From assembly GCA_964606765.1 (NCBI GenBank), contig CAZSIR010000004.1:1-58485 (forward strand): 58,485 nucleotides of DNA, in the 5' to 3' direction. This document shows, one piece after another, positions 1-58,485 of this stretch (positions are counted from its first letter, which is position 1; each line of letters starts with the position of its first letter). The position numbers were made by a program, and so were the translations under genes. The notes beneath the pieces were generated by a model. That model did no database searches and was not told the origin of the DNA. It worked only from the letters and a program-made list of their open reading frames with translations. The DNA comes from an uncultured Bordetella sp. (GTDB taxonomy: Bacteria > Pseudomonadota > Gammaproteobacteria > Burkholderiales > SG8-41).

Positions 1-422
1 GCGCAGGTTTCCATGCCGAGGCCGCGCACCGCCTTGACCATCGCCACCACCTTGTCGAGGTCGCGCTGTTTCGGGCCACGCCAGGCCGCGCCCATGCAGA
101 AACGTGTTGCGCCGTGTTCACGCGCAGTGCGCGCAGCGGCAACCACTGCTTCAACGGAAAGGATGTCCTGGTTTTCAACGCCGGTGTGGTAACGCGCCGC
201 CTGCGGGCAATAGCCGCAATCCTCGGAACAACCGCCGGTCTTGATCGAGAGCAATGTCGACAGCTGCACGGCGTTGGCATCGAAGTTTTCGCGATGTACC
301 TGCTGCGCGCGAAATAGCAGGTCGTTGAACGGCAGGTCGAACAGCGCCGCAATGGCGGCCACTGTCCAGCGTCGATTGTCAGCGGGAGTGGCGACAGCTT
401 CGTTGATGGTCAGTGTATCCAT
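1..422 (-). CDS. bioB: biotin synthase BioB, N-terminal part (gene runs off the left edge)
   Basis: Own translation of the minus strand from ATG at 422 gives [10 protein letters not shown]...[25 protein letters not shown]...[11 protein letters not shown]. It has the radical-SAM CxxxCxxC motif. It is absent from the ORF track because it is open at the window edge. Confidence 0.9.
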
Positions 423-444
423 GTTTTTGTCGCTCCCTTAAAAA

Positions 445-480
445 TTTCAATATAATCAAGTACTTATAATCAATATCATC
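445..480. promoter_or_regulatory. AT-rich divergent bioB/comF promoter region with a 9-bp direct repeat
   Basis: The 62-bp gap between the bioB start (422) and comF start (485) is the only AT-rich stretch here. TATAATCAA occurs twice (451-459 and 465-473), and each copy contains a perfect TATAAT hexamer. Strand assignment of the -10 boxes is not resolved. Confidence 0.3.
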
Positions 481-484
481 GCAG

Positions 485-1219
485 ATGCCCCATTATTTGT
501 CAAATTTTGCAGTTGCCGGATTTGACAGGCCCGGTCACGGCTGGCGGCTTGCCCCCCGCGCGCCCTGCCTGCTCTGCGGCCTGGCAACGCCTGAGTCCAA
601 CCTCTGTGCCGGCTGCCGCAAAGATCTGCCCTGGCTGGATGAAAACCGCTGCAGCCGTTGCGCGCATCCACTGACGACGCCGGGGCTGTGCGGACGCTGT
701 ATCGCCGAGCCACCGCATTTTGATGCCGTGGTTGCGGTCTGCCGCTATGCATTTCCCGTTGACAGCCTGATCCAGGCCTACAAATACAGGGGACAACTGG
801 CCGTTGGAGCCGCCCTGGCGTCCCTCTTCGATCACCCGGACAAGCAAAACCCGGTTTTGAGCAAGCCGGACCTGATCGTGCCGATTCCGCTGTCGGCGCA
901 GCGCCTGCGCGAGCGGGGTTTCAATCAGGCACTGGAACTGGCGCGCATGCTGGGGCGGCGCATGGGCATCGCTGTTCATGCGCAGCTCTGCGTCAAGACG
1001 CGGGACACCGCGCCGCAAACCCGGCTGCCATGGAAAGAGCGACGCAAGAACATCCGCGGCGCCTTTGTCGTTGAAGCGGATCTCGCAGGACGCCATGTGG
1101 CCGTGGTCGATGATGTGCTGACCACGGGCGCAACACTGAATGAACTGGCGCGGAACCTGAAACGCGCCGGCGCGGCAAAAGTCACCGCTTACGTGATCGC
1201 ACGCAGCGTCGGCAAATAG
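485..1219 (+). CDS. comF: ComF/GntX family phosphoribosyltransferase-like protein
   Basis: ORF 485..1219. N-terminal paired Cys motifs (CLLCG..CAGC, CSRC..CGRC) and the C-terminal PRTase motif VAVVDDVLTTGATL. Confidence 0.8.
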   Translation: MPHYLSNFAVAGFDRPGHGWRLAPRAPCLLCGLATPESNLCAGCRKDLPWLDENRCSRCAHPLTTPGLCGRCIAEPPHFDAVVAVCRYAFPVDSLIQAYKYRGQLAVGAALASLFDHPDKQNPVLSKPDLIVPIPLSAQRLRERGFNQALELARMLGRRMGIAVHAQLCVKTRDTAPQTRLPWKERRKNIRGAFVVEADLAGRHVAVVDDVLTTGATLNELARNLKRAGAAKVTAYVIARSVGK

Positions 1220-1244
1220 GCGGATTCGGGGATTGGCGGAAGCG

Positions 1245-2345
1245 TCAGCGCAGGCGCTGATCGACAAACGCCTGCAGTTCCTGCGACAGGTTGCCGCTGG
1301 CCTTGGCGGCCCGGAACGCCTGTTGCGCATCAGCGCTGCGGCCCAGCGCTTCCAGTGAAACACCCAGCCCCAGCAGCCAGACCCCGACGTTGCCGCGCCG
1401 CCCCAGCGCGCGCTGGAATTGCTCGATCGCTTCGGCATGCCTGTTCTGCCGCTGCAGCAGACCGGCATAAAACGCGATGTAATCCGGACCGACTCCGGGA
1501 TAATTCAGGCTTTGGGCAAGGGTCTGCACGCCGGCGTCCAGGTCGCCGTTCTCCATTTGCAGGCGTGCCAGCGTCATTGCAAACCCCTGCTGCCCCGGCG
1601 CCAGTTGCAGCCCTTCCTGCAGCACACGCATCGCATCGGCGGACAGGCGGGCATCGAGCAGCGTGCCGACCAGCGCCTGGCGCGCACCATGATGCGCCGC
1701 ATCGATCTGCAGCGCCGCCTCGAAAGCCGAGCGGGCATCCGCCGCCCGCCCCTGATGCAGTGCAAGCACCCCTTTGGAGTACTCGGCCTCGGCGCGCTGC
1801 CGCGTTGTCGGCTGACGAACCTTCTTGTCAATTTCCACCGGTGCAGATGCCGCAGCGGCCGGCGTCTCTGCTGATTTTTTCACCACAGGCGACGCGGGCC
1901 GCGGTTTTTCCACCGGCGCCTCGAGCGGGGCAGCAGCCACGACGGCCCGCGAGCCGATCACCGATGCCGTATTGATTGCCGGGGGCGCCATGGGAGCTTC
2001 CGCAGCCGCCGGCTCGGGCACATGTGACAGTTCCAGCGTCAGGCGCCGGGCGATGAATTCCGTTTCCCGCGCTTCCGGCGCCGGCGGCGCCACAACCGCA
2101 GCCGGGACGGGCGCCGGAGAAACCGCGGGCGGCACTGCCGCCGGCGTACGTCCCCCCAACCACCACGCGACACCCGCCGCCAGCAGCGCCACGGCCAGCA
2201 CCGCCGCAATCCACTGCGGCGCCGGACGCCGGCCGACACGGGCCTCGTCCGGCAATGCCCGCACATGATCCGGTATGCGGTTGCGCTCTTCGCCCGACGC
2301 GCGGCGACGGTCAAGCTCGACCAGCATCTGGTTGATGACGCTCAT
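1245..2345 (-). CDS. mshN: MSHA biogenesis protein MshN (TPR protein)
   Basis: ORF 1245..2408 trimmed to the Met giving MSVINQMLVELDRRR. Its ATG overlaps the mshM stop (ATGA at 2342-2345). It has a TM segment, an Ala/Pro-rich linker and C-terminal TPR-like repeats. Confidence 0.8.
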   Translation of the reverse strand: MSVINQMLVELDRRRASGEERNRIPDHVRALPDEARVGRRPAPQWIAAVLAVALLAAGVAWWLGGRTPAAVPPAVSPAPVPAAVVAPPAPEARETEFIARRLTLELSHVPEPAAAEAPMAPPAINTASVIGSRAVVAAAPLEAPVEKPRPASPVVKKSAETPAAAASAPVEIDKKVRQPTTRQRAEAEYSKGVLALHQGRAADARSAFEAALQIDAAHHGARQALVGTLLDARLSADAMRVLQEGLQLAPGQQGFAMTLARLQMENGDLDAGVQTLAQSLNYPGVGPDYIAFYAGLLQRQNRHAEAIEQFQRALGRRGNVGVWLLGLGVSLEALGRSADAQQAFRAAKASGNLSQELQAFVDQRLR

Positions 2346-3232
2346 CGCAGATAGGCCAGTGAAACACCGCCGGCAGCCAGCAGCAGCATCGCGACGCCCA
2401 TCCACCACCAGTGCAGGCCACGCGCCGCCGCCGGTGTATCCGCTGCCGCTGCGCGCACATGCGGCGCCTGCACCTGCTGCTGGCCGGCGCCAAAAGCCAG
2501 CAGCAGCGATTTATGCGCGATGATATTGATCAGCCGCGGCACGCCGCGGCTGGCGGCGTGCATGCTGCGCACGGCGCCGGGCATAAACAGGCGGCTGCCG
2601 CGGTAACCCGCAACGCGCAGGCGGTGCGCCAGGTAATGGTCGACCTCCTCGACGTTGAGCGCCGAGAGGCGGTACTGGAAGGTGATGCGCTGCCGCAGCT
2701 GGCGCACCGCCGAATGCGCCAGCCGCTCGTCGAGCTCGGGCTGTCCGAACAGCACCACCTGCAGCAGCTTGCGTTTTTCGGTCTCAAGATTGGTCAGCAG
2801 GCGCAGCGCCTCCAGGGTTTCCTGCGGCATCGCCTGCGCCTCGTCCAGGCACACCACCACGGTCTTGCCCTGGCGCGCGAAGTTGAGCAATGCGCGCGAC
2901 AACTCCTTCAGCAGCTGGTGCTGGTCGGCCTCACGCGGCAGGTGGATGCCGAGTTCGTCGGACAGCGCAAACATCAGGGTGCGCGGCTCAAGATAGGGAT
3001 TGGGAACATAGGCGGATACAAAACGGGCATCGAGCGTTGCGAGAAAGCGGCGGCAGAGCAATGTCTTGCCGGTGCCGACTTCACCGGTGACTTTCATGAA
3101 CCCTTCGCCGTTGCGGGCGGCGACGAGCAGCGTGTTCAGCGCTTCCTGGTGGGAATTGCAGGCGTAGGCAAAGCTGGTGTCCGGCGTGATGCCGAACGGC
3201 GGTTCACGCAGTCCGAAATGCGCTTCGTACAT
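2342..3232 (-). CDS. mshM: MSHA biogenesis ATPase MshM (ExeA-like AAA+)
   Basis: N-terminus MYEAHFGLREPPFGITPD and Walker A GEVGTGKT. Position between mshL and mshN. Confidence 0.9.
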   Translation of the reverse strand: MYEAHFGLREPPFGITPDTSFAYACNSHQEALNTLLVAARNGEGFMKVTGEVGTGKTLLCRRFLATLDARFVSAYVPNPYLEPRTLMFALSDELGIHLPREADQHQLLKELSRALLNFARQGKTVVVCLDEAQAMPQETLEALRLLTNLETEKRKLLQVVLFGQPELDERLAHSAVRQLRQRITFQYRLSALNVEEVDHYLAHRLRVAGYRGSRLFMPGAVRSMHAASRGVPRLINIIAHKSLLLAFGAGQQQVQAPHVRAAAADTPAAARGLHWWWMGVAMLLLAAGGVSLAYLR

Positions 3233-3244
3233 GGCGGCAGGGTA

Positions 3245-5023
3245 TCACCGCTGCGGCTCCGGCGCAGACATCGCGCGGATGCGGTCGCGGGTCTGCTCGA
3301 GGTCCTGCTGCCAGCTGCGATCGTTGTGGATGATGGTCGGCTTCAGCAGGATCACCAGTTCACTTTTGGTGTTGGTCACATCGCGCTGGCGGAACAGGTT
3401 GCCCAGGCCCGGCACGTTGCCGACGCCCGGCACCTGGCTGCGGTCGTTGACCGAGCGCTGCCGCATCAGCCCGCCAATCGCAACAATGTTGCCGTCCTGC
3501 ACGCGAACAACGGTGTCGGTTTCATTGACGTCGCTGGAAGCCAGCGGCAGCGTGAATGAGCCGAGGCTGCCGAGGTCGATCAGCTTGCGCTGCTCGGTCA
3601 CATTGCTCACCGAGGGATGGATGTGCAGGATGATGTTGTTCTCGGCGTCGATCTGCGGCGTCACATCCAGCGCGATGCCCGAGAAAAACGGCGCAACGGT
3701 GATCGTCGGCGTCACCGTGGTGTTGGTGCCGCTGGTGCTGGAAGTGGTGCTGACGTTGGTGACGAAAAAGTCGTCGGTACCGACCTTGAGCACGGCTTTC
3801 TGGTTGTTGATCGTTGCCACCCGCGGGCTCGACAGCACATTGACGCCGCCCTGGGTTTCAAGGAAGGACAGCAGCGCGGCAAAGTTCTGGGTCTGCAGCG
3901 CCAGGCCAAACACGCCGCCGGCCGCACCGGAACCCAGAGCGAGGCCGCTGGCCACGGTGCCCACGGAACCGCCGACCAGTGCATCGCTGTTGAAAATCGT
4001 GCCGTTGCCGGAAACGGAAGGTGTCCCGAGCGTGCCGATCGCGCCCTGCCGCTGCAGCACCGTTCCAGGAGAAATCACGCCTGTGCTGTAACGGGTGTTG
4101 CCATCACGGAACGCAGCCCAGTTGACGCCGGCCTGATAACCGTCGCTCAGCGAAACTTCGATGATCTTGGCTTCCAGAACCACCTGGCGCTCGACGATCA
4201 GCTGCATGGATTTGAGGAACTGCTCGACACTGCGCAGTTCGGGGGGCATCGCCCGCACCACGACCACGCCGGATTGCGCGTTGACGACCACGCTGCGTCC
4301 GGCACCGCCGCCGAGTATGGCGTTCAGCGATTTCTGCACGTCACCCCAGAAATCCGAATTCGAACTGGTGGTCACGCGTGAACTCTCGGTCGCGCGGGTG
4401 GTGGCGCCGCCGGTCGGGCCGGTCACCGGAACGGGAACCGCCCCGGGCGCGGGCGACCCGGGACTGGAAGAGCCGTCGGTAATCGAGCCGGAGCTGACCC
4501 GGGTATCGGTCTGGCCGCGGCGCTGGGCCTGCAGATAATTGACCTGGAAAATGCGCGTCTGGAGCGCAGCGGGCAGAACGACGATGCGGTTGCCCTGCAC
4601 GGTATAGTCAAAACCGTAGAGGTCGCGCAGCGTATTCAGGGCCTCGGTCACCGTCACGTCCTTCAGGTTGACCGAAAGCTCCCCCTTGACCTCGGGATGC
4701 AGCACCATGCTGTACGGCGTGCCGGAAACAATCGCCAGAAACACCTGCCCCGCAGGCGCATTGTTGACGGAAAGATCAAACCGGGTTTCCGGCTTTTGCA
4801 CATCCGCCGCCGGCATTTGCACCACCAATGGCGGCAGCAGCGCACGGCTCACGGCATCCGCAGCAGCCGGTTTGCGATCCTTCGCCGCCTGGTCCAGCTC
4901 CTGGTTGATGGTGTTCCCGGCAACATTCGGGTGCCGCTGCGGCAACTCTGCGCAGCCCGCGACAGTCGCAATCATTACGACGATCATCCATCGTTGCATG
5001 TCGTTCCGCCTGTTCATGTCCAT
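3245..5023 (-). CDS. mshL: MSHA pilus secretin MshL (lipoprotein)
   Basis: 592 aa. Lipobox IATVAGC. C-terminal secretin domain (VLSSPRVATINNQKAVLKVG ... GNLFRQRDVTNTKSELVILLKPTII). Confidence 0.9.
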   Translation of the reverse strand: MDMNRRNDMQRWMIVVMIATVAGCAELPQRHPNVAGNTINQELDQAAKDRKPAAADAVSRALLPPLVVQMPAADVQKPETRFDLSVNNAPAGQVFLAIVSGTPYSMVLHPEVKGELSVNLKDVTVTEALNTLRDLYGFDYTVQGNRIVVLPAALQTRIFQVNYLQAQRRGQTDTRVSSGSITDGSSSPGSPAPGAVPVPVTGPTGGATTRATESSRVTTSSNSDFWGDVQKSLNAILGGGAGRSVVVNAQSGVVVVRAMPPELRSVEQFLKSMQLIVERQVVLEAKIIEVSLSDGYQAGVNWAAFRDGNTRYSTGVISPGTVLQRQGAIGTLGTPSVSGNGTIFNSDALVGGSVGTVASGLALGSGAAGGVFGLALQTQNFAALLSFLETQGGVNVLSSPRVATINNQKAVLKVGTDDFFVTNVSTTSSTSGTNTTVTPTITVAPFFSGIALDVTPQIDAENNIILHIHPSVSNVTEQRKLIDLGSLGSFTLPLASSDVNETDTVVRVQDGNIVAIGGLMRQRSVNDRSQVPGVGNVPGLGNLFRQRDVTNTKSELVILLKPTIIHNDRSWQQDLEQTRDRIRAMSAPEPQR

Positions 5024-5388
5024 TATTTTGTTTTGCCCGTTCCGCTTTTCACGCTGCCTGCCGCGCGTTTTTCGACCAGCGGATACAGTTTCAGCACCGT
5101 GGTTTCCGCACCATCCTTCAACACCGCTTCGCTTTCACTCAGCTTGACCAGGCGCGCCGAGCCGTAACGTCCGCCCAGCGCCACCATCTCACCGCTGATC
5201 ACCGCCACCTTGCGGCCCTGCGACAGCATCACCGACTGCAGCACCGGGCCTGCCGTCACAGCACCCTCGGCCGCCGGCGCCGACAAAACGCCCGGGGGGC
5301 GCGTCGGATCCTTCAGTCCCTGGGCGCACGCTGCCGCCGCGCAAAAAGCGCCGAGGGTCAGCATCGTTCCTGTGATCCAGTGTCTCAT
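5023..5388 (-). CDS. mshK: MSHA biogenesis protein MshK
   Basis: 121 aa with a signal peptide and an LKDPTRPP motif. 1-nt TAATG overlap with the mshL start and ATGA overlap with the mshJ stop. Confidence 0.75.
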   Translation of the reverse strand: MRHWITGTMLTLGAFCAAAACAQGLKDPTRPPGVLSAPAAEGAVTAGPVLQSVMLSQGRKVAVISGEMVALGGRYGSARLVKLSESEAVLKDGAETTVLKLYPLVEKRAAGSVKSGTGKTK

Positions 5389-6086
5389 ACCACCAGCCAG
5401 GCCTTGTTCAGGCTCAAAGTATGCAGCGTCAATGTCAGACGCAGCCGCGGGTGATCCGCAGCATCAAGCGTCACTTTGCCCCAGAACAGCTGCCAGGGCA
5501 AAGCTTCCAGCCGCGCAAGATAGGCGTGAAGCTCGGCATAAGTGCCCTCGACCGAAACCTCGAAACTGTGCTGATAGATGCTGCGGTCGGCAACCCCGGC
5601 CGGCGCTTCGGCTGCCGGCTGCGCGGACTTTGCCGGGGGCTGCGCGACGCCGCCGGTCTGGTAACGCTGCACCGGCAGCTTGCGCAGGCTGACCAGCGTC
5701 AGGCCACGCTCTTTTTTCAGCACGCCTTGCAGCAGATTGGCGACCTGATCCGGCGGCACCAGCTGTTTCTGCAGACCAAGCAGGCGCTCGTCGATTTCCG
5801 CGACCTGTTTGCGCAACTCGTCGCGATAGCGGCGCTGGACTTCGTCCGGACTGGCCTGGCTGCGGCTTGCCGTGATCAGCAATTCGCCGGCCTTGATCGC
5901 GGTGCGGGCTTCCGACAACTGCTGCGAAAGTCGCTTCTGCTCGACTTCCTGCGGCCCCAGCAGCAGGGCATCCAGCAGCATCACGACCACAGCCACACCG
6001 CCGGCGGCGATCAATACCCGCTCCCGCAGCGTGCGCGCATTGAACAAAGCCGTCCATTGCTGCCAGCGTTTGGCCAGGTCGGACAT
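5385..6086 (-). CDS. mshJ: MSHA biogenesis protein MshJ (PilO-like)
   Basis: 233 aa with a single N-terminal TM helix followed by a coiled coil. Position and coupling within the mshI-N operon. Confidence 0.75.
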   Translation of the reverse strand: MSDLAKRWQQWTALFNARTLRERVLIAAGGVAVVVMLLDALLLGPQEVEQKRLSQQLSEARTAIKAGELLITASRSQASPDEVQRRYRDELRKQVAEIDERLLGLQKQLVPPDQVANLLQGVLKKERGLTLVSLRKLPVQRYQTGGVAQPPAKSAQPAAEAPAGVADRSIYQHSFEVSVEGTYAELHAYLARLEALPWQLFWGKVTLDAADHPRLRLTLTLHTLSLNKAWLVV

Positions 6087-6763
6087 CAGCGTTTTTCTCC
6101 GCGCGCATCAGCGCCATCCCCGGGCTCGCCGGTGGTCAGATTGAATTCCAGGAAACGCGGCGCATCCACCACCGGCTTTTCCCCTTCTTTCGCCGGCACC
6201 GCTGGCGACAAGGCCGGCGCCGGTCGCTTCATCTCCAGTGCCGAGAACGCCCGCCCCTTGAGCGCGGGTTCATTGTTCATTTTCTGGATGTACGCCGGCA
6301 GCAGATCCGCACTGACGACCCGGCCCTGAATCGCCACTTCTCCTGCGCCACCCACGGTGAATCCGGTCAGCCACAGGCCATCCAGCGACTGCCGCGAAAA
6401 AGCCTGCAGGTAGTCGGCAAAACCCTTGCGGTTGCCCAGCGCGCCGCCCTCGAGTACCGCCATCGCATCGCGCGCCGATTTCAATTCCATTTCCAGGCGC
6501 TGCACCTCGGCGGCCAGTCCGGTATTGCCCCTCTGCGCGCCGCCCTCGCCCTTGAGACGGTCGGTATAGGTGCTTTGCGCCTTGAGCAGGCCCTGCGCGG
6601 AAACCAGCTCCGTACGCAGACCTTCGACTTTCTGCTGCCCGTACCAATTCACGCCCAGCATCACCACCGCGGCAAGTCCGGCAAGCAGCGCCGCGCGGTT
6701 CAAGGTCAGCAGCAGGCGCGGTCTGCGAAAAGCCGGGCCCAGAAGATTGATGTACTGGCTCAT
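6086..6763 (-). CDS. PilN-like fimbrial assembly protein (C-terminal half of Vibrio-type MshI, here a separate ORF)
   Basis: ORF 6086..6811 trimmed to MSQYINLLGPAFRR, followed by a TM helix and a coiled coil. Its ATG overlaps the mshI stop (ATGA at 6760-6763). Confidence 0.7.
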   Translation of the reverse strand: MSQYINLLGPAFRRPRLLLTLNRAALLAGLAAVVMLGVNWYGQQKVEGLRTELVSAQGLLKAQSTYTDRLKGEGGAQRGNTGLAAEVQRLEMELKSARDAMAVLEGGALGNRKGFADYLQAFSRQSLDGLWLTGFTVGGAGEVAIQGRVVSADLLPAYIQKMNNEPALKGRAFSALEMKRPAPALSPAVPAKEGEKPVVDAPRFLEFNLTTGEPGDGADARGEKR

Positions 6764-7692
6764 CCTGCGGCACGCTCCTCGCGCATGGCCGCGCCGATCA
6801 GCTGCAGGCATTGCGACTGCCGCAAGGGATCGCGCAATTCGGGCACCCCGGGAAAGTCGACGACCTGCTCCAGATCCAGCATGACCACCGGCACCGACAG
6901 ATTGGTCCCCAGATATTCGATCAGCCGCTCGCCGTCCGGCACCTGGGAAACAATCAGCCGCGACACCGCAAGGTTGCGGAACTGGCGGTCGAAATTGTCC
7001 AGTGAACGCTGCAGTTCAAGCGTCACCCGGTCATAACGCGCCTCAACATCGACGCCCGATTCGAAATCCTTCAGCGAAACTTCGATCTGCCGCGCCTGAT
7101 AGAGCTCACCGCCGCTGGTAAACGTCAGCATCGCCCCGGCATTGTCAAAACACAGCATCGCCAGTCCACGCCCTTCTTCCTCAAGCAGGCGGGCCACGTT
7201 GCGCTGTGCGAGCTCGGGAATGTCGATGACCTCGAGATTGATGTCGGCGTCATTGAACGGCCGAACCGTCGCTGCTATGGCCTCGTTGCGCGCGGAAACC
7301 GCGAGCATCTGCGCCGCGCGACCCGCGTGGTCCCCGCCGGGAATGTGCAGGGCATCGACCATCGCCGTTTCGACGGGATAATCGATCATGTCCTTGAGCG
7401 ACCAGCGCACCGCATTCTTCGCCTCCGCCGCAGGCACTGCCGGGGCATCGACGGCAAAGGTCTGGTATTCGCCGCTCTTCAGCAGCGTCGTGCACTGGTA
7501 ACGCTCCAGATTCAGTTCCTTGCGCAAACGCTTCAGCGTTTCGACATCGCCGCCTTCCTTGCGGAAGGATTCGCAGAGCAGGATTTCCGGTCGCGGTTTT
7601 CCTGCGACCAGCACATGCGACAGATCTATGCGATCAGCATGCAGATTCAGGCAGAGCCACCCTGGACGTTGTTTTTTACCAAATAGGTTCAT
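6760..7692 (-). CDS. mshI: MSHA biogenesis protein MshI (PilM-like actin-fold part)
   Basis: 310 aa starting MNLFGKKQRPGWLCLNL. It is the first gene downstream of the AT-rich promoter gap 7693-7813. Confidence 0.8.
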   Translation of the reverse strand: MNLFGKKQRPGWLCLNLHADRIDLSHVLVAGKPRPEILLCESFRKEGGDVETLKRLRKELNLERYQCTTLLKSGEYQTFAVDAPAVPAAEAKNAVRWSLKDMIDYPVETAMVDALHIPGGDHAGRAAQMLAVSARNEAIAATVRPFNDADINLEVIDIPELAQRNVARLLEEEGRGLAMLCFDNAGAMLTFTSGGELYQARQIEVSLKDFESGVDVEARYDRVTLELQRSLDNFDRQFRNLAVSRLIVSQVPDGERLIEYLGTNLSVPVVMLDLEQVVDFPGVPELRDPLRQSQCLQLIGAAMREERAAG

Positions 7693-7724
7693 GCGTTCGG
7701 TGTGGTCAGTGGGCTAACCCGCTG

Positions 7725-7752
7725 AAAATACCATATTTTTCAATGTTGTCAA
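7725..7752 (-). promoter_or_regulatory. candidate sigma70 promoter of the mshI-N operon
   Basis: The minus strand reads TTGACA (7752-7747), a 16-nt spacer, then TATTTT (7730-7725). This lies about 33 nt upstream of the mshI ATG, in an AT-rich gap. Confidence 0.35.
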
Positions 7753-7813
7753 TGACTTAAGGCAAGAAATCTAGTACTCGGTACTGACTAAATTTTTTAA
7801 TTCCTTGTTTTAA

Positions 7814-10800
7814 CTAATAATTTTCCCGCATATAAATGCGCTGATCGGTGCCAGCGCGTATCCCGAAGCGGGCCCGTGACGACGGGTCCTTGTCGTGGGC
7901 CGCACCACACCACTGGCCGCGCAAATGCGCCAGCGACCCCGCCGTTGCAGCCGGCGCAAATGCCGGACAGGCCGCGGCGGCCGCGCCGGTACCGAGGTTG
8001 ACCGCCAGATCCACGCTGCCATTGTTGCCGGCGCCCGGCGCACTCAGCGAAATCGTGCCGCGCCCGGCAGACAGGGCGCTGACCGCCGTCACCGTCGTTT
8101 CACCCGCATTGAGGTTGCCGATGTAGTTCCCCAGACCCACGTTCCCCGTACCCACCGTTGTACACGTATCCAGGGTGTTCGTTGCAAAGAACGTGCCTGT
8201 CCAGAATTGCGTTTCAAATGGCACTTTGAGCGGCAATTGCTGGGAACCGCTGGCCCCAGTCAGGCGCAAACGGCCGAATCGCATCGCCTTGCCCGTCGAA
8301 AACGCAATGCCGTTGCCGGCGCTCGCCTGTCCAAATCTCGCCGGGTTTGTCGAGTAAGCGACACTGTCGGTATCGATGACATTGATGGCCAGCGAAATTT
8401 CGGCATTGAACGGAGCCACCGGCGTGGACCGCACAAACAGGATTCCCGTGCCAGAATTGAAAGTCAGTGTTCCGGTGCCGTCGCCGTTGGCGACAATGGC
8501 CGGATCAGGCGCCGTGACCGTGCTGGCATCCAGCGTGCCGCTGGCCGCGCTGTAGGCCTTGCCGGTCAGGCTGCCCGTGGTGATCTTGAAAAATGCCTCG
8601 CTTGCCGGCGTCGTGCCCTTGTAATTCTGGGTGGTGCCCCCCGCCAGATTGCGCGCGGTCACGGTCAGCACCGGCTCCATGCCCGAGGCATAGTTGAAGC
8701 GCTGGCCGACATAGGTGAATGCGCCCGCGGTGCATGCCGTGGCAAACAGGGGCGTATTGGCGCTGACATCAAAATGATGCGGCGTGAAACGCCCGACATT
8801 ACCGCTCGTGGTCCCCGTAACATCGCCCACACCCAGATAATCGCCGTCACCGACTCCGGGTGTGATCGTGATGATGCCCACCTCTCCCCAGGTGACATTG
8901 GTCACCGTCGCCGCGCCATTGCTGAACAGCCCGCCGGCAATCGTGCCGTTGCCCAATACGGGGTTGCTGGTCAATCCCAGGCCTGTGGCCAGCGCGGTAG
9001 TCAGCCTTACGCCTTCGGCCGTTGTTTCCTTGCCAAAGTTGGGCGTCGGATTTCCCTGGGCATTCACCGCTGTTGCAGTCAGGGTCATGCTTTCGCCCGC
9101 CTTGATGAACGCCGCGCCACCAGCATCGGCCGCGCCCGGATTGGCGCCATTGTCAGCAGTACGCCGGATGCCGGTCACGGTAAATCCCGCCGGTTTCACA
9201 ACAAAATTGTTGGACACCCCCGCCATGTAATCACCGGAACCATTGATGTTGTGGCGCGCACTCAGCCGCAGCGAACCGACATCGGGATAGTTCAGTGTGA
9301 AATTCGCCGTCGAGTCGGCGCCGAAAGTCATCGACTTGGCGGTCCAGGTCGAGACGCCACTGCCGGGATTGGCGGCAATCGCCGTCGAGCCATTGTTGTT
9401 GATCGTGACCTGCTGGCCCGTCTGGCAGGCGGCGGGATTCACGCATTGGAAAGCCAGTTCAACATTCACGTCGCCGTTGAACAGCCCTGTGCATACACCG
9501 GTGACGGGATCCGCCCTGATCGCCCGCAATGTCTGTGAACCTGAAACAGTACCGGCGGTCTGCGTTGGAACAGCGCTGAACGCAAAACCGGTTGACTGAA
9601 AATCCAGACTGCAGGTCTCGATCCCGCCGTTGAAACACAAGGTCGCGGAAGATGGTGCCGGAGAAGTCGTACCGGCACCCAGCACCACGGCGCCTGCCGT
9701 GGTTTTGCGCAGTTGGGCCGTCGTCATGCCCCCCGAAAAGCTGATCGTGTCACCACCCAACCATCCCGTTGGCGACAAGGTGGTCGTCACGCTGCCCGTA
9801 TACTGCGTGGAGCAGCTTGCATCCGCACAGGCTTTAACGGTCACGGTGGCCGGCTCGCAGGTCAGTCCGGTTCCGTTGTGTTCGATGCGGACATGGCTGA
9901 ATGCAATCGCGCACGGACGCGTGATGTCGCGAATGGCGATGACCTCTGAATCCGTAAGCACTTGGTTATAGATGCGCACCTCGTCGAGTTGCCCGTTCAG
10001 GTAGCGGATGGTCCCGGCGCCCGAGACTTCGACTCGGCCCAGGCTGGCAAACGCCGTGCCGACAACCCCGGTGTCCACCGTGCCGCTCGCGCTCAGCGCA
10101 CCGTCGACATAAATCCGGGCCGCGCCGGTGGTCGAATCACGGGTCAGCACCACATGCCGCCAGAGGCCGTTGTTGATCGCCGCGGCGGACTTCACCGAGG
10201 TGCCGTCACCCTTCTGGACTCCGATGTGGCCCGTGCTGTCGAGGAAGCCCCAGAAAATGTCATCGCCTCCGCCGCTCTGCTCGACACCGGTCACGCCCGG
10301 TGCCTGCCATGCGGTGTCATTGCCGGTTTGCGTGGTCCTGATCCAGAATGCGAGGCTGGCCGTGGCATTCAGTTCATTCGACAGTCCGTTGATCTGGATA
10401 TAGCGGGAACTGCCGTCCAATTGCGCGCCATTGCACACCTGCGCCGGCACCGGCGTTGCCCCACCCTGCGCAGTACCGTTGAGTCCGTTACCGCTGGAAT
10501 CCGCCACATCTCCTGCCGCGCTCCATGTGGCTTCGTCGAGCTTGTAATAGGCCCGCGGCACCGGCAGCGTACCACCGCAATACGACAGCGCCGACTGCGG
10601 GATGAACTGGAAGCCACCAGTGGAGGGCCCGCTCCAGCTCAGCTGGGCCACCGCGTCGCCGCCGTTTTCGTAAAACTCCATTATCACCGGATAACGCTGC
10701 CCGGCGGTCAGCGCGATTGCAGCGCTGTCATCATTGGTCGCCGAGTGATCTGTCCAGTTGTTGATGACCAGATTGCCATCCACATACAGCCTCACGCCAT

Positions 10801-12457
10801 CGTCGCTGCGGGTGCGGAAAGTGTAGTTCCCGGTCACCGGAGCCGTCACGAAACCCTGCCAGCGCACACTGAAATTATTGGCGCCGATGCCTGCAACACC
10901 AGGCGTCCCGGCCGCCCAGTCAAAATCGACCGGTCCGTCGATGCGCAAAAATGCATTGCCCGTCAGGTTCATCTGGTCGAAATACGTGCCGCGCAACCCC
11001 GGCAGATAGCCGATCTCGGCAAAAAACGTGGTCTGTGAATTGGCTGCAATCACGCCACCAGCCGTGGACATGACATTGTTGACGGTCAGCGTAAAGGACT
11101 GCGCCGGCAGTGTACTGGTGGTCAGTGTGACGGTCTGTCCGTCGACCCCGAGCACGGCTGAGGATATTGTGGCGCCGCCGCTCAAGGCGTAATTTGCCGT
11201 GTTCTGCGCTGTCGCGGGGGTCACCGGCAGGGAGAAAAACACCTCCACCTGGTTGGTGGTCCCGCATGCCAGATTCGCCGAGACCAGCACCGGCGGCGGC
11301 CGTGTGTAGTACACCGTGATCTGGATCTGGTCCACCGTCACCGTATGCGCGCCGCCCGCCGCGCTCGGCTTGGTTGCCGTGAACACCGCACCGAAATTCG
11401 CATTATTGATGTCGGCCGGAGTCCAGGTCGTGCCCCAGAGATCCGTCGGACTGCCGTGTATTTCAACCGTGTCGGTAGTCGTGTAGGTGGTTCCCGTGGC
11501 CCGGTTTGCACCGACCGCCGTGCCCGCCTTGACCAGGTTCAGCGAATTGTCCCGGCTGCCGCCATTGTTGGTGCTGTTCGATTTTCGTTCGACACGCACT
11601 TCAATGCCGTCAATGACCGCACCCGAAGGAATGTTAAACCCGTAGTTCACGCACTGCAGGGGGTCCGAGACAGTACCGTCCACGCTGACCGAGGCATAGG
11701 CATTGTTGCTCGATTCAGCCAGTTCCGGTGTCGTCCAATTGGCCCCGGCACCGCCAAGACTGCTGCAGTTAACCTGGCTTTGTGTTTGCGACGATGTATC
11801 GTAATAAACGGTGATCTGAATCTGGTCCACCGTCACCGTATGCGCGCCGCCCGCCGCGCTCGGCTTGGTTGCCGTGAACACCGCACCGAAATTCGCGTTG
11901 TTGATGTCGGCCGGCGTCCAGGTCGTACCCCAGAGATCGGTCGGACTGCCGTGCGTTTCAACCGTGTCCGTGGTTGTGTAGGTGGTCCCCGTGGCCCGGT
12001 TTGCACCGACCGCCGTGCCCGCCTTGACCAGATTCAGCGAGTTGTCCCGGCTGCCGCCATTGTTGGTATTACTCGCTTTCCGTTCAACACGCACCTCAAT
12101 GCCGACAATGGTGGCCGTTGCCGGAATATCAAAACCGTAGTTCGTGCATTGCAGCGGATCCGTGACTGTGCCATCCACACTGGCTGAGGCATACACATTG
12201 TTGCTGGATTCCGCCGATTCAGGCGAGGCCCAGTTGGCGCCGGGGCCCCCGAGACTGACACAGGCCGCTTGCATGTAGGTTTGTGATGCGGCATATGCAT
12301 TCGCATGCAATGTCAGCCCGACCAACACCAGCATCAATGCAGCCAATGGCCTTTTCGCGACATCGCCCAAGAAACGACGCATGCAGTCCCGCATTAATTG
12401 CAGGGCATTGCAACCATCTTTGTAAAATTCCTTCAAATATTTGATTTTATTAATCAT
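7814..12457 (-). CDS. mshQ: giant MshQ-like pilus-associated adhesin, paralog 1 (2 x 165-aa repeat, Ig-like, PA14, LamG, MshQ C-terminal core)
   Basis: 1547 aa. Hydrophobic signal-like segment RPLAALMLVLVGLTLHANAYA. PA14 signature (GLRGTYFDQ...FSVRWQGFV...GNYTFRTRSDDGVRLYVDG...AQLSWSGP). LamG/ConA-like signature (LDGSSRYIQI...LAFWIRTT...LWRHVVLTRD...RIYVDG...GQLDEVRIYNQVLTDSEV). The C-terminal ~700 aa are colinear with the neighbouring paralog and end in CPAFAPAATAG..LRGQWCG..RARFGI..IYMRENY. It occupies the last position of the mshE-Q operon. The start could also be Met22 (12394) or Met26 (12382). Confidence 0.8.
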   Translation of the reverse strand: MINKIKYLKEFYKDGCNALQLMRDCMRRFLGDVAKRPLAALMLVLVGLTLHANAYAASQTYMQAACVSLGGPGANWASPESAESSNNVYASASVDGTVTDPLQCTNYGFDIPATATIVGIEVRVERKASNTNNGGSRDNSLNLVKAGTAVGANRATGTTYTTTDTVETHGSPTDLWGTTWTPADINNANFGAVFTATKPSAAGGAHTVTVDQIQITVYYDTSSQTQSQVNCSSLGGAGANWTTPELAESSNNAYASVSVDGTVSDPLQCVNYGFNIPSGAVIDGIEVRVERKSNSTNNGGSRDNSLNLVKAGTAVGANRATGTTYTTTDTVEIHGSPTDLWGTTWTPADINNANFGAVFTATKPSAAGGAHTVTVDQIQITVYYTRPPPVLVSANLACGTTNQVEVFFSLPVTPATAQNTANYALSGGATISSAVLGVDGQTVTLTTSTLPAQSFTLTVNNVMSTAGGVIAANSQTTFFAEIGYLPGLRGTYFDQMNLTGNAFLRIDGPVDFDWAAGTPGVAGIGANNFSVRWQGFVTAPVTGNYTFRTRSDDGVRLYVDGNLVINNWTDHSATNDDSAAIALTAGQRYPVIMEFYENGGDAVAQLSWSGPSTGGFQFIPQSALSYCGGTLPVPRAYYKLDEATWSAAGDVADSSGNGLNGTAQGGATPVPAQVCNGAQLDGSSRYIQINGLSNELNATASLAFWIRTTQTGNDTAWQAPGVTGVEQSGGGDDIFWGFLDSTGHIGVQKGDGTSVKSAAAINNGLWRHVVLTRDSTTGAARIYVDGALSASGTVDTGVVGTAFASLGRVEVSGAGTIRYLNGQLDEVRIYNQVLTDSEVIAIRDITRPCAIAFSHVRIEHNGTGLTCEPATVTVKACADASCSTQYTGSVTTTLSPTGWLGGDTISFSGGMTTAQLRKTTAGAVVLGAGTTSPAPSSATLCFNGGIETCSLDFQSTGFAFSAVPTQTAGTVSGSQTLRAIRADPVTGVCTGLFNGDVNVELAFQCVNPAACQTGQQVTINNNGSTAIAANPGSGVSTWTAKSMTFGADSTANFTLNYPDVGSLRLSARHNINGSGDYMAGVSNNFVVKPAGFTVTGIRRTADNGANPGAADAGGAAFIKAGESMTLTATAVNAQGNPTPNFGKETTAEGVRLTTALATGLGLTSNPVLGNGTIAGGLFSNGAATVTNVTWGEVGIITITPGVGDGDYLGVGDVTGTTSGNVGRFTPHHFDVSANTPLFATACTAGAFTYVGQRFNYASGMEPVLTVTARNLAGGTTQNYKGTTPASEAFFKITTGSLTGKAYSAASGTLDASTVTAPDPAIVANGDGTGTLTFNSGTGILFVRSTPVAPFNAEISLAINVIDTDSVAYSTNPARFGQASAGNGIAFSTGKAMRFGRLRLTGASGSQQLPLKVPFETQFWTGTFFATNTLDTCTTVGTGNVGLGNYIGNLNAGETTVTAVSALSAGRGTISLSAPGAGNNGSVDLAVNLGTGAAAAACPAFAPAATAGSLAHLRGQWCGAAHDKDPSSRARFGIRAGTDQRIYMRENY
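11288..12277 (-). repeat. in-frame tandem duplication, 2 x 495 bp (2 x 165 aa), inside mshQ paralog 1
   Basis: The same DNA string (gatctg(a/g)atctggtccaccgtcaccgtatgcgcgccgcccgccgcgctcggcttggttgccgtgaacaccgcaccgaaattcgc) occurs at 11318 and 11813, an offset of 495 nt. Protein aa 66-219 and 231-384 align without gaps. Confidence 0.95.
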
Positions 12458-12590
12458 TTTTATATTGGCCCGATGGCGGCATTTAATACCCCGCTACAGC
12501 CGAATCCGCAAAAACCCGCTGCCTCAGTTCTGCAGATTTCCGGCCCCTGCTATTTCAGAACAGCGGGCGCCGGCATCGTTCCATCGAATT

Positions 12591-15500
12591 TCAGTTGGTG
12601 TTCTCTCGCGTGTAAATCGATTCGTCATTGCTGCGATTGATGCCGAATCGCGCGCGCGCCACCGGATCGCGGGTCGCCGTCGTGCCGCACCACTTGCCGC
12701 GCAGATAGGCCTTGTTGCCGGCCGTCGCCGTCGGCGCAAACGCCGGGCATGCGTTCGCGGTGGCTGCGCCGCCAAGATTGACCGCGACATCCACGCTGCC
12801 GTTGTTGCCCGCGCCCGGCGCGCTGAGACGTATCGCCGTACGACCGGCCTGCAGGGTGCCGGTCGTGACCGTTGCAGTGGTTTCTCCGGCATTGAGATTG
12901 GTCAGGTAATTGCCCAGGCCGACATTGCCCGCAGCCAGCGGTGTGCAGCTGTCATCGACATTGGTGATCCAGAACGTGCCGTTCCAGTATTGCGCCTCGA
13001 CCGGCATGTTGAGCGGCAGCAGCTGCGAGCCGCTGACGCCGCCCAGCCGCAGGCGGCCATAACGCAGCTGCGTCGTCGGTCCGGTGATCGTGTGGTCATT
13101 GACGGCATTGTTGTCGACATCCAGGTCATAAACCGTCGTATACGCCGTCATCAATACGCCATCCGCGTCCGTCGGCGCGATGCCGAACTGAATCTGCGCA
13201 TACGGGCCGTCGGGCGGATCGTCTGGTGTGGGACGGCCGACCGTCACGCGCGCCGCATTGTTGCCGGTCACGCTCAGCACGCCATTGGCCCATGCCGGTG
13301 CAGCGACGGCATAGCCGCCGCTCACGCGCGCCGTCAGCGCCGCGAACGGCGCGACATTGCGCGCGCCGATATCGAAAGCCGTCCTGGCATTGTTCGTACC
13401 CGACGCCGTGGGGTCATGTCTGGCATAGCTGCCGGTGTAATTCTGCGTCGTTACGCCCTGCGAATTCAGCGCGGTCAGCGTGAAAGCCAGTGTCAGCGCC
13501 TCGTCCATGTAGGTAAAACCGGATGCCGGCGTGCAGGCGGCCACCGCGCGGTTGGTCAGTGCAGCCCCCGACACCGCAAAACGCCTGGGCCTGAAACGGC
13601 CGACATAACCCCCGCTGCCTGCGCCGTCAAAGCCGCTGTTGCCGGTGATGTTGACGCCGGCGGTGATGTAGTTGGTGACATTCGCAGCCAGGATGACGTT
13701 GCCGGCCTCGCTGTAGCACCAGTCGGTCGGCGTGGCCGTGCCGCCGCTCAGGGCCACGGTTCCCGCGCTGCTGCACAGCGGCGCCGATCCGGCAGGCAAT
13801 GCCGGTGGAGCGCCGCGCGATACAGTCCCCAGCGCCGTACCCGGCAGGTTGGCACTGGGCGTGACCGTGACCGTCGCCGCAAAGTTCGGCACGGTGCCGT
13901 TGTCGGTGATGTTGACACCGGCATCCGGGATGCCGTCATTGTCGGCGTCTTCGCCCGACGCCCATTGAAACGCCGCAACGGTCATCGTGAAATTGTCGCC
14001 GGCCGGAACCAGCACGGCGCCGGTCGCCGTGTTCGAATGCGCAATCGGCGTGGCGATGTTGGCGCCGCGGAACGCCAGGCCGAAGGGTCGCACCACGAAC
14101 AGGTTCGAGGAACCGGCCATCTCGTATCCGGCCACCGCGGCATCGAGGTCATAACGCGCATGCAGCGAAATCTGCCCGGCGTCCGGATAGCTGATGACGA
14201 TGTCGGCTTCGGAATTGGCATTGAACAGCAGCGGCACGCCGCCACCGGTGGCGTAGTAGGACGCGGCGCCAGAGGCCGCATTGTCATTGCTCGTCGGCAG
14301 TGCCGTGGTGACGGCATTGTTGGTGATGCTGACCTGTCGCGCGGCGCAGCTGCCGGGGCTGTTGCATTCCGCGCCCATCTCGACATTGCGCGTCCCTGCC
14401 GCGGGAAATCCGGCAACGCAGGCCAGGCTTGCGGTGTCGGTGCGTATCGCCTGCAGGCGCAGTGTCTTGGCATTGAAGCCGGTATTCGACGGTTTGCCCG
14501 AGATTTGCGTCGGTATCACATCGTTGCCGTCGGTGATGTTGCGGAAACGGAAACCGGCCTGCGCCATCGTGAACGAAGGATCGTCGGCGGCAATCGCCGC
14601 CCCCGAAGTCTCGCTCAGCACGCCGCTGACCGCATTGAAGCCGAAGGTTTCCGAGCTTGTCGCGAGATTTGCATAACGGAAGGACAGATCCACCGAAGTC
14701 GAACCTGCTGCAAACGTATAGGTCGCCAGGCCGCTGCCGGCCACGCCCGGCGTCAGCGTGCCGCCGCCGGAAAGGATGCCGATCCAGCTGCCCTTGCCGT
14801 TGGTGGTCGACAGATTGAGGGTCAGGCCATTGGCGCTTACCGGCGCATGCGTCGCACTGTGCGCGGTGATGGTGATGGTGTGCGTGTCGCAGGCCACGCC
14901 GCTGTTGGCATGGGTGATCGAAAAATGGTTGATGCCGGGACGCAGCGCAAGAATATGGGTGGCGCCGGTATCACTGGCCGGCGGGTTGGAGTGTGTAGCC
15001 GTGCGTATGCCGGTTGCGCCTGCGGCCGCGCGCAATTCGTAATTCACTTCCATGGATATGCCGAGATCATTGGTCGGTGTCTCGGAAGACCTGTCCGCAG
15101 CCTCGGTCATGCCGGCAGGCGGCGTCCAGGTCGCGCCTGAGTTGGCCGAGTGCGAAGACACCAGCATGGTGTTGGCCACCGTTCCGGTATTGATGTCCGG
15201 CGTGGCATGGGTGTACGCAACACCCGTCGCCTGTCCGTTCTCGACCACGATCGGATTGGTCGTGTCGACGCCGGAGAAACTCGTAATGACCCCCACCGCA
15301 CCCGCATGCACCGGTGTGCCGCCAAAGGTCCAGGTATAACTCGCAGGTTCGCTGCCAGTCGCCACCCGCCGGTAAACCGCCAGGCGGTTGCCAAAGCCGC
15401 CGGTACCGCCGCCACCGGTCTGTTCAATCAGACGGATCAAAGTCCAGCCCGCCGGCGGCGTCAGCGTGACGGTGCAGGCGCCGCCGTTGGTATTGCTGCA

Positions 15501-16442
15501 GGGGCGCACGGTAATGCTGGCAATCATCACGTCATCCGTGATCGTGCCTGCGGGCACGTTGACGGTCAGACTGTCCGGCACAAACGGGGTCGGGCGCAAG
15601 GCGAAGGTGATGCCGGCCCAGGAGTCGTTCTGGTTCGCGTTCTGCCGCCACTGCAGCATGCTGACCAGGCCCGCCGTGGCCTGATTTTCATCCGCAAGCC
15701 CCACGGCATGGTCGCCGCCCGTGGTGGAATCGTAGGCAGTACCGCTCATGCGCGCAGTAAATCCATTGGCGGTATTGATGATCAGCGCATTGTCGTCGCT
15801 GCTTGCCACAGCGGACACCGCCCACGCACCGTTGGTCACCGTGGTTATGGCCGGGGGCGTCCAGTCGCGCACTGCAGCTGAGTTGCCGGTCACATCAGCA
15901 ACATCGAACGGCGTCGTGGCATCCACGCCCCGCCATACCGCAATCTGTCCAGACATGCCGGCTGCCCCACCCTGCCAGGTGGCCGGCAGCGTTACAGTCG
16001 GGTTGGCATCGCCGCCGGCAAGAAACCGGTAGAACGTCATGACCTTCAGGTCGTTGGCGCCCACCTCGCGCAGCGAAGAACTGCGAAGGGTCCACCCCGT
16101 TGGCGCAGCCGGCTCAGCAGTATTCGTCGGCCGCCCCGCAACGATGAGCACGGCAAAATCGCCAGCCGCTGTGCCGCCCGGAATGGCGGGCGTTATGCTG
16201 GCTCCGGTACCTATGGTCTGCGCACCCGCCGCCACAAAAGTAATCGCGCCGCCACTGCCGCCGGTGCCCGCAACAGAAATGGCATTGGCCGCAGCGCGAA
16301 ATCCGATTTGTGACTGCGCCGGCAACGCAAGCAACATTCCACAGCACAACAGAAAATATCCGAGACTCTCCCGCAGAATATTGCCTCTCGCGAAAAAATT
16401 ATATAAGTATATGATTTTAAATAATTTTTTCACGATCCGCAC
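12591..16442 (-). CDS. mshQ: giant MshQ-like pilus-associated adhesin, paralog 2 (two divergent ~215-aa N-terminal repeats plus MshQ C-terminal core)
   Basis: 1283 aa. GTG start overlapping the mshP stop by 13 nt. The C-terminal ~780 aa are colinear with paralog 1 and end in CPAFAPTATAG..LRGKWCG..RARFGI..IYTRENTN. The N-terminal aa 66-284 and 291-502 are internal repeats sharing P.GWTL, (Y)R..(A).G, GVD.T.P and ALRP landmarks. Confidence 0.8.
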   Translation of the reverse strand: MRIVKKLFKIIYLYNFFARGNILRESLGYFLLCCGMLLALPAQSQIGFRAAANAISVAGTGGSGGAITFVAAGAQTIGTGASITPAIPGGTAAGDFAVLIVAGRPTNTAEPAAPTGWTLRSSSLREVGANDLKVMTFYRFLAGGDANPTVTLPATWQGGAAGMSGQIAVWRGVDATTPFDVADVTGNSAAVRDWTPPAITTVTNGAWAVSAVASSDDNALIINTANGFTARMSGTAYDSTTGGDHAVGLADENQATAGLVSMLQWRQNANQNDSWAGITFALRPTPFVPDSLTVNVPAGTITDDVMIASITVRPCSNTNGGACTVTLTPPAGWTLIRLIEQTGGGGTGGFGNRLAVYRRVATGSEPASYTWTFGGTPVHAGAVGVITSFSGVDTTNPIVVENGQATGVAYTHATPDINTGTVANTMLVSSHSANSGATWTPPAGMTEAADRSSETPTNDLGISMEVNYELRAAAGATGIRTATHSNPPASDTGATHILALRPGINHFSITHANSGVACDTHTITITAHSATHAPVSANGLTLNLSTTNGKGSWIGILSGGGTLTPGVAGSGLATYTFAAGSTSVDLSFRYANLATSSETFGFNAVSGVLSETSGAAIAADDPSFTMAQAGFRFRNITDGNDVIPTQISGKPSNTGFNAKTLRLQAIRTDTASLACVAGFPAAGTRNVEMGAECNSPGSCAARQVSITNNAVTTALPTSNDNAASGAASYYATGGGVPLLFNANSEADIVISYPDAGQISLHARYDLDAAVAGYEMAGSSNLFVVRPFGLAFRGANIATPIAHSNTATGAVLVPAGDNFTMTVAAFQWASGEDADNDGIPDAGVNITDNGTVPNFAATVTVTPSANLPGTALGTVSRGAPPALPAGSAPLCSSAGTVALSGGTATPTDWCYSEAGNVILAANVTNYITAGVNITGNSGFDGAGSGGYVGRFRPRRFAVSGAALTNRAVAACTPASGFTYMDEALTLAFTLTALNSQGVTTQNYTGSYARHDPTASGTNNARTAFDIGARNVAPFAALTARVSGGYAVAAPAWANGVLSVTGNNAARVTVGRPTPDDPPDGPYAQIQFGIAPTDADGVLMTAYTTVYDLDVDNNAVNDHTITGPTTQLRYGRLRLGGVSGSQLLPLNMPVEAQYWNGTFWITNVDDSCTPLAAGNVGLGNYLTNLNAGETTATVTTGTLQAGRTAIRLSAPGAGNNGSVDVAVNLGGAATANACPAFAPTATAGNKAYLRGKWCGTTATRDPVARARFGINRSNDESIYTRENTN

Positions 16443-16972
16443 TCATAACGCGGTGCCGCTGCAGTGGGGTCCTTGCATTTCGCCACCGTGACCACCACGC
16501 GCCGCTCGACATAACCAGTGGGCGGTACGGTCGGCGCCGCCACGCAGGCTCCCTGATTGCAGGCTGTCGCAGTGATTTCATAAATATGGATGTTGCGGTT
16601 GGCTTCGGTCGTGATGCTTTCGTTGCAGCCGATGGTCACCGAGAACCCCGTCAATGAGCCTGCCATCGCGGCGGTGTTGATCACACCCGTGGGACAGGCA
16701 GCGAAGGCAGCGGCGCCCGGCGCAATCACATTGTCGGGATCCAGCGCGCGGTAAATCGCCCAGTTGATCCCGGCGCGCGCCGCGTAATACGCGCGCACGC
16801 CGAGCACATCGTTCTGCACGGTGTTCTGCTGCAGGCCGGTGAACTTCACCATGAAAGCGCCCAGCGCCGACAGCACGACCAGCAGGAAGATGCCGGTGAC
16901 GATGCTGAAGCCGCGCATGCGCTTCGACATTGCGCCTGCAGCACCTGCGCCCGGGAGTCGCGTAATGATCAT
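16430..16972 (-). CDS. mshP: MSHA biogenesis protein MshP
   Basis: 180 aa with N-terminal hydrophobic segment MRGFSIVTGIFLLVVLSALGAF. The ATG at 16972 forms an ATGA overlap with the mshO stop. An alternative start is MSKRMRGF at 16930. Position between mshO and mshQ. Confidence 0.7.
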   Translation of the reverse strand: MIITRLPGAGAAGAMSKRMRGFSIVTGIFLLVVLSALGAFMVKFTGLQQNTVQNDVLGVRAYYAARAGINWAIYRALDPDNVIAPGAAAFAACPTGVINTAAMAGSLTGFSVTIGCNESITTEANRNIHIYEITATACNQGACVAAPTVPPTGYVERRVVVTVAKCKDPTAAAPRYECGS

Positions 16973-17790
16973 GGCGAATTGCTCACCTGCGCCTGCTGAA
17001 AGAGGCGCACACGCTCAACCCCGCCGGGCACGGCACTGGTGATCGGCAGAATGATCGACACCGTTGAAATGCGCTCGCTCAATGCGCCGGGGGCATAAAC
17101 AAACTGGCAACTGTCGGTGCCGCTGGTCTCGACGTTGGAGGCCAGCACCGCCGTGGTGGCGCCCGCCGGCGGCGCCACCTGCGCAGTGCTGTAGCCATAA
17201 CCCGAATAGCGGATCAGCTGGCCGTTGGTGCAGCCGTAGGTAACCGGCCCCGTGACCACATGAAAGCGCTTGGCGGGGGACGGTTCGGGAAACTGCTTGG
17301 CCGTTATGTTGATGGTCGGCGCTGCAACGCTGGAAAACGCCGTGCGGTTGTCACCGGAATAGGCATTGGAGGTCGTGCCCGTGCTGTAGAGGTTGTACAC
17401 CACGATCTGATTACCCGCCGCCAGGATCGGCACCGGCCCGAGCACATCGAATTGCGCATCGGCAATGCTGAAATCCAGGATATTGCCCAGGCCGCCGCTG
17501 TCGAGTTCGGCGCGGTAACGCCCGCCGCCGCTGGTCTCGATATATTCGACAAACTTGCCGCTGCCATCCACCCGCACGCTGTTGGGCAGCGCCAGCCGCA
17601 GATCGCGCGTGATCCGCCGCAGGGCGGTATCTGCTGCATCGCTCAGCGCAGCACGGCGTGCGGCATCGGCATAACCTTCGACCGGCCTGCGGATGAACAA
17701 GGCCGTCGCCGCCGCAACGATGGAAGTGATGGCGATCACCACGATCAGTTCGACCAGCGTCACGCCGGCGTCTTTTCGCATCATGCTCAT
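16969..17790 (-). CDS. mshO: MSHA minor pilin-like protein MshO
   Basis: ORF 16969..17814 trimmed to [21 protein letters not shown] (prepilin-type N-terminal methylation motif). The start lies 1 nt after the mshD stop. The upstream ATG at 17814 is also possible. Confidence 0.7.
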   Translation of the reverse strand: MSMMRKDAGVTLVELIVVIAITSIVAAATALFIRRPVEGYADAARRAALSDAADTALRRITRDLRLALPNSVRVDGSGKFVEYIETSGGGRYRAELDSGGLGNILDFSIADAQFDVLGPVPILAAGNQIVVYNLYSTGTTSNAYSGDNRTAFSSVAAPTINITAKQFPEPSPAKRFHVVTGPVTYGCTNGQLIRYSGYGYSTAQVAPPAGATTAVLASNVETSGTDSCQFVYAPGALSERISTVSIILPITSAVPGGVERVRLFQQAQVSNSP

Positions 17791-17791
17791 A

Positions 17792-18442
17792 TCAGGGCAG
17801 GGCATTGGGCGCATAGCGGGTGCGATAACCGTCCAGGACCACCGTGGTGCCGGGACCAGTCACCGTCACTGTCACGCGCAGGGACAGCGGCCGGCCATTG
17901 GCATCCGTCGCCGCGACGGTGGCGCTGGTGGCTGTCAAAGCGGCCGGCGCCACCGCGACCGCGACGTTGTACAAGCCCAGCCCGCCGATGGCTGCGCCGT
18001 CCACGCTGCTCGGCACGCCCGCCGCGAGACTGCTGTAATCATTGACATTGTCGTACGGCGTCGTGCCGCTGCCGCGGGTTTCGCCTTCGGCCCCCATGCC
18101 TTCCAGGGTAGCGGCACAGCGTGTCGGATCAGCGGCATTCACGGGGCCGGTCGATTGCGCAGTCGCCGCGTTGGCGTCATCCGGATCACAATAGGTGAAG
18201 GGCATCGCCAGCACTTCCTCGAGATAGGCCTCGGCAATCGCCAGCGCCTGCTTTTGCACCAGCGGATCGGCGCTGGCGCGGGTCATGTAATTCATCACGC
18301 CGAGTATGCCGGCGAGGCCGACGCTGATGATGCCGATGAATACGACCAGCTCCACCAGCGTAAAACCGCAACGCCGCCTGCTGGCACGCACGGCGCCTGT
18401 GACGGCCGGCAAATTCGCTGCGATTTCAGTTGGCCGCGACAT
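17792..18442 (-). CDS. mshD: MSHA minor pilin MshD
   Basis: ORF 17792..18547 trimmed to the Met at 18442. Prepilin motif RRRCG/FTLVELVVFIGI. The leader would be unusually long (26 aa), and an internal GTG at 18391 is an alternative start. Confidence 0.65.
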   Translation of the reverse strand: MSRPTEIAANLPAVTGAVRASRRRCGFTLVELVVFIGIISVGLAGILGVMNYMTRASADPLVQKQALAIAEAYLEEVLAMPFTYCDPDDANAATAQSTGPVNAADPTRCAATLEGMGAEGETRGSGTTPYDNVNDYSSLAAGVPSSVDGAAIGGLGLYNVAVAVAPAALTATSATVAATDANGRPLSLRVTVTVTGPGTTVVLDGYRTRYAPNALP

Positions 18443-18884
18443 AACCCGTATTGGCTGTAATGGTGATCTGCCGCGCAGGATCGCCGGCAATGCTGCTGGT
18501 GAAAGTGATGGTGACTGCGCCCGCACTTGGCGAGCCCAGGCCATCAAAGCTGAAGTTCACCGGGGTCAGCGTGACGCCGGCCGGGGCCTGTTCCCTGGCT
18601 TTGCCGCCACTTACGGGATAATCCAGAAGGTTTGGGTCTGCAAGAGGGCATCCAGCCACATTGGCGGCCATGACTTCGTTCGCGGTGACGCAGACATAAA
18701 CCGGGCGCCGCCAGGCAATCGCCGTTTTCTGCGCCAGCCGGATCACCGCCACGGACTTGTCGTAAAAACCGCGCGACTCGAAGGTGCTGGCCTGAAAAAA
18801 ACGCGGCGCAGCAACCGCCGAAATAATCGCCAGTATGCCAATCGTAACCACCAGTTCGACCAGCGTGAATCCCGCGGCTTTCAT
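18426..18884 (-). CDS. mshC: MSHA minor pilin MshC
   Basis: ORF 18426..18962 trimmed to MKAAG/FTLVELVVTIGILAI. A GGAG Shine-Dalgarno lies 6-9 nt upstream. Confidence 0.75.
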   Translation of the reverse strand: MKAAGFTLVELVVTIGILAIISAVAAPRFFQASTFESRGFYDKSVAVIRLAQKTAIAWRRPVYVCVTANEVMAANVAGCPLADPNLLDYPVSGGKAREQAPAGVTLTPVNFSFDGLGSPSAGAVTITFTSSIAGDPARQITITANTGYVAAN

Positions 18885-18900
18885 GGCGACTCCGTATTCG

Positions 18901-18937
18901 AAAAAACGGGGGTGCGCAGCAACGTACGCTCCCCCGC
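18901..18937 (-). terminator. rho-independent terminator/attenuator between mshA (distal copy) and mshC
   Basis: The minus strand reads GCGGGGGAGCGTACGTTGCTGCGCACCCCCGTTTTTT. The stem is CGGGGG-A-GCG / CGC-A-CCCCCG and is followed by a T6 run. It lies 46 nt after the mshA stop and 17 nt before the mshC start. Confidence 0.7.
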
Positions 18938-18982
18938 TTTCAGGCAACCTGATCAACCTCAATCAGGCATGGGCTTAAACGA

Positions 18983-19378
18983 TCAGCAGCCGCCGCCCTT
19001 GGTGGCATACGGCGAAGTGGTGGCATAGGTCACCGTGCAGCCCGTCGCAGCCGTCATCGTGAAGGTCGGCGCGGCATAGGTGAAACCGCTGGTGGTGGAC
19101 AGGGCCGAAGTGATGCCAGCCGTGGTCGGAATGCCGCTGGCTGAGGCCACTGAAGTGCCGCCCATGTTGCAAGTGGCGCCCGAGCTGCCGGCTGCAACCC
19201 AGGAAGCCTGGCACAGGGCAACCGCACCGTTGATGGCGCCGACCAGTCCGTCTGCCGCAGCAGAACGTGCGTTGGAGCTCACATCAATAAACCGGGGAAT
19301 GGCCGTCGCCGCCAGTATGCCCAGAATGGCGATGACGACGATCAGTTCAACCAGGGTAAAGCCGCGTTGCTGTTTCAT
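18983..19378 (-). CDS. mshA: MSHA major pilin MshA, copy 1 (131 aa, 6-aa leader)
   Basis: ORF 18983..19708 trimmed to [36 protein letters not shown] lies 7 nt upstream. Two Cys pairs, including the C-terminal CTVTY...GGGC loop. It has its own sigma54 promoter and a downstream terminator. Confidence 0.85.
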
Positions 19379-19443
19379 TTTGTTCTCCTTAACTTTCAGT
19401 TTTGAATCCAGTTTCGAAAATTTTCTTGCTTCACTTTTTTGAA

Positions 19444-19459
19444 TGCAAACCTTGTGCCA
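19444..19459 (-). promoter_or_regulatory. sigma54 (-24/-12) promoter of mshA copy 1
   Basis: The minus strand reads TGGCAC-AAGGT-TTGCA (19459-19444), a perfect match to TGGCAC-N5-TTGCW. It lies 66 nt upstream of the mshA ATG. Confidence 0.75.
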
Positions 19460-19476
19460 GGTATCGAGCCAGGGTT

Positions 19477-19917
19477 TCAACAACCTCCGCCCTTGGTGGC
19501 ATAGGGAGAAGTGGTGGCATAGGTCACCGTGCAGCCCGTCGCAGCCGTCATCGTGAACGTCGGAGCCGCGTAGGTGAAACCGCTGGTGGTGGACAGGGCC
19601 GAGGTGATGCCGGCCGTCGTCGGGATGCCGCTGGCTGAGGCGACCGCAGTGCCGCTCATGTTGCAAGTGGCGCCCGAACTGCCGGCGGCAACCCAGGCGG
19701 CCTGACACAGTGCAACCGCGCCATTGATGGCGCCAACCAGTCCGTCTGCCGCCGCAGAACGCGCATTCGAACTCACATTGATGAACCTTGGAATCGCCGT
19801 CGCCGCCAGTATGCCCAGGATCGCGATCACGACGATCAATTCCACCAGGGTAAAACCGCTTTGCCGCCCGACCGCGGATTCCTTGCCGACCTGCATCAAA
19901 ATCTTTTCAGACATCAT
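19477..19917 (-). CDS. mshA: MSHA major pilin MshA, copy 2 (146 aa, 21-aa leader)
   Basis: ORF 19477..20031 trimmed to [51 protein letters not shown] lies 9 nt upstream of the ATG at 19917. An alternative start is MQVGK at 19896. Confidence 0.8.
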
Positions 19918-19952
19918 GTCACTCCACTCCTTGCGTGGCTCCTCAACAAATC

Positions 19953-20432
19953 TCAGCAACCGGAAGTCACCAGCGCACTGAAGGTCGGCGCCTGGTTTGC
20001 TGCGTTGGGCGCCGTATAGGTAAAACTGCAATTCACCGGATCGTTGCCCAGTACCATCATGCGTAATGTGGCGCCTGCGGCGGGGCCGCCCAGCTGGGTG
20101 TTATAACCATCGTCGGACGTCGGCCCGGCATTGATACCGGCAGCGGTCACGATGCCTGCGGCATCGGCCGTCGGATAGGCATTGATCATGGTCACATTGA
20201 CGCCTTCCATCAGCAGGGTCGTCGTGCATTGCGGCACAGTGGCCAGACAGGCCGCATGCGCAAGAGCCGAGGCGCCCTTCATGGCCCCCAGCGCGCCATT
20301 CAGCTTGGCCACGCGTGCCTGCACCTGCAGGTTGGCAAAACGCGGCAGCGCCGTCGCGGCCAGAATCGCCAGAATGATGATGACCACGATCAATTCGATC
20401 AGGGTGAAGCCGCTTTGCTGACTTTTGTTCAT
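19953..20432 (-). CDS. mshB: MSHA-type pilin in the MshB position (159 aa)
   Basis: ORF 19953..20519 trimmed to [32 protein letters not shown]. It has C-terminal Cys pairs and sits directly upstream of the mshA genes. Confidence 0.7.
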
Positions 20433-20476
20433 GTGATTTTTCTCACGGATTACTCTGTCCATCTCATTGATATTAC

Positions 20477-20492
20477 AGCAAAAGTGATGCCA
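20477..20492 (-). promoter_or_regulatory. sigma54 (-24/-12) promoter of mshB-mshA
   Basis: The minus strand reads TGGCAT-CACTT-TTGCT (20492-20477), in the mshF-mshB gap 45 nt upstream of the mshB ATG. Confidence 0.65.
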
Positions 20493-20509
20493 GGTTAACC
20501 CTTGCATCC

Positions 20510-21013
20510 TCATGTCCACTGATAGGCCAGGGTCGGCAGGATGGAAACACCGCCGATTCCGCGTATTTCACGCCCGTTCACCGGTATCGCCTGGTAGGTG
20601 ATTTTCACTCTAAAGCGCAGTTGTTTCATGCTGTTACGCGACTCCGTCACCAGACCGCGACTCAAATTCGCCACATACACCAGTTCTCTTGTCGCGACAT
20701 CGAAGTACCAGGCGCCGGGCTCGGGCTGCTGCGGGTACTCGCCGCTGTAATTTGTCGGTTTTTCCGACAGCCACAGTGTCGGATTCTCGACTTCCAGCAC
20801 TTTTGCTTCGCCTTCCCGGCGCTCCAGAATCAGGTTCGCCAGGCGGATCTGCAGCGCCGTTTTGAAGACGCTCAGCGTCTCTTCAAATTTAGCCCGTTCC
20901 GCCGCTTCCTGGTAAAACGTCAGGCGGTTCAGGAATATTCCCAGCAGCAGGGAAAGGATCACCGCCACCACGGCCAGTTCCAGCAGCGAAAAGCCCCTTT
21001 GCAGTCGCTTCAT
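20510..21013 (-). CDS. mshF: MSHA biogenesis protein MshF (prepilin-like N-terminus)
   Basis: 167 aa starting MKRLQRG/FSLLELAVVAVILSLL. Position between mshG and mshB. Confidence 0.7.
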   Translation of the reverse strand: MKRLQRGFSLLELAVVAVILSLLLGIFLNRLTFYQEAAERAKFEETLSVFKTALQIRLANLILERREGEAKVLEVENPTLWLSEKPTNYSGEYPQQPEPGAWYFDVATRELVYVANLSRGLVTESRNSMKQLRFRVKITYQAIPVNGREIRGIGGVSILPTLAYQWT

Positions 21014-21018
21014 GCCGT

Positions 21019-22248
21019 TTACTTTTTGGCCGTCGCCGCGGTTCCCAGGTCCCAGATCGGCAGAAACACGCCCAGCGCCAGTATCAGCACCAGCACCCCC
21101 AGCATGATGATCAGGATCGGTTCGATCTGCGAACTGAGGTTTTTCAGGTCGTATTCAACCTCACGCTGGTACATGTCGGCGATTTCACCGGTCAGGTCAT
21201 CCAGTGCGCCCGATTCCTCGCCGACCGCGATCATCTGCAGCACCACCGGCGTGAACACGCCGGCATCGCGCGCCGTGCGCAGTATCGACTCGCCGCGCTC
21301 CACGCCTTCGCGCATGCGCACGATACGTTGGCTGATATGGCCGTTGTCCACGGTGTTGGCCACCATGCCGAGGCTGGTGGTCACCGGCACGCCGCTGCGG
21401 AAGGCCAGCGAAAAACTGCGCGCGAAGCGCGCCAGCGTCGCCTTCTGGATGATCTGTCCGGCAATCGGGATGCGCAGTTTCATGCGATCCCATTGCAGCC
21501 CGCCGGCGGCCGTTCTTGTCCAGGCGCGAAAAGCGAAAATGGCCGCAACCAGCGCGGCCAGCATGTAATACCAGTAATCCACCATGAAGTTGGAAAAACT
21601 GATCAACGCCCGGGTTATCAGCGGCAGCTGGGCATTCATGCCCGCATAAACCTTGGCAAAGGCCGGAATGACGAAAATATTGATGATGACAATCGCGATC
21701 GACATGGTGATGATCACGAACAGCGGATACCTGATCGCGGTTTTCACCTGTTCGCGCATGAATTTTTCGAATTCAATGTGATGGAACAGGCGCAGGAACA
21801 CTTCTTCCATGCGTCCGGTCTGTTCACCCACGCTGACCATGGCGGTGTAAAACTGGTTGAACACTTCCGGATGGCGCGCCAGCGAAAGGGAGAGTTCGCG
21901 TCCCGAATCCAGGCTTTCCCGCAGGTCGCGCACGACTTCGGCGAACGCCGGATTCACCGATGAATCCTCCAGCCCTTTCAGCGCACCCATGATCGGCACA
22001 CCGGCCTTGAGCAGCGTGTACAGCTGCCGGCTGAAGAGCAATATTTCCGTCGTCTCGATTTTTTTCCTGCCCAGGCCCAGGCTGAGTCCGGACTCTTCGG
22101 CTGCGGGCGCCGCGGAAGGCTTGATTTCAAGCGGCACCACCCCCAGCCCAAACAACTGCCCGGCGACCGCGCCGCTGTCCGCGCCCTCCAGCACGCCCTG
22201 CACCGGCTCGCCGCGTCCGTTGCGTCCCTTGTAGGCAAAAAACGGCAT
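21019..22248 (-). CDS. mshG: MSHA platform protein MshG (GspF/PilC family)
   Basis: ORF 21019..22332 trimmed to MPFFAYKGRNGRGEPVQGVLE. Two GspF-type repeats with three TM segments. The start lies 7 nt after the mshE stop. Confidence 0.85.
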   Translation of the reverse strand: MPFFAYKGRNGRGEPVQGVLEGADSGAVAGQLFGLGVVPLEIKPSAAPAAEESGLSLGLGRKKIETTEILLFSRQLYTLLKAGVPIMGALKGLEDSSVNPAFAEVVRDLRESLDSGRELSLSLARHPEVFNQFYTAMVSVGEQTGRMEEVFLRLFHHIEFEKFMREQVKTAIRYPLFVIITMSIAIVIINIFVIPAFAKVYAGMNAQLPLITRALISFSNFMVDYWYYMLAALVAAIFAFRAWTRTAAGGLQWDRMKLRIPIAGQIIQKATLARFARSFSLAFRSGVPVTTSLGMVANTVDNGHISQRIVRMREGVERGESILRTARDAGVFTPVVLQMIAVGEESGALDDLTGEIADMYQREVEYDLKNLSSQIEPILIIMLGVLVLILALGVFLPIWDLGTAATAKK

Positions 22249-22255
22249 CCGGCGC

Positions 22256-23962
22256 TTACTCCGCGAGCTGGCTGCTGACGCGCATGGCTTCTTCCGGAGA
22301 AGTCCTGCCCGCCGCCGCCAGCTGTGCCGCATGATGGCGCAGCGTGTGTTTGCCCAGCTGCTGGCGCGCGACCCGGATGAACTCCTGCACGTTTTCCTGG
22401 TTCGCGGCCTCCACCACGGGCTTGGTCATTTCCAGCATTTCATAGACCCCCGTGCGGCCGACATAGCCGGTGCCATTGCAATAGGAGCAGCCCTTGCCGT
22501 GCTTGTAGGCATGGCCGTCGACCTCGGCGCCCAGCTCGCTGCGCAGGAATTCATGCTCCGTCGGCAGGGGCTGGTAATCCTCGATGCAGCTGTCACAGAT
22601 GACCCGCACCAGGCGCTGGGCAATCACCAGCTGCAGGGACAGGGCCACCATGTAGCGCGGCGCGCCCATGTCGAGCAGGCGCACCGGCGTGCTGGAAGCA
22701 TCATTGGTATGCAGCGTCGAAAACACCATGTGGCCGGTCATCGAAGCGCGCAAGCCGGTCTCCACCGTATTCTCGTCGCGCATCTCGCCGACCAGCACCA
22801 CATCCGGGTCCTGGCGCAGGGCGGCGCGCAAAACGCGGTCGAAAGTCAGTTCGATTTTTTCGTTGATCTGCACCTGGTTGATGCCGGGCAGGCGGTATTC
22901 CACCGGGTCCTCGACGGTGATGATCTTGCGCTCTTCGGTGTTCAGTTCGTTCAGCGCGGCATACAGCGTCGTGGTCTTGCCGCTGCCGGTCGGCCCGGTG
23001 ACCAGCACCATGCCGCTGGGACGGTGGATGACCTCGCGCACCTTGGCCAGCATTTCAGCGGGGATGCCGATGTTGTCTAGGCCGAGTATGCCGCTGCCCT
23101 GGTTCAGCAGACGCATCACCACCGACTCACCGTACTGCGTGGGCATGGTCGAAATCCGCACGTCCACCGCGGCGTTGCGGATTTTCACCGCAAAACGTCC
23201 GTCCTGCGGCATGCGTTTCTCGGAAATATCCAGCCCCGACATCAGCTTGAGCCGCAGCACCACTGCCGAGGCAATCTTGGAATCCGTTTCCGTCTGCAGA
23301 TGCAGCACGCCGTCAATGCGGAAGCGGATCTGCAGCTTTTTTTCCTGTGGTTCGATATGGACGTCGGAGGCCCGCGCCTGGGTCGCGTCCTCGAATACGG
23401 TCTGCAGCAGCTTGACGACGGGCGCTTCTTCGGCGCCCGGCGAAGTCGTCAGGGCGCCAAAATCGGCCACCACGGCATCGCCCATGTCGGCACCCAGCTC
23501 CTGGGCGAGGCCGGTGATCTGCTCGGTGCGCCGGTAACTGCGGTCGATTGCGCGCAGCAACTCGCCTTCGGTGACCACGGCAAGTTCGATTTCCCGTTTC
23601 AGCAGCCGCGTGATCTCGTCATAGGCGTTGAGATCCGTCGGATCAGCCATGGCCACGGTATAGGTCTGACCCTTGTCTTCCAGCACAATGGCGCGGAAGC
23701 GGCGGGCCTGGGTCTCCGGCAATCTGGCGACCACGTCGCGCTTGAAGTTGTAGTGCTTGAGGTCGATATAGGCGGCGCCGAGCTGGCGGGCCAGCGCCTT
23801 CGAAATCTGCTCCTCGGTGATGATTTTTTTCTCGATCAGCACATTGCCGAGACGGCGCCCGGTCTTTTTCTGCTCATCGAGACAGGCCTTCAATTGCTCT
23901 TCGCTCAGCAGTTTTTGCTGGACCAGCATGTCGCCGAGGCGGATTTTTTCAGGACGGGCCAT
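22256..23962 (-). CDS. mshE: MSHA pilus extension ATPase MshE (GspE family with N-terminal MshEN-type domain)
   Basis: 568 aa. Walker A GPTGSGKTTT. Tetracysteine motif CDSC...CSYCNGTG. Two N-terminal RLGxxLh..hh....L...L..Q motifs. Confidence 0.9.
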   Translation of the reverse strand: MARPEKIRLGDMLVQQKLLSEEQLKACLDEQKKTGRRLGNVLIEKKIITEEQISKALARQLGAAYIDLKHYNFKRDVVARLPETQARRFRAIVLEDKGQTYTVAMADPTDLNAYDEITRLLKREIELAVVTEGELLRAIDRSYRRTEQITGLAQELGADMGDAVVADFGALTTSPGAEEAPVVKLLQTVFEDATQARASDVHIEPQEKKLQIRFRIDGVLHLQTETDSKIASAVVLRLKLMSGLDISEKRMPQDGRFAVKIRNAAVDVRISTMPTQYGESVVMRLLNQGSGILGLDNIGIPAEMLAKVREVIHRPSGMVLVTGPTGSGKTTTLYAALNELNTEERKIITVEDPVEYRLPGINQVQINEKIELTFDRVLRAALRQDPDVVLVGEMRDENTVETGLRASMTGHMVFSTLHTNDASSTPVRLLDMGAPRYMVALSLQLVIAQRLVRVICDSCIEDYQPLPTEHEFLRSELGAEVDGHAYKHGKGCSYCNGTGYVGRTGVYEMLEMTKPVVEAANQENVQEFIRVARQQLGKHTLRHHAAQLAAAGRTSPEEAMRVSSQLAE

Positions 23963-24072
23963 TCAGTTTTCGCTCAAAATGGGAATGAAAACGGGGAAAA
24001 CAGGAAACAGACGGCAAACAAGCAGGAAACACCGATAAAACACGGCCCTTGCCTGCAAGACCACTGGTTCCA

Positions 24073-24088
24073 TGCAATCCCTGTGCCA
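24073..24088 (-). promoter_or_regulatory. sigma54 (-24/-12) promoter of the mshE operon
   Basis: The minus strand reads TGGCAC-AGGGA-TTGCA (24088-24073), a perfect consensus 111 nt upstream of the mshE ATG. It is followed by a pyrimidine-rich leader. Confidence 0.7.
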
Positions 24089-24198
24089 TCAATTGACGCC
24101 GGACCTGCCGTCACGCGTATTACGCATGTTATTGATAATTAAGGATATCCTGTTAGGCCCCGGATGACAACCCGCCCACGCCCCGGCAACGGTGTCTG

Positions 24199-24663
24199 AT
24201 GTTCGACATCGTTCTCTACGAACCTGAAATCGCGCCCAACACCGGCAATGTGCTGCGGCTGGCCGCCAACACCGGTGCACGGCTGCATCTGGTGCGCCCG
24301 CTGGGCTACACGCTTAATGACAGGACCCTGGCGCGGGCAGGACTGGATTATGCGGAGCGAACCACGCTGACCCTGCATGACGACTGGGCCCGTTGCTGCG
24401 GCCATTTCCGGCAGCGAAGGATGTTCGCCATCAGCACCCGCGGCAGCACCCGTTACGACGCCCCGCGGTTCATGCCCGATGACGTCCTGGTGTTTGGCCC
24501 GGAAACCCGTGGCTTGCCCGGGACAGTGCTGGAGACATTTCCCGAAAGCCATCGTCTGCGCCTGCCGATGCGCGCCGGCAATCGCAGCCTTAACCTGTCC
24601 AATGCCGTCGCCGTCGTGGTTTACGAAGCCTGGCGCCAGTGCGGATTCAGCAACGGCGTTTAG
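24199..24663 (+). CDS. trmL: tRNA (cytidine/uridine-34 2'-O)-methyltransferase TrmL (SpoU family)
   Basis: 154 aa starting MFDIVLYEPEIAPNTGNVLRLAANTGARLHLV. C-terminal knot motif RSLNLSNAVAVVVYEA. Confidence 0.85.
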   Translation: MFDIVLYEPEIAPNTGNVLRLAANTGARLHLVRPLGYTLNDRTLARAGLDYAERTTLTLHDDWARCCGHFRQRRMFAISTRGSTRYDAPRFMPDDVLVFGPETRGLPGTVLETFPESHRLRLPMRAGNRSLNLSNAVAVVVYEAWRQCGFSNGV

Positions 24664-24678
24664 AGATTCGGACGGATT

Positions 24679-25686
24679 TCAGCGGCCGTGCCGCGATGGC
24701 CCTGCATGCTCGGGTTTGGCGTCGCGCGCAAGCAATTCACGGACCACATCCGCCGCGCTGCGCGGCTGTTCCAGCACCCTGCACACGGCGTCGGTAATCG
24801 GCATGTCGATACCGCGGTCGCGGGCGCGGCGGCTGACCTCGCCCGCGGTGAATACGCCTTCAGCCACGTGGCCGAGGCCGGATTGCGTTGCCGCCGCATC
24901 TTCGCCGCGCGCCAGCGCCAGGCCGACCCGGCGGTTGCGTGACAGGTCACCCGTGCAGGTCAGCAGCAGGTCGCCCACACCGGAAAGCCCCATGAAGGTC
25001 TCCGGACGCCCGCCGAGGGCCACACCGAAACGCGTCATTTCCGCGAGGCCGCGGGTGATCAGTGCTGCGCGCGCATTGAGCCCGAGGCCCAGACCGTCAC
25101 ACACGCCGGCTGCAATGGCAATCACGTTCTTCACCGCTCCGCCAACCTCGACCCCGATCACATCATCATGCGAATACACGCGCAGCGCCGGTCCATGCAG
25201 TGCCTGGGCCGCGGCTGCCGCCATGGCGGAATCCGCCGCTGCCAGCGTCAGCGCCGCGGGCAGACCGGCCGCCACCTCCTGGGCAAAACTGGGACCGGAC
25301 AAAACGGCGCCGCCCGCCATGCCCGACTCTTCGGCAAAAACCTCATGCGGCAAACGCGCTTTCGGGCGCTCGAATCCCTTGCACAGCCAGATCACGGGCG
25401 CAGTACAGCGCAGCTCGCGCACCGCGCGTAATGTACTGCGCAATCCGGCCACCGTGACGGCAATGATCAGATAACGGCTCCCACGGATGGCGCGCTCAAG
25501 GTCGGCCTCGATTTGCAGTCCTGGCGGAAATGCGCAGCCGGGCAGGTAACGCTGATTGCTGCGGCCGGAACGCATGGCCTCCACCAGCGCGGCATTGCGC
25601 GCCCAGAGCGTCACGGCATGACGCGAAGCCAGATTGATGCCGAGGGCGGTGCCCCAGGCGCCGGCGCCAAGTACGGTGATGTTCAT
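24679..25686 (-). CDS. gpsA: NAD(P)H-dependent glycerol-3-phosphate dehydrogenase
   Basis: ORF 24679..25713 trimmed to MNITVLGAGAWGTALG (Rossmann GxGxxG motif). Confidence 0.9.
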   Translation of the reverse strand: MNITVLGAGAWGTALGINLASRHAVTLWARNAALVEAMRSGRSNQRYLPGCAFPPGLQIEADLERAIRGSRYLIIAVTVAGLRSTLRAVRELRCTAPVIWLCKGFERPKARLPHEVFAEESGMAGGAVLSGPSFAQEVAAGLPAALTLAAADSAMAAAAAQALHGPALRVYSHDDVIGVEVGGAVKNVIAIAAGVCDGLGLGLNARAALITRGLAEMTRFGVALGGRPETFMGLSGVGDLLLTCTGDLSRNRRVGLALARGEDAAATQSGLGHVAEGVFTAGEVSRRARDRGIDMPITDAVCRVLEQPRSAADVVRELLARDAKPEHAGPSRHGR

Positions 25687-25728
25687 CTTCGGCGGCTCGG
25701 CAGTGAACGTCAAAAGCAGCGGTAGCGG

Positions 25729-26175
25729 TCAACCGCCCCAGACATCGCTTGCGCGCACATAACCCGTGACGCCATCACGATGCCTGACGTGGATCCAGCC
25801 GGCGCTGCCGCCTTCCACCACCTCCAGCAGCAGGTCGCGCTGGGCCTCAAAGGCCGCCGGCGCATCATCAGCCGGTTTCTGCCTTACGGTGGCCACCGTC
25901 TTCAGCAGCACGCTGCGCGCGTTGTCCAGCGACTTTGATTCCGCCCAGCTCAGTGTTCCCGCGGCATCACGGACCTTCACCCAGCCCTCGACCTGCACCA
26001 CCACTTCGAGCGGATACCCGCGGTTGACGATGAACAGCTTGCGCCCCTTGACCGAGGGGGCATCGTAGAGCACCACTGCCGCATCGGCTGCCGAGCGGAA
26101 ATCGGCTGCGCCGGCAAGCTGCGCCTGGCCGAGCACCAGCAGCAGCGGGATGGTCAGGGCGCGAAGCACGTTCAT
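25729..26175 (-). CDS. secreted bacterial SH3-domain protein
   Basis: ORF 25729..26250 trimmed to MNVLRALTIPLLLVLGQAQLAGA (signal peptide). Two SH3b-like segments. It occupies the usual position between secB and gpsA. Confidence 0.6.
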   Translation of the reverse strand: MNVLRALTIPLLLVLGQAQLAGAADFRSAADAAVVLYDAPSVKGRKLFIVNRGYPLEVVVQVEGWVKVRDAAGTLSWAESKSLDNARSVLLKTVATVRQKPADDAPAAFEAQRDLLLEVVEGGSAGWIHVRHRDGVTGYVRASDVWGG

Positions 26176-26179
26176 GCGG

Positions 26180-26647
26180 TCAGTTCGGCGCCCCGGCCTT
26201 GGCCGCATGCTCCTGCTGCAACTGGCGCAGGCGCTCCTGATAGGCCGCATCGAAATTCATGTGCTGCAGCAGCACCGGCGGAAAACCCGCGCGCGCCATC
26301 AGTCCGGACACGGCTTCGCGCGCATAGGGCAGCAGGGTGTTGGGGCACAGCACGCCGAGCACCGCGTCCAGTTCCTGCGGCGGCAGGTTGACGATCTGGA
26401 AAATCCCCGCCTGGGCCACTTCGATCAGAAACACCGTTTTTTCCTTGAGTTTGGCCGTCACCGTCACCGTCAGCACGGCTTCGAAAAGCCCGGACTGCTC
26501 AAGGGGGACCGCGCCGTTATGCACGCTGATTTCAATCTGTGGCGTGTCGCGCTCCATGAAAATCTGCGGCGCATTGGGAATTTCCAGCGACATGTCCTTC
26601 AGATAAATCTTCTCGACGCCAAACTGCGGTTGCTGCTGTTCACTCAT
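26180..26647 (-). CDS. secB: protein-export chaperone SecB
   Basis: ORF trimmed to MSEQQQPQFGVEKIYLKDMSLEIPNAP...LCPNTLLPYAREAVS. Confidence 0.9.
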   Translation of the reverse strand: MSEQQQPQFGVEKIYLKDMSLEIPNAPQIFMERDTPQIEISVHNGAVPLEQSGLFEAVLTVTVTAKLKEKTVFLIEVAQAGIFQIVNLPPQELDAVLGVLCPNTLLPYAREAVSGLMARAGFPPVLLQHMNFDAAYQERLRQLQQEHAAKAGAPN

Positions 26648-26681
26648 TGCCGGAATTCCCCGAAACGTTTCTGATATGGAC

Positions 26682-26936
26682 TCAGGATGCAAGCAGCGGA
26701 TCCAGCCCGCCGGCGCGATCCAGTGCGGCGAGGTCGTCGTAACCGCCGACATGCGTATCCCCGATGTAAATCTGCGGCACGGTCCTGCGCCCCGTTTTTT
26801 CCATCATCTCGCTGCGCTGCGCCGGGTCGAGATCGACGCGGACCTTGTCGATTTGCGCGCCCTTGCTTTGCAGCAGCCGTTCCGCCATCTGGCAGAACGG
26901 GCAGACTGCGGTGGTGTACATGCGGACCCTGGCCAT
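26682..26936 (-). CDS. grxC: glutaredoxin 3
   Basis: ORF trimmed to MARVRMYTTAVCPFCQMAERLL (CPFC active site) ... TVPQIYIGDTHVGGYDD. Confidence 0.9.
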   Translation of the reverse strand: MARVRMYTTAVCPFCQMAERLLQSKGAQIDKVRVDLDPAQRSEMMEKTGRRTVPQIYIGDTHVGGYDDLAALDRAGGLDPLLAS

Positions 26937-26952
26937 GGCGCTTGACTCCGTA

Positions 26953-27396
26953 CTATCTTTTTTCGAGCGGCATGCCGGCCTGTTCCCAGGCCCCGATGCC
27001 ACCATGCAGGCAAACCGATGCGTTGAAACCGTTGCGGCGCAGAACCTGCACGGCGGCATCAGAGCGCATGCCGCTGCGGCAGGCGACGATGATGGAACGT
27101 TCCTTGAATTTTTCCAGTTCCTTCAACCGTTCGGCCAGCTGTTTCTCCGGCACGTGCCGCGCACCGGCAATGTGGCCCGCCTCGTACTCGCCGGTATCGC
27201 GCACATCAATCACCAGCGCATCCTTGCGGTTGATCAGCTGGACGGCTTCGGTCACGCTGACCTCGCGGCCGGCGCGAAAGGGGCGCATCACCAGCGGCCA
27301 CAGCAGCATCGCACCGGTGGCGATCGCGCCGCCGAACAACATCATGTTGAACGGATTTTTCTGCAGAAAGACAAAAAAAGCTTCGAAGGAAGGCAT
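26953..27396 (-). CDS. rhodanese-domain membrane-anchored sulfurtransferase
   Basis: 147 aa with an N-terminal TM helix and the active-site loop ACRSGMRS. Confidence 0.8.
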   Translation of the reverse strand: MPSFEAFFVFLQKNPFNMMLFGGAIATGAMLLWPLVMRPFRAGREVSVTEAVQLINRKDALVIDVRDTGEYEAGHIAGARHVPEKQLAERLKELEKFKERSIIVACRSGMRSDAAVQVLRRNGFNASVCLHGGIGAWEQAGMPLEKR

Positions 27397-29210
27397 TATT
27401 TACCACCAGGAACGTGAGCTGCGGATTCTATCAGAGGACGGAAACGCTCTGGATGTTCTCGGAAAAGGTTCTCCAGTTCATGATTGAACTCGGGAGGGGC
27501 GGCCGGATAAACCCGCCGCAATCGAGCCAAGAGGGCCTGTGCCTCTGAAGTGCGATTGGCCAGCACCAGCAGCAGCACTTGCCGATAAAGTAAAACCAGC
27601 CTTGGAGTGAACCGGATCACCCGCGCATTCAGCAACAGCCGGCCCGGGAGATTTTCCTCAGTAACGGCCCATGGGAAGGCGGCAACCAGTTCGACGTAAG
27701 GGACCAGTATGGCGTTCTGGTAGAGCCGCGCCACCAGCGCCTGGGTATCGACGCTCCGGGACCGGTTGCCTGAAGGCTGAAGCAAGGCCTGAAGCTGGCG
27801 GTAGTCCCCCCACAAAATCGCAAGATTGAAGGTCCCGACCAGTATCACTGCCGTGGTAAATACTCGACCCACCTTCGCCAACTGAGGAACAAAAACCGGC
27901 CCCGCTCCAATTCCCAGCAGCAATGCCGCAATTCCAAGAAAATATGCATACCAAAGGGGGTACTCCAGCATGCTGTGTATCCCGAATACACCCATTGTCG
28001 CCAGCAACCACCACTGACCGGCATCGGGACGAATCCGCAGCACGGTGGCAATCCACACCAGCAGCGGGGCCAGAACAAGCGCCAGGCCAAGCACTCCGGT
28101 CTCCACAAAAAGCTGCAGCAGCACGTTATGCGCATTGTTGAAAAACACCGGCGGCCCAATTCCGCCGGGCTCGGCTATAAAATTGAAATACTGTTCGGCA
28201 AATGCGCCCCAGCCGACCCCAAAAAAAGGATTTTCCAGCGCAATCGACCAAGCGGCCCTCCAGAGACCGATGCGATCCGAAACGCTGTCTGCGCCGGAAA
28301 AGAGACGCTCAATGGCGGTAACCGTTGCCCGTTCCGGCGGCTTGAGCAAGCCCGCACCAACCGCAAGCTGCATTGCGTAATGCATTATCAGAAAAACGCC
28401 CGCCCATAAAAACAAGCGCCGCGCAGCACGATCTTCCGACCCCGACCGCAACCAGAATGCACATCCAAACGCTGTGAGCATATACAGCCAGGGGCTGCGC
28501 GACCCCGACACGCCCAGCACAAACAACAATGGCAAAGCACAAACAACCGCGACCGGGAGTGGCAGACGATTACGGCTGTGCAGATAGGCCAGGCTTAGCA
28601 GGCCCAGGGTCGTATAGGTGGCGAAGTGATTCGCTTGCGCCATATTGCCGAATATCGCAGCACCCTGCAGGCGAACGACAAAATCGTTCAACGGTGTTAT
28701 CACGTTGAAATACTGTATCAAGCCAACCGTCGCACTCAGCAAGGCCCCTGTCATGAGGCTGGCAGCCACAACAGTAGTGACATTCTCCAAACCGCTGATC
28801 CGCACCAGCGCCCTTGCCGCAATCACCAACAGACCGGCCCAGACCAGATACAGAGCCCCGGTCAGCGCATGGCCGAAATAAGGGGACCAGCCCATTGCAC
28901 CATGCACGACCACCAGAAGTGCGAGCCCGAAAGGCGAAAGCGCAACCCAAGGCACTTCGGCGGCAATCCAAGCCCGGCGATCGAGCATCACGACCATCAT
29001 TCCCAGTCCTGATGCAAATGCCAGCCACTCGCTATAAAACGACGTCAGCGGAAAATTATGAAATGGCTGCAGGAACGGGGTTATGCATAGAAGCGCGATA
29101 CAGACCAGGCTGGCGTAAACCAGCGGACCGCGCGGCGGAATCGGATTCAAGACAAGCTTCTGCGGCAGGCGTTGCAGAATGCGCAATTCGCCTCTGCCAG
29201 CCCGGGACAT
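27396..29210 (-). CDS. PglL/PilO-family O-oligosaccharyltransferase-like (Wzy_C / O-antigen-ligase superfamily) membrane protein
   Basis: 604 aa and polytopic. Motifs FPLTSFYSEWLAF, FGVGWGAF, HNVLLQLFVETGVLG and HSMLEYPLWYAYFLG match, from memory, the conserved blocks of Neisseria PglL. Its TAA stop overlaps the rhodanese ATG by 1 nt (TAATG). Confidence 0.7.
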   Translation of the reverse strand: MSRAGRGELRILQRLPQKLVLNPIPPRGPLVYASLVCIALLCITPFLQPFHNFPLTSFYSEWLAFASGLGMMVVMLDRRAWIAAEVPWVALSPFGLALLVVVHGAMGWSPYFGHALTGALYLVWAGLLVIAARALVRISGLENVTTVVAASLMTGALLSATVGLIQYFNVITPLNDFVVRLQGAAIFGNMAQANHFATYTTLGLLSLAYLHSRNRLPLPVAVVCALPLLFVLGVSGSRSPWLYMLTAFGCAFWLRSGSEDRAARRLFLWAGVFLIMHYAMQLAVGAGLLKPPERATVTAIERLFSGADSVSDRIGLWRAAWSIALENPFFGVGWGAFAEQYFNFIAEPGGIGPPVFFNNAHNVLLQLFVETGVLGLALVLAPLLVWIATVLRIRPDAGQWWLLATMGVFGIHSMLEYPLWYAYFLGIAALLLGIGAGPVFVPQLAKVGRVFTTAVILVGTFNLAILWGDYRQLQALLQPSGNRSRSVDTQALVARLYQNAILVPYVELVAAFPWAVTEENLPGRLLLNARVIRFTPRLVLLYRQVLLLVLANRTSEAQALLARLRRVYPAAPPEFNHELENLFREHPERFRPLIESAAHVPGGK

Positions 29211-29310
29211 GCCAAGCGTTCAATCATTGATGCCTTTGCTGCCGCCCAAGCGAGTGGAAATGAATTAGAATTATACTGCACTGCTTTTTTCTGAAAAATT
29301 CAATTAAATC

Positions 29311-30846
29311 ATGAAGATAACACCCGTACTGCTGGTCATCCTCGATGGCTTCGGCCATCGCGAGGCCTGCGACGACAATGCAATCTGCCAGGCGCGCAAA
29401 CCGCACTGGAATTTTCTCTGGAAAACCGCGCCGCACACGATCATCGATGCTTCCGAGAAATGGGTCGGCCTGCCCGCGCAGCAGATGGGCAATTCCGAAG
29501 TCGGCCACATGAACATCGGCGCCGGTCGGGTGATTTATCAGGACTACACCAAGATCGAACACGCGATCGAAACCGGCGAGTTTGCCTCCAATGCCGTGCT
29601 GAATGCCGCCATCGACAAGGCGCGCAACGGCGCATTGCACGTGCTCGGTTTGCTGTCGCCCGGTGGGGTGCACAGCCACGAATCGCAGATCCACGCCTTG
29701 CTTGACCTTGCTGCAAAAAAAGGCGCAAAACAGGTCCATGTTCACGCTTTCCTCGACGGCCGAGACACGCCGCCGCAGAGCGCCGGGGCCTCCCTCTCCG
29801 CGCTGGAGGACAAATGCCGGACGCTGGGCAATGCGCGAATCGCGTCGATCTGCGGCCGCTACTTTGCAATGGACCGGGACCAGCGCTGGGAGCGCATGCA
29901 GCCGGCCTACGAGTTGATCACCGATGGCGCCGCGACCCATTCCGCGCCGGATGCACTGTCCGCCCTGAAAGCCGCCTACGCGCGCGGTGAAACCGATGAG
30001 TTCATCAAAGCCACGGTGATTGCCGCACCGGGCGCGCAACCCGCGCGCATGAACGACGGCGATACGGCGGTCTTCATGAATTTCCGTTCGGACCGCGCAC
30101 GCCAGCTGACCGCCGCCCTGACCGACCCCGGATTCAGCGGATTCGCCCGCAAGCGCATCCCCGGACTGGCTTACTACTGCACCCTGACCTGCTACGGCGA
30201 GGATTTCGCGCACATCCCAGCGGCATTCGGTCCGCAGCAGATCCGTGAAGGTTTTGGTGAATACCTGGCGCAGCAGGGACTGCGCCAGCTGCGCATCGCG
30301 GAAACGGAAAAATACGCCCACGTGACCTACTTCTTCAACGGCGGCGTGGAAACGCCGTACGCCGGCGAAGACCGCGTCCTGGTGCCCTCCCCCAAGGTCG
30401 CCACCTACGACCTGCAGCCCGAGATGAGTGCGCGCGAAGTCACCGACAAACTGGTTGCGGCAATCCAGGCGCGCAAATACGACGCGATCGTGTGCAATTA
30501 CGCCAATGGCGACATGGTCGGGCACACCGGCAACCTGGCCGCCGCCACCCGCGCCATCGAGGTCCTCGATGAATGCATAGGCCGCATCGTCGAAGCCATG
30601 CGTGAAACCGGCGGCGAAGTGCTGATCACCGCCGATCACGGCAATGCCGAGACCATGCGCGACGAAGAGTCGCAGCAGCCGCATACCGCCCACACGCTCA
30701 ATCTGGTGCCCCTGCTCTATGTCGGCCGCAAGGCGCGCATGGCCGAAGGCGGCGCGCTGCAGGATGTGGCGCCCACCCTGCTGGCGATGATGGGCCTGCC
30801 CAAACCTGCCGCGATGACCGGGCGCTCACTGCTCGATTTTGCGTGA
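29311..30846 (+). CDS. gpmI: 2,3-bisphosphoglycerate-independent phosphoglycerate mutase
   Basis: 511 aa starting MKITPVLLVILDGFGHRE ... GNSEVGHMNIGAGR ... ITADHGNAE. Confidence 0.95.
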   Translation: MKITPVLLVILDGFGHREACDDNAICQARKPHWNFLWKTAPHTIIDASEKWVGLPAQQMGNSEVGHMNIGAGRVIYQDYTKIEHAIETGEFASNAVLNAAIDKARNGALHVLGLLSPGGVHSHESQIHALLDLAAKKGAKQVHVHAFLDGRDTPPQSAGASLSALEDKCRTLGNARIASICGRYFAMDRDQRWERMQPAYELITDGAATHSAPDALSALKAAYARGETDEFIKATVIAAPGAQPARMNDGDTAVFMNFRSDRARQLTAALTDPGFSGFARKRIPGLAYYCTLTCYGEDFAHIPAAFGPQQIREGFGEYLAQQGLRQLRIAETEKYAHVTYFFNGGVETPYAGEDRVLVPSPKVATYDLQPEMSAREVTDKLVAAIQARKYDAIVCNYANGDMVGHTGNLAAATRAIEVLDECIGRIVEAMRETGGEVLITADHGNAETMRDEESQQPHTAHTLNLVPLLYVGRKARMAEGGALQDVAPTLLAMMGLPKPAAMTGRSLLDFA

Positions 30847-32060
30847 CCGGCATCCCGCGCCCGATACCCGCGCTGCTGGTTTTCCTCCTGCTGCTGCCGG
30901 CCGCAGCCGGCGCCGCGACATCGCCGCAGGCGGCAAAAGATTTGCGTGAAGAACAGGCGCGCGAACAACGGCGCGAACTGCGCGAGCGTATTTCCACGCT
31001 GCAGAAAAAACTTGATGCCGCCGAGGAAACCAGGAACGAGGCCTCGGATGCGCTGCGCGAATCCGAGCAGGCGATCTCCGAGGCCAACCGCGAACTGCGC
31101 CTGCTGAATGCCCAGGCCCGCGAATCCGGCGCCAAACTCGGCGCACTGCGCAAATCATCCCAGGAAACCGGCCAAAAACTGGCCGCGCAGCAGGATCTGC
31201 TGGGCCGCATGCTGCGCCAGCAGTACCTGCAGGGCCAGTCGGATGCGCTGCGCCTGACCCTGGGTCGGGAAGACCCGAACGAAATGGCGCGCCAGCTGCG
31301 TTACCTGGCCTATGTTGCTGGCGCCCGCGCCCAGCTGGTCGAGGGCCTGCGCGGGAATCTGCGCGAAATCGACCGTCTTCAGTCGGAAATGGCCGAAGAA
31401 GCCGCGGCAATCGCGCGCATCGCCGCCGCGCAGACGGCCCAGAAAAAGCGCCTGGAACAGGAAAAACGCAGCCGCGCGGCCGTGCTGTCGAAAGTGTCGC
31501 GCGACATCCGTGTCCGGCAGCGTGAAATGCGCGGCCTGCAGGCCAACGAAAACCGTCTGACGCGTCTGGTCGACCAGCTGGCAAAACTGGTGGTGCGCAA
31601 GCCGGCGGCCGGTAACCGGCCGCGCATTGACGCAGTGCCGTCCAGCCAAAGTGACGGCAGTCCCTTCGCGGCGCTGCGCGGAAACCTGGCTTTGCCGGTG
31701 CGCGGGGAACTTGGCGGCCGGTTTGGCAGTCCACGTGCAGACGGGGGTGTAACCTGGAAAGGACTGTTCATCGCTGCCAAACCCGGAGAAGACGTTCGGG
31801 CGGTGGCCGGCGGCAGGGTGGTCTATGCCGACTGGTTGCGCGGCTTCGGCAATCTGTTGATTGTGGATCACGGTGACAGTTACATGACCCTCTATGCCAA
31901 TGCGGAAGCACTGCTGAAACAGGTGGGGGATCTGATCCGTGGCGGCGATGCCATCGCCACCGTCGGCAACAGCGGCGGCAATCCGGAATCGGGTTTATAC
32001 TTTGAAATGCGTCATGAAGGCCGGCCTTTCGACCCTTTGAACTGGGTCAAACTCCGTTAG
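30843..32060 (+). CDS. murein hydrolase activator EnvC-like (coiled coil plus M23/LytM domain)
   Basis: 405 aa. GTG start overlapping the gpmI stop. Long coiled coil and a C-terminal LytM domain (GFGNLLIVDHGDSYMTLYAN...GNSGG). Confidence 0.8.
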   Translation: MTGIPRPIPALLVFLLLLPAAAGAATSPQAAKDLREEQAREQRRELRERISTLQKKLDAAEETRNEASDALRESEQAISEANRELRLLNAQARESGAKLGALRKSSQETGQKLAAQQDLLGRMLRQQYLQGQSDALRLTLGREDPNEMARQLRYLAYVAGARAQLVEGLRGNLREIDRLQSEMAEEAAAIARIAAAQTAQKKRLEQEKRSRAAVLSKVSRDIRVRQREMRGLQANENRLTRLVDQLAKLVVRKPAAGNRPRIDAVPSSQSDGSPFAALRGNLALPVRGELGGRFGSPRADGGVTWKGLFIAAKPGEDVRAVAGGRVVYADWLRGFGNLLIVDHGDSYMTLYANAEALLKQVGDLIRGGDAIATVGNSGGNPESGLYFEMRHEGRPFDPLNWVKLR

Positions 32061-32130
32061 TTTTTCTGTCGTCGTCGCATCATCGCCAGGGCCGTAATTT
32101 TTTAGCCGCAATCCGCGGCAGGAGCATCAA

Positions 32131-33561
32131 ATGCGCAGCAAATTCAGTCAGGCAGGGCTGGTCATCGGTGGCGTTCTGATCGGCGTCGCCATCAGCCTCA
32201 ATTATTCGGCCATCGCCCAGCGCGGAACCACGGCCGCGGCAGTACCGTTGCCGATCGAGGAGCTGCGCGCCTTCACCGAAGTTTTCGGGCGGGTCAAAAG
32301 CGATTACGTCGAACCGGTTGAAGACAAAAAACTGATCAGCGAGGCCATCAACGGCATGCTGACCGGGCTGGACCCGCATTCCGCCTACCTTGACCAGGAG
32401 GCGTTCCGCGAACTGCAGGTCGGCACCCAGGGCGAATTCGGCGGCCTCGGCATCGAAGTCGGGATGGAAGACGGTTTCGTGCGCGTGGTGTCGCCGATTG
32501 ATGATTCCCCCGCCTCGCGCGCCGGCGTCAAGGCCGGTGACCTGATCGTCAAGCTCGATGAAACTTCGGTCAAGGGCATGACGCTGGGCGACGCGGTCAA
32601 ACGCATGCGCGGCAAGCCCAACACGCAGATCGTGCTCACCATCGTGCGCAAGGGCGAAACCAAACCCATCGTGGTTACCCTGACGCGCGCTGTCATCAAG
32701 ATCCAGAGCGTCAAATCCAAGCTGCTTGAGCCCGGTTACGCCTACATGCGCGTCAGCCAGTTCCAGGAACACACCGGCGACACGCTGGCGCGCGCGATTG
32801 AGAGCCTGTTCAAGGAAAACAAGGGCCCGATGAAGGGCATGGTGCTCGACCTGCGCAACGATCCGGGCGGCCTGCTCAACGGCGCGGTCGCGGTATCCGC
32901 CGCGTTCCTGCCGAAAGAGGCATTGGTGGTCTACACCGATGGCCGCACTGAAGACGCCAAGATGAAACTCAATGCCATCCCCGAGCATTACCTGCGCGGC
33001 CGCAGCAAGGAAGATTTCCTGAAACGGCTGCCTGCCGAAGCCAAGACCGTGCCGCTGGTGGTGCTGGTCAATGGCGGCTCGGCATCGGCCTCGGAAATCG
33101 TCGCCGGCGCGCTGCAGGATCATGAGCGCGCGGTGGTCATGGGCCAGCAGACCTTCGGCAAGGGCTCGGTGCAGACCATCCTGCCGCTGGGCAACAACAC
33201 TGCGATCAAGCTCACCACCGCGCGTTATTACACGCCGAAGGGACGCTCGATCCAGGCCAAGGGCATCACGCCTGACATCCCGCTGGACGAATTCGCCACT
33301 GATCGCGCCGCCCTGAAACTGCGCGAGGCCGACCTCACCAAGCATCTCGGTGAAAGCGCCGCGGTGGAAACGCCCGCCGAAAAAGCCCAGGCCGCCGCCA
33401 AATCGGCGCAGAAATACGGCTTCACCCCTGCGCCGCGGCCCAAGGATGTCGATGAAAAAACCCTGCGCCCCGAACCCGGCGCCATTGTTTCGCCGAACGA
33501 TTACGAACTGAACCAGGCGGTGGCATTCCTCAAAAGCCGCGGCGTCGGCAAAACCAACTGA
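32131..33561 (+). CDS. S41-family carboxy-terminal processing protease
   Basis: 476 aa with a PDZ segment and the catalytic block VLVNGGSASASEIVAGALQDH..GQQTFGKGSVQ. A GGAG Shine-Dalgarno is present. Confidence 0.9.
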   Translation: MRSKFSQAGLVIGGVLIGVAISLNYSAIAQRGTTAAAVPLPIEELRAFTEVFGRVKSDYVEPVEDKKLISEAINGMLTGLDPHSAYLDQEAFRELQVGTQGEFGGLGIEVGMEDGFVRVVSPIDDSPASRAGVKAGDLIVKLDETSVKGMTLGDAVKRMRGKPNTQIVLTIVRKGETKPIVVTLTRAVIKIQSVKSKLLEPGYAYMRVSQFQEHTGDTLARAIESLFKENKGPMKGMVLDLRNDPGGLLNGAVAVSAAFLPKEALVVYTDGRTEDAKMKLNAIPEHYLRGRSKEDFLKRLPAEAKTVPLVVLVNGGSASASEIVAGALQDHERAVVMGQQTFGKGSVQTILPLGNNTAIKLTTARYYTPKGRSIQAKGITPDIPLDEFATDRAALKLREADLTKHLGESAAVETPAEKAQAAAKSAQKYGFTPAPRPKDVDEKTLRPEPGAIVSPNDYELNQAVAFLKSRGVGKTN

Positions 33562-33579
33562 GCGGGATCATTTCAATGC

Positions 33580-33609
33580 AACGCCCGGCCCTGCCGGGCG
33601 TTGTTGTTT
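33580..33609 (+). terminator. rho-independent terminator after the ctp gene
   Basis: AACGCCCGGC-cct-GCCGGGCGTT stem followed by GTTGTTT, 19 nt after the stop codon. Confidence 0.55.
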
Positions 33610-33638
33610 ACAGCGGACGTAGCGGATAGATTCGGGCC

Positions 33639-34388
33639 ATGGACGACCATCAGCTGTTGCGTTACAGCCGGCATATCCTGCTGCCGGAAATCGGCATCGA
33701 AGGCCAGCAGCGCCTGCTCGATGGCCATGCGCTGCTGATCGGCGCCGGCGGCCTCGGCTCCCCTGCGGCGCTGTATCTGGCCTCTGCCGGCGTCGGCACC
33801 TTGACGATCTGCGACGGCGACACCGTCGACCTCACCAACCTGCAACGCCAGATCGTGCATCGCGAGTCGGCGGTCGGCACAAAAAAAACCGACTCGGCGC
33901 GGGACACGCTGCAAGGCATCAATCCCGGCATCCGCATCCAAACAGTGGCTGAACGTGTCGGCGGTGAACGGCTGCGGTCACTGGTGGCCGCCGCCGATGT
34001 GGTGCTCGACGGCAGCGACAACTTCGCGACCCGCCATGCGGTCAACCGCGCCTGCGTGGAGGCGCGCAAACCCCTGGTGTCCGGCGCCGGCATCCGATTT
34101 GACGGACAGCTCGCGGTATTCGACCTGCGGCGTGCGGAATCGCCGTGTTATGCCTGCCTGTTTCCGGAGTCCGGGGAAATGGAGGAAATGCGCTGCGCGG
34201 TGATGGGCGTATTTGCGCCACTGGTCGGCATCATCGGTGCGATGCAGGCCGCCGAGGCGCTGAAAATCCTCTCCGGCGCCGGTGAACCGATGAACGGACG
34301 CCTGCTGCTGCTCGATGCACTGGACATGGGCGTACGCACCATCAATCTGAAAAAGGATCCTGCCTGCGCCGTCTGCGCCGCGCCCTAG
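33639..34388 (+). CDS. moeB: molybdopterin-synthase adenylyltransferase (HesA/MoeB/ThiF family)
   Basis: 249 aa. LRYSRHILLPEIGIEGQQRL, LIGAGGLGSP and two CxxC pairs (CYAC, CAVC). Confidence 0.85.
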   Translation: MDDHQLLRYSRHILLPEIGIEGQQRLLDGHALLIGAGGLGSPAALYLASAGVGTLTICDGDTVDLTNLQRQIVHRESAVGTKKTDSARDTLQGINPGIRIQTVAERVGGERLRSLVAAADVVLDGSDNFATRHAVNRACVEARKPLVSGAGIRFDGQLAVFDLRRAESPCYACLFPESGEMEEMRCAVMGVFAPLVGIIGAMQAAEALKILSGAGEPMNGRLLLLDALDMGVRTINLKKDPACAVCAAP

Positions 34389-34438
34389 GCGCTTGAGTGC
34401 TTGCTGCGCCCGGGTGCCGGAGCGCCGGCGCCCCGCCC

Positions 34439-34780
34439 TCAGGTCTGCGTCATGTCGAGCGAGTCCCCATCGGCCGCGGATGCATCCCCCGCCGCCACCG
34501 GCGCGGCAGTGGTCCCGCTGATCAGCGCATCAAGATCGCGCGCCACCTTGTCCAGATCCGGCGCGTTGCGGCTGATCATCTGCAGCAGCAGGCGCGACGG
34601 AAAATCAGCCAGCGTTTCGGCATGGTTGGAGCGTATGCGGGAGGCGCTTTCCAGCGTCGGCCGGACATGGGTGAATTTGAATCCGGCTTTTGAATTTTCG
34701 ATCGAATCGATGATTGCCAGCTGCGCCCGCGCCACGCCGATCATCAGTTGCGCAAGCTGCTCGTTGTTTATTTCCGCCAT
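34439..34780 (-). CDS. hypothetical protein (113 aa, acidic Ala-rich tail)
   Basis: A GAGGAG Shine-Dalgarno lies 6 nt upstream of the ATG. The N-terminal 85 aa look helical and no motif is recognised. It is co-directional with and downstream of slmA. Confidence 0.5.
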   Translation of the reverse strand: MAEINNEQLAQLMIGVARAQLAIIDSIENSKAGFKFTHVRPTLESASRIRSNHAETLADFPSRLLLQMISRNAPDLDKVARDLDALISGTTAAPVAAGDASAADGDSLDMTQT

Positions 34781-34807
34781 GATGTTCTCCTCGACTTGTA
34801 TGAATGC

Positions 34808-35392
34808 TCAGGCAAGCACGCCTTCCATCAGCTGCTTCCACTGCCGCTGCCAGAATTCCGCCGGGTCGCGCCTGAAGCCGCTTTTTGCGTACTGGTGCCA
34901 GCGCCCCGCGACAAAACTCATCAGGATGTTGGCCTGCGCCGTGAGGTCGACGTCCTCGCCGATTTCCTTCTGTGTGACGGCGAACCGCAGCGCCTGCTTC
35001 AGCGCAGCCTCGATGCGGTCATGAATCTGGTTGATGCGGGACTGCAGCGCATCGTCTTCGGTGACCAGCGCATCACCGATCAGCACCCGTGTCATGCCGC
35101 GGTTTTTCTGCGCAAAACCCAGCAGCATGGTCATGATGGACTCGGCCTGGCGCAATCCGCTCTGCTCTTCGCTGGTGATGCGGTTGATCAGCGTGAACAG
35201 CGTCTGCTCGACGAAATCGATCAGGCCGGAAAACATGTCGGCCTTGCCCTTGAAATGACGGTACAGCGCCGCCTCGGAAACCTCGATGCGCGCAGCCAGC
35301 GCCGCCGTGGTGATGCGCTCCGCCGACGGTCCTTCCAGCATTTGCGCCAGGGTCTGCAGAATCTGTGTCTTGCGTTCGCCGCTGCGTGCCAT
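34808..35392 (-). CDS. slmA: nucleoid occlusion factor SlmA (TetR family)
   Basis: 194 aa. GERKTQILQTLAQMLE...ITTAALAARIEVSEAALYRHFKGKADMF resembles the E. coli SlmA HTH region. Confidence 0.75.
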   Translation of the reverse strand: MARSGERKTQILQTLAQMLEGPSAERITTAALAARIEVSEAALYRHFKGKADMFSGLIDFVEQTLFTLINRITSEEQSGLRQAESIMTMLLGFAQKNRGMTRVLIGDALVTEDDALQSRINQIHDRIEAALKQALRFAVTQKEIGEDVDLTAQANILMSFVAGRWHQYAKSGFRRDPAEFWQRQWKQLMEGVLA

Positions 35393-35400
35393 GCGTTTCC

Positions 35401-36045
35401 TCAGTACAGGTTTGCCGTGTGGCTGGACAACCGGGCTATGCCGTCAACGCGGATGTCGACATACGCCGGGGCGCGATCCGCTTTCGATATCCAGACTGTT
35501 TTCATGCCGAGCTTTTTTGCGGTGCGCAGATTGTCCAGTGAATCTTCGACCATGATACAGCGCCGCGGCCGCAGGTGATTGGCGCGGCACAGGCGCAAAA
35601 AACCGTAAACATCGGGTTTGGGGCGGAAATGCACGCGCTCAATCGTGAACAGCGCATCGAACAGATCGCTGATGCCCAGCACGCGCAGCACCGCCTTTGC
35701 GTAATTCACCGGCGCGTTGGAAAACACGAATTTTCGCCCCGGCAGGCGGCGCAGGGCATGACGCAGCAGCGGTTCACGCACCACCATGCGCCGCAAATCG
35801 GCAAACTGGTGGGTATGGTGGAGGAAATGCCCGGGATCGGTGCCGTGATGGCGCATCAGGCCGAGCAGCGTTGCGCCATAGCGCTGCCAGTAATTGCGCC
35901 GCAGTTCGCCCGCCGCCGCCTCGTCGAGCTGCAGGTGCTGCTGCAGATAGGCCGTCATCGCGCGGTTGATGTGCGGAAAGATGTGCGGCGTCGCATTGTG
36001 CAGGGTGTTGTCGAGATCAAAGATCCACGCGACATCGCGGGTCAT
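35401..36045 (-). CDS. HAD-family pyrimidine 5'-nucleotidase
   Basis: 214 aa. HAD motif I FDLDNTLH and motif IV VEDSLDNL. The position next to argB is typical of betaproteobacteria. Confidence 0.7.
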   Translation of the reverse strand: MTRDVAWIFDLDNTLHNATPHIFPHINRAMTAYLQQHLQLDEAAAGELRRNYWQRYGATLLGLMRHHGTDPGHFLHHTHQFADLRRMVVREPLLRHALRRLPGRKFVFSNAPVNYAKAVLRVLGISDLFDALFTIERVHFRPKPDVYGFLRLCRANHLRPRRCIMVEDSLDNLRTAKKLGMKTVWISKADRAPAYVDIRVDGIARLSSHTANLY

Positions 36046-36061
36046 GGCGCCGGCATTCCGG

Positions 36062-36964
<903 letters not shown>

Positions 36965-37026
36965 TCAGAGGGTCGGAATGGACACAAAGCGGCAAATGTA
37001 AGGGTTCACTCATTCTACCTGACGAC

Positions 37027-37057
37027 AAAAAAAGCGGCAGGCCTTTCGACCCGCCGC
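37027..37057 (-). terminator. rho-independent terminator after hsp20
   Basis: The minus strand reads GCGGCGGG-TCGAAAGG-CCTGCCGC followed by T7, 54 nt after the hsp20 stop. Confidence 0.7.
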
Positions 37058-37110
37058 TTTCCCGGCACGCATGAACCCGCGCTGCGCGCCCTGACCCGGA
37101 CAGCCCTTGC

Positions 37111-37539
37111 TCAGTTGATCGACAGGCGCCGCGCCGTGGCCACCGCCTTTTTCGGCAGCGTCAGTTCCAGCACGCCATCGGCATACCTGGCCACCGCCTT
37201 GTCTTCATCAACCGCCTGGCCCAGCGTGAACGCGCGGTAAACCTTGCCGTAATGGCGCTCGCTGCGCAGCACGCGTTCGCCTTCGCGGACTTCGCGTTCA
37301 TTGCGCGTTTCCGCGCCGATTGCAATCTGTTCGCCATCGATGGTGACCTGGATGTCTTCTTTTTTCACGCCCGGAATCTCGGCGTGCACGATGTAGCTGC
37401 CTTCATCTTCGCGCACATCCACGCGGAAGGACTGCGCCGTCTGCGGCGCGCCTTCAAAAGCCACCGGGCGCACAAAAAAACCGCGCAGGAGGTCGTCAAA
37501 GGAATCGTCGAACGGGGTAAAGCGGGTAACATTCAGCAT
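37111..37539 (-). CDS. Hsp20/alpha-crystallin small heat-shock protein
   Basis: ORF trimmed to MLNVTRFTPFDDSFDDLLRGFF. Alpha-crystallin core FRVDVREDEGSYIVHAEIPGVKKEDIQV...AVARYADGVLELTLPK. A GAAGGAG Shine-Dalgarno is present. Confidence 0.9.
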   Translation of the reverse strand: MLNVTRFTPFDDSFDDLLRGFFVRPVAFEGAPQTAQSFRVDVREDEGSYIVHAEIPGVKKEDIQVTIDGEQIAIGAETRNEREVREGERVLRSERHYGKVYRAFTLGQAVDEDKAVARYADGVLELTLPKKAVATARRLSIN

Positions 37540-37584
37540 GATGTCTCCTTCAATTGATTGCGGCGCCTTGCGCCAGTGATTCGA

Positions 37585-37612
37585 ATATGGGTGTCTCCGG
37601 AATGATTTCAAG
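37585..37612 (-). promoter_or_regulatory. sigma32 (RpoH)-type heat-shock promoter of hsp20
   Basis: The minus strand reads CCCTTGAAA (-35, 37614-37606), a 14-nt spacer, then CCCATAT (-10, 37591-37585). This compares with the consensus CTTGAAA-N13-15-CCCCATnT. It lies 46 nt upstream of the ATG. Confidence 0.65.
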
Positions 37613-37669
37613 GGTTTGGGAGCGCAACCCGGGGAATCATCTTAACTAATTGATTTTAAAGGATTTTAT

Positions 37670-38257
37670 TTGCCTTCGGAAACCGGCGCGCCCGCTGCCG
37701 ATGCGGCAGCGATCGAACGCGAACGCGCTTACCTGCTGCGTTATGCGCGGCTGCAGCTGCGCAATCCGGCACAGGCGGAAGACGTGGTCCAGGAAACCCT
37801 GCTTGCCGCCATCGAAGGTCTTGCGCGTTTTTCCGGCAAGTCAACGCTGCGCACCTGGCTCACCGGCATCCTCAAGCACAAGATCATCGATCATCTGCGG
37901 CGCACTGCGCGCGAACAGCCGCTCACCGGCAGCGGTGATGACCGCTCGGAAGCCGACGCCATTGATGCGCTGTTTGCCGATGACGGCCACTGGCGTGAAT
38001 TTCCCTCGCAGTGGGCCAATCCCGATGCGGCGCTGGAAAACAGCCGCTTCTGGGCCGCCTTCGAGCTGTGCACACAGCGCCTGCCTGAACGCACCGCACG
38101 CGTGTTCATGATGCGCGAAATCATGGACATGCCGACGGAGGCCATCTGTAAGGAACTCGATATCACCGCGACGAACTGCTGGGTCATGCTGCACCGTGCG
38201 CGCCTGACCCTGCGCGAATGCCTGGAACTGCAGTGGTTCGGAAAGACCAAGCAATGA
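37670..38257 (+). CDS. ECF-subfamily RNA polymerase sigma factor
   Basis: 195 aa with a TTG start and no upstream ATG. Region 2 (AEDVVQETLLAA..) and region 4 (RVFMMREIMDMPTEAICKELDITATNCWVMLHRARLTLRE) are present. Confidence 0.8.
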   Translation: MPSETGAPAADAAAIERERAYLLRYARLQLRNPAQAEDVVQETLLAAIEGLARFSGKSTLRTWLTGILKHKIIDHLRRTAREQPLTGSGDDRSEADAIDALFADDGHWREFPSQWANPDAALENSRFWAAFELCTQRLPERTARVFMMREIMDMPTEAICKELDITATNCWVMLHRARLTLRECLELQWFGKTKQ

Positions 38258-38433
38258 TCCCCAGCTGCAAACACACATCAGAACTGCTCTCCCAGGGCCA
38301 GGACCGGTCACTGACACTGGCGGAGCGACTGCGTCTGGGACTGCACCTGATGCTGTGCAACAGCTGTCGCAACTTCACGCGGCAGCTTTCCTTCATGCGC
38401 ACGGCTCTGCGCCGTTACCGCGACGGCAACTGA
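38254..38433 (+). CDS. minimal zinc-binding (ZAS, zf-HC2) anti-sigma factor, 59 aa
   Basis: ORF 38218..38433 trimmed to the ATG that overlaps the sigma-factor stop (ATGA at 38254-38257). HxxxCxxC motif HLMLCNSC. No TM segment. Confidence 0.7.
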   Translation: MIPSCKHTSELLSQGQDRSLTLAERLRLGLHLMLCNSCRNFTRQLSFMRTALRRYRDGN

Positions 38434-38441
38434 AGGCACCT

Positions 38442-38478
38442 CCGGGAACTTCGCCGGCCCGTCCCGGTCCCTTTTTTG
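38442..38478 (+). terminator. possible terminator after the sigma/anti-sigma pair
   Basis: CCGGGA...TCCCGG stem (6 bp, 14-nt loop) followed by TCCC-TTTTTT. The stem is weak. Confidence 0.35.
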
Positions 38479-38596
38479 TGCCACACGCCGCTCAGCGCTT
38501 TTCGCGCCGGCGTTCTTTTTTCCATCCACCATGTTCTGCAGCACGCGCACCGCCGCGTTTTTTTGCAGGCTTGGTTATAATCGGGCTTTTCCGCAC

Positions 38597-39742
38597 ATGA
38601 AATACTTTTTCTCCTTCGCTTTTCTTGCCCTTGCCTCAGGCTGCCTGCTTCCACCCCCGGCATCCGCACAGATCCAGGCCCCACCCGCTCCTGCAATCGA
38701 AGCCAAGGCCTGGCTGCTGCTCGACGTCAACAGCGGACAGGTGCTGGCCAGCCAGAACGCCAATGACCGCTTCGCGCCGGCATCTCTGACCAAGCTGATG
38801 ACCGCGTACCTCGCTTTCGGTGCGCTGAAACAGAAATCGCTGAAACCGGAACAGGTGGTTCCGGTATCGACCCGCGCATGGAAAGCCGAAGGCTCGCGCA
38901 TGTTCATCGAGCCCAACAAGCCGGTCACCGTCGATGAGCTTCTGCGCGGCATGATCATCCAGTCCGGCAACGACGCGAGCATCGCACTGGCCGAAGCCAT
39001 CGGCGGAAACGAGGAGGTGTTCGCGCAGATGATGAACCGCGAAGCCAAGCGCCTGGGGCTGGCCAATACCCACTTCACCAATGCCACCGGCCTGCCCAAT
39101 CCGGAACTGCGCTCGACGGCGCAGGACCTGTCGCAGCTGGTGGTGGCGCTGATCCGTGATTTCCCCGAACACTACGCACTGTATTCGCAGAAGGAATACC
39201 GCTACAACAACATCACCCAGTCCAACCGCAACCGGCTGCTGTGGCTGGATCCCACGGTGGACGGGGTCAAAACCGGCTATACCGAGAACGCGGGTTATTG
39301 CCTGATTACTTCGGCGCGACGCGGCGAGCGGCGCCTGGTGTCGGTAATACTGGGAACGGCATCCGAGTCCGCACGCGCCACTGAAAGCCAGAAACTGCTG
39401 AACTGGGGATTCCAGTTCCATGACAGCGTCAAGCTCTATGCACGCAACCAGCCGGTGACCCAGTTGCGGGTGTGGAAGGGGGCCTCCGACATGCTGAAAG
39501 CCGGCTTCACCAGCGACCTGTATGTCTCGCTGCCCAAGGGCCAGGCCGACAAAATGAAGGCCACGGTGGAAAGCCTGCAGCCCCTGCTGGCACCCGTCAG
39601 CCCCGGTCAGCGCGTCGCCACCCTGAAGATCGAAATCGACGGCAAGCCGTATCGCGAACTACCGGTGGTGGCCCTCGAAAGCGTGCCGGTGGCCGGCATT
39701 TTCGGCCGCGCCTGGGATTCGCTGCGGCTGCTGTTCAAATAA
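38597..39742 (+). CDS. D-alanyl-D-alanine carboxypeptidase (PBP5/6 family)
   Basis: ORF trimmed to MKYFFSFAFLALASGCLL (signal peptide). Motifs SLTK, SGN and KTG are all present. Confidence 0.9.
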   Translation: MKYFFSFAFLALASGCLLPPPASAQIQAPPAPAIEAKAWLLLDVNSGQVLASQNANDRFAPASLTKLMTAYLAFGALKQKSLKPEQVVPVSTRAWKAEGSRMFIEPNKPVTVDELLRGMIIQSGNDASIALAEAIGGNEEVFAQMMNREAKRLGLANTHFTNATGLPNPELRSTAQDLSQLVVALIRDFPEHYALYSQKEYRYNNITQSNRNRLLWLDPTVDGVKTGYTENAGYCLITSARRGERRLVSVILGTASESARATESQKLLNWGFQFHDSVKLYARNQPVTQLRVWKGASDMLKAGFTSDLYVSLPKGQADKMKATVESLQPLLAPVSPGQRVATLKIEIDGKPYRELPVVALESVPVAGIFGRAWDSLRLLFK

Positions 39743-39818
39743 CCGCCCGGGCGCTTTTGGCCCGGGATGATTTGCGATTAACATCCGGCATACGACGACC
39801 ACCGACGGCGCAAACACC

Positions 39819-40673
39819 ATGAGCGACATCGTTTACCTGAACGGCAGATTCATGCCGATCGACGAGGCCTACATCCCCGTACTTGACCGCGGATTCATAT
39901 TCGGCGATGGCGTGTATGAGGTGATTCCGGTCTATGCGCGCCGGCCCTTCCGCATGGCCGAACACCTGCGCCGCCTGCAATTCAGCCTCGACAAGGTGCG
40001 CATCACCAATCCGCATCTTCCTGCTGAATGGACGCGGCTTGCCGGTGAAATCGTCGAACGCAATTCCGGGGACGACCAGTCGGTCTACCTGCAGGTCACG
40101 CGCGGCGTGGCGAAGCGTGACCACGCATTTCCCGCGAACATCAAGCCCACGGTGTTCATGATGAGTTCGCCGCTGGTCACACCGGCGCCGGCGCTGGTCG
40201 AATCCGGCGTCGCCTGCATCACCGCGGAGGATTTCCGCTGGCTGAACTGCGACATCAAGTCGACTTCTCTGCTCGGCAACTGCATGCTGCGGCAGCTTTC
40301 GGCGGAGGCCGGCGCCACGGAAACCATTCTTTTCCGCAACGGCCGGCTGACCGAGGCCTCTTCCAGCAACGTGTTCATCGTGCGCGACGGCGTGGTGCTG
40401 GCGCCGCCCAAGGACCACCTGGTGCTGCCGGGCATCACCTACGACGTGGTCATCGAAATCGCGCGCGCCCGCGAATTCGAGATCGAAGTGCGTCCGATCG
40501 CCGAGGCCGAAGTGCGCGATGCCGATGAAATCTGGGTGACTTCGTCAACCAAGGAAGTGCTCGCCGTGACGACGCTCGACGGCAAACCCGTCGGCGACGG
40601 CAGACCCGGCCCGCTGTTCCGGCGCATGCTGGCGCTTTATCAGTCCGCGAAAAAAGACCAGGGTGCGGCGTGA
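39819..40673 (+). CDS. D-amino-acid (class IV) aminotransferase
   Basis: 284 aa starting MSDIVYLNGRFMPIDEAYIPVLDRGFIFGDGVYEVIPVY. Position between the DD-carboxypeptidase gene and ybeD. Confidence 0.85.
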   Translation: MSDIVYLNGRFMPIDEAYIPVLDRGFIFGDGVYEVIPVYARRPFRMAEHLRRLQFSLDKVRITNPHLPAEWTRLAGEIVERNSGDDQSVYLQVTRGVAKRDHAFPANIKPTVFMMSSPLVTPAPALVESGVACITAEDFRWLNCDIKSTSLLGNCMLRQLSAEAGATETILFRNGRLTEASSSNVFIVRDGVVLAPPKDHLVLPGITYDVVIEIARAREFEIEVRPIAEAEVRDADEIWVTSSTKEVLAVTTLDGKPVGDGRPGPLFRRMLALYQSAKKDQGAA

Positions 40674-40954
40674 CCACGGCCCCGCCCGGCGGCGGCGAAC
40701 CGTCCCTGATCGAATATCCCAGTGATTTCCCGCTGAAAATCCTCGGCCACACCCGCCCCGGATTTGCCCAGGCGGTGCTCGAAGTGGTGAAACGTCATGC
40801 GCCCGATTTCAATGACACCACGCTGGAGATGAAAACCAGCAAAAAGGGCAAATACCTCAGCGTGACCTGCGTCATCCGCGCCACCTCACGCGAACAGCTG
40901 GATGCGCTCTACCAGGAATTGTGCGACCTGCCGCAGGTCGTCATGGTGCTTTAA
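40670..40954 (+). CDS. ybeD: YbeD/DUF493 family protein
   Basis: 94 aa with a GTG start overlapping the dat stop. YPSDFPLKILG motif. The conserved partner of lipB. Confidence 0.8.
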   Translation: MTTAPPGGGEPSLIEYPSDFPLKILGHTRPGFAQAVLEVVKRHAPDFNDTTLEMKTSKKGKYLSVTCVIRATSREQLDALYQELCDLPQVVMVL

Positions 40955-41582
40955 AGCCCGCGGGCTTCAGCACTGCGATCTGCCGGTCGTGCCGGCGGCC
41001 CAGCGTCAGCAGCGCAGCCACCGCACCCGTAAGCGCCATGAACATGTCCCACTGCGTATCCCAGACATCCCCCTGCGTGCCGAGGAATTCATCCGCGCCC
41101 GCACCCATTGCCAGCGCCGCCCACCACTCGATCAGCTCGTAACACGCACTGATCGCGAGCGCCACGCAGACCACCAGAAAGCCGAGGATTTTCCGCCCCT
41201 CGATGCGAAACACGCGCAGCAGCAATTCACGCGCAGCCATCGCCGGTACAAAACCCTGGGCGAAATGACCAATGCGGTCATAGGGATTGCGCGCGAAACC
41301 CAGCCATTCCTGCAGCCAGAAGCCCAGCGGCACACGGGCATAGGTATACGCGCCGCCATAAATCAGGATCAGGCCGTGAATGGCGATCAGGGTGTACAGC
41401 AGCGGAGTCAGCGGCAGGCGTTGACGAGTGGCGATCATGACCGGCGCTGCAATCAGCACGGGCAGGACCTCCATCAGCCAGGTTGCCCGGTCGTAGGGCG
41501 AAATCCCCGAAACCACCAGGGCAATCGCCCAGATCGCGCAGAGGACGGCCAGCCTGCGATCAGCCCCGGCCACCGGCGTCAC
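40941..41582 (-). CDS. DUF2238/YjdF-like inner-membrane protein
   Basis: 213 aa and polytopic. The RNPYDRIGHFAQGFVPA motif is recalled from the YjdF family. GTGA overlap with the upstream ORF. Confidence 0.6.
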   Translation of the reverse strand: MTPVAGADRRLAVLCAIWAIALVVSGISPYDRATWLMEVLPVLIAAPVMIATRQRLPLTPLLYTLIAIHGLILIYGGAYTYARVPLGFWLQEWLGFARNPYDRIGHFAQGFVPAMAARELLLRVFRIEGRKILGFLVVCVALAISACYELIEWWAALAMGAGADEFLGTQGDVWDTQWDMFMALTGAVAALLTLGRRHDRQIAVLKPAGFKAP

Positions 41583-42079
41583 TTCGGCAGCTTGCGCTTG
41601 CGCAGTTCGCGCAGCTCATCGGCGTATTCTCTGCTGAAATCCGAACCCGAGCCGGTGAGGTAATTGCGGAAATCGGCGCAGACCTGGTCAAAACCGTCGC
41701 GCGGCTGCGCGAGAATCTCGTCACGATGTCCGCTGCGGTATTCAACAATGGAGCCTTCATACTTGCCGACGTTGCGCATGTATTCCTTTTCGTCCTTTGA
41801 TGCGCCGCGGATCATCATCGTCAGCCGCGCATCCAGCTCGTTGAGCAGGGACTGATTGCGTTTCTGCCAGGCCGCATGGGCCTTCTCCGCTGCTTTCGCC
41901 TGCGCCGGAAAAGCCTGGTCACAGGCCTCGCGCAAGGCCAGCAGGCGCTGGTGCGCAAAGTAGATTTTGCTCAGATTGGCGCCGTAATCGCCGGCACTCT
42001 CCGCCGCCATGGCAGGCGGTGCCGCAGCCAAAGCCGCGCACAGCAATCCCGCTCCAAGTACATCGACACGCACCGCCAT
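41579..42079 (-). CDS. hypothetical secreted protein (166 aa)
   Basis: Signal peptide LLCAALAAAPPAMAAES. Helical and Lys/Glu-rich, with no recognised motif. Coupled to the yjdF-like gene. Confidence 0.5.
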   Translation of the reverse strand: MAVRVDVLGAGLLCAALAAAPPAMAAESAGDYGANLSKIYFAHQRLLALREACDQAFPAQAKAAEKAHAAWQKRNQSLLNELDARLTMMIRGASKDEKEYMRNVGKYEGSIVEYRSGHRDEILAQPRDGFDQVCADFRNYLTGSGSDFSREYADELRELRKRKLPK

Positions 42080-42190
42080 CTCCCGATCGTCCTATAATGC
42101 AGCCTGATTATCCCATCATTATCACTGACTTACCTCAGTCCTTCACTGCGTTTCCAGGCCCGTCCACATTTCCGTCCACAGACCGCCCCG

Positions 42191-42838
42191 GTGTCCAGTC
42201 CCTCCACAGCATCCGCCCCCACTGCCGCCGAGCCGTTGATCGTGCGCCGGCACGGACTGCTGCCGTACGTGCCGGCCTGGGAACAAATGCGGGAATTCAC
42301 GCTCAAGCGCGGCGACAAAACCCCGGACGAGCTGTGGTTGCTGGAGCATCCTCCTGTCTACACCGTCGGCATTGCCGGCAAAACCGAGCACTGGCCGCGC
42401 ATCGACAACGGCATACCGGTGGTGCGCGTCGACCGCGGCGGACAGATCACCTATCACGGTCCGGGCCAGCTGGTCGCCTACCTGCTGCTGGACCTCCGCC
42501 GCCGCGGACTCACCATTCGTCCGCTGGTGCGCAAAATGGAACAGGCGGTCATTGATCTGCTGGCGCAGTACGGCATCGAAGCCCATGGTCGCAGCGACGC
42601 ACCCGGCGTTTATGTCGGCGCGGCCAAGATCGCGGCGCTGGGACTGCGCGTGAAAAACGGCTGCTGCTATCACGGCCTCGCACTGAACGTCGACGCCGAC
42701 CTGGCCCCCTTCAAGGCCATCAACCCCTGCGGTTATGCCGGACTTGAAGTGACGCGCACCCTGGATCTCGGCATCACCGACTCCAAAACCCTGCTCGGCG
42801 ACCGGCTGATCGACTGCATTGCGGAAACCCTCTCATGA
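42191..42838 (+). CDS. lipB: octanoyltransferase LipB
   Basis: 215 aa with a GTG start. [25 protein letters not shown] and [11 protein letters not shown] motifs. Confidence 0.9.
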
Positions 42839-43773
42839 CCACACCCGGCGAAAAGCAGAAGGGCCGCGCCAAGACGGCGCGCATCCCGATCAAGATCATC
42901 CCGGTGACGCCGCTGAAAAAGCCGGACTGGATCCGCGTACGGCTTGGAGACAGCGCGCGTTTCCAGGAAATCAAGAGCATCCTGCGCGAACAGAAACTCC
43001 ATACGGTTTGCGAAGAGGCCTCCTGCCCGAACATCGGCGAATGTTTCGGCAAGGGCACGGCGACCTTCATGATCCTCGGTGACCTGTGCACCCGGCGCTG
43101 CCCGTTCTGCGATGTCGGCCACGGCCGCCCGCTGCCGCCGGACGCTGATGAACCGCGTCATCTGGCGGAAACCATCGCCGCGCTGAAACTGAAATACGTG
43201 GTGATCACCAGCGTGGACCGTGATGACCTGCGCGACGGCGGCGCGCAGCATTTCAAGGACTGCATCCGCGCCGTGCGCGATCTGTCGCCGCAGACCCGCA
43301 TCGAAATCCTGGTGCCGGACTTCCGCGGCCGCCTCGACATCGCGCTCGACATCCTCTCGGCCTGCCCGCCGGATGTGATGAACCACAATCTCGAGACCGT
43401 GCCGCGGTTGTACAAACAGGCACGGCCCGGCTCGGACTACGCGCATTCACTGAAACTGCTGAAGGACTTCAAGGCGCGATTCCCGCACATACCGGCCAAG
43501 TCCGGATTGATGGTCGGACTGGGCGAAACCGACGGGGAAATTCTTGAGGTGATGCGCGACCTGCGCGCGCACGACGTTGACATGCTGACCATAGGCCAGT
43601 ACCTGCAGCCTTCGGCGCACCATCTGCCGGTGCTGCGTTATGTCGAACCGGCGATTTTTGAAATGTACTCGGCGGAAGCGGCACGCATGGGTTTCAATCA
43701 CGCCGCCAGCGGGCCGCTGGTGCGCTCCTCATACCACGCCGACCAGCAGGCGCATGATGCAGGTGTGGTTTAA
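42835..43773 (+). CDS. lipA: lipoyl synthase LipA
   Basis: 312 aa. [12 protein letters not shown] and radical-SAM CTRRCPFC clusters. ATGA overlap with lipB. Confidence 0.95.
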
Positions 43774-43783
43774 AGTCAAAATC

Positions 43784-43897
43784 AGCCACAGAGGACACAG
43801 AGAGCACAGAGAAGAACAAAACCTGACAGCAGCTTCAGGAGTCGCGGTGTCGTGACGATCCGGGTTTTCCTCTGTGAACTCTGTGTCCTCTGTGGCT
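43784..43897. repeat. REP-like inverted repeat (27-nt arms, 60-nt spacer) between convergent lipA and tlpA-like genes
   Basis: AGCCACAGAGGACACAGAGAGCACAGA (43784-43810) pairs with TCTGTGAACTCTGTGTCCTCTGTGGCT (43871-43897), 25 of 27 positions complementary. The arms contain an internal ACAGAG triplication. Confidence 0.85.
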
Positions 43898-43904
43898 AGG
43901 CTTC

Positions 43905-44408
43905 TTAGGTTTCTTTAAGCTTTTCTTCCAACAGCGCATGTAACTTCGCGAAATCCGGTTCGCCGAGGATGCGCATCACCATGCCGCCCTGCCTGTCGAT
44001 GATGAAGGTGGTCGGCGTCAGTTTCACCTCGCCAAAGGCTTTGGCCAGTTCGCCCATCGGGTCCAGCGCCACCTTGAACGGCAACTTGTTTTTCTCGGTG
44101 TAATTCAGCACATAGTTGGGCGGGTCATGCTTCATCGCCACCGCAATGGTTTCAAAACCCTGCGACCGGAACTTGTTGTACGTTGCGACAATATCCGGCA
44201 TCTCCTTGACGCAGGTCGCACAGTCGGTGGCCCAGAAATTGACCAATACCACCTTGCCGCGCAAATCGGCCGTGGTGATTTTTTCACCCTGCAGCGAGAC
44301 AAAAGTGACCTGCGGCGCCACCGGCCTGGCGTTCCAGATCGCAAACGCGGCGAATGCCAGCACGGCGGCAACCACTGCCGTTAAAATGAGATTTCTGGAT
44401 TTCAACAT
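43905..44408 (-). CDS. TlpA-family thiol:disulfide oxidoreductase
   Basis: 167 aa with an N-terminal anchor and the thioredoxin-fold motif VNFWATDCATC. Confidence 0.8.
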   Translation of the reverse strand: MLKSRNLILTAVVAAVLAFAAFAIWNARPVAPQVTFVSLQGEKITTADLRGKVVLVNFWATDCATCVKEMPDIVATYNKFRSQGFETIAVAMKHDPPNYVLNYTEKNKLPFKVALDPMGELAKAFGEVKLTPTTFIIDRQGGMVMRILGEPDFAKLHALLEEKLKET

Positions 44409-44437
44409 GCGGTTATACCGTGCGAGGAGTATTCAAA

Positions 44438-45142
44438 ATGAACATCAACATGACGCGCATTCTCGGAGTTCTGCTGGCAATTGTCATCTCCCCTCTGCTC
44501 AGCCAGCCTGCCGCCGCGGGAATTGCCGACATTTCAAACGCCGATGCCGTCAGCGGTTTGAGGCAGGCTTTGACGGATGGTTCCGCTGCAGCCGTCAAAT
44601 TGCTGGGCGCGGAAAACGGCTATTTTGGCAACGCAAAGGTCAAAATCCCGCTGCCGCCCAGCCTGCAGAAGGTCGAAAGCGGCCTGCGCATGTTCGGCAT
44701 GAAAAAGCAGGCGGATGACCTGGTCCTGTCGATGAACCGCGCCGCCGAGGCTGCGGCGCCGGAAGCGCAGAAGCTGCTGACGGATGCCGTGAAAAAAATG
44801 TCGGTGCAGGACGCCAAGGGCATACTGACCGGCGGCGACACGGCCGCCACCGAATATTTCCGCCGCACCACCCAGGCGCAGCTGACCCAGCGCTTCCTGC
44901 CCATCGTCAAAAAGGCCACGGACCGCGTCGGCCTGGCCCAGCAATACAACAGCCTCGCGGGCCAGGGCGCCGCCCTCGGCGTGATCAAGCAGGAAGACGC
45001 TTCGATCGAAACCTATGTCACGCGTAAGGCGCTGGACGGCCTGTACCTGATGATTGCCGAACAGGAAAAAGCTTTTCGCCAGAATCCGGTCGGCGCCACC
45101 AGCAATATCGTCAAGAAAGTATTCGGCGCGCTCGGCAAATAG
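44438..45142 (+). CDS. DUF4197-family periplasmic protein
   Basis: ORF trimmed to MNINMTRILGVLLAIV, with GAGGAG 8 nt upstream. GLRQAL..G...AV..LG and KIPLP blocks are recalled from DUF4197. Confidence 0.6.
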   Translation: MNINMTRILGVLLAIVISPLLSQPAAAGIADISNADAVSGLRQALTDGSAAAVKLLGAENGYFGNAKVKIPLPPSLQKVESGLRMFGMKKQADDLVLSMNRAAEAAAPEAQKLLTDAVKKMSVQDAKGILTGGDTAATEYFRRTTQAQLTQRFLPIVKKATDRVGLAQQYNSLAGQGAALGVIKQEDASIETYVTRKALDGLYLMIAEQEKAFRQNPVGATSNIVKKVFGALGK

Positions 45143-45176
45143 GCTTGCACCGGCCGGCGGCTTTTCGCTGCCGGGT

Positions 45177-46184
45177 TCAGTTCACCTGCGCGCCGGCTTT
45201 TTTCACGATCGGCACCCAGCGCGCGATTTCCGACTGCAGCAGTTTGCCCAGCCCCGCCGGCGATACCGCTTCGACCTGCTGGAAACCGGCTTTCTGCATG
45301 GATGCGCGCACCGCGGGCTCGCCGAGAATGCGCAGCACTTCGCTGTTGAGCCGGGTGACGATGGGCTGCGGCGTGCCGGTGGGGGCAAAAATGCCGAACC
45401 AGGCATCGACCAGATAACCCTTGTAGCCCTGCTCGTCCAGCGTCGGAATGTCCGGCACGAATTCCGAACGTTTCAGGCCGGTGACGCCCAGCCCCTTGAG
45501 TCGCCCCGTTTCCACGGCGCCGCGCACCACCGGCACATTGAGGAAAGTCATCGTGGTCTGCGCCGCCATCACCGAGGCCGCGGCGTCGGCTGCGCCGCGG
45601 TAGGGCACATGCACGATGTCGATGCCGGTCATCGACTTCAGCAACTCGCCCGACAGATGGTGCGAAGTGCCGGCGCCGCCCGAAGCGTAGGTCAGCGTGC
45701 CCGGCCTGGCCTTGGCCTGCGCCACGAGCTCGCTGACATTTTTCGCCGGATTCGACGGATGTACGCAGAGGATGTTGACCACCGCACCGAGGTTGGCAAT
45801 GGGCTGGAAGTCCTTCACCGGATCGTATTTGAGATCCTTGTACAGGCCGAGGTTGATGGCCAGCGTGCCGTTGGTGCCGATCAGCAGCGTATAGCCATCG
45901 GCATTGGCGCGCGCGCCCTGAGCCGTGCCGATCGTGCCGCCGGCGCCGGGCCGCGTGTCGACCACGATCTGCTGGCCCAGTGATCGGGTCAACTCATTGC
46001 CGATGATGCGCGCAATGATGTCTCCGGAGCTGCCCGGTCCCAGCGGCACAATCAGCCGTATGGGTTTGTCCGGATACGGCGGGTCTGCGGCAATGGCAGC
46101 AATGGCGGAGGACAGGGCAATGCACACGCTTAGTGCGGCATGCACCACGATGGCAAAAAGACGGTCGCTGTTGGCGTTGGACAT
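45177..46184 (-). CDS. Bug-family tripartite tricarboxylate transporter substrate-binding protein (orphan, no tctAB nearby)
   Basis: 335 aa with a signal peptide. YPDKPIRLIVPLGPGSSGDIIARI and GTLTYASGGAGTSHHL blocks are typical of TctC/Bug proteins. Confidence 0.85.
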   Translation of the reverse strand: MSNANSDRLFAIVVHAALSVCIALSSAIAAIAADPPYPDKPIRLIVPLGPGSSGDIIARIIGNELTRSLGQQIVVDTRPGAGGTIGTAQGARANADGYTLLIGTNGTLAINLGLYKDLKYDPVKDFQPIANLGAVVNILCVHPSNPAKNVSELVAQAKARPGTLTYASGGAGTSHHLSGELLKSMTGIDIVHVPYRGAADAAASVMAAQTTMTFLNVPVVRGAVETGRLKGLGVTGLKRSEFVPDIPTLDEQGYKGYLVDAWFGIFAPTGTPQPIVTRLNSEVLRILGEPAVRASMQKAGFQQVEAVSPAGLGKLLQSEIARWVPIVKKAGAQVN

Positions 46185-46306
46185 GGAAAATTTCCTTGGC
46201 GTGGTAGGCAGGGCATCCGCCGCCAGCGATCATCAGCATCGGCAGAGCGACCCTGCCTTGATGGTCAGCAACATCCATGCCATGAAAACCTGCCGGTGCA
46301 GTGACG

Positions 46307-47677
46307 CTAAGGGACCTTGCAGACGAATTCCTCGAATTTTCCGTTCGCTGCGCGCGGCAATGCGTCGTCGAAATAGACAAAGTTCAGCTCAAACGCATAA
46401 CCCAGCGCATCGCGTATCACCGCGCCAAGCCGTTCCTCTTCCGCACCGGTCAGGGTCCGGCCGCAGACAAGCCGCACTTCGACCGAGCGCAGGGAGTGCT
46501 GGATCAGCTGATATTGCTGCACAGGCGCGATTTCGCGGAAACGGTGAAAGCCGACCAATGGCCAGTGTGTGCTGCCATCGGGCAAACGCACCATGTTGCG
46601 CTCCCGCCCGGCAATCCGCGCCAGCGTCGGCAGGGTGCGGCCGCAGGCGCAGGGTGTGCCGACAACCGCATGGTCGTGCAGTTCATACCGGATCAGCGGC
46701 GTCGCGTAATTGTGCAGGCTGCTGACCACCAGCCGGCCGGTTGCTCCCGGAGCGCAGGGATTTCCGCCCGCATCCAGCACTTCAACCAGGACGCTTTCCG
46801 CCATCACGTGGTATTGCCCGGATACGGGGCACTGCAATGCGATATAGCCCAGCTCCTGCGAACTGTAGGTGTCTTCGATGCCCACCCCCAGCGTGTCACG
46901 GCAGGCATCACGCAATGCAGGGCTTACAGTTTCTCCAACCGTCAGCACCGCACGCAGGCCGTTCAAACGCGTCCCCTGCCGCACGAAAAAGGCGATCAGT
47001 GCCGCAAGGTTGCTGGGGTAGGTCAGCAGATAGGCCGGCTCATGCCGCCTGATCCAGGCGGCCTGCACGGCAATGTCGGCATTCAGGCTCAGCAATGCCG
47101 ACGGGCCGGTCACACGCAGCGCCTCCGATGCGCCCCCCCAGCCGGTGCCGACAATGCCCTCCGGCGCATCAGCAATGCCCGGCGCCAATGCACGGATGGC
47201 TGCGAGCTTCAGTGACTGGTCGCGGCGATGCCAGTAATGGTCGCGCAAGGTATTGACCTGCCACATCAGCGCATCCAGCCCCGAGCGCGATACCTGCACC
47301 GGCTGCCCGGTCGCGCCGGAGGTCCGGGTTTCATTCACCGGGCCGAATTGCGGCGGCATCGCCGTACTGTGCAATGCCGGCCCGGCATCCTGGATGTCGC
47401 GCCGGGTGAGCAGCGGCAGAACGCGCAGCTGCGTCATGGTCGGTGCTTCACTGCTGCGCCATCCCGCAAGCCGGTCGCGGTAAAACGGCACCGTGCGGCG
47501 GGCATGTTCGATGACCAGCGCCAGCTGTTGCAGCTGGTGGTGCTGCAGTAAATCAACCGGCCAGCGTTCGGACTGTTCGAACTGCCACAGCAAGGCCATC
47601 CGTTGCGCGGCCTGCGCATCGGGCAGCGCAGGCCAGGTAATTCCGGCAACGGCGGACTTGAATGGCAACATGCTCAT
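46307..47677 (-). CDS. PaaK/F390-synthetase-like adenylate-forming ligase
   Basis: ORF 46307..47704 trimmed to the ATG that overlaps the upstream stop (ATGA at 47674-47677). ANL P-loop TSGATGQPV. PaaK-like blocks SSQELGYIA and TPLIRYELHDH. Confidence 0.7.
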   Translation of the reverse strand: MSMLPFKSAVAGITWPALPDAQAAQRMALLWQFEQSERWPVDLLQHHQLQQLALVIEHARRTVPFYRDRLAGWRSSEAPTMTQLRVLPLLTRRDIQDAGPALHSTAMPPQFGPVNETRTSGATGQPVQVSRSGLDALMWQVNTLRDHYWHRRDQSLKLAAIRALAPGIADAPEGIVGTGWGGASEALRVTGPSALLSLNADIAVQAAWIRRHEPAYLLTYPSNLAALIAFFVRQGTRLNGLRAVLTVGETVSPALRDACRDTLGVGIEDTYSSQELGYIALQCPVSGQYHVMAESVLVEVLDAGGNPCAPGATGRLVVSSLHNYATPLIRYELHDHAVVGTPCACGRTLPTLARIAGRERNMVRLPDGSTHWPLVGFHRFREIAPVQQYQLIQHSLRSVEVRLVCGRTLTGAEEERLGAVIRDALGYAFELNFVYFDDALPRAANGKFEEFVCKVP

Positions 47678-48495
47678 GTTGGCCGCATGATCAGCGTCGG
47701 ACAACGCTCGCCGAGCTCATAAGACGGTACATGCATCGCCATGATCGCGAAGTCGCCGGCGCAGGCCAGCACTTCGCCGAGCGTCGGAAAGCTGTAACGC
47801 GTATCAACGTCACGGTAATTGTTGATGGTACTGACCACGGCCGGCGGCCAGCCGAGATGCGCCGCGAGTTTTTCCGGATCGGGCACCGCCTCATGCCACG
47901 CCGCCCACACATTGCCCAGCCGCACGCCCTGCTCCAGCGTGCCGTGCAGCGCCATCGCCAGCCGCCATTTGAAGACATGGAAATTGCCGATACGCCGCTG
48001 CCACAGGTCATCGATGACCCGGGCCACCGGCTCCGCAGAATCCGGGCGCACGAAATATCGCATCGCCAGCAAGGCGTCACCGGATGCAACGCGGCGCAAC
48101 TCCGTGACCAGCGCCGCGTACTGCGCGCTGCCGACCAGCAGGCTGTAACAGCCGTCGCCGATCAGCAGCTGCCGGCTGGCATTGGCCAGCGGCAGTTTCA
48201 GCCAGTCGCCGCAGACCGCAATGCCCGGCGCCGCAGCGGCAGGCCACACGGCAGAAATCATCGGTCGCGAATGATCCACCGCCACCAGCCGGGTTCCAGC
48301 CGGCCAGCGCATGCCTGCAACCTCGGGGGTCACACCGCACAGCAGCGCATGGGGGGCGGTCATGGATTTCCCCGCACACCAGTCACGGATTTCGTTTTCC
48401 AGCAACGCAATGTCTTCCGCTGCCGGGCGCAGCGGCGGGCCGATCAGGCTCCATTGCCGCGCATGCTGGTTCCAGTGATCTGGCTGTGCGGTCAT
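47674..48495 (-). CDS. hypothetical protein with a class I SAM-methyltransferase-like fold (degenerate glycine loop)
   Basis: 273 aa. ALLCGVTPEVA / LVAVDHS / GDWLKLPL / LLIGDGCYSLL resemble methyltransferase motifs I-IV, but motif I lacks GxGxG. Coupled to the ligase. Confidence 0.4.
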   Translation of the reverse strand: MTAQPDHWNQHARQWSLIGPPLRPAAEDIALLENEIRDWCAGKSMTAPHALLCGVTPEVAGMRWPAGTRLVAVDHSRPMISAVWPAAAAPGIAVCGDWLKLPLANASRQLLIGDGCYSLLVGSAQYAALVTELRRVASGDALLAMRYFVRPDSAEPVARVIDDLWQRRIGNFHVFKWRLAMALHGTLEQGVRLGNVWAAWHEAVPDPEKLAAHLGWPPAVVSTINNYRDVDTRYSFPTLGEVLACAGDFAIMAMHVPSYELGERCPTLIMRPT

Positions 48496-48536
48496 GGGTG
48501 TTCAGTTCCTGGTGTGCTCGCTTTAATGTGCCCGCT

Positions 48537-51269
48537 TCAATGCGCTTTATCCCAGTTGGGGCCCGTGCCGATTTCCACCAGCAGCGGCACCGCCAGTTGT
48601 GCGACGCCGGCCATCAGCCGCGCCAGTCCGGCCCTGATGGTGTCGAGTTCGGCATCGGGTACTTCCAGCACCAGTTCGTCATGCACCTGCATGATCAGTT
48701 TTGATGCCAACTTTTCTTTGACCAGCCAGTGTTGCACGGCAATCATCGCCAGTTTGATCAAGTCAGCCGCGGTGCCCTGCATCGGCGCATTGATCGCCGC
48801 GCGCTCCGCGCCCTGGCGCCGCGCAGCGTTGCTGCCGCGGATTTCCGGCAGCCACAGCCGGCGGCCGAACACGGTTTCGACATAACCCTGTTCGCGCGCC
48901 TGCTCGCGCGTGACGCGCATGTATTCGGCGACTCCGGGGTAACGCTGGAAATAGCGGTCCATGTACTGCTGCGCTGCTGAACGTTCGATGTCGAGTTGCC
49001 TCGCCAGACCGAAGGCCGACATGCCGTAGATCAGGCCGAAATTGATGACCTTGGCGTAACGCCGCTGCTCGCTGTCCACGGTCTGCGGCGTGAGGCCGAA
49101 AATCTCCGCAGCCGTTGCGCGATGGATGTCCTCGCCGGCGGCAAAAGCCTTCAGCAGGCTTTCGTCGCGCGAGATATGCGCCATGATGCGCAGCTCGATC
49201 TGCGAATAGTCGGCGGAAACGATCGTTGAGCCCGGCGGTGCGATGAAGGCTTCGCGGATGCGCCGGCCCTCTGCGGTGCGGATGGGAATGTTCTGCAGAT
49301 TGGGATCGGTGCTCGCCAATCGTCCCGTTACTGCCGTCGCCTGGCCATAACTGGTATGCACACGGCCGGTGTTACGGTTGACCATCAGCGGCAGCTTGTC
49401 GGTATAAGTCGATTTCAGTTTCGCCAGGCCGCGGTATTCAAGGATCAGTTTCGGCAGCGGATGGTCGAGCGCCAGTTCTGCCAGTGACTCTTCATCTGTG
49501 GACGGTGCACCGCCAGGCGTTTTTTTCACCGGCTTCAGGCCCTGCTTGTCAAACAGGATTTCCTGGATCTGTTTCGGCGAACTCAGGTTGAAAGGCTGCC
49601 CCGCCTGCTCATGCGCGCGTTTTTCGATGTCGATCATCTTGGCGCCGAATTCGGCGGACAGTTCCGCCAGCAGATTGGCGTCGATCAGCACGCCGTTGCG
49701 CTCCATTGCATACAGCACCGGCATCGCCGGCATCTCGATGTCGGCATAGATGTGGCTCAGCTTCGGGTCGGCGGCAATGCGCGGATGCAGCGCCTGGTGC
49801 AGCTGCAGCGTGATGTCGGCGTCTTCGGCGGCGTAGTCGGAGGCGAGCTCGACGGCGACCTGTTCAAAACCGATGCGTTTTGCCCCTTTCCCCGTTACCT
49901 CGTCATAACTAATTGTTTTTATTGACAAAATTCTCTGCGCCATGGAATCCATGTCATGCCGCTGATGGCTTTCCAGCACATAGGATTCGAGCAAGGTGTC
50001 GTGCGCAACGCCGGCGACCTGCACGTCGTAATTGGCGAACACATGCATGTCGTACTTGATGTGCTGGCCGAGCTTCGCGCGCCGCGGATTTTCCAGCCAG
50101 GGCTTCAGCGCCGCCAGCACTGCCCCGCGTGCAAGTTGCGCCGGTGCGCCGGCATAGACATGGCCAAGGGGTATGTACGCAGCCTGCCCCGGTTCCACCG
50201 ACAAAGAAATACCCACCAGTTCCGCCGTCATCGGATCAAGGCTGGTGGTTTCGGTATCCACCGCGGTCAGCGGCGCAGCCTCGATGCGCGACAACCATTT
50301 CTGCAGGGCTTCCATGGTGGTCACGGTTTCAAAATGGCGTTCGTATTGCGGCGCGGCCGGAATCACCGCAGCCGCCGGCGCATCGCTGGCGGCGGCTGCA
50401 GCCGTGGCAGGCACTTCGGCAGCCGCGCCATCCAGCTCGCGCCGCCAGGTCCTGAATTCAAACCGCTCGAACAGTTCGACGAGTTTGGCCTTGTCCTGCG
50501 CCTTCAGCGCGAGATCCTGCAACTGCACCGGCAGTTCGACATCACATTTGATGGTCAGCAGGGCCTGCGCCTGCGGCAGCCAGTCCAGCGTATCGCGCAG
50601 GTTCTGCCCGACTGCGCCGCCGATGTCGGCTGCGTTTTTGACGATGTTGTCCAGCGAGCCGTACTGGGTCAGCCATTTCACCGCGGTTTTCGGCCCGACC
50701 TTGGGCACGCCCGGCACGTTGTCCACGCTGTCCCCGATCAGCGTCAGGTAATCGATGATGCGCTCCGGCGGCACGCCGAATTTTTTTTCGACGCCGGGGA
50801 TGTCGAGAGTTTCATTGGACATGGTGTTGACCAGCGTGACCTGCGGCGACACCAGCTGCGTGATGTCCTTGTCACCGGTGGAAATCACCACGCGCATGCC
50901 GGCCTGCTCGGCCTGCCGCGCCAGCGTGCCGATGACATCGTCGGCCTCGACGCCGGAAACCTCGATCAGCGGCCAGCCCATTGCGACGATCGCTTCCTTC
51001 AGCGGGCCGATCTGCGAAGCCAGTTCGTCGGGCATGGCCGGCCGGTTGGCCTTGTATTCGGCGTACAGGTCGTCGCGGAAGGTCTTGCCCTTGGCGTCAA
51101 AAACGCAGGCGCTCAGTTCCGCCGGCACATCCTTGTGCAGGCGGCGCAGCATGTTGAGCACGCCATAAATGGCATTGGTCGGCTCGCCGCGGCTGTTGCT
51201 GAGGTCGCGTATCGCATGAAATGCCCGGTAAAGATAGGACGAGCCATCGACTAGTAGCAGGGTTTTCAT
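48537..51269 (-). CDS. polA: DNA polymerase I
   Basis: 910 aa. 5'-nuclease N-terminus MKTLLLVDGSSYLYRAFHA, a 3'-5' exonuclease domain, and polymerase motifs DYSQIELR and QVHDELV. Confidence 0.97.
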   Translation of the reverse strand: MKTLLLVDGSSYLYRAFHAIRDLSNSRGEPTNAIYGVLNMLRRLHKDVPAELSACVFDAKGKTFRDDLYAEYKANRPAMPDELASQIGPLKEAIVAMGWPLIEVSGVEADDVIGTLARQAEQAGMRVVISTGDKDITQLVSPQVTLVNTMSNETLDIPGVEKKFGVPPERIIDYLTLIGDSVDNVPGVPKVGPKTAVKWLTQYGSLDNIVKNAADIGGAVGQNLRDTLDWLPQAQALLTIKCDVELPVQLQDLALKAQDKAKLVELFERFEFRTWRRELDGAAAEVPATAAAAASDAPAAAVIPAAPQYERHFETVTTMEALQKWLSRIEAAPLTAVDTETTSLDPMTAELVGISLSVEPGQAAYIPLGHVYAGAPAQLARGAVLAALKPWLENPRRAKLGQHIKYDMHVFANYDVQVAGVAHDTLLESYVLESHQRHDMDSMAQRILSIKTISYDEVTGKGAKRIGFEQVAVELASDYAAEDADITLQLHQALHPRIAADPKLSHIYADIEMPAMPVLYAMERNGVLIDANLLAELSAEFGAKMIDIEKRAHEQAGQPFNLSSPKQIQEILFDKQGLKPVKKTPGGAPSTDEESLAELALDHPLPKLILEYRGLAKLKSTYTDKLPLMVNRNTGRVHTSYGQATAVTGRLASTDPNLQNIPIRTAEGRRIREAFIAPPGSTIVSADYSQIELRIMAHISRDESLLKAFAAGEDIHRATAAEIFGLTPQTVDSEQRRYAKVINFGLIYGMSAFGLARQLDIERSAAQQYMDRYFQRYPGVAEYMRVTREQAREQGYVETVFGRRLWLPEIRGSNAARRQGAERAAINAPMQGTAADLIKLAMIAVQHWLVKEKLASKLIMQVHDELVLEVPDAELDTIRAGLARLMAGVAQLAVPLLVEIGTGPNWDKAH

Positions 51270-51426
51270 GCGGAGAATCCGGTTTGACTGCGCAGCAGGC
51301 TGAAGCCGCCGCCGCGTACGGCAGGAATTATCGCAGACTTATGATGAAAACCGCGCCACGCCCCTGCCGCAGCGCCTTTCAAAACGACGGCGAAAGCCGG
51401 ATAATGGATGCCACTGGAGCCTCTTC

Positions 51427-51801
51427 ATGCGACAACCCACCCTGATAGCATTTGTCCTGGCCGCTGCGGCGATCACGCTGCCCGTCCTGACCCAACCGGC
51501 AGGCGCGCAAAGCAGGCCTGCCGGCAAATCCGCGGCGCAGCCCATCCCCGAACCGCCGCCGCCTCCGCCCGGCTTTGAGCTGGACCCGGCGCAGGAGCCG
51601 CAGGTCACCATCCGCAAGCAGGGCAATGACACCGTCGAGGAATACCGCATCGCCGGCAAGCTCTACATGATGAAAGTCTCGCCGGCCGGCGGCGGTCCCT
51701 CGTATTACCTCATCGATGAGCGCGGCGACGGCCAGTTTGCGCGCCAGGACATCCCCGGCACCAGCATCCGGCCACCGATGTGGGTGATCCATTCCTGGTA
51801 G
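51427..51801 (+). CDS. DUF2782-family secreted protein
   Basis: 124 aa with a signal peptide. EPQVTIRKQGNDTVEEYRIAGKLYMMKVSP block. Conserved position between polA and thrB. Confidence 0.65.
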   Translation: MRQPTLIAFVLAAAAITLPVLTQPAGAQSRPAGKSAAQPIPEPPPPPPGFELDPAQEPQVTIRKQGNDTVEEYRIAGKLYMMKVSPAGGGPSYYLIDERGDGQFARQDIPGTSIRPPMWVIHSW

Positions 51802-51910
51802 TTCCCGCCGGGTCGCCGGGCGACCTGGCCTGCTGCAACACCGTTTCACATGACCCGGTTTCACGGCACTGTTACCCGGCCTCTTTTTTTCACCAAACCG
51901 CTTTGCCGCA

Positions 51911-52861
51911 ATGTCTGTCTTCACCACGGTAAGCCCTGACGAACTGCGCCACTGGCTGCGGGATTACGCCGTCGGCGAACTGCACGAGTTGCGCGGCATC
52001 AGCGCCGGCATCGAAAACACCAATTATTTCGTCACCACCAGCGCCGGCCGTTATGTGCTGACGCTGTTCGAAAAGCTGACGGCGCAGGAACTGCCCTTTT
52101 ACCTGAACCTGATGGCGCATCTTGCCGAGCATGGCGTGCCCAGCGCGCACCCGGTCGCCAATCGCAGCGGCCACTACCTCGGCCGGCTCAATGGCAAACC
52201 CGCCGCACTGGTGGCGCGCCTCGAAGGCGCCGACGTCACGGCGCCGACCACTGCTCAGTGCGCGGCGGTCGGCGCCATCCTCGCGCAACTGCATCTTGCC
52301 GGCCAGTCCTATCCGGCAAAAATGGACAATCCGCGCGGCCCCAGATGGTGGAGCGGCGTGCTGCCCGCCATCCTGCCCTTCCTGGACGAAAACGAAGCCG
52401 CGCTGCTGCAGGACGAAATCCGTTTCCAGTCGCAGTACCGTTTTTCCGATCTGCCGCGCGGCGCGATCCACGCCGACCTCTTTCGCGACAACGTGCTGTT
52501 TGACGGCGACCGCGTCGCCGGCGTCATCGATTTTTATTTTGCCTGCACCGATGTGCTGCTCTACGACATTGCCATCGCCATCAACGACTGGTGCATCGCG
52601 GCGGATGGCGGCATCGATGCCGGGCGCGCCGGTGCGTTCCTCGGCGGTTATGCGGCCATCCGCCCCTATACGGCGGTCGAACGCGGCGCCTGGCCGGTGA
52701 TGCTGCGTGCCGGCGCCCTGCGTTTCTGGGTGTCGCGGCTCCACGATTTCCATCTGCCGCGCCCCGGCGAACTGACCCATGCCAAGGACCCCGGGCATTT
52801 CCGCCGCATCCTTGAACTGCGCATCCGCGACGAGGATGCGCTGCCGGCGCTGCCCGGCTGA
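51911..52861 (+). CDS. thrB: homoserine kinase (APH-type ThrB)
   Basis: 316 aa starting MSVFTTVSPDELRHWLRDYAVGEL...GIENTNYFV. Catalytic motif IHADLFRDNVLF. Confidence 0.9.
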   Translation: MSVFTTVSPDELRHWLRDYAVGELHELRGISAGIENTNYFVTTSAGRYVLTLFEKLTAQELPFYLNLMAHLAEHGVPSAHPVANRSGHYLGRLNGKPAALVARLEGADVTAPTTAQCAAVGAILAQLHLAGQSYPAKMDNPRGPRWWSGVLPAILPFLDENEAALLQDEIRFQSQYRFSDLPRGAIHADLFRDNVLFDGDRVAGVIDFYFACTDVLLYDIAIAINDWCIAADGGIDAGRAGAFLGGYAAIRPYTAVERGAWPVMLRAGALRFWVSRLHDFHLPRPGELTHAKDPGHFRRILELRIRDEDALPALPG

Positions 52862-52899
52862 AGACCGCGCTTATAATCCGCGAAAGGAGGGGATACAAC

Positions 52900-53655
52900 A
52901 TGCAGATCCGCAGCGTAGCCGCCGGTCGCGGCTGGGAATGGGTGGTCGAGGGATTCCGCATTTTCCGCAAACAGCCCTTGACCTGGATCACGCTGGTGGT
53001 GGTCATGGCGATGATCTGGATCGCTGCGATGATGGTCCCGGTGATCGGGCCGCTGGCGATCAACCTGGTGTCCCCCGTGTTCTTTGCCGGCCTGATGCTG
53101 GCCTGCCGCAGCACCGATCAGGATGAAGAACCCGAATTCAGCCAGTTGTTCGCCGCCTTCAAAACCCATGCCAGCCCGCTGGTCACCATCGGCGGCGTCT
53201 ATCTGGCCGGCAACATCATCGCCGTCGGCATCGTCTTCGGCGTCGCCGGCGGCACTGCGCTGCCGGCGCTGATGGGCAAGACCGCGGATCTCGAAGCCAT
53301 GCGCGTCGCGCTGCGCGGGCTGCTGCTGGGCATGGCGGTCGGCATGGCCGTGTTCATCCCGGTGCTGATGGCGGTCTGGTTTGCCCCGCTGCTGATCGTG
53401 TTCCACAACACGCCGCCGGTCGAGGCGCTGAAAATGTCGTACACCGCCTGCTGGCGCAATTCCCTGCCGCTGCTGATCTACGGCGTCGCGACGCTGGTGC
53501 TGTTGTTCCTTGCATCGATACCGCTGATGCTCGGGCTGATTGTGCTGCTGCCGGTACTGGTGTGCTCGATCTATGCGAGCTACAGGGACATGTTCATTGC
53601 AGATGTCGTTCCGCCGTCAATGCAGGATCCGGTTCCGCCCTCTTTGAATCCTTGA
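52900..53655 (+). CDS. polytopic membrane protein (BPSS1780/DUF2189-like, recalled family)
   Basis: 251 aa with an AAGGAGG Shine-Dalgarno. Starts MQIRSVAAGRGWEWVVEGFRIFRK and has 5-6 TM helices. Confidence 0.55.
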   Translation: MQIRSVAAGRGWEWVVEGFRIFRKQPLTWITLVVVMAMIWIAAMMVPVIGPLAINLVSPVFFAGLMLACRSTDQDEEPEFSQLFAAFKTHASPLVTIGGVYLAGNIIAVGIVFGVAGGTALPALMGKTADLEAMRVALRGLLLGMAVGMAVFIPVLMAVWFAPLLIVFHNTPPVEALKMSYTACWRNSLPLLIYGVATLVLLFLASIPLMLGLIVLLPVLVCSIYASYRDMFIADVVPPSMQDPVPPSLNP

Positions 53656-53658
53656 GTG

Positions 53659-53690
53659 AGTCCCTGAGCCGGCGCGCCCGGCAAGGGACT
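53659..53690. terminator. possible bidirectional hairpin between convergent membrane-protein and uvrD genes
   Basis: GTCCCT...AGGGAC outer stem with an inner GCCGG..CCGGC stem. It has a weak T tract (TTTC). Confidence 0.35.
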
Positions 53691-53691
53691 T

Positions 53692-55929
53692 TCAAGCCGC
53701 GGTCAGCTTCGCGTACTCCAGCATCAGCCACTTGAGCCCGGCATCGCGGAAATTCACCTGCACCCGCGCATCCGCGCCGCCGCCCTCGGCATTGACGATC
53801 ACGCCGGCGCCGAACCTGGCGTGCGTCACCGCCTGGCCGATGCGCCATGGCGAATCCCGCGAGGGCATCGCCGGTGCCGTCGATGCGCCGCGCGTGCCGG
53901 CACGCGCCGGACCGTACGACGGCGATGTCTGCCGCGCATAAGCCGGGCCGGCACCTGCTGACTGCCGCACATGGTTCACCCGCTGCAGCAGCGCCTCCGG
54001 CAATTCCCGGAAAAAGCGCGACGGCACGTTGTAACGCGTCTGGCCATGCAGCATGCGGCTTTGCGCCAGCAGCAGATACAGGCGGCGCCGCGCCCGCGTC
54101 AGCGCGACATACATCAGCCGGCGTTCTTCCTCGACCCCGTCGGCTTCGGTCATGCTGTTCTCGTGCGGGAACAGGCCTTCCTCCAGCCCGGTGACAAAAA
54201 CCGCATGGAATTCCAGACCTTTCGCCGAGTGCACAGTCATCAGCTGCAGCGCGTCGGCGCCGGCTGCAGCCTGGTGCTCTCCGGCTTCGAGCGCGGCGTG
54301 GGCAAGGAAAGCTGTCAATTCATCCATCTCTTCATCGGGCGCGCCCTCCACCGGCACTTGCGTGGCACGCTCGTCGACAAACACTGCCGCGGCATTGATC
54401 AGTTCATCCAGGTTCTCGATGCGGTCCGCGCCTTCCTTCTCGTTGCGGTAGTGCGCTTTCAGCCCGCTGTGCTCAACGACTTGGGCAATCACTTCCGGCA
54501 ACTGCAGACCGGCGGTGGCCGCACGCATCGCCTCAATGAGTTTCACAAAGGCGGCAATGCTCGTTGCAGCCTTGCCTGACAGCGTATTGGCGCAGGCCGC
54601 CGCCCACAGGCTTATGCCAGACTCCCTGGCCATGCCCTGCAATTGTTCCAGGCTGCGGTTGCCGATGCCGCGCGTCGGAAAATTGATGATGCGCAGCAGA
54701 GCGCCGTCGTCCTCCTGGTTGGCCACCAGCCGCAGGTACGCCAGCGCATGCTTGATTTCCTGACGTTCGAAAAAGCGCAGCCCGCCGTAAACCCGGTACG
54801 GCATGCCGGCCGTGAACAGGGCGTGTTCGATGACCCGTGACTGCGCATTGGAACGGTAGAGCACGGCGATGTCCGCGAGTTGCGCACCTTCACCGCGCAG
54901 GCTGCGCACTTCATCGACCACGTACGCCGCCTCCTCGTAATCGGTGGCGGCCTCGAACACGCGCAGCGGTTCACCCTTGGCATCCGCCGTCCACAGGCTC
55001 TTGCCGAGGCGCTTGCGGTTGTGGCCGATCAGCGCATTGGCTGCGTCGAGGATGTTGCCGTGCGAGCGGTAGTTCTGTTCGAGCTTGATGACTTTCTCGA
55101 CATGGAAATCACGCTGCAGGTCCTGCATGTTCGCCGTCGATGCGCCGCGCCAGCCGTAGATCGACTGGTCATCGTCACCGACCGCGAATATCGCGTTGTG
55201 CTGCCCGGCCAGCAGTTGCAGCCAACGGTACTGCAGGCGGTTGGTGTCCTGGAATTCATCGACGAGGATGTGGCGGAATCGGCCGGCATAGTGCTCACGC
55301 AGGTGATCGTTGCGCGCCAGCAGTTCGTAGGAACGCAGCAGCAGTTCGGCAAAATCGACCACGCCTTCACGCTGGCACTGGCGGTCGTACTCGGCATAGA
55401 ACTCCACCATGCGCCGGGAAAAATCATCATAAGGCTCGACTTTGTCGGCGCGCTTGCCCTCCTCCTTCTGCGCGGCGATGAACCACTGCGCCTGGCGCGG
55501 CGGGTAACGCTCCTCGTCGATGTTCAGCGCCTTCATCAGCCGCTTCACCAGCGCCAGCTGGTCCTGCGTGTCGAGGATCTGGAACAGCTGGGGCAGGCCC
55601 GCTTCACGGTAATGCGCACGCAGCATGCGGTTGCACAGGCCGTGGAAGGTGCCGACCCACATGCCACGGGTGTTGATCGGCAGCATCGCCGACAGCCGCG
55701 TCATCATTTCCTTCGCCGCCTTGTTGGTGAAGGTCACCGCGAGCAGGCTCAGCGGGCTGATCTGGCCGGTCTGTATCAGCCAAGCCATGCGCGTCGTCAG
55801 TACGCGGGTCTTGCCGCTGCCGGCGCCGGCGAGGATCAGCGCCGACTGGTGGGGCAGCGTGACGGCTTCGAGTTGCTCGTCGTTGAGGCCGGAGAGGAAT
55901 GCGGGTGTCGAAGCCGTGGCGGGAATCAT
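53692..55929 (-). CDS. uvrD: ATP-dependent DNA helicase UvrD (helicase II)
   Basis: 745 aa. Motif I AGAGSGKTRVLT, VDEFQDTN, and TVHSAKGLEF motifs. Confidence 0.9.
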   Translation of the reverse strand: MIPATASTPAFLSGLNDEQLEAVTLPHQSALILAGAGSGKTRVLTTRMAWLIQTGQISPLSLLAVTFTNKAAKEMMTRLSAMLPINTRGMWVGTFHGLCNRMLRAHYREAGLPQLFQILDTQDQLALVKRLMKALNIDEERYPPRQAQWFIAAQKEEGKRADKVEPYDDFSRRMVEFYAEYDRQCQREGVVDFAELLLRSYELLARNDHLREHYAGRFRHILVDEFQDTNRLQYRWLQLLAGQHNAIFAVGDDDQSIYGWRGASTANMQDLQRDFHVEKVIKLEQNYRSHGNILDAANALIGHNRKRLGKSLWTADAKGEPLRVFEAATDYEEAAYVVDEVRSLRGEGAQLADIAVLYRSNAQSRVIEHALFTAGMPYRVYGGLRFFERQEIKHALAYLRLVANQEDDGALLRIINFPTRGIGNRSLEQLQGMARESGISLWAAACANTLSGKAATSIAAFVKLIEAMRAATAGLQLPEVIAQVVEHSGLKAHYRNEKEGADRIENLDELINAAAVFVDERATQVPVEGAPDEEMDELTAFLAHAALEAGEHQAAAGADALQLMTVHSAKGLEFHAVFVTGLEEGLFPHENSMTEADGVEEERRLMYVALTRARRRLYLLLAQSRMLHGQTRYNVPSRFFRELPEALLQRVNHVRQSAGAGPAYARQTSPSYGPARAGTRGASTAPAMPSRDSPWRIGQAVTHARFGAGVIVNAEGGGADARVQVNFRDAGLKWLMLEYAKLTAA

Positions 55930-55981
55930 TGCACGATGCAGTCAGAAACGAACTGCATTATACGGGGGTCGCTCCCCGCCA

Positions 55982-56851
55982 TCAGCTTTCGGGCGAATAA
56001 CCGGCCTTGCGCAGCATGCCTGCCAGTTGCGCGGCATCTCCCGCGCTGCCGAGTCCGCCGATATCCACCGCATAGCGCAAACCTTCGTTCGCGCCATACG
56101 CACGCACCCGTGCCGGATATCCTTCGCCGCGCAGCCGGTCCGCCTGCAGGCCGGCGTCGCTTTTGTCCGCTGCCGTCAGCGTGACGCGATGTTTGCCGCC
56201 GCGGCGGCTGGCGCCACTCGCGGGTGCGATCTCGGTTTCAGTGGCCCATTCCTGCAGTTGCGCCGCCGGCACCGGCGCCACCGGCTGGCGCGAGCCGTCA
56301 CGACCGGCAATAAAAAACGACAGCGGATCCTGCATCGTGAACGCCTGCTCCCGGTGCTGGACATAGACGCGGCCTTCGATCAGGCACACCACATCGCGCT
56401 CGGCCGAGGATTTGCCCCAGACATCCGTGCCGCGGATGCCGGCGGTGACCGTCGCCACACGGATGTTCAAGTCGCGGCTGGCTCGCGGCGAACCGAAAAG
56501 CCGGGTGGTAAAGCGGAACGCGCCCTGCACCACGTCCAGTGCGCCGCTGACGACGCGACCGGCAGCGCTGCTGCGGTCTGCGAGGCGGTCGACGCCAAGA
56601 TTGGCATTTTCTCCGAGCTTGATCGCGCTGCCCTCGGACATGCGCAGCAGGGCGCGCGCACCATTTCCGGTGAGCACCTTGTCGCCATCCCTGAGGATCG
56701 TCCCCGGCACCAGCGGTTCACGGGCACCGCCTGCATGCTCGACCCAGGCCGGACTGACCACGGCTTCGACAGTCAGCGTGCGGGCGCCGGCACTGCCCGT
56801 GGCAAGCGCGGTTAAAAACATCAGCATCAACAGCAGGCTGCGCAGCATCAT
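55982..56851 (-). CDS. secreted FecR-domain protein with a C-terminal SPOR domain
   Basis: ORF 55982..57055 trimmed to MMLRSLLLMLMFLTALATGSAGA. FecR-like beta region (GDKVLTGNGARALLRMSEGSAIKLGENA). C-terminal SPOR-like segment (GYPARVRAYGANEGLRYAVDIGGLGSAGDAAQLAGMLRKAGY). Confidence 0.6.
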   Translation of the reverse strand: MMLRSLLLMLMFLTALATGSAGARTLTVEAVVSPAWVEHAGGAREPLVPGTILRDGDKVLTGNGARALLRMSEGSAIKLGENANLGVDRLADRSSAAGRVVSGALDVVQGAFRFTTRLFGSPRASRDLNIRVATVTAGIRGTDVWGKSSAERDVVCLIEGRVYVQHREQAFTMQDPLSFFIAGRDGSRQPVAPVPAAQLQEWATETEIAPASGASRRGGKHRVTLTAADKSDAGLQADRLRGEGYPARVRAYGANEGLRYAVDIGGLGSAGDAAQLAGMLRKAGYSPES

Positions 56852-56879
56852 TCTGATCTCCCGGCGAGCGGCCCCTTGA

Positions 56880-58485
<1,606 letters not shown>

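Follow-up and report, generated by a model that had tools for sequence, protein, structure and literature searches.

The window analysed here comprises 58,485 nucleotides from an uncultured Bordetella sp. (GenBank assembly GCA_964606765.1, contig CAZSIR010000004.1), a betaproteobacterium known only through metagenome-type contigs, and carries an MSHA type IV pilus locus with two giant genes in tandem. The upstream mshQ paralog, which we call Q2 (12591–16442, minus strand; 1283 aa when read from the GTG at 16442), matches DUF6701, and the downstream paralog, Q1 (7814–12457, minus strand; 1547 aa), matches DUF6701, PA14, and Laminin_G_3. Both giant reading frames had been listed in the earlier note, and both were found on the minus strand at these lengths. 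Translation of Q2 probably begins not at 16442 but at a GTG at 16433 that shares the sequence GTGA with the overlapping stop codon of mshP. The 133-nt spacer between Q2 and Q1 (12458–12590, minus strand) holds a hairpin that is absent from relatives, and AT-rich sequence extends from the end of the spacer into the start of Q1; promoter and terminator matches within the spacer occur at chance frequency only.

Q2 and Q1 lie directly after mshP, in a locus that also encodes MshE, MshG, pilins, a secretin, MshM, and MshN. The mshP-like minor pilin gene (16430–16972, minus strand), present in single copy at the PilX/PilK position, was assigned from a PilX_N match (E = 1.3e-3) and from synteny in all loci. 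Three more minor pilin genes (16969–18962, minus strand), for a 281-aa PilW-position protein, a PilV-like protein, and a GspH-domain protein, were recognized by N_methyl, PilV, and GspH matches and by prepilin motifs. Upstream of the pilin genes are mshE, whose ATPase product has an N-terminal c-di-GMP-binding domain of the MshE type (MshEN is listed for its orthologues), and mshG, encoding the platform protein (together 21019–23962, minus strand). The operon had been thought to end with Q2 and Q1, which proves not to be the case: mshI/J/K/L/M/N-like assembly genes (1245–7692, minus strand; PilM_2, PilN, PilO/T2SSM, secretin, AAA_22, and TPR matches) follow directly downstream of Q1 on the same strand. 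The mshQ gene has this same position, following the minor pilin genes, in ~70 related loci, Shewanella included. Only one mshP and one set of minor pilins are present, both here and in loci that have two or three mshQ genes.

The proposal that the C-terminal regions of the two proteins are homologous to MshQ is borne out by their DUF6701 core together with their mshQ position in an MSHA-type locus. Delimited by Pfam and by BLASTP of one protein against the other, the core covers aa 853–1547 of Q1 (7817–9901, minus strand) and aa 504–1283 of Q2 (12594–14933, minus strand). Against the DUF6701 model (PF20419; gathering score 27), Q1 scores 391.7 bits over aa 938–1545 and Q2 329.5 bits over aa 648–1280; in a Shewanella MSHA locus, the terminal gene, at the mshQ position, reaches 544 bits against this model. 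Precomputed Pfam annotation records DUF6701_2nd, DUF6701_3rd, and DUF6701_4th for Q1, for Q2 (as the gene-caller version P0121), and for their orthologues. As the earlier note had described, the C-terminal 700–780 aa are colinear and homologous (Q1 853–1546 versus Q2 504–1281, 35% identity, E = 4e-77, BLASTP), and the conserved blocks that it picked out, GRFTPHHF/GRFRPRRF, RFGRLRL/RYGRLRL, NAGETT, CPAFAP, and IY(M/T)REN, are all found in the two proteins.

The last ~145 aa form a putative docking module (Q1, 7817–8245, ending ...RARFGIRAGTDQRIYMRENY; Q2, 12594–13025, ending ...RARFGINRSNDESIYTRENTN; both minus strand), in which Q1 and Q2 are 57–69% identical, against 26–49% over the remaining core. 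Both proteins close with the I-Y-x-R-E-(N) motif, which is kept family-wide. The likeness of the two modules is not due to recent gene conversion, because the codon is shared at only some half of the identical positions. Within the clade, the last ~145 aa are 62–74% identical between paralog lineages whose mid-cores are only about 30% identical. The in-clade paralogs of other lineages (n = 16) match Q1 at 62–72% identity in this segment and at only 28–33% in the mid-core, whereas MshQs from outside the clade (n = 40) with the same mid-core identity to Q1 reach only 30–52% in the last 145 aa; the sequences in these comparisons are related, so that nominal p-values overstate independence. A pair of orphan genes that belongs to no msh locus has the reverse pattern, with 55% identity in the mid-core and 40% at the C terminus. 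As judged from these alignments, uniformity of the C-terminal module across paralog lineages is a clade-specific feature. It could have arisen by old domain exchange among co-resident paralogs instead of by co-adaptation to one partner; a common partner would be implied by either history.

The N-terminal heads of Q1 and Q2 had been described as unrelated, and comparison of one with the other indeed gave only chance-level hits (E ≥ 0.9). Q1 begins with a leader (aa 1–56; 12290–12457, minus strand; sequence read directly) in which an M-x-K-I-x-x-L N terminus precedes a hydrophobic, putative signal sequence ending in AYA followed by A; this element is kept in five relatives (L001, L002, L004, L005, and L077). 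By eye, orthologues align at the putative signal sequence, ...LAALMLVLVGLTLHANAYA followed by ASQ. Two repeats come next, as expected: R1a (aa 57–221; 11795–12289, minus strand), a CBM-like β-sandwich by repeat alignment, AlphaFold2, and Foldseek, and R1b (aa 222–388; 11294–11794, minus strand). They are 86% identical (residues 57–219 versus 222–384, E = 3e-95, BLASTP), and a 300-nt stretch of their DNA is 92% identical. The AlphaFold2 model of R1 is a confident β-sandwich (pLDDT 96.5) that weakly matches CBM4/36/35/29 structures in the PDB by Foldseek, the best being CBM36, CBM4-2, and CBM35 (E = 5e-4 to 3e-3, TM 0.39–0.51); the modelled likeness to CBMs lies at the level of the fold only. 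R1 homologues also exist as stand-alone proteins of 170–290 aa.

Of the Ig-like, PA14, and LamG modules that had been read in the remainder of the Q1 head, the latter two are firm and the first is borderline. The Ig-like module (aa 389–485; 11003–11293, minus strand) scores 23.2 bits against Big_5 (E = 1.2e-4), just under the gathering score of 23.6, and Big_5 is recorded for several Q1 orthologues. The PA14 module (aa 486–635; 10553–11002, minus strand) scores 96.9 bits (gathering score 24) and also matches GLEYA (37.1 bits; gathering score 26.2); its PDB matches include the RsgI3 PA14 domain (6qe7, E = 2.5e-49) and MpIBP PA14 structures. As a candidate carbohydrate-binding domain, it contains the double-Asp calcium/sugar motif, here SDDG (...RTRSDDGVRLYVDG...). 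The LamG, or concanavalin-A-like, module (aa 636–852; 9902–10552, minus strand) scores 74.6 bits against Laminin_G_3 over aa 681–839 (gathering score 27.6) and matches PDB 4qvs (E = 3.7e-7).

In Q2, orthologues likewise align, by eye, at a putative signal sequence, ...FLLCCGMLLALPAQSQ followed by I. The two divergent repeats claimed for its head are present as RA (aa 45–288; 15579–16310, minus strand), an unnamed β-sandwich domain, and RB (aa 289–503; 14934–15578, minus strand), of the same domain family by hhalign, PHROG, and Foldseek. Their relationship is weak by BLASTP (29%, E = 4e-4) and clear by hhalign (probability 99.4%, E = 2e-21), and the AlphaFold2 model of the head has two β-sandwich domains. 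RA, the N-terminal-most module of Q2, is also its most variable, at 91% identity in L001 versus 35% in L002; its domain family comprises 2635 representative clusters. RB matches phrog_3329 (E = 4.5e-8), and Foldseek against BFVD matched the Q2 head to phage minor tail proteins, 110 matches having E ≤ 0.001 and the best an E of 2e-27; for single domains the matches to viral proteins have target-normalised TM-scores of 0.65–0.76 and rmsd of 3.4–4.2 Å. No relative of the Q2 head with a solved structure was found, and the Pfam copy searched held no model covering the R1 repeats or the phage-tail-like Q2 repeats.

A single mshQ had been taken as the state of Vibrio-type loci, and this is the rule in the recovered gammaproteobacterial (Vibrio/Shewanella-order) and most betaproteobacterial loci. 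It does not hold in the window's own Burkholderiales clade, where 14 of 18 fully visible loci have two or three mshQ genes; of 41 MSHA loci that are more distant, about one does. At least five other genomes likewise pair a Q2-type gene with one of the PA14-LamG type; together with the clade counts, this means that the arrangement is conserved and not peculiar to this genome. Q1 orthologues are 78–80% identical over their full length and Q2 orthologues 63–87% over more than 95% of theirs. The idea of a constant core with exchangeable heads is supported by our survey of related loci, in which slot occupants and N-terminal modules are exchanged between relatives: Q1 orthologues in sister genomes have a single Q2-type module in place of the two R1 repeats, the first repeat is replaced in Q2 orthologues, and in other relatives these cores bear G8, Gly_rich_2, or LamG heads. 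The pools that supply the heads are not unrelated, since Q1 orthologues, too, can have the Q2-type module. The ratio dN/dS is 0.05–0.18 in every module of Q1 (versus L003) and 0.07–0.11 for Q2 (versus L001), similar to the 0.12–0.16 of the mshL secretin gene; by this measure both genes, which are intact, are under purifying selection (dN/dS 0.05–0.2). Their cores fall into separate clades in a neighbour-joining tree, albeit a crude one, and by this sequence evidence Q1 and Q2 are old paralogs.

We suggest, with a probability of roughly 60%, that Q1 and Q2 are alternative tip adhesins that compete, through their shared C-terminal docking module, for one MshP-containing tip complex. Both would be functional MshQ paralogs, and MshQ would be a large non-pilin protein seated, as PilC/PilY1 is, on the complex of minor pilins by which the MSHA pilus is primed and capped. 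Each would begin with an extended Sec leader, followed by a variable stack of β-sandwich, lectin-like modules acting as the ligand-binding head, and would close with the four-domain DUF6701 core, whose last ~145 aa, with the I-Y-x-R-E-N strand, would dock on the tip complex; the mshP product is the predicted acceptor of this strand, a role taken from PMC13533445. Since there is one minor-pilin set and one assembly machine, we propose that Q1 and Q2 compete for a single docking site, with any one pilus capped by one or the other. One machine would then give two binding specificities per cell. The ligands are probably glycans or polymer surfaces, which Q1 may bind via the CBM-like, PA14, and LamG modules of its head and Q2 via the domain common to phage tail proteins. 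Over evolution, the system acts as a cassette holder, in which slot occupants and the N-terminal-most modules are swapped while the docking module stays uniform in the clade.

Other arrangements can be envisioned. Both proteins might sit in one tip complex, one on MshP and the other on another minor pilin or its partner, to give a bivalent tip. The genes are indeed adjacent and on the same strand, the pair is kept across many genomes, and the four minor pilin genes (GspH-like, PilV-like, PilW-like, and MshP) could provide more than one site. We nevertheless consider this rather unlikely: the common C-terminal strand and the 57–69% identity of the terminal modules suggest the same site, the number of mshQ copies varies from one to three while the minor pilin set is unchanged, and the free exchange of slot occupants is hard to fit with a fixed heteromeric architecture. 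It also seems quite improbable that one or both are surface or secreted adhesins unconnected with the pilus, which travel with the locus and are possibly exported via the MSHA secretin in a type II secretion-like manner. DUF6701 proteins do occur outside msh loci, as a tandem pair (L047) and as single genes in Janthinobacterium (L073 and L068), and one study characterizes DUF6701 just as a cell-surface protein domain (PMC11645318). But in ~70 loci the gene either occupies precisely the place that separates mshP from mshI or closes the operon; the probable start of Q2 overlaps the stop codon of mshP; the C-terminal module follows the locus clade and is divergent in the orphan pair; and published predictions place the MshQ C terminus on MshP (PMC13533445).

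We see very little chance that the pair is a redundant duplication with one decaying copy, or includes a silent donor cassette for head switching like Neisseria pilS. Tandem same-strand genes with shared C-terminal sequence could in principle allow recombination, but the best stretch of DNA common to Q1 and Q2 spans 175 nt with 71% identity, and the two genes differ at synonymous sites, leaving little substrate for homologous recombination. Moreover, the frames are intact over 1283 and 1547 codons with purifying selection in all modules, and the cores come from separate old lineages.

The earlier note said, too strongly, that nothing is known of what such heads bind or of how two MshQ proteins share one pilus machine: MshQ has already been proposed as a PilC/PilY1-like tip adhesin whose C-terminal strand docks on MshP (PMC13533445), and in Vibrio fischeri, mshQ allele swaps alter host competitiveness (PMC4094467). 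Deletion of mshQ in V. cholerae leaves fewer surface pili (PMC7096442), and the adhesin role of the protein there is still described as putative. The MshQs of V. cholerae and Shewanella share with Q1 and Q2 the C-terminal core family, the position after mshD/O/P, the conserved C-terminal strand, large size with an N-terminal lectin-like region, and the proposed role as tip adhesin and PilY1 equivalent (PMC13533445, PMC7096442). Those species, however, have one gene, in contrast to two in tandem from two old core lineages here; the gene order here is E-G-F-pilins-P-Q-Q-I-J-K-L-M-N rather than I...N-E-G-F / B-A-C-D-O-P-Q; and the heads here include R1 repeats and phage-tail-like repeats. Fusions of DUF3494 to DUF6701 in Colwellia and others also combine this core with an entirely different functional head, supporting a modular head-on-core design, although those heads are ice- or mineral-binding β-solenoids and neither pilus context nor tandem paralogs appear in that work (PMC11645318). 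In tailed phages (those of Mycobacterium and Gordonia, and uncultured Caudovirales), minor tail proteins share the Q2 head fold at 15–26% identity, but only the head module is in common, and there is no tail-assembly context here.

Parallels also lie in pili with several tip proteins. Neisseria PilC1 and PilC2 are likewise two paralogous tip adhesin/priming proteins served by one minor-pilin set and one machine. They are closely similar to each other and their genes are unlinked, whereas Q1 and Q2 have unrelated heads and adjacent genes. The short C-terminal plug of Neisseria PilC docks on the PilK-position pilin (bioRxiv 10.64898/2026.09.18.752573), but its core is a PilY1-type β-propeller; that propeller is absent from the Pfam hits of Q1 and Q2 at E ≤ 0.01, and there are no PilY1/PilC chains among their PDB sequence hits. 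Like PilC/PilY1 proteins, Q1 and Q2 are encoded after PilV/W/X-type minor pilins and are variable N-terminally and conserved C-terminally; this likeness in organisation is one of analogy, not homology. Myxococcus xanthus PilY1.1/1.2/1.3 provide several tip adhesins with a conserved C-terminal part and differing N-terminal domains; these paralogs have differing evolutionary origins, and β-strand complementation with PilX is predicted (PMC13190605). Each, however, has its own minor-pilin cluster, in contrast to the one set for both here, and a core of a different fold family. Two intact MshQ proteins with a shared, putative docking end and differing, sugar-binding-like heads are normal in this lineage, in an arrangement that parallels the multiple PilC/PilY1 tip adhesins of other pili.

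Q1 (7814-12457, minus strand, 1547 aa) and Q2 (12591-16442, minus strand, 1283 aa) are long ORFs arranged head to tail, and together they occupy the mshQ position of the MSHA type IV pilus locus. Residues 853-1546 of Q1 and 504-1281 of Q2 align colinearly (BLASTP, 35% identity, E 4e-77), and both of these C-terminal regions, here called cores, score far over threshold against Pfam DUF6701 (391.7 bits for Q1 and 329.5 bits for Q2). In precomputed Pfam annotation for Q1, Q2, and related proteins, the core is now divided into DUF6701, DUF6701_2nd, DUF6701_3rd, and DUF6701_4th. DUF6701 reaches 544 bits in the terminal, mshQ-position gene of a Shewanella MSHA locus (L065), many homologues carry the JGI name "MSHA biogenesis protein MshQ," and no NCBIfam model names either protein. 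Q1 and Q2 are members of the MshQ family. The earlier note had described them as tandem giant MshQ paralogs with a common C-terminal core and unrelated N-terminal heads. Both parts of that description are borne out, the former by the colinear alignment and the DUF6701 scores, with every motif quoted there present in the two cores, and the latter by comparison of the heads, which match each other only at chance level. Pfam detects no PilY1/PilC propeller domain in either protein, and the likeness of the two to PilC/PilY1 is one of organization, not ancestry.

On the minus strand, the locus runs from mshE (an ATPase with an MshE-type c-di-GMP-binding domain), mshG, and an mshF-like gene through three major-type pilins, a GspH-domain pilin, a PilV-like gene, a 281-aa pilin, and the PilX_N-type minor pilin gene mshP to Q2 and then Q1. 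The operon had been thought to end with this pair, but the mshI-N genes (PilM-, PilN-, and PilO-like, a small gene, a secretin, AAA_22, and TPR) come after Q1. Tandem MshA-like major pilin genes in the same locus (19477-19872 and 18983-19378, both minus strand) are 95% identical (123/129 residues); a single gene holds this position in the related loci L001-L003, and the pair looks like a recent major-pilin duplication adjoining the duplicated-adhesin locus. About 3.4 kb upstream of mshE, an ORF of the O-antigen ligase/protein O-oligosaccharyltransferase type (27396-29210, minus strand; Wzy_C, Wzy_C_2, and PglL_A) may encode a pilin glycosylase.

The stop codon of mshP (TGA, 16430-16432) overlaps a GTG at 16433, as GTGA. 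From this GTG, Q2 reads MKKLFKIIYL, resembling the N termini of its orthologues (MKNYFKNKYL and MKIYFKNKYL), and the mshP/mshQ junction of L001 has an ATGA overlap. Together these features suggest that the true start of Q2 is probably 16433, three codons downstream of 16442, with translation coupled to that of mshP. The 133-nt spacer between Q2 and Q1 contains a hairpin (12530-12575, minus strand; fold z-score -2.7) without a terminator-like T-run after it. We give this hairpin no role because it is located on a stretch of ~45 nt that is missing from the aligned spacers of other loci. Promoter and terminator scans found sites no more frequently than in shuffled sequence, and the window gave no Rfam or tRNA match. 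In a genome of 62% G+C, a conserved AT-rich element marks the 5' end of each mshQ (12425-12457 in Q1 and 16405-16433 in Q2, minus strand) and likewise the start of the downstream mshQ in L001, L002, L004, L005, and L077. Its in-frame translation is M-(F/I/N)-K-I-(K/N)-x-L (KIIYL in Q2), and a 45-56-aa leader follows it. The whole looks like an extended signal peptide, although the element could alternatively be a regulatory DNA site. The Pfam ESPR model does not match the leaders of Q1 and Q2, so their likeness to the extended signal peptides of autotransporters is an impression.

A tandem mshQ arrangement is ordinary in the lineage of the window and rare elsewhere in a survey biased to two search motifs. 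We surveyed 73 loci from species-representative genomes, found with an alignment of the core, and five more found by exact-protein look-up, using a core-derived profile to count the ORFs that bear a core and tblastn to map neighboring msh genes. The scan was run with a four-sequence alignment, two broader ones being too diverse; because this alignment needs two short motifs, the survey favors relatives that retain both. The clade of the window comprises metagenome-assembled genomes labeled Burkholderiales, "Bordetella," or Betaproteobacteria with mshI at least 74% identical, and a locus was counted only where mshP and mshI were both visible. Within it, 13 loci have two mshQ copies (the window, L001-L005, L008, L011-L013, L015, L077, and L078), one has three (L024), and four have one (L010, L014, L025, and L030); two others are cut at an edge, with at least three copies (L006) and at least two (L016). 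Outside the clade, ~40 loci, among them those of Gallionella, Thiobacillus, Sulfuriferula, various Gammaproteobacteria, and Shewanella, have a single mshQ, and only L042 has two. The statement in the earlier note that Vibrio-type loci carry a single mshQ agrees with the gammaproteobacterial loci recovered, which have the Vibrio gene order and one terminal mshQ. That note had also asked whether two mshQ genes with these same heads are the usual state of MSHA loci: two mshQ genes are usual in the clade only, and the exact combination of heads in the window occurs in no other genome among those recovered.

All tandem-carrying genomes recovered are metagenome-type contigs or metagenome-assembled genomes. 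One contig (JAHCAI010000002.1) holds two complete MSHA loci ~6 kb apart as fetched, L013 with two mshQ genes and L024 with three, so that a single genome has five MshQ paralogs. Among the species found, the nearest that is named and sequenced is Pelomicrobium methylotrophicum (L080, VPFL01000001.1), which we take to be a cultured isolate and which has a single mshQ of the Q2 type, with the RA-RB head repeats described below. There, a transposase rather than mshI-N directly follows mshQ, and the group of pilin genes is interrupted by inserted methyltransferase and Glyco_transf_41/TPR genes. DUF6701 genes also occur outside msh loci, as a tandem pair in a Burkholderiales metagenome-assembled genome (L047, 4378-12183) and singly in Janthinobacterium (L073, 8948-12022, and L068), with neighbors that include aminotransferase, YdjM, DUF3016, and dienelactone hydrolase genes.

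A neighbor-joining tree of the C-terminal 470 aa places Q1-type cores in one clade and Q2-type cores in another, and single-copy MshQs from other taxa are interspersed between them; crude as the tree is, this argues against a recent duplication. Values of dN/dS are 0.05-0.18 in every module of Q1 (against L003) and 0.07-0.11 in every module of Q2 (against L001), beside 0.12-0.16 for the mshL secretin and 0.17-0.19 for mshP, indicating that both genes are maintained by selection. Intact frames and these ratios lead us to reject that either is a pseudogene or a redundant copy; decay of one copy is effectively ruled out, as is a role as a silent cassette.

The two proteins end alike. Identity between the Q1 and Q2 cores is 26-49% up to about Q1 residue 1404 and then 57-69% over the last ~145 aa, the putative docking end. 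Recent gene conversion does not explain this rise, given a nucleotide identity of 0.56-0.68 over the stretch and shared codons at only 39 of the 91 identical residues. Against MshQs of other core lineages within the clade (n = 16), Q1 is 28-33% identical in mid-core and 62-72% over the last 145 aa, versus 25-39% and 30-52% against MshQs from outside the clade (n = 40); the compared sequences are related to each other, so nominal p values are not to be taken literally, though the identity ranges hardly overlap. Q2 as the query gives the same pattern, and paralogs of a third type (L006 and L024) match Q2 at ~26-27% identity in mid-core and 70-74% over the terminal stretch. The reverse is seen in L047, the orphan tandem pair outside any msh locus, where identity is 55% in mid-core and drops to 40% over the terminal stretch. 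The extreme C terminus itself, I-Y-x-R-E-N, is conserved throughout the family. According to a published prediction, it contributes a beta-strand to MshP, the PilK homologue (PMC13533445). Work from 2026, which predicts this arrangement for MshQ on MshP, showed that a short C-terminal strand, lodged in the minor pilin at the PilK position, keeps PilC/PilY1 adhesins on type IV pili.

The heads behave differently, as seen when the modules of the window were mapped onto all recovered MshQs. The two repeats proposed in the Q1 head (R1) stand, at 165 aa each and 86% identity, with an internal 300-nt stretch 92% identical in DNA. The two divergent repeats proposed in Q2 (RA and RB) also stand, at ~215-245 aa; BLASTP relates them weakly (E 4e-4), and profile comparison makes the homology clear (hhalign probability 99.4%, E 2e-21). 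Self-BLAST of whole Q1 and Q2 returned the identity match only, and the repeats emerged from separate-half and profile comparison. Of the further modules claimed for Q1, PA14 and LamG are well supported (96.9 and 74.6 bits), but the Ig-like module is borderline, its Big_5 score of 23.2 bits falling just under the gathering threshold of 23.6. The Ig-PA14-LamG-core part is retained in Q1 orthologues, with PA14 76-89% identical throughout and Ig and LamG 62-85% identical in most loci (LamG 37% in L001). Beyond the window, paired R1 repeats are confined to L003/L007 and L077, and in at least L001, L002, L006, L008, and L013 a single RA/RB-family module (26-30% identity) holds their position. Q2 orthologues keep RB (63-91%), and RA ranges from 91% (L001) through about 30-35% (L002, L004, L013, and L028) to undetectable (L005). 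LamG heads sit on further cores of the Q2 type (L006, L011, and L024), and others have an RA-like module with G8 and LamG (L003/L007) or a G8 head (L077); Gly_rich_2 and DUF5649 are also present on clade members, and in L078 the Q2 orthologue is paired with another kind of MshQ, of the Thiobacillus type. Turnover centers on the module at the N-terminal extreme of each protein; if the C terminus docks on the pilus, no other module lies further from it.

These heads are probably ligand-binding, with glycans as the presumed ligands. The PA14 module, which has the double-Asp motif, is a close match to the PA14 modules of the Clostridium thermocellum sensor RsgI3 (6qe7, E 2.5e-49), with a weaker match to the PA14 lectin region of a Marinomonas ice-binding adhesin. 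R1 is modeled as a beta-sandwich (pLDDT 96.5) whose best PDB neighbors are carbohydrate-binding modules, weakly matched (TM 0.39-0.51). It has no matching model in the Pfam copy searched, and homologues exist as stand-alone proteins of 170-290 aa, some of which carry a TIG domain or a C-terminal sorting domain for type IX secretion. The motif DLWGTTWTPADINNxNFG marks this domain, and homologues of Q1 residues 57-221 (P0240-P0269) are small proteins in many metagenomes. The Q2 head family comprises 2635 representative clusters (E <= 0.001), for the most part in proteins 1000-1500 aa long and in as many as four copies per protein, and has neither a model in the Pfam copy searched nor a solved relative; Foldseek of the two-domain head against the PDB gave generic double-jelly-roll noise only (TM <= 0.16). 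The model of the Q2 head (pLDDT 86.7) matches a large number of proteins from tailed phages, among them "minor tail proteins" from phages of Mycobacterium and Gordonia (E to 2e-27; single-domain, target-normalized TM-score 0.65-0.76), and a PHROG match backs this likeness. Two head domains thus emerge from the comparison, both widespread and unnamed, and phage tail proteins share one of them.

From these sequence comparisons, we conclude that the terminal module would be the part matched to the single minor-pilin complex of the locus, and that co-resident paralogs would use the same site. In the most economical model, Q1 and Q2 would compete, and each pilus would be capped by one adhesin or the other. 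Simultaneous incorporation of both MshQs, in a locus with a single mshP, seems less likely. Also less likely is that one paralog has a role unrelated to the pilus; orphan DUF6701 genes do exist, and both Q1 and Q2 lie within the locus and share the docking end. In a bolder reading, the MSHA locus of this betaproteobacterial lineage would be a plug-and-play holder for tip adhesins, in which a homogenized, clade-specific docking module joins cores of different ancestry to one invariant minor-pilin complex, heads are drawn from a shared pool that includes a phage-tail domain, and one machine makes pili with mixed tips in proportions set by adhesin competition. We put the probability of this full reading at roughly one in three (0.35). 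If it is true, one pilus machine is enough to display several binding specificities, and ~145 residues define compatibility between adhesin and tip complex.

Our literature search found no published account of tandem mshQ paralogs or of C-terminal homogenization. A transcriptome study of Vibrio fischeri lists a gene named mshQ2 (PMC6299092), swaps of mshQ alleles in that species change competitiveness in the squid host (PMC4094467), and in Colwellia, DUF6701 cores carry ice-binding heads (PMC11645318). The clade described here offers a natural comparison set for docking by a C-terminal strand, with two to three anciently diverged MshQ cores on one minor-pilin set, docking ends kept alike, and the rest diverged or swapped, the distal head module most of all. 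In Neisseria, PilC1 and PilC2 are likewise two adhesins on one minor-pilin set. PilY1.1-1.3 of Myxococcus likewise have differing N-terminal parts and different paralog origins but, unlike the mshQ pair of the window, each has its own minor pilins (PMC13190605). The tandem arrangement is both conserved and analogous to known systems, and it is a clean natural data set on the compatibility of adhesins with the pilus tip.
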